From positions 53,899-73,898 of the IMG/VR virus record IMGVR_UViG_3300032282_002939: a stretch of 20,000 nt of DNA; one strand, 5' to 3'. A program made the position numbers and the translations under genes. Position 1 is the first letter of the stretch. Each line of letters begins with the position of its first letter. The notes under the pieces are model-generated. The model saw only the letters and a program-made list of their open reading frames with translations, was not told the origin of the DNA and ran no database searches. Below are positions 1 to 20,000 of the stretch, in pieces. Origin of the DNA: an uncultured virus (IMG/VR IMGVR_UViG_3300032282_002939) (lineage: Duplodnaviria; Heunggongvirae; Uroviricota; Caudoviricetes).

Positions 1-604
1 GAATTAAATAATTTCCATCTTCGTCTGTCAAATAATCACCGTTTTCATCTTTAATTCCCCAAGTAAGTATGTTTGTATCAAATTTCTTTTGAATAGAATC
101 AATTTCTGGTATGCCAGTATTAAATGTTTCATTAGAATATTCAAACAATTCTGTTGTCATTTCCCAGGTCTGAAGAGCGCCTAGTTGATAGAACATCTCA
201 TATTTGTTCACAAATTTAATTTGAAAACATTTTTTATTTAAAGGAAAATATATTAAATCGCCTTCGTTTGGTCTTACTTGTGTTGTAAAGTTTCCAACCT
301 CTTCATTGAATATTCTTTGAGCAACAGACCAAATAACTTGATCTCTGATTTCAAGACCAAACTTAGACATGAAATTACCATCACCCTGAAACCCATCAAA
401 GCTTTTGATATACATTTCAATAGGATAGGCGTTTTCATATGACGATTGATCATCGGCTCCATAGATATCATCGTAATTGTTTAGTTTACGAGGAATATAG
501 AAAACGTCATGACCGTAAATACGTATTGCCTCGATAACTAGGTTTTCGAGGAGAAGCTGTTCCTGTGACGATTGAAAATTATTGAAGAAAAAATTTGTGG
601 CGAT
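1..604 (-). CDS. gp14: T4-like neck protein gp14 (3' end runs off the window; apparent ATC start)
   Basis: Not in the ORF track. Manual translation from 604 gives (M)ATNFFFNNFQSSQEQLLLENLVIEAIRIYGHDVFYIPR...IEMYIKSFDGFQGDGNFMSKFGLEIRDQ...RPNEGDLIYFPLNKKCFQIKFV...ELFEYSNEKFNTGIPEID. SKFGLEIRD and RPNEGDLIYFP are typical gp14 motifs. It lies downstream of gp13 and has a GGAGG RBS at 614-610. Confidence 0.93.
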   Translation of the reverse strand, partial: MATNFFFNNFQSSQEQLLLENLVIEAIRIYGHDVFYIPRKLNNYDDIYGADDQSSYENAYPIEMYIKSFDGFQGDGNFMSKFGLEIRDQVIWSVAQRIFNEEVGNFTTQVRPNEGDLIYFPLNKKCFQIKFVNKYEMFYQLGALQTWEMTTELFEYSNETFNTGIPEIDSIQKKFDTNILTWGIKDENGDYLTDEDGNYLI

Positions 605-605
605 G

Positions 606-1205
606 TTATCCTCCTATATCTTTTTGAGGAGGATTATATCCGGTCACTATTTTCATTCTTCCTATTTTTTGCTGTTCTGGATCTTTTGAGCCATACGGTA
701 TATGAGTAATCATATCAGAAGTTAATGGTTGAGCGAAACCATTAGAGTGTAAACCATGCACTCTCATTTCTGGATCACTCATCATTCTATTTAAAGATTT
801 TTGCATGCCTTCGGAATTTTTAGTCCATTCTATAGACGCATTATGAGTTCTTGAAATAGATTTAATAACATCATTCATTCTAACAGGAGAACTTTTTCTG
901 CCCTGCGTGGTTGGAAATTGATATGTTATTGATTTATCAGGATTATTTATTTGACCAGCAAATCTAACAGTATGATGTATTTTCTTATCTTCTGGATTAT
1001 ATGTGAAATAAGAAGCTCCGCTTCCTGGGGAAGAAGAATGGTATAAATGTAAACCGCCTACTTCTCCAATTTTGTTAGCGTTTTTATCAAATTTATTTGG
1101 ATCGTCATAAGTTATAGGTTTTGTGTCGCTGACAATTGGATCTCTTTTTGTTTGAGATATATCGGCGGACCAAGCTTCTTTTATGTATTTTTTAAATGTC
1201 AGCAT
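606..1205 (-). CDS. Hypothetical protein with T4 capsid-targeting-like N-terminus (candidate internal head protein)
   Basis: 199-aa ORF overlapping the end of the endonuclease gene. The N-terminus MLTFKKYIKE resembles the T4 internal-protein targeting sequence MKTYQEFIAE. The rest is not recognised. Confidence 0.6.
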   Translation of the reverse strand: MLTFKKYIKEAWSADISQTKRDPIVSDTKPITYDDPNKFDKNANKIGEVGGLHLYHSSSPGSGASYFTYNPEDKKIHHTVRFAGQINNPDKSITYQFPTTQGRKSSPVRMNDVIKSISRTHNASIEWTKNSEGMQKSLNRMMSDPEMRVHGLHSNGFAQPLTSDMITHIPYGSKDPEQQKIGRMKIVTGYNPPQKDIGG

Positions 1206-1935
1206 TTTTTAATCTACATTTCTCGTTGTGGTATCTATAAACATTGCCTTTATTTCCCCAAAAATCACAATAAACACATTTTATTTTAGTATTATTTATA
1301 AGAGAAAATGCTCCAGCGTTTTTGATTTTTTGTTTGTGTTCTTCTGTTAATGGTGCTCGTTTTATACCTTTAGACGCTGCAATTAATTCACCCGAAATCC
1401 ATTTTGGATCATCATGCGTTGTATGAAAAATATTGCCATCAGAATCTTTAACTGTAATTTTACCTTTATTTCTATTATTTTCTAACATAGTATTTCTACG
1501 TTTAATTTTAGTTTCAATATTAGACGACTTTGTATCTCTTGTTTTTAATCCTTCAATATATTTTTCACGAATTTCTGGTCGCTGCATTGCTTCTTTAGTA
1601 CGAATAGAGATTTTTTCTTTTCTAGATAATAAGTTACTTTCATCTAGCCATGTATCATTTACATTTTTTGAAAGATTATAATAACGAATTTTAAGTTCTT
1701 CATCTTTCACTAAAGAAAGCCAATATTTTTCACGTTCATATAATTCTTTACGGTTGATATAAACACGTTCTAAAATTCTACGTTTAAAATCTTTAGGGCG
1801 GTGCTTATGTGCTTGTCGCATCCACGGAGATGAACAAATATACCCATCATTTTCTGTTCCCCAGTGCATACCAATATAATATCTTTTTTGTTTACGATCT
1901 AACCAGATATAAACAAAACCATATTTTTCTTGCAT
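1192..1935 (-). mobile_element. Free-standing GIY-YIG (Seg-like) homing endonuclease
   Basis: GFVY-x10-YIG variant of the GIY-YIG motif, followed by GYICSS and FKRRIL...ERE...YYN. It has a NUMOD3-like LTEEHKQKIK and a C-terminal CxxC...H...C putative zinc finger. Inserted between gp13 and gp14. Confidence 0.9.
1293..1300 (-). promoter_or_regulatory. Candidate T4-type late promoter (TATAAATA) inside the endonuclease gene
   Basis: Exact TATAAATA on the minus strand, about 90 nt upstream of the 199-aa ORF start. It could be chance in AT-rich DNA. Confidence 0.45.
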
Positions 1936-1936
1936 T

Positions 1937-1973
1937 TAAATACTCCTTTGAAGTTATCTCTAGAGTATTTATA
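1937..1973 (-). promoter_or_regulatory. Late promoter TATAAATA (1973-1966) overlapping an RBS-sequestering hairpin for the endonuclease
   Basis: Minus strand reads TA-TAAATACTC-n17-GAGTATTTA-A-ATG. The perfect 9-bp inverted repeat (1963-1971/1937-1945) has a 3' arm covering most of the GGAG RBS. Confidence 0.85.
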
Positions 1974-1986
1974 TAAAGTATATATT

Positions 1987-2727
1987 TCAGCCGATCATAT
2001 CGCTGACGGGCAACGAATAAGACGTAATCATATCTCTTTCTAATTCTGCACGTTCTTGATTGGCGTCAGCTAAAATTTGCAAACCATTAAACTCGATACC
2101 ACCAGGAAGTTTCATACCACGAAACTTTGAAAGATTAGCTCCCCATTGTTGCTTAATTAAACACGTAGCATATCTAAGCAACCAACGATCTCCCCATGCT
2201 TTTGTATAAACTTCTGGGTCGACTACTTGATATACTTCTGCTATTAAATAATTACCAGCGTCAAATTTATTCCAATCCATATCAAGATAAAGTTTATTGA
2301 TGTGGCGATTGTATCTAAGTGGTTGTTTACCAACCAACATCATTTCAAGAAACTGAATATGTTGTAGAGCCATATAATATGGCACCATAGAAACAGAGGT
2401 AAGAGTGTATAAATCATTCAAAGCAATTTGATAACGAATATTGAATAGATTGTTTGTATTCAAAGCCTGACCGACCTCAAATACATTAACAGCGCCGATC
2501 ACGTTATCTGGAAGAGTAATGTATTTGTTTGTTATATCGGTTTGAGTGACCTGATGCTTATAGTATATTTTCTCAGCGCCCTCAAAATGATAATCCCAAA
2601 AATAACGAAGAGCTTCGTCGACGCGATCATCAACTTGATCATCATCGACGTTAATTTCAATTACAGGTTTGCCTAAACGACGTAGGCAGTACTCTTTGAA
2701 TTCGCTCTTTGTGGTAGGTATTGCCAA
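1987..2727 (-). CDS. gp13: T4-like neck protein gp13 (TTG start)
   Basis: YCLRRLGKPVIEINVDDDQVDDRVDEAL..F.DYHFEG at the N-terminus and IKQQWGANLSKFRGMKLPGGIEFNG near the C-terminus are characteristic gp13 motifs; 246 aa. Confidence 0.95.
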   Translation of the reverse strand: MAIPTTKSEFKEYCLRRLGKPVIEINVDDDQVDDRVDEALRYFWDYHFEGAEKIYYKHQVTQTDITNKYITLPDNVIGAVNVFEVGQALNTNNLFNIRYQIALNDLYTLTSVSMVPYYMALQHIQFLEMMLVGKQPLRYNRHINKLYLDMDWNKFDAGNYLIAEVYQVVDPEVYTKAWGDRWLLRYATCLIKQQWGANLSKFRGMKLPGGIEFNGLQILADANQERAELERDMITSYSLPVSDMIG

Positions 2728-2728
2728 T

Positions 2729-2845
2729 TTAGTTACCTTTGAATTTTGCTATTACTTTATCAACATTATCTTTAACAAATTGTGGTTGAGGAAGAAAATT
2801 CCAACCGACAATAAGACCAATAACAAAAGAAATAAGTGTTAGCAT
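2729..2845 (-). CDS. 38-aa single-pass membrane peptide (below the ORF-track cutoff)
   Basis: MLTLISFVIGLIVGWNFLPQPQFVKDNVDKVIAKFKGN*. It has an AAGGAG RBS, fills the holin-gp13 gap, and its stop lies 1 nt from the gp13 start. Confidence 0.8.
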   Translation of the reverse strand: MLTLISFVIGLIVGWNFLPQPQFVKDNVDKVIAKFKGN

Positions 2846-2866
2846 TTTTCTCTCCTTTTATTCTAT

Positions 2867-3319
2867 TTATTGAAATGGACCACCTTTTCTTGGTGGATCA
2901 GGTTCGTCATCAACAGTTACAGTTTGTGTTGTTGATGGTCTATTATAACTGGGTGTATACTGAGAAGAAGATGGCGAATAAGATGATCCAGAAGATTGAC
3001 CATATGACATTGAAGAAGATGATCCGTATGGAGATTGAGTTGTTGTAGTAGATACTGAAATTTTCTCTTGACCTCTGGACCAAGCAGAAACACCAATAAT
3101 TGCACCCATGGCAATATGATATAATCCAGCGCCCTTTAGTGTCATTGGGTCCCACTGCTGAAATTTAGTTGCATTGAATAGTGCAAAGAAAACAGCATTT
3201 AGAATGGGTGCAATTAGAAAATCAAATAAACAGATAATAAAATAAGACCAACCCATTGCTGGTCGCCAATACGATTTAAGCCAATGTTCTTCTTCTTTTT
3301 TTTCTGTATTATCTGACAT
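2867..3319 (-). CDS. Holin, GTA 3TM-holin-like, with Ser-rich C-terminal tail
   Basis: WRPAMGWSYFIICLFDFLIAP and LYHIAMGAIIGVSAWSRGQEK hydrophobic segments; overlaps the endolysin stop. The likely start is MSDNTE at 3319 rather than 3394. Confidence 0.75.
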   Translation of the reverse strand: MSDNTEKKEEEHWLKSYWRPAMGWSYFIICLFDFLIAPILNAVFFALFNATKFQQWDPMTLKGAGLYHIAMGAIIGVSAWSRGQEKISVSTTTTQSPYGSSSSMSYGQSSGSSYSPSSSQYTPSYNRPSTTQTVTVDDEPDPPRKGGPFQ

Positions 3320-3941
3320 TGAATTGCTCTTGAACTTGTGGATACAATAGGTGGAAATGGTGTTTTCTATCATCAAGGCCGATGGTGCCACCATTAATTT
3401 TCTTTGTTATCATAACAATATCGTCGTGATCAGCATCTGGATTAATGTTTCTTGATTTCCAGTATTCACAGGCTACTTGAAGAGAAACAACAGGATCATA
3501 TGCTGCTTCTGGATCGTTGATAAGATCAATACCAATAGCATTTCCATAACGATTGTAATTATCTTTACCAGTTAACTGGAATATGCCTCTGCCACGATAT
3601 CTCCAACCATCACCAGATTCTTCTGATCCATTTCCCATACGATTAGAATAAACTCTATTGGCAATCATTTCTGGTTTACGAGCGTATTGTTCTGCCAATT
3701 GCATTGACGGAAAATATCTTGGAAATACTCTAGTAAGACCTTGTGCAGAATAATTAAGATTTTCTACATTGATAGAAAACTCTCCTGATTCGTGCATGGC
3801 CTGTGCAAGAAAATGCGCGATTCTTAATGGAGTATTGATTTCATAAATCTCAAATATTTGATTCATATTATCGACCATGCCTTGTTGAAATTCTGGCTTG
3901 GCTCTTCTTGTAATACGTCTAATAAATTCTTCTGAGAGCAT
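3309..3941 (-). CDS. Glycoside hydrolase family 19 endolysin
   Basis: AHFLAQAMHESG, ENLNYS, RMGNG...GDGWRYRGRGIFQLTGKDNY and TKKINGG..GLDDR motifs. Confidence 0.93.
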   Translation of the reverse strand: MLSEEFIRRITRRAKPEFQQGMVDNMNQIFEIYEINTPLRIAHFLAQAMHESGEFSINVENLNYSAQGLTRVFPRYFPSMQLAEQYARKPEMIANRVYSNRMGNGSEESGDGWRYRGRGIFQLTGKDNYNRYGNAIGIDLINDPEAAYDPVVSLQVACEYWKSRNINPDADHDDIVMITKKINGGTIGLDDRKHHFHLLYPQVQEQFNVR

Positions 3942-3951
3942 GTGTGTTTTC

Positions 3952-4539
3952 CTAATATTGATAGTTTATATGTAGAATGACAGAATCTACATCTAAAGAT
4001 GGTGGAAGAGATTTTTGATCTGAACCATCGTGGATACCTGGAATCATATCTCCGCTATAATATGGTAATCTTTTATTTATTAAATTATTTTGTATGATAC
4101 CATTAGCTGGTATTTTTTCTACAATAGATATTACATTGTCTTCTACAAATTTCTGAGTTTGTCTGGAAATCCATTCATTATAAAATGTTTCTGAAGTGTA
4201 TACGTAAGCTACTTTAAATTCTCTAATGATCATATCATTTATTGTATAGATTATTAAATCATCATATTCATTTTTATAACTATCATTATGAATGGGAGGA
4301 AAATGATCTATGTGGTATGCAAAATTATTGATTTCACTGATACTAGTGACTGCTTGTAAAGAGTTGTCTATATACAGCCCATAAGCTTGTTTGTTGATTT
4401 CAGGTTTGCCGATTTCTTTTTTTATCCGCATTTTTAAAATATTTGCAGAATTTTTAAAATTAATTTTAGTATTTTCAATGAAATTCAAATATTCTTTTGA
4501 ATCAAATACATCTATATTAAGATTTTTAATTTCTATCAT
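3952..4539 (-). CDS. Hypothetical protein (weak GNAT-like pattern)
   Basis: AT-rich ORF. The likely start is MIEIK at 4539 (GGAG RBS), just after the oxygenase stop. QAYGLYIDNSLQAVTSI is reminiscent of GNAT beta strands, but no clear acetyl-CoA motif is visible. Confidence 0.55.
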   Translation of the reverse strand: MIEIKNLNIDVFDSKEYLNFIENTKINFKNSANILKMRIKKEIGKPEINKQAYGLYIDNSLQAVTSISEINNFAYHIDHFPPIHNDSYKNEYDDLIIYTINDMIIREFKVAYVYTSETFYNEWISRQTQKFVEDNVISIVEKIPANGIIQNNLINKRLPYYSGDMIPGIHDGSDQKSLPPSLDVDSVILHINYQY

Positions 4540-4543
4540 ATTT

Positions 4544-5263
4544 TTATCTCCATCTAGGACCGCTAAACCAAGCCACAAGAGAATTTCTCTTTCCTGATGT
4601 TACCGGATTTACTTTATGAAGAGCAAATGATGGGAATATTATCGCTTCACCTTTATCCATTTTAAAACTACATATAGGATAATTATCTGGTGCTGTAGAA
4701 AAATCATAAAAAAGAAATTCACCACCTTCATATTCTTCGTGTGAGCTTAACATTAATACAGTTGTTAATTTTCTAAATTTAGTCGATTCTGTTATGGAAG
4801 AATTGTCTGGAATGTCATACCCAAAATGTTCGTCCATGTGCCAGTCGATGTGATTTTTATCTTGACCGGTATATCTAAGAAGATTAAATCTAAATAAGCT
4901 ATCAAGATCTAAATTAAAATATTTTTGATTTATATTCAAAGATTTCTCAATTATTTCATCAGCAAAGTATATATCATCTTTTTTATCGAATCTACTTATA
5001 GTAAAATGAATGCGGTCTATATTATTATAATTTTCACCAATTAAAGAGCCTTTCTTTTTATCCAAAGTGGGTTCTAATGTAAACAATTTATAATTAATCT
5101 CATCAACTTTTTCTTTTGAAAGAAAATTTTCATCGTAATAATGAGTAACTCCTTTTGTATTATATCCATTTTTAGATAATTTTTCTTGGTGTATAGGCAT
5201 TACATCAGTATTTTTTTCTGATCCCAAACCATATTTTATATCAATCATTTCAAACCCCTTCAC
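4544..5263 (-). CDS. 2OG-Fe(II) oxygenase (prolyl-hydroxylase/PKHD-like)
   Basis: WHMD (HxD), RKLTTVLMLS, YEGGEFLF, GEAIIFPSFALHKVNPVTSGKRNSLVAW (distal His and Arg-x-Ser). The start is probably GTG 5263 (GGAGG RBS) or ATG 5248. Confidence 0.92.
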   Translation of the reverse strand: MKGFEMIDIKYGLGSEKNTDVMPIHQEKLSKNGYNTKGVTHYYDENFLSKEKVDEINYKLFTLEPTLDKKKGSLIGENYNNIDRIHFTISRFDKKDDIYFADEIIEKSLNINQKYFNLDLDSLFRFNLLRYTGQDKNHIDWHMDEHFGYDIPDNSSITESTKFRKLTTVLMLSSHEEYEGGEFLFYDFSTAPDNYPICSFKMDKGEAIIFPSFALHKVNPVTSGKRNSLVAWFSGPRWR

Positions 5264-5265
5264 AT

Positions 5266-5517
5266 TTATCCTCCTATAGAGCAAACACCAACACCAACTG
5301 GCGCTGTATAACTATACAAAACAGTCGAAGCATTTGCTGAAATACTTCCAGTGCTGCTTGACATATTAAGTCTTTTAAATCTTAAATAAGAGGTATTTGC
5401 TCCGTCTGCAATTGCACCATTTCCAGAGGCTAAATTGGTAACATTAGCAATAGCTACAGTATTTTGAGATGTAGAATCATTAAAAATAATAGCTGTTGCA
5501 TTAATAGAAACGGTCAT
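5266..5517 (-). CDS. Small fibre-associated protein, M[AT]VSIN paralogue 3
   Basis: 83 aa; the N-terminus MTVSINATAIIFNDSTSQNT is shared with the two upstream genes. Confidence 0.7.
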   Translation of the reverse strand: MTVSINATAIIFNDSTSQNTVAIANVTNLASGNGAIADGANTSYLRFKRLNMSSSTGSISANASTVLYSYTAPVGVGVCSIGG

Positions 5518-5699
5518 TGATTTCCCTTTAAATTGTAAAAGTTATAACATTAGCATTTTGAGTTATAGAACCAGTAGTCGTTTCAAATAATATTCTACAT
5601 TCAGCATTAGAACCAGATTTAGAATAATAAACTGTGTTTCCAGAACCTAAATTTGTTATTGTCGTTATCCCCGCTGAATTTTGAGATGTAGAATCATTA
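5461..5699. repeat. 22-nt perfect direct repeat ATTTTGAGATGTAGAATCATTA (5461-5482 and 5678-5699)
   Basis: Read directly; it encodes NDSTSQN in both small paralogues. Confidence 0.9.
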
Positions 5700-5737
5700 T
5701 TAAAAATGATAGCGGTTGAATTTATAGAAACAGTCAT
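5528..5737 (-). CDS. Small fibre-associated protein, M[AT]VSIN paralogue 2
   Basis: 69 aa; MTVSINSTAIIFNNDSTSQNS N-terminus and a TNLGSG motif matching TNLASG of paralogue 3. Confidence 0.7.
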   Translation of the reverse strand: MTVSINSTAIIFNNDSTSQNSAGITTITNLGSGNTVYYSKSGSNAECRILFETTTGSITQNANVITFTI

Positions 5738-5743
5738 TTTTAT

Positions 5744-6775
5744 TTATCCGATGGTTATATGAGTAGAATTACCAGAAATAGTCAAATCTCCAGAAACTGC
5801 TATACTTCTCAAAGACGGAGTATTTTCCAAAGTAAATTGTTGTATTCTTGAATCATTAATATCACTTAAATACATTTTATGACCATTAGAAGAATATGCT
5901 ATTCCAGAAACATTTCCTAGACCAGCAGTTCTTCCTGCACTAGTGGAAATGCTTATATTTGCCACTAATGTAGCCGTATTAACTTGCCATGGGGTTGATA
6001 AATTATATTCATATATAATATCACTTGTATAGTCACCAATATACATTTTTGAACCAGTATTATTAAATTCTAATGCATTTGGTGATGTATTAGAAACAGA
6101 AACGTTTCCAACCAAAGTCGCTGTCGATAAAGTCCAGGCAGAAGACAAGTCGTATTCATGTACTTTATCTAAAGTTAAACCAAGTACATACATCTTGGTA
6201 CCATCTGATTTAAATTTCAAACTTGTTGGATTGGTTTCGCCTGGAGTAACACCAATTACTAAATTACTTGTCATTGAGACAGTTGCTGTATTTACTTCCC
6301 ATGCACTAGAAACAGCATATTGAACTATTTTTGAACTTGATCCTGCTTGATTTGTTAAAAATAATTTACTTCCATCAGAACTAAAATCCATTCCATATGA
6401 ATTTGTCATTGCTCCCAAACTAGAACCAGTAAAATCCGCTATACCTGAAGTATATACTTGAGTTGCAGTATCTATTTGCCAAGCAGTTGACAAATTAAAT
6501 TGTAACACTTGATCTGGACTGGAATCAAGTATATACATTTTTGTACCATCTGTTTTAAATCTTATTTCTTCTAAAGTTGTTCCATTACCACTTTTTTGTG
6601 TTTGTAGATATATTGTATTGGTTTGATATGCTACACCGTCTCCCGGAATAGAAATAATAGATACACCAGCAGTGCATGCAGTATTAGAATCAGCTAAGAA
6701 ACGTTGTGTTACCGCAGTATTTTGATAAGTTCCATCACTAAAAATTAACGCAGTAGAATTAATGGATACTGCCAT
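5744..6775 (-). CDS. Fibre-associated beta-propeller-like repeat protein, M[AT]VSIN paralogue 1 (candidate adhesin)
   Basis: Five approximately 50-aa repeats of consensus [GS]hxFxxDGxKMYh......h.[QE]Y.LS.AW.h.TAT (the fifth is partial), following the shared N-terminus. Confidence 0.75.
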   Translation of the reverse strand: MAVSINSTALIFSDGTYQNTAVTQRFLADSNTACTAGVSIISIPGDGVAYQTNTIYLQTQKSGNGTTLEEIRFKTDGTKMYILDSSPDQVLQFNLSTAWQIDTATQVYTSGIADFTGSSLGAMTNSYGMDFSSDGSKLFLTNQAGSSSKIVQYAVSSAWEVNTATVSMTSNLVIGVTPGETNPTSLKFKSDGTKMYVLGLTLDKVHEYDLSSAWTLSTATLVGNVSVSNTSPNALEFNNTGSKMYIGDYTSDIIYEYNLSTPWQVNTATLVANISISTSAGRTAGLGNVSGIAYSSNGHKMYLSDINDSRIQQFTLENTPSLRSIAVSGDLTISGNSTHITIG

Positions 6776-7565
6776 TCTTTATTTCCTCAATTTCTTTTCT
6801 TAATTCTTTAATGGATTCGACTAATAATCCAACAATATTTCCATAAGCAACAAATTTCATACCATTTTCATTTATACTGACCGCTTCTGGTAATACTTTT
6901 TCTACTTCTTGAGCTATCAATCCTGTACTGATAACATCAGTATTGATGAATTTAAATGTTATACCATTTATAGCATTTATTTTTTCTAATGGATTTTCAA
7001 TGATTTTTATGTCAGACTTTAATCTTTCATCTGAAGATGAAGAAATAACACCAAGAGAAGTCACATTTCCGTTAAAATAACCAGTACCATTGACTGACAA
7101 TTTATCGGCAGGCGCATTATTAGAAATACCAAAATTACCATTAGATACAAAATATGCTGCTGTGCCAATGGTTGCTGTGTTTGTTTGTAGAGTTAAAGCA
7201 TATGCGTTCACAAGAGAAGAATTTGCAGTGAACAGAGTTCCTGTTGAAACCGTTGTCGCATTAACAGTGCCAGTTGTATAAACGCCAGAAGTATTGGCTA
7301 TTACTGATGTCCCAACAGTATGCGAAGCGGCGTTGATAGTTCCAGTATGATATGCTCCAGTTGTATTAGCTATGAATGATGTGCTAATATTATAAGCAAC
7401 TGCATTAACAACACTAGAATTGGCGGTAAAAGAAGTACCAACAGTATGTGATGCAGCATTAATCACTCCTGTTGTGTTCGCTATATACAACCCAGAACTG
7501 TTGGCTACTATATTAGAAGAAGCTACTTGAAGTCCGTTTTTGACTAAAAAATCTCTATCTGCCAT
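6759..7565 (-). CDS. Tail fibre with C-terminal peptidase S74 intramolecular chaperone
   Basis: SSDERLKSDI autocleavage motif, GLIAQEVEKVLPEAV, VAYGNIVGLLVESIKEL coiled coil, and NAASHTVGTS repeats in the shaft. Confidence 0.9.
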   Translation of the reverse strand: MADRDFLVKNGLQVASSNIVANSSGLYIANTTGVINAASHTVGTSFTANSSVVNAVAYNISTSFIANTTGAYHTGTINAASHTVGTSVIANTSGVYTTGTVNATTVSTGTLFTANSSLVNAYALTLQTNTATIGTAAYFVSNGNFGISNNAPADKLSVNGTGYFNGNVTSLGVISSSSDERLKSDIKIIENPLEKINAINGITFKFINTDVISTGLIAQEVEKVLPEAVSINENGMKFVAYGNIVGLLVESIKELRKEIEEIKNGSIH

Positions 7566-7600
7566 CTGGTTCCCTTTCCCACAGAGGTTTTATTTTATTT

Positions 7601-7608
7601 TATTTATA
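7601..7608 (-). promoter_or_regulatory. T4-type late promoter TATAAATA
   Basis: Exact consensus in the 49-nt intergenic gap, 35 nt upstream of the S74 fibre ATG. Confidence 0.8.
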
Positions 7609-7614
7609 TAATTC

Positions 7615-8508
7615 TTACCACCAAGAAACTATAATAACTCCTGGACCACCATCACCACCCCTACCACCTCCTAATGAACCTCCAGCACCTCCGCCACCAC
7701 CCCCAGAACCAAAAGCACCAGCGCCGCCAGCACCCCCAACAAATATTGTGCTTGCACCCGCACCACCTCCGCCTGAACCTCCACAAGACATGAATGGTTT
7801 TGTGAACATTACACCAGCATTACCATTTGTTTGAGAAGCACCACCAGGAATAGTAGGTATAAATCCTGCACCTGTTATAGCACCACCAGCACCTGTGCTA
7901 GCACCACCTGTTCCACCTGCGCCACCTGATACTATAATATTAGCTATAGCACCCCAAGTAACCGCTGAAGGGCTAACGGCTGAGCTTTCATTCTGCGCAC
8001 CTCCAGCGGTACCTACTTGACCAATAGAAGTAGTGTATAGACCATAGTTATTCCATCTATCAGAAGTAGAGGCTGAACCAGCAGTGCCAGCAGCACCTAA
8101 TGCAATAGAACTTCCACCACCTCCTGCACCACCACCACTTGCACTTAAAACATAATCTCCTGTTGGACCTATGAGAGCAACATAGCTTACAGTTCCTGCT
8201 GTTCCGCCAGTAGAAGCAGCACCACCCGGACCTCCAGGTCCTGGTGAGACGTAAAGGGTATCTGGAATATAACTAGCAGGTAACATAAGAGTCGTTATTG
8301 CACCAGAACCTCCGCCACCACCGCCGCCTCTAGCAGTAGTAGATGAGTTAGTATGACCACCTCCACCTCCACCACCACCTCCAACAAGATAGAAATTGAA
8401 GTAACTTACACCTCTTGGTTTTATGAAAGTATAGACGTTTGTTGCTTCAGCAAAATAGATCGCATAGTTACCATCCATTGATCTCGGTAGATGTGAAAAA
8501 TCACTCAT
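7615..8508 (-). CDS. Glycine-rich virion/adhesin protein, paralogue 3 (gp38-like polyglycine motifs)
   Basis: MSDFSH start, KPRG, multiple GGGGGG runs, IPDTLYV, PFMSCGGSGGG, and a GGPGVIIVSWW end. Confidence 0.75.
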   Translation of the reverse strand: MSDFSHLPRSMDGNYAIYFAEATNVYTFIKPRGVSYFNFYLVGGGGGGGGGHTNSSTTARGGGGGGGSGAITTLMLPASYIPDTLYVSPGPGGPGGAASTGGTAGTVSYVALIGPTGDYVLSASGGGAGGGGSSIALGAAGTAGSASTSDRWNNYGLYTTSIGQVGTAGGAQNESSAVSPSAVTWGAIANIIVSGGAGGTGGASTGAGGAITGAGFIPTIPGGASQTNGNAGVMFTKPFMSCGGSGGGGAGASTIFVGGAGGAGAFGSGGGGGGAGGSLGGGRGGDGGPGVIIVSWW

Positions 8509-8509
8509 G

Positions 8510-9418
8510 TTAAAACCCCCAGATCATTACTAAACCAGAACCACCTCGTCCTCCTAAAGAAGAATTTCCAGAGTTGTTGATATAAGTACCGCCACCGCCG
8601 CCGCCAGAACCAATACCCGCATCACCTCCAGTTCCGCCATTACCAGTAGCGGCTCTACAACCTCCACCACCGGAACCTCCACAAGACATAAAAGGCTGCA
8701 TATAAGTAAGCCCAGATTGACCATTAGTTGCAGTTGAACTTGTGCTTCCAGCACCCCCACTGATTGTCGGCATAAAACCAGCACCAGTTATAGAACCTCC
8801 TGTACGCGCTGTTGGCGTTGTAGTACTACCACCACCGCTAGCACCACCGGATAAAATTATAGAACCCCATGTAATACCCGCAGATGGCTCTGATGTAGTT
8901 CCTGTAGCGCCCGCTTGCCCCGCAAATAAAGAATAACTTCCATAAGACCCAAGAATCATATTTGTAGCAGTTGCAGCAGCTCCCGCCGAACCACCGGCTG
9001 CGCTTCCGGCGCCACCGCCACTTGCATAACATATTACATACGCGGCAGTAGTATTTGGTTGTACAGAAATATAAGACGCGCCTCCGCTACCACCGGATGT
9101 ACCATGCGATCCATCGATCGTGCCAGTGTTAATTCCTGCTGATCCTCCAGCGCCTGAATTGACATATAGAATATCAGGAATTAGACTAGCATGGATTAAC
9201 ATAGTAGTAATTCCTCCTGAACCACCGCCTCCACCGCCAAAACCATTACTAGCTGAAGCTACTGAGCGTCCAGCACCGCCGCCTCCACCGCCACCTATAC
9301 ATACAATATAGATGCTTGTTATTCCTCTAGGCTTATTCCAGACTTGCCATTGAGAAATACTATAATATACTGAAAAGTTTGATCTGAGATTTTGTGAAAT
9401 ATGTGAGAAGTCTAACAT
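8510..9418 (-). CDS. Glycine-rich virion/adhesin protein, paralogue 2
   Basis: MLDFSH start, WQVWNKPRG, IPDILYV, PFMSCGGSGGG, and a GGSGLVMIWGF end. Confidence 0.75.
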   Translation of the reverse strand: MLDFSHISQNLRSNFSVYYSISQWQVWNKPRGITSIYIVCIGGGGGGGAGRSVASASNGFGGGGGGSGGITTMLIHASLIPDILYVNSGAGGSAGINTGTIDGSHGTSGGSGGASYISVQPNTTAAYVICYASGGGAGSAAGGSAGAAATATNMILGSYGSYSLFAGQAGATGTTSEPSAGITWGSIILSGGASGGGSTTTPTARTGGSITGAGFMPTISGGAGSTSSTATNGQSGLTYMQPFMSCGGSGGGGCRAATGNGGTGGDAGIGSGGGGGGTYINNSGNSSLGGRGGSGLVMIWGF

Positions 9419-9422
9419 GTTA

Positions 9423-10343
9423 CTACCATGATGTTATTATTACCAAGCCAGGACCGCCGTTACCGCCAGCACCACCGCCACTTGTACCTCCAGCACCGCC
9501 ACCACCGCCGCCGCATCCATATGTTGCATTACCACCTCTAGCACCTGCTGTTGTCGTTGAGTTAGATGAACCCCCACCTGACCCTCCAAGAAAAACTAAA
9601 GGGACTAAAAAACCAGATCCGGCTACTCCAGCACCCGGAGAAGCGCCACCAGAACCACCAGAAATTATGGTACTTTGAAAAACTGAAGGTAGTGGTGCAC
9701 CACCAGTTCCCAAGTTACCTCCCGCAACACCAGAACCGCCTCCACCACCAGCACCGCCAATAGTTATGTCACCTCCCATGGTTGTGGAACCCGCAGCAGT
9801 ACCGCTTACAGCACCACCAGCTCCACCAGTATTTCCCGCAACAGCGGTAAATATTGCAAAATTTGAAAAAGTAGCAGAAGTTGAAACCATAGCAACAGCA
9901 GCAGCACCACCAGCAGCATTGAGGGTAGTTGGACCTGCTGCACCCCCACCACCACCATTAGCATAAGCAAGTAAATATGCTGCTGTGGTGCTTGGATATA
10001 AACTTACATAACTAGCCCCGCCGTCAGAACCATTAACTCCTGAGCCAGTTGAACCAGCACCTCCTCGACCAACTTGAATGTATAATAAATCAGGTAATAA
10101 AAAAGCAGGCACTAATAATCTTGTTGTTGTTCCTTGCGCACCACCCCCGCCACCACCTCTAGAACCGGTAACTGAATTAGATCGACCGCCACCGCCGCCA
10201 CCGCCGCCACTAAGACAGAAGATATTGATCATAGAACAGTTGCGAGGTTTATTCCAAACTTGCCATTCTGTAGCTGCGTTCAATGCATAGAAGTAGTCTA
10301 TCTTTGCTGTCTGAGAATCAGAAACGTGAGAAAAATCAAGCAT
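9423..10343 (-). CDS. Glycine-rich virion/adhesin protein, paralogue 1
   Basis: MLDFSH start, WQVWNKPR, LPDLLYI, and a GGPGLVIITSW end. Confidence 0.75.
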   Translation of the reverse strand: MLDFSHVSDSQTAKIDYFYALNAATEWQVWNKPRNCSMINIFCLSGGGGGGGGRSNSVTGSRGGGGGGAQGTTTRLLVPAFLLPDLLYIQVGRGGAGSTGSGVNGSDGGASYVSLYPSTTAAYLLAYANGGGGGAAGPTTLNAAGGAAAVAMVSTSATFSNFAIFTAVAGNTGGAGGAVSGTAAGSTTMGGDITIGGAGGGGGSGVAGGNLGTGGAPLPSVFQSTIISGGSGGASPGAGVAGSGFLVPLVFLGGSGGGSSNSTTTAGARGGNATYGCGGGGGGAGGTSGGGAGGNGGPGLVIITSW

Positions 10344-10514
10344 TTATTGTTCTATTGTTGTTTTGTAAGACATCCCAGTATTAGTGACATCTTCTCCATC
10401 ATCCTTTACTATTCTGACCACCGTAAAATTTGTCTGTTCAACTTCCATCCAGCCTAAACCTTCATGACCACTTAGGAACTCAATTCTATATCTTATTACG
10501 TTGGATTCGCTCAT
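10344..10514 (-). CDS. Small hypothetical protein (56 aa) in the adhesin cluster
   Basis: The likely start is ATG 10514 (MSESNV), 1 nt after the upstream stop; its own stop abuts the next ATG. Confidence 0.65.
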   Translation of the reverse strand: MSESNVIRYRIEFLSGHEGLGWMEVEQTNFTVVRIVKDDGEDVTNTGMSYKTTIEQ

Positions 10515-10515
10515 A

Positions 10516-10962
10516 TTAATAGTTACCTGCAATTACAATTGCCGCCCAGTATGTGTTCGTTGCTGGGGCTGAGTGGTTTGTCACCAATATAGCATAACTT
10601 GGAGGAAGTGCAACGTTCATCGGAACGTCGATAGGATATGTAGCAACTGTTGCATTAGCAGCAGAAACTGAAGGTAAAGCAACTTCTTGAAATAAAGTAC
10701 ATGTAGTATTATTAGCTGTAGTGTTAGATGAACTTATATAAATTCTTCCAACCGTAGCTGTAGTTGAAAGAGCAGCAGAGTTGGCTACGGGCGACCATCT
10801 AACACGCTGTACAAAACTTCCATTTGTTGCATCAGCAGTAAAAGCAAGAAACGTATCAGTACCTACTGTTCCTGTTCCATCACTTCTTGTTAAACCTGCT
10901 GTAACACGTGTTTGACCATAAGCCCCTACTCTACTATAAATTGGTATTTGATTACCAGCCAT
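10516..10962 (-). CDS. Putative fibre-tip adaptor, beta-rich protein
   Basis: 148 aa with an AGGAG RBS and an alternating beta-strand pattern. It lies between a fibre gene and the glycine-rich triad; the function is inferred from position. Confidence 0.55.
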   Translation of the reverse strand: MAGNQIPIYSRVGAYGQTRVTAGLTRSDGTGTVGTDTFLAFTADATNGSFVQRVRWSPVANSAALSTTATVGRIYISSSNTTANNTTCTLFQEVALPSVSAANATVATYPIDVPMNVALPPSYAILVTNHSAPATNTYWAAIVIAGNY

Positions 10963-10978
10963 CTAGTTTATCTCCTGT

Positions 10979-11740
10979 TTAAGCCATTGCTAAATTGTTA
11001 TAAAGAGCCACTATTTGACCCATAGTGTTTAAAATTGAACCATCATTAAAAATTATACCAGATGCAATTATATCTGTATTAACTGTGCTATTTCCAATAG
11101 AAATTGTGTTTGAAATAGTTAAAATTGCTGTAGTTTTATCAAAAGTTAAATTGGCATCACCGCCAAAAGAACCAGAGTTATTAAATTGTATTTGTGTATT
11201 TGAACCTCCAGGAGTCCCAGACCCACCACCTGATACTGTTGACCAATAAGCTGAACTACCATTAGTTGTTAATACTTGACCGGCAGTACCTGTGCTACCA
11301 TTCGCTGATACTGCAACACCACCAAGAGTAATGTTACCGTTAAATGTGGTCGGAACAGAAAGACTAAAAGCACTTGTAATACTATTAGCAAAAATTGACC
11401 ATATAGCCCTTTGCCCGTATGCCGTGTTTGTGCTATAGAAAACAAAGTTATCGTCAGTTTGTTGACGCATCGCAACAAAAGCTGATGTATTTACTGTTTG
11501 AAAATATATATTTTTATCATTATTAAGTGTTAAAGAATTTGTGATACGCTGACTGGTTATATTAGCACCAACTGTAATTAAATTTGTTCCATCTGATGTA
11601 TAGAGAATACCATCAGACATATTAAGAGCAAATTCGCCAGCAGCGATATATTGTGAATTTGTCGCATAAGATGCAGTTGTATTAGGAGTTCTTCCTGAAA
11701 CAGAAGTTCTCCTTACTTGAAACTTTGTATTAGCAGCCAT
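10979..11740 (-). CDS. Short tail-fibre-like protein with Mtd_N-like N-terminal module
   Basis: FQVRRTSVSGRTP...AAGEFALNMSDGILY N-terminus, plus SANGSTGTAGQVLTTNG..YW and PGGSNTQIQFNNSGSFGG fibre motifs. Confidence 0.75.
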   Translation of the reverse strand: MAANTKFQVRRTSVSGRTPNTTASYATNSQYIAAGEFALNMSDGILYTSDGTNLITVGANITSQRITNSLTLNNDKNIYFQTVNTSAFVAMRQQTDDNFVFYSTNTAYGQRAIWSIFANSITSAFSLSVPTTFNGNITLGGVAVSANGSTGTAGQVLTTNGSSAYWSTVSGGGSGTPGGSNTQIQFNNSGSFGGDANLTFDKTTAILTISNTISIGNSTVNTDIIASGIIFNDGSILNTMGQIVALYNNLAMA

Positions 11741-11770
11741 GTGGCTTCCTCTTTAATGGCATGTGCCGAG

Positions 11771-11995
11771 TTATTGTTCAAAACCGTCTGTATCAGAAGT
11801 ATTTACTTCTTTTTTATTTATTCTCTTTTCTTTTTTCTCTAATTGTTTTTCTAATTCAACAATTCTTTGATTTAAAGAAATATTTGTAGCTTCAGAAAAC
11901 TTCAATTGTGCTTTCATAAAAACATTATTTTTCATCAATTCTTCAATTTCTTTAAATAAAGTTTCAATATAAACATTGACAAACTCAGGTGACAT
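11771..11995 (-). CDS. Small coiled-coil protein (possible fibre assembly chaperone)
   Basis: 74 aa, charged and heptad-like (LNQRIVELEKQLEKK), located between two fibre genes. Confidence 0.6.
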   Translation of the reverse strand: MSPEFVNVYIETLFKEIEELMKNNVFMKAQLKFSEATNISLNQRIVELEKQLEKKEKRINKKEVNTSDTDGFEQ

Positions 11996-12025
11996 GGGTA
12001 TATTCCATTATTAAATTAATTATTT

Positions 12026-13831
12026 TTAAAAAGTTCCGCCATCAAGTATTCCCCAAGTCACAAGAGAATTGTTGACTTGGAGAACATAACCTTCAGTTCC
12101 TAATGAAAGTTTTGAAAGACCATTACTTGTATTACCAACAAGTAAATCTTGTGAAGTAAATGTATTCCATCCTGTACCACCAGAAGTTCCAACAAGAGCA
12201 GTTGTAAGAGTCAAAGAATTGGCAGCTAATGCGGCAGTAACAGATGAATTAGCATTGATTTGAATAGCAGTAGAATTCACAACAAATACGGAACTGTTAT
12301 TGCCATATGGCATTAAGTATGCTTGTAGAGTAGCAGTTCCCGAATTTGCGCTAGTATCAATTGTGGACGATGTATTTGGATTTGTATTTGATCCAAATAA
12401 CCAGAAGAATGGAGCAGAATTAGTTGATTTTGCTGCAATTCTTGCAAGACCAGCATACCAAATAGCAGAAGAATTACCGGCAGGAGAATACCAACCAGCA
12501 TCAACAACATCAGTTGTTGTATTATTAGAGGCTAATTCTATGACATTATCTTTGATAATTAATGAAGTAACATTGACAGAAGTAAAAGTACCAGAAACAA
12601 TTAAGTTTCCTGAAAGCGTTAGGTCTGTTAATGAAAGAACAGAATTTACAAACGCACCAGATGTGTTTACTACAAGAGTATTATCACCATTTTTTACAGA
12701 TATACCAGAAGAATTAGAAACTATACCGTTATTAGCTAGAACATTGATGCCAGAAGAATCAACTGAAATACCATTTGCTTGTTTAGCCCATATCCCAGTA
12801 GAATTTGCTACGATGCCGTTATTGGCAATTGCATAAAGAGTTCCAGTGCTAGTAATTGTACCACCACCAATACCATTTGATGTAGCAACGGAAGTTACTG
12901 TACCAGTGGAATCATTTTTCCAATATGGTGATCCAGTTGCACCATTTGAAGCTAGTATTTGACCGGCAGAACCAACTCCACCATTTGCTGATAACTGAAT
13001 ATTTGAAAGAGTTAATTGAGTAGAATTGGCAATAAAGTTTGTGCCAACTGTAATCGATGCAGCGTTAACTGTTCCTGTTGTATTAGCAACAAATATACCA
13101 GATGTATTGGCTATTACAGATGCACCAACAGTAATTAGTGCGGAATTAACTGATGATGAAAGATTCGCGGTAGAGCCAATTATATTTGCATATAACGTAG
13201 TAGTAGAAATTGTACCAGCATTAACTGTTGAAACACCAGCTGTGTTTTGAACAACAACCTGACCAGTTGTTTGTGTAGTTGAACTATTACCAACACTAAT
13301 AGCACCTGTATTCGCAATAGTCACTGTTGGAGAAGTAGTTGTATTTCCAACCCAATAATATGCAGTGCTATTAATTACAGCGTTTGCAGCAATATTAATT
13401 GTTGAGGAAAATGTTATGGTATTTTGAAAGGTTTGTGTATTAGTCCATGTGTACTGCGCCGCAGTATTTACACCAACAGAAGCAGATGAAACCCAATAAA
13501 GATTTGAAGAAGCACCACCAGAAACTAGAAAATAACCAGCAGTGCCGGTACTACCATTAGCAGAAATTGTTTGCGTTGTTCCAACAAAGGCCAAATTCCC
13601 AATTTGAATTTGATTTATACCAGATGTTGAGTTGGCAACAAGAGCCTGATTAGCAGTAAGAGTTCCTGGGCTTCTTACCCCACCAATTGGAACCACTGTT
13701 CCGCCATCTGTAGAACCAATAAAGAGAACACCAGAACCACCTGTAGCATTAGAATATGCTAATTCCCCTGGATTAAGAGAAGCAGGTGATGCTGTAGCAG
13801 CGCTTCTTTTGATTTGAATTCTATTAACCAT
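12026..13831 (-). CDS. Tail-fibre-like protein (601 aa), Mtd_N-like N-terminus and DGGTF C-terminus
   Basis: IQIKRS..SPASLNPGELAY...LFIG N-terminus; Ser/Thr/Asn/Gly-rich repeats (ANNGIVANSTGI); ends GYVLQV....WGILDGGTF. Confidence 0.8.
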   Translation of the reverse strand: MVNRIQIKRSAATASPASLNPGELAYSNATGGSGVLFIGSTDGGTVVPIGGVRSPGTLTANQALVANSTSGINQIQIGNLAFVGTTQTISANGSTGTAGYFLVSGGASSNLYWVSSASVGVNTAAQYTWTNTQTFQNTITFSSTINIAANAVINSTAYYWVGNTTTSPTVTIANTGAISVGNSSTTQTTGQVVVQNTAGVSTVNAGTISTTTLYANIIGSTANLSSSVNSALITVGASVIANTSGIFVANTTGTVNAASITVGTNFIANSTQLTLSNIQLSANGGVGSAGQILASNGATGSPYWKNDSTGTVTSVATSNGIGGGTITSTGTLYAIANNGIVANSTGIWAKQANGISVDSSGINVLANNGIVSNSSGISVKNGDNTLVVNTSGAFVNSVLSLTDLTLSGNLIVSGTFTSVNVTSLIIKDNVIELASNNTTTDVVDAGWYSPAGNSSAIWYAGLARIAAKSTNSAPFFWLFGSNTNPNTSSTIDTSANSGTATLQAYLMPYGNNSSVFVVNSTAIQINANSSVTAALAANSLTLTTALVGTSGGTGWNTFTSQDLLVGNTSNGLSKLSLGTEGYVLQVNNSLVTWGILDGGTF

Positions 13832-13855
13832 TTAACTATTGCCTTTTGTTTTTTT

Positions 13856-13863
13856 TATTTAGT
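13856..13863 (-). promoter_or_regulatory. Candidate variant late promoter ACTAAATA
   Basis: Intergenic TAAATA core 24 nt upstream of the 601-aa fibre ATG. Confidence 0.5.
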
Positions 13864-14135
13864 TAAAAAGTTCCGCCATCAATATCACCATCAATATTAG
13901 AAAAATTCATTTTTTGAACAACATAGGTATCAGAAGAACTGTCGTAAATTAGAGTAGCACCATTTGCTTCTGTAGTAGCATTAACATCTTGTAAACGATC
14001 TAGTCTTGTAGCACCACCAACAGTTAATGCAGGAGTTGGTTTGAGTGTTACTGGAGTTGTTGTGTCAATAAAACCAGCAGTAGCGTTAGTCGCTATATGT
14101 ATTGTTCTTCTTCTTGCAACAACTACATTAGTCAT
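13863..14135 (-). CDS. Small connector-like virion protein ending in DGGTF
   Basis: 90 aa with an LDRLQDV...GATLIYD....YV fibre motif and C-terminal IDGGTF. Confidence 0.65.
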   Translation of the reverse strand: MTNVVVARRRTIHIATNATAGFIDTTTPVTLKPTPALTVGGATRLDRLQDVNATTEANGATLIYDSSSDTYVVQKMNFSNIDGDIDGGTF

Positions 14136-14137
14136 TT

Positions 14138-14464
14138 TTATCTCGTGACTTGTGGGGTGACTGTTACAATACCTTCAACAATTCTAGAAGTAGTTGTACC
14201 ATCATTTATCTCTACATCATATACATATCTACCTGAAGTTAAAGAGCCAGTTTGGTTGGCGCTTAAAGATAAAGTAACGGTTCCAGTGCTTACATTAATA
14301 GATGTAGTAAAATCTGTTGCATTAGAAGATGTATACCATTTTCTAATTTGAGAATTAGCGGTATACCCACTTAAATTTAAAGAATCGCCGTTCTCATCAG
14401 TTAAAGATAAGTCAGTAGAAAATGTTGCACCTTGATCTATAACTAAATTAGCTTTAGTTGCCAT
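14138..14464 (-). CDS. Conserved beta-sandwich fibre-attachment-like protein (BppU-N/LtfC-like)
   Basis: NLVIDQGATF, LNLSGYTANSQIRK, LSLSANQT..L..GRYVYDVEI and RIVEGIVTVTPQVT, a pattern recalled from aquatic T4-like phages. Confidence 0.7.
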   Translation of the reverse strand: MATKANLVIDQGATFSTDLSLTDENGDSLNLSGYTANSQIRKWYTSSNATDFTTSINVSTGTVTLSLSANQTGSLTSGRYVYDVEINDGTTTSRIVEGIVTVTPQVTR

Positions 14465-15267
14465 TATACTATGACCCTAGCATATCTTAATGTGGTTGAT
14501 GAAACAGAAGCAGGAGTGAATTGAACTGCGACGTTACCAGAAGCAATTGTTGCTGAAAATGTACCAACAGAAGAAGATGGAATTATTGAACCATATTCTG
14601 TAACATATGCAGTTGATCCATCATGAACAACTAGAAGTTTTGTCAAATGATATGCAGAACTTGTATTTGCTTGGACCAAATACTCTGCACCAAGATATGT
14701 TGAAGTTGAAAAAGAATCTATATTTACTGTTGATGTAGAAGAAGTTGTGATAGTTCCATTTGATGCTGGATTATAAACAGTTGCAATTGTCGCCCAAGAA
14801 CCATTAGCGTTTAAATAGTAATTTCCACCAGTCCATTGAGCTGATGTAGGTACAGTAAATGATATATTAGATGTGGAGTTACTAATAACTACACTAGAAG
14901 AATTTATAATAGCATTAGCAGTCGAACTGCCTATCTTTAGAGATGTATTAGTTATTAGCGTATTATTAATTTGTACAGAAGATGCATTAACAGTGACATT
15001 TCCAGACGAATTGCCAACTTTAATGTTTGTTAAATCGATAGAAGTAGAACTTATTGTATTAGAAACAGTAACAGCCGTTGGAGAAACGGTTGAGTTGGCA
15101 GTCGAATTTCCAGAAGTAAAGGTACCCGATATGCCAGCATTACCAGTTGCTATATTGGAATTAACCGTAACAGCCTGAGTTGTCATTGCATATGCAAGTT
15201 CGTTTGTTCTAGTACGCCAATAATCAAATGTATTTGTATTAGCGGTATTTGCTACTGTTACAGTCAT
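14464..15267 (-). CDS. Fibre-like structural protein
   Basis: N-terminal NTFDYWRTRTNEL, an S/T/N-rich shaft, and a C-terminal IDSF...Y..AEYLVQ...LVVHDG..AYVTEYG domain recalled from T4-like virion fibre proteins. Confidence 0.7.
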   Translation of the reverse strand: MTVTVANTANTNTFDYWRTRTNELAYAMTTQAVTVNSNIATGNAGISGTFTSGNSTANSTVSPTAVTVSNTISSTSIDLTNIKVGNSSGNVTVNASSVQINNTLITNTSLKIGSSTANAIINSSSVVISNSTSNISFTVPTSAQWTGGNYYLNANGSWATIATVYNPASNGTITTSSTSTVNIDSFSTSTYLGAEYLVQANTSSAYHLTKLLVVHDGSTAYVTEYGSIIPSSSVGTFSATIASGNVAVQFTPASVSSTTLRYARVIV

Positions 15268-15446
15268 TTAAGTCTCTCTAAAATTAGGTGAAGCATTGAT
15301 TTAATTTCCGAAACTTCTTCTTTTAAATTATCAAACTCTTTTTGTTTATTTTTTTGTAATTTATAAGCCTTCAAAGAAGCATTATCTGTGTTCAATACTG
15401 CACCTGGATTGTTTGAATCTCTCATAAAACCGTCATTACTTTTCAT
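15264..15446 (-). CDS. Small coiled-coil hypothetical protein
   Basis: 60 aa; RD...GAVLNTD...AY followed by LKEEVSEIKSML. It overlaps the next gene by ATGA. Confidence 0.7.
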   Translation of the reverse strand: MKSNDGFMRDSNNPGAVLNTDNASLKAYKLQKNKQKEFDNLKEEVSEIKSMLHLILERLK

Positions 15447-15458
15447 ATATTTATTCCA

Positions 15459-18400
15459 TTAAATCTGCAAACAAATTGCTCTCACATCATTTAGTCTTGG
15501 AACTTTAGCGGCATTAGATGAAAGAAGAACAATCTTCAGAGCAACTTCTTTATAACCAATAAATCTAGAATTGGCACTGTTTCTATATTCAACAATACCG
15601 TCATTCCCCGGAGATGAAAACACATAGTAAATAGCGGCTGAATTTGAAGCAGTTAAGTCGCTCATACCTTTATCAACAGTCAAAGAAGTATCACTTGCAA
15701 TATTTGTTATTGTTCTTATTGCTGTATAGTTAGAAGAAACTATTTTAATAGTGTCTCCGACAACAAAATTAGTTTTGAATGCTGTTCCAGTTCCAGTAAT
15801 AGTTTGAGATGTATTGGCAATACTAATTGTTCCTGCCAAAGCATTATATGTGTCAACACCTGTATTTGCAAAAGCTCCCTGTGCAACAGAATTGCTTGAA
15901 GGCATATTAAATTCATATTCAATAAAATCATTCACATCAGTTGGTGAGCTATATTTTGTATCACTATCGTTACTGTATTCCAGAACAGACCATACTTTAT
16001 CATCAAATGATTCGGCGTCTTCTTCGTTTCTAAATTTAGCATAAACCTTAATATCAGTGTCGCCGGGTCTATATGCTGTCATATAAACTTTTAAGTCTTC
16101 TGCTTCTTGACCGTCAGCTAAAACCACTCTTTTACTAATATATTTTGAATATGAATTACCATATTTTGTATGTTCATTTGTAACACTGTTATTAATAATA
16201 TTTTGAATATACAAAGAAGCTTTTCTTGTCAAAGACACAACAGGAGATACATAATCAGATTCAGTTGAAAGAGTAATCTGATATCTTGATGATTTTCCTG
16301 TTTGATTTGATTTACTAAGAACTCTTCTTTCTTTGTCTAAGAATTCATATTCATAACCATTAGTGACAGTAATATAACTGGCGTCGTCAATTAATGTTGC
16401 TGATGTTGAGGTTCCTTTATAACCAAAGGAAAGAGATGTTCTTGCTGGTTGAAGAGAACCAAAATTTGGAGCAACAGCATGATATGTCAGATTATCAACT
16501 GTTTGAATTGTGCCATATGCAATCTTATTTGCATCAGTTAGCAATCCTGTATTAGTTGGATCAGAAACTCTGAATATAGCGAAATATGGATTAATTGCAG
16601 TTCCTGCTGTATTAGAAAAACCACCAGTAGAAGAATCTAGGTAAATTTTACCATTTACTTCATCAAAGAATTGAACTCTACCATAATAACTTGTATTTGC
16701 TGAATTTAGTGTTCCATTCGCATAAACATTTGCGCTATAAAGCATATCACCAACTTCAATAGTAACTGAGCTATTTGCTTTATTGAGAGATGTTACACTT
16801 AGATAATCATCATTTTCATTTTCAAAAATAGCTGTTCCTGATGTTGATGAGAATTTAGCTCTATAGATATTGAATTTCAAATCTTCTTTTTGTATAGCTG
16901 TCCAAGTTTTTCTATTCGCTGAAATGAATAAAACACCAGAATAAGGATTTGAAAACACTTGTTCATTTGTAACAACATCAAATCCACCAGTTTCTCCAAC
17001 CCAAACATTGTAATTAGGAGAATTGCCATCTGGTTGAATAACAACAGCATAATCTGTGCTAGTTAACAAATATACAGGATAATCTAGTGTGAATACAGTC
17101 TCAGTAGCAGCAGTCGCGCTTGTATTAATAGAAGATGCTGCTAGATATGATTTACCAATTATTTTTGATGCATCAGGGAAACCATTATTCATTTCAACAA
17201 TGAAAACAGAGCAACCAAGAGAACTGTCTTTTGATTGGAAATAAACACCAATTTGTTTGATGAATACACCAGAAATATCAGAAGGAAGATTTTCAATTCT
17301 AAATGATTGAGAAATTGGATCGTCAGGATTCCAAGCTGGTGCTGGTGGTGGAATTGTTCTGGTTTCTACGTAACTTTCATGTTTCACTGTTGGATTAGTG
17401 ACATTTATAGATGTAGAGCCTTTAGTTACAGAAATATTAGAAGCACTGTAAATAGCCAAGGCTTTTGTAGTTACTGCTGAAACACCAGTAGTTAAATTAT
17501 CAACATTCACAAGTTGAAAATTTCTATCGCCAACTCTGAAAGAAGAAGCGGGAATTTTGAATACACCGCAAATAAATCCATTTGAATCAGAAACTAGTGC
17601 ATCACCAAAGTTTCCTTTTTGTGTTACAATTGAATCTTCTTTACCAAATTCTGGATTTGTTGTTCCTGAAAGAATGCCAGGAGCACAATAAGCATCTACA
17701 TTAGTATCGTCAAAGAAAGCATGAAGTGTAGTGTTTGGTTTTAAATTATATGCGACAAATGAAACCAATCTAGAACGCATATATGGTTGAACAGAAATAT
17801 CTTGTACGTAACTACCTGTATCTATTTTTTGAGATAGCGTATCAAGAGAAATAGTTGTTACTGTTCTTTCTTGTGTAGATGAACTTGTTGTTGTTCTATT
17901 GCGATTTCTAATACTTGTTCCAGAGAATGGTTCAATATTTCCATTTCTATCAACGTGTTGTGTTGTTGAACTTGGGCCAACTGTTCTCCATTCACCATAA
18001 TTAGTGCCCCATGTAATATTTGAGAAGTCTTCCCATGGTGCAGACAAATCTAGATTTACGTTAATATTAGGAGTAACAGTTTCATCTTTAAAATAATCTT
18101 CTCTTGGATAAAGGTCAATTAGACCATTCCATTGCCAGACAGACTCGCATGCATTTCTGTATTTTGTTGCAAATCTTTGAGAAATGTATAATTCAGAACT
18201 ATTGTTTAACATGACAACAGAACCATAATTATTAACACCAGAAGATGTTGTATTAGAGAAAGTCAGATCAACATTGTGTTTTTTGAAATATGATCTTGCA
18301 ACTGTTGCTATTGGATCAATGGCAATTTTATACTCAAAATCGGTAACATCACCCAAGTTATGAGAATTAAATGGATCAGCGAAAATGCCATTTTTAAATC

Positions 18401-20000
18401 TATTCAAACCATTGGCATCAGGAATTGTTAAATCTCTTGCTTGTTGTTCAAGAGTGTTTAACACTGTATAATATTCAACTCTCTTAATACGTTCTTCGAG
18501 AGCACCAATATCTTTCATAGTATAACGACGATTGGTTTTTAGATTAATTTTTGAAGAAATATCACGACGATTATATGCTTCTGCTTCTCTTTGTGTTATT
18601 GAAGGATAAGGAGGAACATAAATTTGTGCTATTGTGCTTTGGTCATTTTCAACAAAAGGAACTCTTGGATTTTGTGAAGGTTCACCTTTTTGAACGACAA
18701 AATTTCCTATAGAGCTTAGTGTTAATAGATCATATCTTGGAAGATAATATTCAAAATCAGCAGTGAAATTGCTATCTGGAGCAAACAAATGTTGACCATT
18801 AACATCAACAGTAAATGTATTTGTTGAGACTGGATTTACTGTTGCGCTGGCAAATGTTGTTGTGCTAATAGCAGTATTTGATTTGATAAATCTTAAATCA
18901 ATCGCATCTCTTAAATCGATACTGTTATAAGATGGTATTTGAACAGTTTGAATGGCGGTTGTATTTGCTGTATTTGCATCATCGATTGGATATGAATTGA
19001 CATTGAAATATCCTAGACCAGATGTTGTATTAGCTACAAAATGATCTAATTCTACTAGAATATAAGAAGAAGAATTAATTTGAGAAGAATAATCTGGTTT
19101 TATATAAAGTTTTGCATGATCATAGTATTCATCTCTTTGGCCATTATCAAAAGTAAACCAATATGAACGCTCTGGATTTGATGTATTAGCAGCTGTACCG
19201 ATATAAACATTTCTTATTTGAGCAACATCAGATAAACCCAAATCCCAAGGACCAACACTTGTTGCTGAATTATTAGAGCAATAGATTGTAACAAAACGAT
19301 TTTTTCTAATTTCTTTTTGTATTGGTGAAGTCACTGTTCTGTAAACTGGATAAGATGCATTCACAGTATTTGAAGCATCAAAAGTGTACCCAGTATTGAA
19401 AACAAATGAAGATGTAGTTGATATTTGAACATTTGATATCGGTAGTGAAGAACCTCCAGTAAAATATCTTTTAAAATTAGAAGATGTGTTTGTAGACCCA
19501 GGAACGGTATCAACAATCATTTGTGTATTTGTAGAAATATTTGTAACACCAACGACCCAAGTATTTCCACCACCCATATCAATTCTTACAAGAGAACCAA
19601 CGGCTAATTGTGTTTGGAATAATGTACTGGTGCCGATAATTGTTGTATTACCAGAATTTACAGCAACAGTTCCAGTTAAATTTGCAGTGTATGTATTAGA
19701 AGCAACAAATACACTAAATCCATCTGTAGAAGAACCAGTTAAGGTTGATCCAGCAGAGTATGGTAATTGATTTGTGCCGCCTGTAGATGCATCAATTGTA
19801 ATTGACACTGCACCAGCAGTTGTTAAAGAACCGCTTTTTATTTGATTGAAAGTAAAATTTGAATCAGAAATTGTTTCAATAGCAGTTATACCGGTGTCAA
19901 AAACAAGGGTTTTTGATGAATCTTTAAGAACTGCTTTATCGTTTTCAAGAACAATATCTGCTCTAGCAGTGTCAGCAACAACTATACTTTTCACATTATC
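15459..20000 (-). CDS. Large virion structural protein, DUF4815/VrlC-like (5' end outside the window)
   Basis: More than 1500 aa, with the frame open to the window edge. Motifs include YYLPRYD, NRRYTMKDIGALEERIKRVEYY, NRFKNGIFADPF, PYMRSR, DPISQSF, W...QKEDLKFNIYRAKF and VPRLNDVRAI. Confidence 0.85.
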   Translation of the reverse strand, partial: DNVKSIVVADTARADIVLENDKAVLKDSSKTLVFDTGITAIETISDSNFTFNQIKSGSLTTAGAVSITIDASTGGTNQLPYSAGSTLTGSSTDGFSVFVASNTYTANLTGTVAVNSGNTTIIGTSTLFQTQLAVGSLVRIDMGGGNTWVVGVTNISTNTQMIVDTVPGSTNTSSNFKRYFTGGSSLPISNVQISTTSSFVFNTGYTFDASNTVNASYPVYRTVTSPIQKEIRKNRFVTIYCSNNSATSVGPWDLGLSDVAQIRNVYIGTAANTSNPERSYWFTFDNGQRDEYYDHAKLYIKPDYSSQINSSSYILVELDHFVANTTSGLGYFNVNSYPIDDANTANTTAIQTVQIPSYNSIDLRDAIDLRFIKSNTAISTTTFASATVNPVSTNTFTVDVNGQHLFAPDSNFTADFEYYLPRYDLLTLSSIGNFVVQKGEPSQNPRVPFVENDQSTIAQIYVPPYPSITQREAEAYNRRDISSKINLKTNRRYTMKDIGALEERIKRVEYYTVLNTLEQQARDLTIPDANGLNRFKNGIFADPFNSHNLGDVTDFEYKIAIDPIATVARSYFKKHNVDLTFSNTTSSGVNNYGSVVMLNNSSELYISQRFATKYRNACESVWQWNGLIDLYPREDYFKDETVTPNINVNLDLSAPWEDFSNITWGTNYGEWRTVGPSSTTQHVDRNGNIEPFSGTSIRNRNRTTTSSSTQERTVTTISLDTLSQKIDTGSYVQDISVQPYMRSRLVSFVAYNLKPNTTLHAFFDDTNVDAYCAPGILSGTTNPEFGKEDSIVTQKGNFGDALVSDSNGFICGVFKIPASSFRVGDRNFQLVNVDNLTTGVSAVTTKALAIYSASNISVTKGSTSINVTNPTVKHESYVETRTIPPPAPAWNPDDPISQSFRIENLPSDISGVFIKQIGVYFQSKDSSLGCSVFIVEMNNGFPDASKIIGKSYLAASSINTSATAATETVFTLDYPVYLLTSTDYAVVIQPDGNSPNYNVWVGETGGFDVVTNEQVFSNPYSGVLFISANRKTWTAIQKEDLKFNIYRAKFSSTSGTAIFENENDDYLSVTSLNKANSSVTIEVGDMLYSANVYANGTLNSANTSYYGRVQFFDEVNGKIYLDSSTGGFSNTAGTAINPYFAIFRVSDPTNTGLLTDANKIAYGTIQTVDNLTYHAVAPNFGSLQPARTSLSFGYKGTSTSATLIDDASYITVTNGYEYEFLDKERRVLSKSNQTGKSSRYQITLSTESDYVSPVVSLTRKASLYIQNIINNSVTNEHTKYGNSYSKYISKRVVLADGQEAEDLKVYMTAYRPGDTDIKVYAKFRNEEDAESFDDKVWSVLEYSNDSDTKYSSPTDVNDFIEYEFNMPSSNSVAQGAFANTGVDTYNALAGTISIANTSQTITGTGTAFKTNFVVGDTIKIVSSNYTAIRTITNIASDTSLTVDKGMSDLTASNSAAIYYVFSSPGNDGIVEYRNSANSRFIGYKEVALKIVLLSSNAAKVPRLNDVRAICLQI

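What the first reader, a model, noticed from the sequence alone, without database searches (positions are those of the whole stretch)
10979..15267. Candidate plug-and-socket code for a multi-segment, possibly branched fibre
Seen: gene order alternates matching termini. The 90-aa protein ends DGGTF; the 601-aa fibre starts IQIKRS..P..L..GELA and ends DGGTF; the 253-aa fibre starts FQVRR...P...GEFA; the adaptor and glycine-rich triad follow. Separately, the 267-aa protein ends in a VHDG..TEYG domain and the S74 fibre starts with a short DFLVKNGL peptide. Inference: DGGTF is a docking peptide for the Mtd_N-like module of the next segment, and TEYG-domain/KNGL may be a second pair. That would give two appendages, each ending in a paralogue triad and extendable by adding genes.
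Basis: inference. Interest (0 to 1): 0.75.

Follow-up and report, generated by a model that had tools for sequence, protein, structure and literature searches.

The report
Peptide joints chaining phage tail fibres
In this uncultured T4-like phage, separately encoded tail-fibre pieces probably clip end to end: a short peptide ending one protein fits the cap that starts the next, the same kind of joint that links gp36 to gp37 in phage T4.

Summary
Only 3 of 372 ORFs in the 74-kb contig carry them, and those 3 are neighbours.

Joint 1 (...LDGGxF end, then IQIKRS..GELA start) is well supported:
- Conservation: in 62 distinct related loci, 104 of 107 testable plug-ending genes had a socket-starting gene within three genes. 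The other 3 were regex misses.
- Position: the motifs are strictly terminal and never fused.
- Chain ends: the plug is absent from all 35 chain-ending fibres.
- Complex model: it pairs residues 78-90 of the 90-aa protein with residues 1-27 of the 601-aa fibre. Score 0.81, best control 0.19.
- Homology: the socket is homologous to the T4 gp37 N-terminus, which binds gp36.

"Mtd_N-like" was not supported by Pfam.

It accompanies every gp37-type socket.

Joint 2 is half supported. The TEYG domain has the fold of the T4 gp9 C-terminal domain, the fibre connector (Z 13.8). Its KNGL partner is unproven.

This is a new variant of a known kind. Binding has not been measured.

The parts
15459..19994 (-). 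VrlC-like large baseplate protein (1511 aa from the first start; the ORF runs off the window). Context only.
   Evidence: Pfam DUF4815 at E 1.2e-19. tblastn hits to proteins annotated VrlC or adsorption-associated tail protein in T4-like phages. PMC7029224 (passages) reads VrlC as the stand-in for gp7 in these phages, and the region downstream of it as the host recognition cluster.
14464..15267 (-). 267-aa fibre-like protein. It has a conserved N-terminus (TFDYWRTRTNELA) and a conserved C-terminal 'TEYG' domain. Relatives range from 190 to 1416 aa.
   Evidence: Translation. The family comparison across loci shows conserved ends around a shaft of variable length.
14467..14778 (-). C-terminal domain of the 267-aa protein (residues 164-267). 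It has the fold of the T4 gp9 C-terminal domain and is a candidate fibre socket.
   Evidence: AlphaFold2 model built on 47 sequences, mean pLDDT 90. The top Foldseek hit is 1qex_A at E 6e-6. VIA-align gives Z 13.8, rmsd 1.9 over 103 aligned residues, matching gp9 residues 169-281.
14138..14464 (-). 108-aa protein of the family annotated 'L-shaped tail fiber protein assembly' (T5 p132-like by PHROG name). Used as a motif-free anchor to collect related loci.
   Evidence: phrog_1084 at E 2.4e-27 and phrog_3304 at E 8.8e-23. 218 relatives were found in IMG/VR and the best 80 were kept.
13863..14135 (-). 90-aa 'plug' protein: an N-terminal part, one fibre-repeat unit, then the C-terminal peptide.
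   Evidence: In alignment A1 (49 sequences), Y64, G87, G88 and F90 are invariant. A profile search found 2877 representatives at E 0.001 or better. All 47 small proteins among the best 150 end in the plug motif.
13866..13904 (-). Plug 1: residues 78-90 of the 90-aa protein (SNIDGDIDGGTF).
   Evidence: These are the residues at the interface in the complex model.
12026..13831 (-). 601-aa fibre segment 1, with a socket at its N-terminus and a plug at its C-terminus.
   Evidence: Translation; alignments A2 and A5.
   Evidence: Interface residues are 1-11, 14, 16-17, 20, 25 and 27. Q6, I7, S10 and G22 are invariant. It is homologous to the gp37-type cap: hhalign probability 99.1, E 1.7e-18.
12029..12046 (-). 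Plug 2: the last six residues of the 601-aa fibre (LDGGTF).
   Evidence: In A5 (48 sequences), D76, G77, G78 and F80 are invariant. This region shares only its last 23 residues with the 90-aa family.
11771..11995 (-). 74-aa coiled-coil protein. It is a constant companion of gp37-type sockets, and its role is unknown.
   Evidence: No Pfam or PHROG family. All 61 gp37-type sockets in the loci are preceded by a gene of 55-200 aa. 39 of 46 distinct members end in F or Y, against 16 of 395 other ORFs. The Atlas search returned only unnamed viral helical clusters.
10979..11740 (-). 253-aa fibre segment 2, the end of the chain. It has a gp37-type N-terminal socket (about residues 1-58, 11567-11740) and no plug.
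   Evidence: BLASTP against T4 gp37 residues 1-100 gives E 3e-7. The A4 profile against the gp37 N-terminus gives hhalign probability 97.4, E 1.5e-11.
10516..10962 (-). Function not established here.
   Evidence: No Pfam or PHROG family. Proteins of about 105-121 aa follow short distal fibres in Mosig, L021, L064 and L071.
7615..10343 (-). Three paralogous glycine-rich proteins (306, 302 and 297 aa).
   Evidence: Pfam Gly_rich_2 at E 4.9e-11, 5.3e-8 and 1e-9. GC is 0.42-0.49 here, against about 0.30-0.36 in the flanking regions.
6759..7565 (-). 268-aa fibre with a C-terminal Peptidase_S74 chaperone domain and the N-terminal peptide DFLVKNGL (7524-7565).
   Evidence: Pfam PF13884 at E 1.7e-15. 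The same kind of N-terminus occurs in 6 distinct ORFs in the loci.

Best explanation
The window holds the fibre block (the 'host recognition cluster') of an uncultured T4-like myophage of the pelagiphage/cyanophage kind. Several separately encoded trimeric proteins are joined head to tail by one reusable joint.

The proximal partner ends, exactly at its carboxyl end, in a short peptide (hydrophobic-D-G-G-x-F). The distal partner begins with a small beta-rich cap (IQIKRS...GELA...IG). The modelled contact has the plug strand lying alongside the N-terminal IQIKRS strand of the cap, in parallel register. The conserved Asp of the plug sits near the conserved Arg of the cap.

The inferred order is: 90-aa plug protein, then the 601-aa fibre, then the 253-aa fibre. 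The 90-aa protein probably sits on the virion together with the neighbouring 108-aa protein. The 253-aa cap is of the T4 gp37 type, so the second joint is the counterpart of the T4 gp36-gp37 joint. A 74-aa coiled-coil protein always accompanies that joint, but its role is open.

[quoted passage not shown] It probably holds the N-terminus of another fibre. Which fibre that is remains unknown.

Shown here: the motifs, their conservation and strictly terminal position, the homologies, and the fold match.
Inferred: the binding, the order of assembly, and presence in the virion.
For: 1. Motifs and chance. Only 3 of 372 ORFs in the contig carry the motifs, and they are neighbours. The probability of two DGGTF ends by chance is about 2e-7.

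2. Conservation around a motif-free anchor. 80 IMG/VR loci were collected with the 108-aa protein. 79 had an anchor and 62 were distinct. Among their 643 plus-strand ORFs, 114 end in the plug motif. Of the 107 with enough downstream sequence, 104 are followed by a socket-starting gene: 59 as the next gene, 40 with one gene between, 5 with two between. The 3 apparent misses are sockets that my regex rejected (GEQA; IYVKRTS). The same is true of L068 and L077. Of 102 socket genes examined, 101 have a plug gene 1-3 genes upstream.

3. The motifs are strictly terminal. No fused plug-socket form was found, and only one internal plug-like hit.

4. The plug marks continuing segments, not fibres in general. 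In 35 of 35 complete chains the last fibre lacks it. Chains hold 2 sockets (30 loci), 3 sockets (3 loci) or 1 socket (2 loci).

5. The plug is specific to the small-protein family. Among the best 150 library hits to the 90-aa profile, 47 of 47 small proteins end in the plug. Only 1 of 103 long proteins that share the repeat unit does.

6. Complex model of three copies of 601(1-120) with three copies of the 90-aa protein.
- ipSAE was 0.81, 0.81 and 0.82; the best of 3 controls was 0.19.
- In the tool's calibration this mark was reached by 116 of 157 solved complexes and 2 of 215 mismatched pairs. Those counts hold only roughly here, because my own alignments and 3+3 chains were used.
- The three runs agree in at least 97% of their contacts, and the partner's pLDDT is at least 70.
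- The interface is fibre residues 1-11, 14, 16-17, 20, 25 and 27 with plug residues 78-90.
- Residues 4-10 pair in register with residues 83-90.

7. The pass is unlikely to come from memory of a solved relative. No PDB chain matches A1, A2 or A4 by sequence.

8. Homology to a known joint.
- The two socket types belong to one family (hhalign probability 99.1).
- The 253-type socket matches the T4 gp37 N-terminus (BLASTP E 3e-7; hhalign probability 97.4, E 1.5e-11).
- The gp36 proteins of T4, KP15 and Ac42 end in DFGYY, DFGSY and DYGTY, close to D-G-G-T-F.
- The review PMC3004832 (passages) states that trimeric gp36 binds the N-terminal region of gp37.

9. The same module occurs in named phages: Pelagibacter phage Mosig, P-SSM2, S-CAM9 and Limnohabitans phage DC31, and P-HM1.

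10. One paired change. Plug D86 goes with socket R9 in 43 of 49 pairs. In the 3 pairs where R9 is Y, D86 is H or Q.

11. The gp9-like fold of the TEYG domain.
Against: - No binding was measured. The complex score is the model's own confidence, and the calibration does not cover 3+3 chains with user-supplied alignments.
- The 62 loci are relatives of one another, so the adjacency counts show conservation within a family. They are not independent co-occurrence.
- Adjacency is not universal. In S-T4 the plug protein is followed directly by gp13, and no fibre-1-type socket was found in the genome at E 1 or better. In S-T4, S-CAM9 and P-SSM2 the only gp37-type socket genes lie far away and are not preceded by a plug gene.
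- Some relatives have weak plugs: Mosig's small protein ends NAGAF and DC31's ends ESGQY.
- The plug region shows no profile similarity to the gp36 C-terminus (probability 0.35). The likeness is six residues seen by eye.
- Covariation as a whole is no higher at the modelled contact than far from it (mean z 0.90 against 0.99). The D/R to H,Q/Y switch sits in one clade, so it is probably a single event.
- The joint between the 601-aa and 253-aa proteins, with the 74-aa protein, was not modelled.
- The window's own 74-aa protein ends ...GFEQ, not in F.
Confidence: 0.68

Rival explanations
1. The terminal motifs are conserved for reasons other than mutual contact. The C-terminal peptide could be a folding or trimer-registration tag. 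The N-terminal cap could be a common anchor by which each fibre binds its own site on the baseplate. On this reading the fibres sit side by side, not in series.
For: C-terminal registration elements are common in fibres; the T4 fibritin foldon is one (recalled from general knowledge, no call). S-T4 has a plug protein but no adjacent socket gene. P-SSM2 and S-CAM9 fibres end in a plug with no socket gene next to them. Overall covariation is not enriched at the modelled contact.
Against: Chain-ending fibres of the same socket family lack the plug in 35 of 35 complete chains, so it is not needed for folding. Only 1 of 103 long fibres with the same repeat unit ends in the plug. The complex model places exactly these termini together, well above its controls. 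The T4 gp37 N-terminal region is known to bind gp36 rather than the baseplate (PMC3004832).
Confidence: 0.12
2. There is one appendage, not two. The gp9-like domain at the end of the 267-aa protein carries the next genes in order (108 aa, 90 aa, 601 aa, 253 aa). The S74 fibre with the KNGL start attaches somewhere else.
For: The order is constant in the related loci: gp9-like-domain gene, then the 108-aa gene, then the plug protein, then fibre 1. The KNGL-type genes are never adjacent to the gp9-like gene; 6 distinct ORFs were examined. Their likeness to the T4 gp34 N-terminus is not significant (E 0.12; hhalign probability 1.4).
Against: Nothing was tested on contacts among the 267-aa, 108-aa and 90-aa proteins. 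In T4 the partner of gp9 is a fibre N-terminus (PMC3004832). The KNGL start aligns in register with the gp34 start, though weakly.
Confidence: 0.25
3. The 90-aa protein is not a virion part. It is an assembly factor that caps the socket of the 601-aa fibre transiently. The 74-aa coiled coil does the same at the gp37-type socket, through its own acidic-aromatic end.
For: Both proteins are small and sit just upstream of a socket gene. 31 of 46 distinct coil proteins end in [DEN]x[FY], against 3 of 395 other ORFs. Fibre chaperones are often encoded beside fibre genes; T4 gp38 is one (annotation).
Against: The 90-aa protein contains a standard fibre-repeat unit that occurs 4-23 times in long fibre proteins. 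The 601-aa fibre carries the same peptide at its own end. The family is present once in each of 5 named genomes, always next to the p132-like gene.
Confidence: 0.1

Closest known systems
Phage T4 long tail fibre, the distal half-fibre joint gp36-gp37
   Same: A separately encoded proximal trimer joins the N-terminal region of the distal fibre, and gene order matches physical order. The window's 253-type cap is homologous to the gp37 N-terminus. gp36 of T4, KP15 and Ac42 ends in D-[FY]-G-x-Y, like D-G-G-x-F.
   Different: Here the joint is used at least twice in series. It is started by a 90-aa protein rather than by gp36, and there are no gp34 or gp35 homologues in the block. The proximal proteins are unrelated to gp36 outside the last six residues. 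A small coiled-coil gene precedes the gp37-type gene. No solved structure of the joint was found by sequence.
Phage T4 gp9, the baseplate-fibre connector (PDB 1QEX)
   Same: The C-terminal domain of the 267-aa protein has the fold of gp9 residues 169-281: Z 13.8, rmsd 1.9 over 103 residues. In T4, gp9 holds the N-terminal end of gp34 (PMC3004832; preprint 10.64898/2026.03.06.709160, passages).
   Different: Sequence identity is 16%. In relatives the domain ends proteins of 190 to 1416 aa with a different N-terminus. The partner is unknown.
Phage T5 collar protein p132 with the L-shaped fibre pb1
   Same: The 108-aa protein matches the PHROG family named for this protein (E 8.8e-23). p132 is an Ig-like structural protein that anchors the fibre's N-terminal residues (PMC10038345, passages).
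   Different: T5 is a siphophage. No PDB sequence match to p132 was obtained; the only hit was another 'structural protein' at E 0.0033. The fold and the ring were not tested.
Bordetella phage BPP-1 Mtd N-terminal domain (Pfam PF18454) and streptococcal prophage hyaluronidase HylP N-terminus
   Same: A small N-terminal cap on a trimeric fibre with a similar-looking motif. The fold alignments are in register at the N-terminus: Mtd residues 5-49 and HylP residues 6-61.
   Different: No Pfam hit at E 10. Z is only 2.2-2.5 and the best Foldseek E is 0.54. Membership is not shown.
Branched receptor-binding-protein systems of Klebsiella and Ackermannviridae phages (recalled from general knowledge; only search listings were seen)
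   Same: Short conserved terminal peptides or domains dock one fibre or spike onto another.
   Different: In those systems an N-terminal peptide docks onto a gp10-like branching domain, side by side. Here a C-terminal peptide meets an N-terminal cap, end to end.

Membership tests
T4 gp36-gp37 type fibre joint | The distal partner starts with a gp37-type N-terminal region. | tested here: met
   BLASTP of the 253-aa protein against T4 gp37(1-100) gives E 3e-7. hhalign of A4 against the gp37 N-terminus gives probability 97.4, E 1.5e-11. The 601-aa cap belongs to the same family (probability 99.1).
T4 gp36-gp37 type fibre joint | The proximal partner is homologous to gp36. | tested here: not met
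   hhalign of A5 against the gp36 C-terminal 80 aa gives probability 0.35. Only the terminal hexapeptide pattern D-x-G-x-aromatic is alike, seen by eye.
T4 gp36-gp37 type fibre joint | Physical binding of the proximal C-terminus to the distal N-terminus. | not testable with these tools
   Only a model exists: ipSAE 0.81 against a best control of 0.19, for the pair 90-aa protein with 601(1-120). The pair 601-aa with 253-aa was not modelled.
Mtd_N (Pfam PF18454) | A match to the Pfam model. | tested here: not met
   No Pfam family at E 10 or better for the first 60 aa of the 601-aa and 253-aa proteins, nor for the whole proteins at E 0.01.
Mtd_N (Pfam PF18454) | The fold of the Mtd N-terminal domain. 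| tested here: inconclusive
   Monomer model with pLDDT 76. Mtd entry 1yu1 scores Z 2.3, rmsd 3.0 over 43 aligned residues. All hits score Z 3.5 or less.
T4 gp9 (baseplate-fibre connector) | The C-terminal beta-sandwich domain fold. | tested here: met
   1qex_A scores Z 13.8, rmsd 1.9 over 103 aligned residues, matching gp9 residues 169-281. Foldseek gives E 6e-6. The model has pLDDT 90.
T4 gp9 (baseplate-fibre connector) | An N-terminal coiled coil bound to the baseplate, and a fibre N-terminus bound by the C-terminal domain. | not tested
   Only the last 130 residues were modelled. The candidate partner peptide is not significantly like the gp34 start.
Peptidase_S74 intramolecular chaperone fibres | A C-terminal PF13884 domain. 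| tested here: met
   The 268-aa protein, residues 178-229, E 1.7e-15.
T5 p132-like fibre anchor | Membership of the PHROG family named for it; Ig-like fold; ring around the tail. | tested here: inconclusive
   phrog_3304 at E 8.8e-23. There was no PDB sequence match to p132. The fold and the assembly were not tested.

The most novel reading that the evidence does not exclude
Fibre assembly in a large group of aquatic T4-like phages follows a grammar that can be read from sequence. A free carboxy-terminal peptide (h-D-G-G-x-F) adds as a strand to the IQIKRS strand of a gp37-N-type cap, with an Asp-Arg contact. Any protein ending in the peptide can carry any protein starting with the cap. Fibre length and tip are therefore set by how many such genes are present and in what order. 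gp37-type joints need a third, so far undescribed partner: a small trimeric coiled coil with its own acidic-aromatic end. Together with gp9-type sockets at fibre ends, this would allow the architecture of the adsorption apparatus of uncultured phages to be predicted from genomes alone. It would also give the first atomic picture of the T4 gp36-gp37 joint.
Probability: 0.35. Interest if true: 0.7.

Novelty: new variant of a known kind. Interest (0 to 1): 0.55.

Why it matters
Tail fibres decide which bacteria a phage can infect. For the abundant marine and freshwater T4-like phages (pelagiphages and cyanophages), almost nothing is known about how the many fibre genes in the 'host recognition cluster' fit together.

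If the terminal peptide and the cap really form a portable joint, three things follow:
- The order and number of fibre segments can be read from gene sequences of uncultured phages.
- The T4 gp36-gp37 joint, known biochemically for decades, gets a concrete residue-level model.
- The joint becomes a natural cut-and-paste point for studying how fibres are exchanged between phages.

I found the motif pair in no paper. One search looked for six plug strings; 16 papers hold one of them and, of the 15 listed, none is a phage paper by title. No PDB chain matched by sequence. Earlier notes of this same scan report the same kind of joint in other genomes, so within the scan it is a recurring observation rather than a new one.

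Tried and rejected
- Pfam on the N- and C-terminal pieces at E 10: no family.
- PDB sequence searches with the 601-aa protein and with profiles A1, A2 and A4: only chance-level rows or none.
- Foldseek and VIA-align on the monomer model of the 601-aa N-terminus: nothing above Z 3.5. HylP and Mtd appear only in the noise.
I used tblastn on named phages instead.
- Profile A5 (fibre C-terminus) on five named genomes: it was too insensitive to count plugs. It matched in 2 of 5 genomes, and one of those matches was an internal repeat. The idea that plug and socket numbers match per genome therefore rests only on the genes I looked at by eye.
- Search for fused plug-socket proteins, and for a KNGL peptide fused after the TEYG domain: none.
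- Mutual information between plug and socket columns: no overall enrichment at the contact.
- hhalign of the KNGL-type N-termini against the T4 gp34 N-terminus: probability 1.4.
- Atlas search on the 74-aa protein: only unnamed viral helical clusters.
- Own-scan look-ups by place and by sequence: nothing.
- Only one complex job was allowed. The pairs 601/74/253, 267/268 and 267/108/90 and the cross-pair controls were therefore not run.


Full report
**What is in the window.**
All genes lie on the minus strand. In transcription order they are:
- a VrlC-like giant protein (DUF4815; VrlC hits in T4-like phages);
- a 60-aa virion protein (phrog_473);
- a 267-aa protein;
- a 108-aa protein of the PHROG family named 'L-shaped tail fiber protein assembly';
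- a 90-aa protein;
- a 601-aa fibre;
- a 74-aa coiled-coil protein;
- a 253-aa fibre;
- a 148-aa protein;
- three Gly_rich_2 proteins;
- a 268-aa Peptidase_S74 fibre.

The window is the end of a 73.9-kb contig. The nearest named phage is Pelagibacter phage Mosig, which has the same module. A paper on pelagimyophages calls the region after VrlC the 'host recognition cluster' and says its first genes are tail fibres (PMC7029224, passages). In the passages I saw, it does not describe terminal motifs.

Only these 3 of 372 ORFs in the contig carry the motifs, and they are neighbours. Two DGGTF ends by chance have a probability of about 2e-7.

**Conservation.**
To avoid selecting on the motifs, I collected loci with the 108-aa protein, which carries neither motif. 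This gave 218 relatives in IMG/VR, of which the best 80 were kept. 79 had an anchor and 62 were distinct.

In those 62 loci, 114 of 643 plus-strand ORFs end in [DNHQE]GG.[FYW]. Of these, 7 lacked downstream sequence. Of the other 107, 104 were followed by a socket-type start: 59 as the next gene, 40 with one gene between, 5 with two between. The 3 apparent exceptions are sockets that my regex missed, as are L068 and L077.

No protein carries an internal or fused plug-socket form. Complete chains contain one (2 loci), two (30 loci) or three (3 loci) socket-bearing fibres. In all 35, the last fibre lacks the plug.

These loci are relatives of each other. The counts therefore show a conserved rule that survives changes in chain length. 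They do not show independent co-occurrence.

**The 90-aa protein.**
Its family has Y64, G87, G88 and F90 invariant. A profile search of 1.84 billion representatives found 2877 proteins at E 0.001 or better. Among the best 150, there were 47 small proteins, all ending in the plug. The other 103 were long fibres that repeat the middle of the profile 4-23 times, and only 1 of them ends in the plug. So the protein consists of a short N-terminal part, one ordinary fibre repeat, and the plug. It shares only its last 23 residues with the end of the 601-aa fibre.

**Predicted contact.**
I modelled three copies of 601(1-120) with three copies of the 90-aa protein, each with a 49-row alignment.
- The score was 0.81, 0.81 and 0.82, against a best control of 0.19.
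- In the tool's calibration this mark was reached by 116 of 157 solved complexes and 2 of 215 mismatched pairs. Those counts hold only roughly here, because my own alignments and 3+3 chains were used.
- The runs agree in at least 97% of their contacts, and the partner's pLDDT is at least 70.
- The interface is fibre residues 1-11, 14, 16-17, 20, 25 and 27 with plug residues 78-90.
- Residues 4-10 pair with residues 83-90 in rising register, like a parallel strand pair.

No PDB chain matches either partner by sequence. A pass from memory of a solved relative is therefore unlikely.

In the 49 paired rows, plug D86 goes with socket R9 in 43. The 3 rows with Y9 have H or Q at position 86. Two rows are N/R and one is E/R. 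This fits an Asp-Arg contact, but it is one clade. Overall covariation is no higher at the contact than elsewhere.

**Link to T4.**
The lead came from earlier notes of this scan and from my own recollection. I then tested it on the T4 record.
- T4 gp37 starts [33 protein letters not shown].
- The 253-aa protein aligns to it at E 3e-7. The profile of 45 such N-termini aligns at probability 97.4, E 1.5e-11.
- gp36 ends in DFGYY in T4, DFGSY in KP15 and DYGTY in Ac42, close to DGGTF. A profile comparison finds no wider homology.
- The review PMC3004832 (passages) states that trimeric gp36 binds the N-terminal region of gp37.

The joint here is thus the T4 gp36-gp37 kind, reused in series and started by a small protein. 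Pfam does not recognise the caps as Mtd_N. The fold comparison with Mtd and HylP is in the noise, at Z 2.2-2.5.

**Wider distribution and counter-examples.**
The module (p132-like gene, small plug protein, socket...plug fibre) occurs in P-SSM2, S-CAM9, P-HM1, Mosig and the Limnohabitans phage DC31. Each of the five genomes searched (P-HM1 was not among them) has one member of the 90-aa family.

S-T4, however, has the plug protein directly before gp13, with no fibre-1-type socket in the genome at E 1 or better. In S-T4, S-CAM9 and P-SSM2 the gp37-type socket genes lie elsewhere and are not preceded by a plug gene. Adjacency is therefore common but not obligatory. Two small proteins have weak plugs: NAGAF in Mosig and ESGQY in DC31.

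**The 74-aa protein.**
In the loci, 61 of 61 gp37-type sockets are preceded by a small gene of 55-200 aa, while 75 of 78 fibre-1-type sockets directly follow a plug gene. These counts are over all 79 loci and are not deduplicated.

Of 46 distinct small proteins, 39 end in F or Y and 31 end in [DEN]x[FY]. Among 395 other ORFs the figures are 16 and 3. The window's copy runs two residues past the F. It has no family. It could be a third part of the joint or a chaperone. I could not test this.

**The second pair.**
The 267-aa protein belongs to a family with a conserved N-terminus, a shaft of 190-1416 aa, and a conserved C-terminal domain. A model of that domain (pLDDT 90) matches the C-terminal domain of T4 gp9 best: Foldseek E 6e-6, and Z 13.8, rmsd 1.9 over 103 residues, matching gp9 residues 169-281. 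The next best is a Klebsiella phage baseplate chain at Z 11.5.

gp9 connects the T4 baseplate to the N-terminal end of gp34 (PMC3004832; preprint 10.64898/2026.03.06.709160, passages).

Its partner is not established. The KNGL-type start aligns in register with the gp34 start, but not significantly (E 0.12; probability 1.4). It occurs in only 6 distinct ORFs in the loci and never next to the gp9-like gene. No fused form exists.

The constant gene order (gp9-like gene, 108-aa gene, 90-aa gene, fibre 1) allows a different reading, in which this socket carries the whole chain.

**Verdict.**
Joint 1 is very probably real, and it is a new variant of the T4 gp36-gp37 joint. The 'Mtd_N' label should be replaced by 'gp37 N-terminal type'. 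Joint 2 has a credible socket but an unproven plug. Branching and the role of the paralogue triads remain untested. Nothing here measures binding.

Noticed in passing
window 11771-11995 (-): A 74-aa coiled-coil gene lies between the plug-ending fibre and the gp37-type socket gene. Its family precedes 61 of 61 gp37-type sockets in the loci. 39 of 46 distinct members end in F or Y, against 16 of 395 other ORFs. In P-SSM2 it sits directly before gp13, the position of fibritin (wac) in T4 as I recall the T4 gene order.
   Followed up: partly
L009, L017, L028, L030 and others: Other recurring end/start pairs appear at the far ends of chains. Fibres ending ...KFKFKLEE[MVI]x are followed by genes starting MTLFVGNSTVNS. 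Ends ...G[SA]R[VLF]V[IV][VI] are followed by MS[IE]... starts. Ends ...LYGS[YF]LPDVR are followed by MAQNQxLGTFGQ. These may be further joint types.
   Followed up: no
window 10516-11740 (-); L021, L064, L071, L001: Short distal fibres ending in a hydrophobic A-I-V-F-A-I-A-L-G-like tail are followed by a protein of about 105-148 aa (window...IVALYNNLAMA, then the 148-aa protein). T4 gp37 ends ...NIAFNYIVRLA just before gp38. This may be a counterpart of the gp37-gp38 arrangement.
   Followed up: no
window 5266-6775 (-): A 343-aa protein with beta-propeller-type Pfam hits (SGL, Lactonase) and two small proteins (69 and 83 aa) share only their first 20 or so residues: M[AT]VSIN[SA]TA[LI]IF.... 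A common N-terminal peptide on three otherwise different proteins could be another docking tag.
   Followed up: no
window 7615-10343 (-): The three glycine-rich genes have GC 0.42-0.49, against about 0.30-0.36 in the flanking regions. This is mostly a codon effect of Gly and Ala richness. The reverse strand shows long proline-rich ORFs that are mirror artefacts.
   Followed up: no
window 2867-5284 (-): Holin-like (GTA_holin_3TM, just below the Pfam cut-off), Glyco_hydro_19 and 2OG-Fe(II) oxygenase genes follow the fibre block. This fits the mixed content described for pelagimyophage host recognition clusters (PMC7029224).
   Followed up: no
L089 2995-6135 (P-HM1): The giant protein annotated 'gp7 baseplate wedge subunit' in P-HM1 starts with a gp37-type socket (MATRIKLKRSTVAATVPTT...GEIALN). 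It follows a coil gene ending ...SPDDF. The gp7 label may be wrong for its N-terminus.
   Followed up: no
L016, L017, L019, L051: A gene of about 250 aa (starting MGTIHRSNKLEKYGFVYIWFDKKHKRYYIG or MEKYGFVYIWFDRKHKRYYIG) is inserted between the fibre-1 gene and the coil gene in some loci. It looks like a mobile insertion and was not identified.
   Followed up: no
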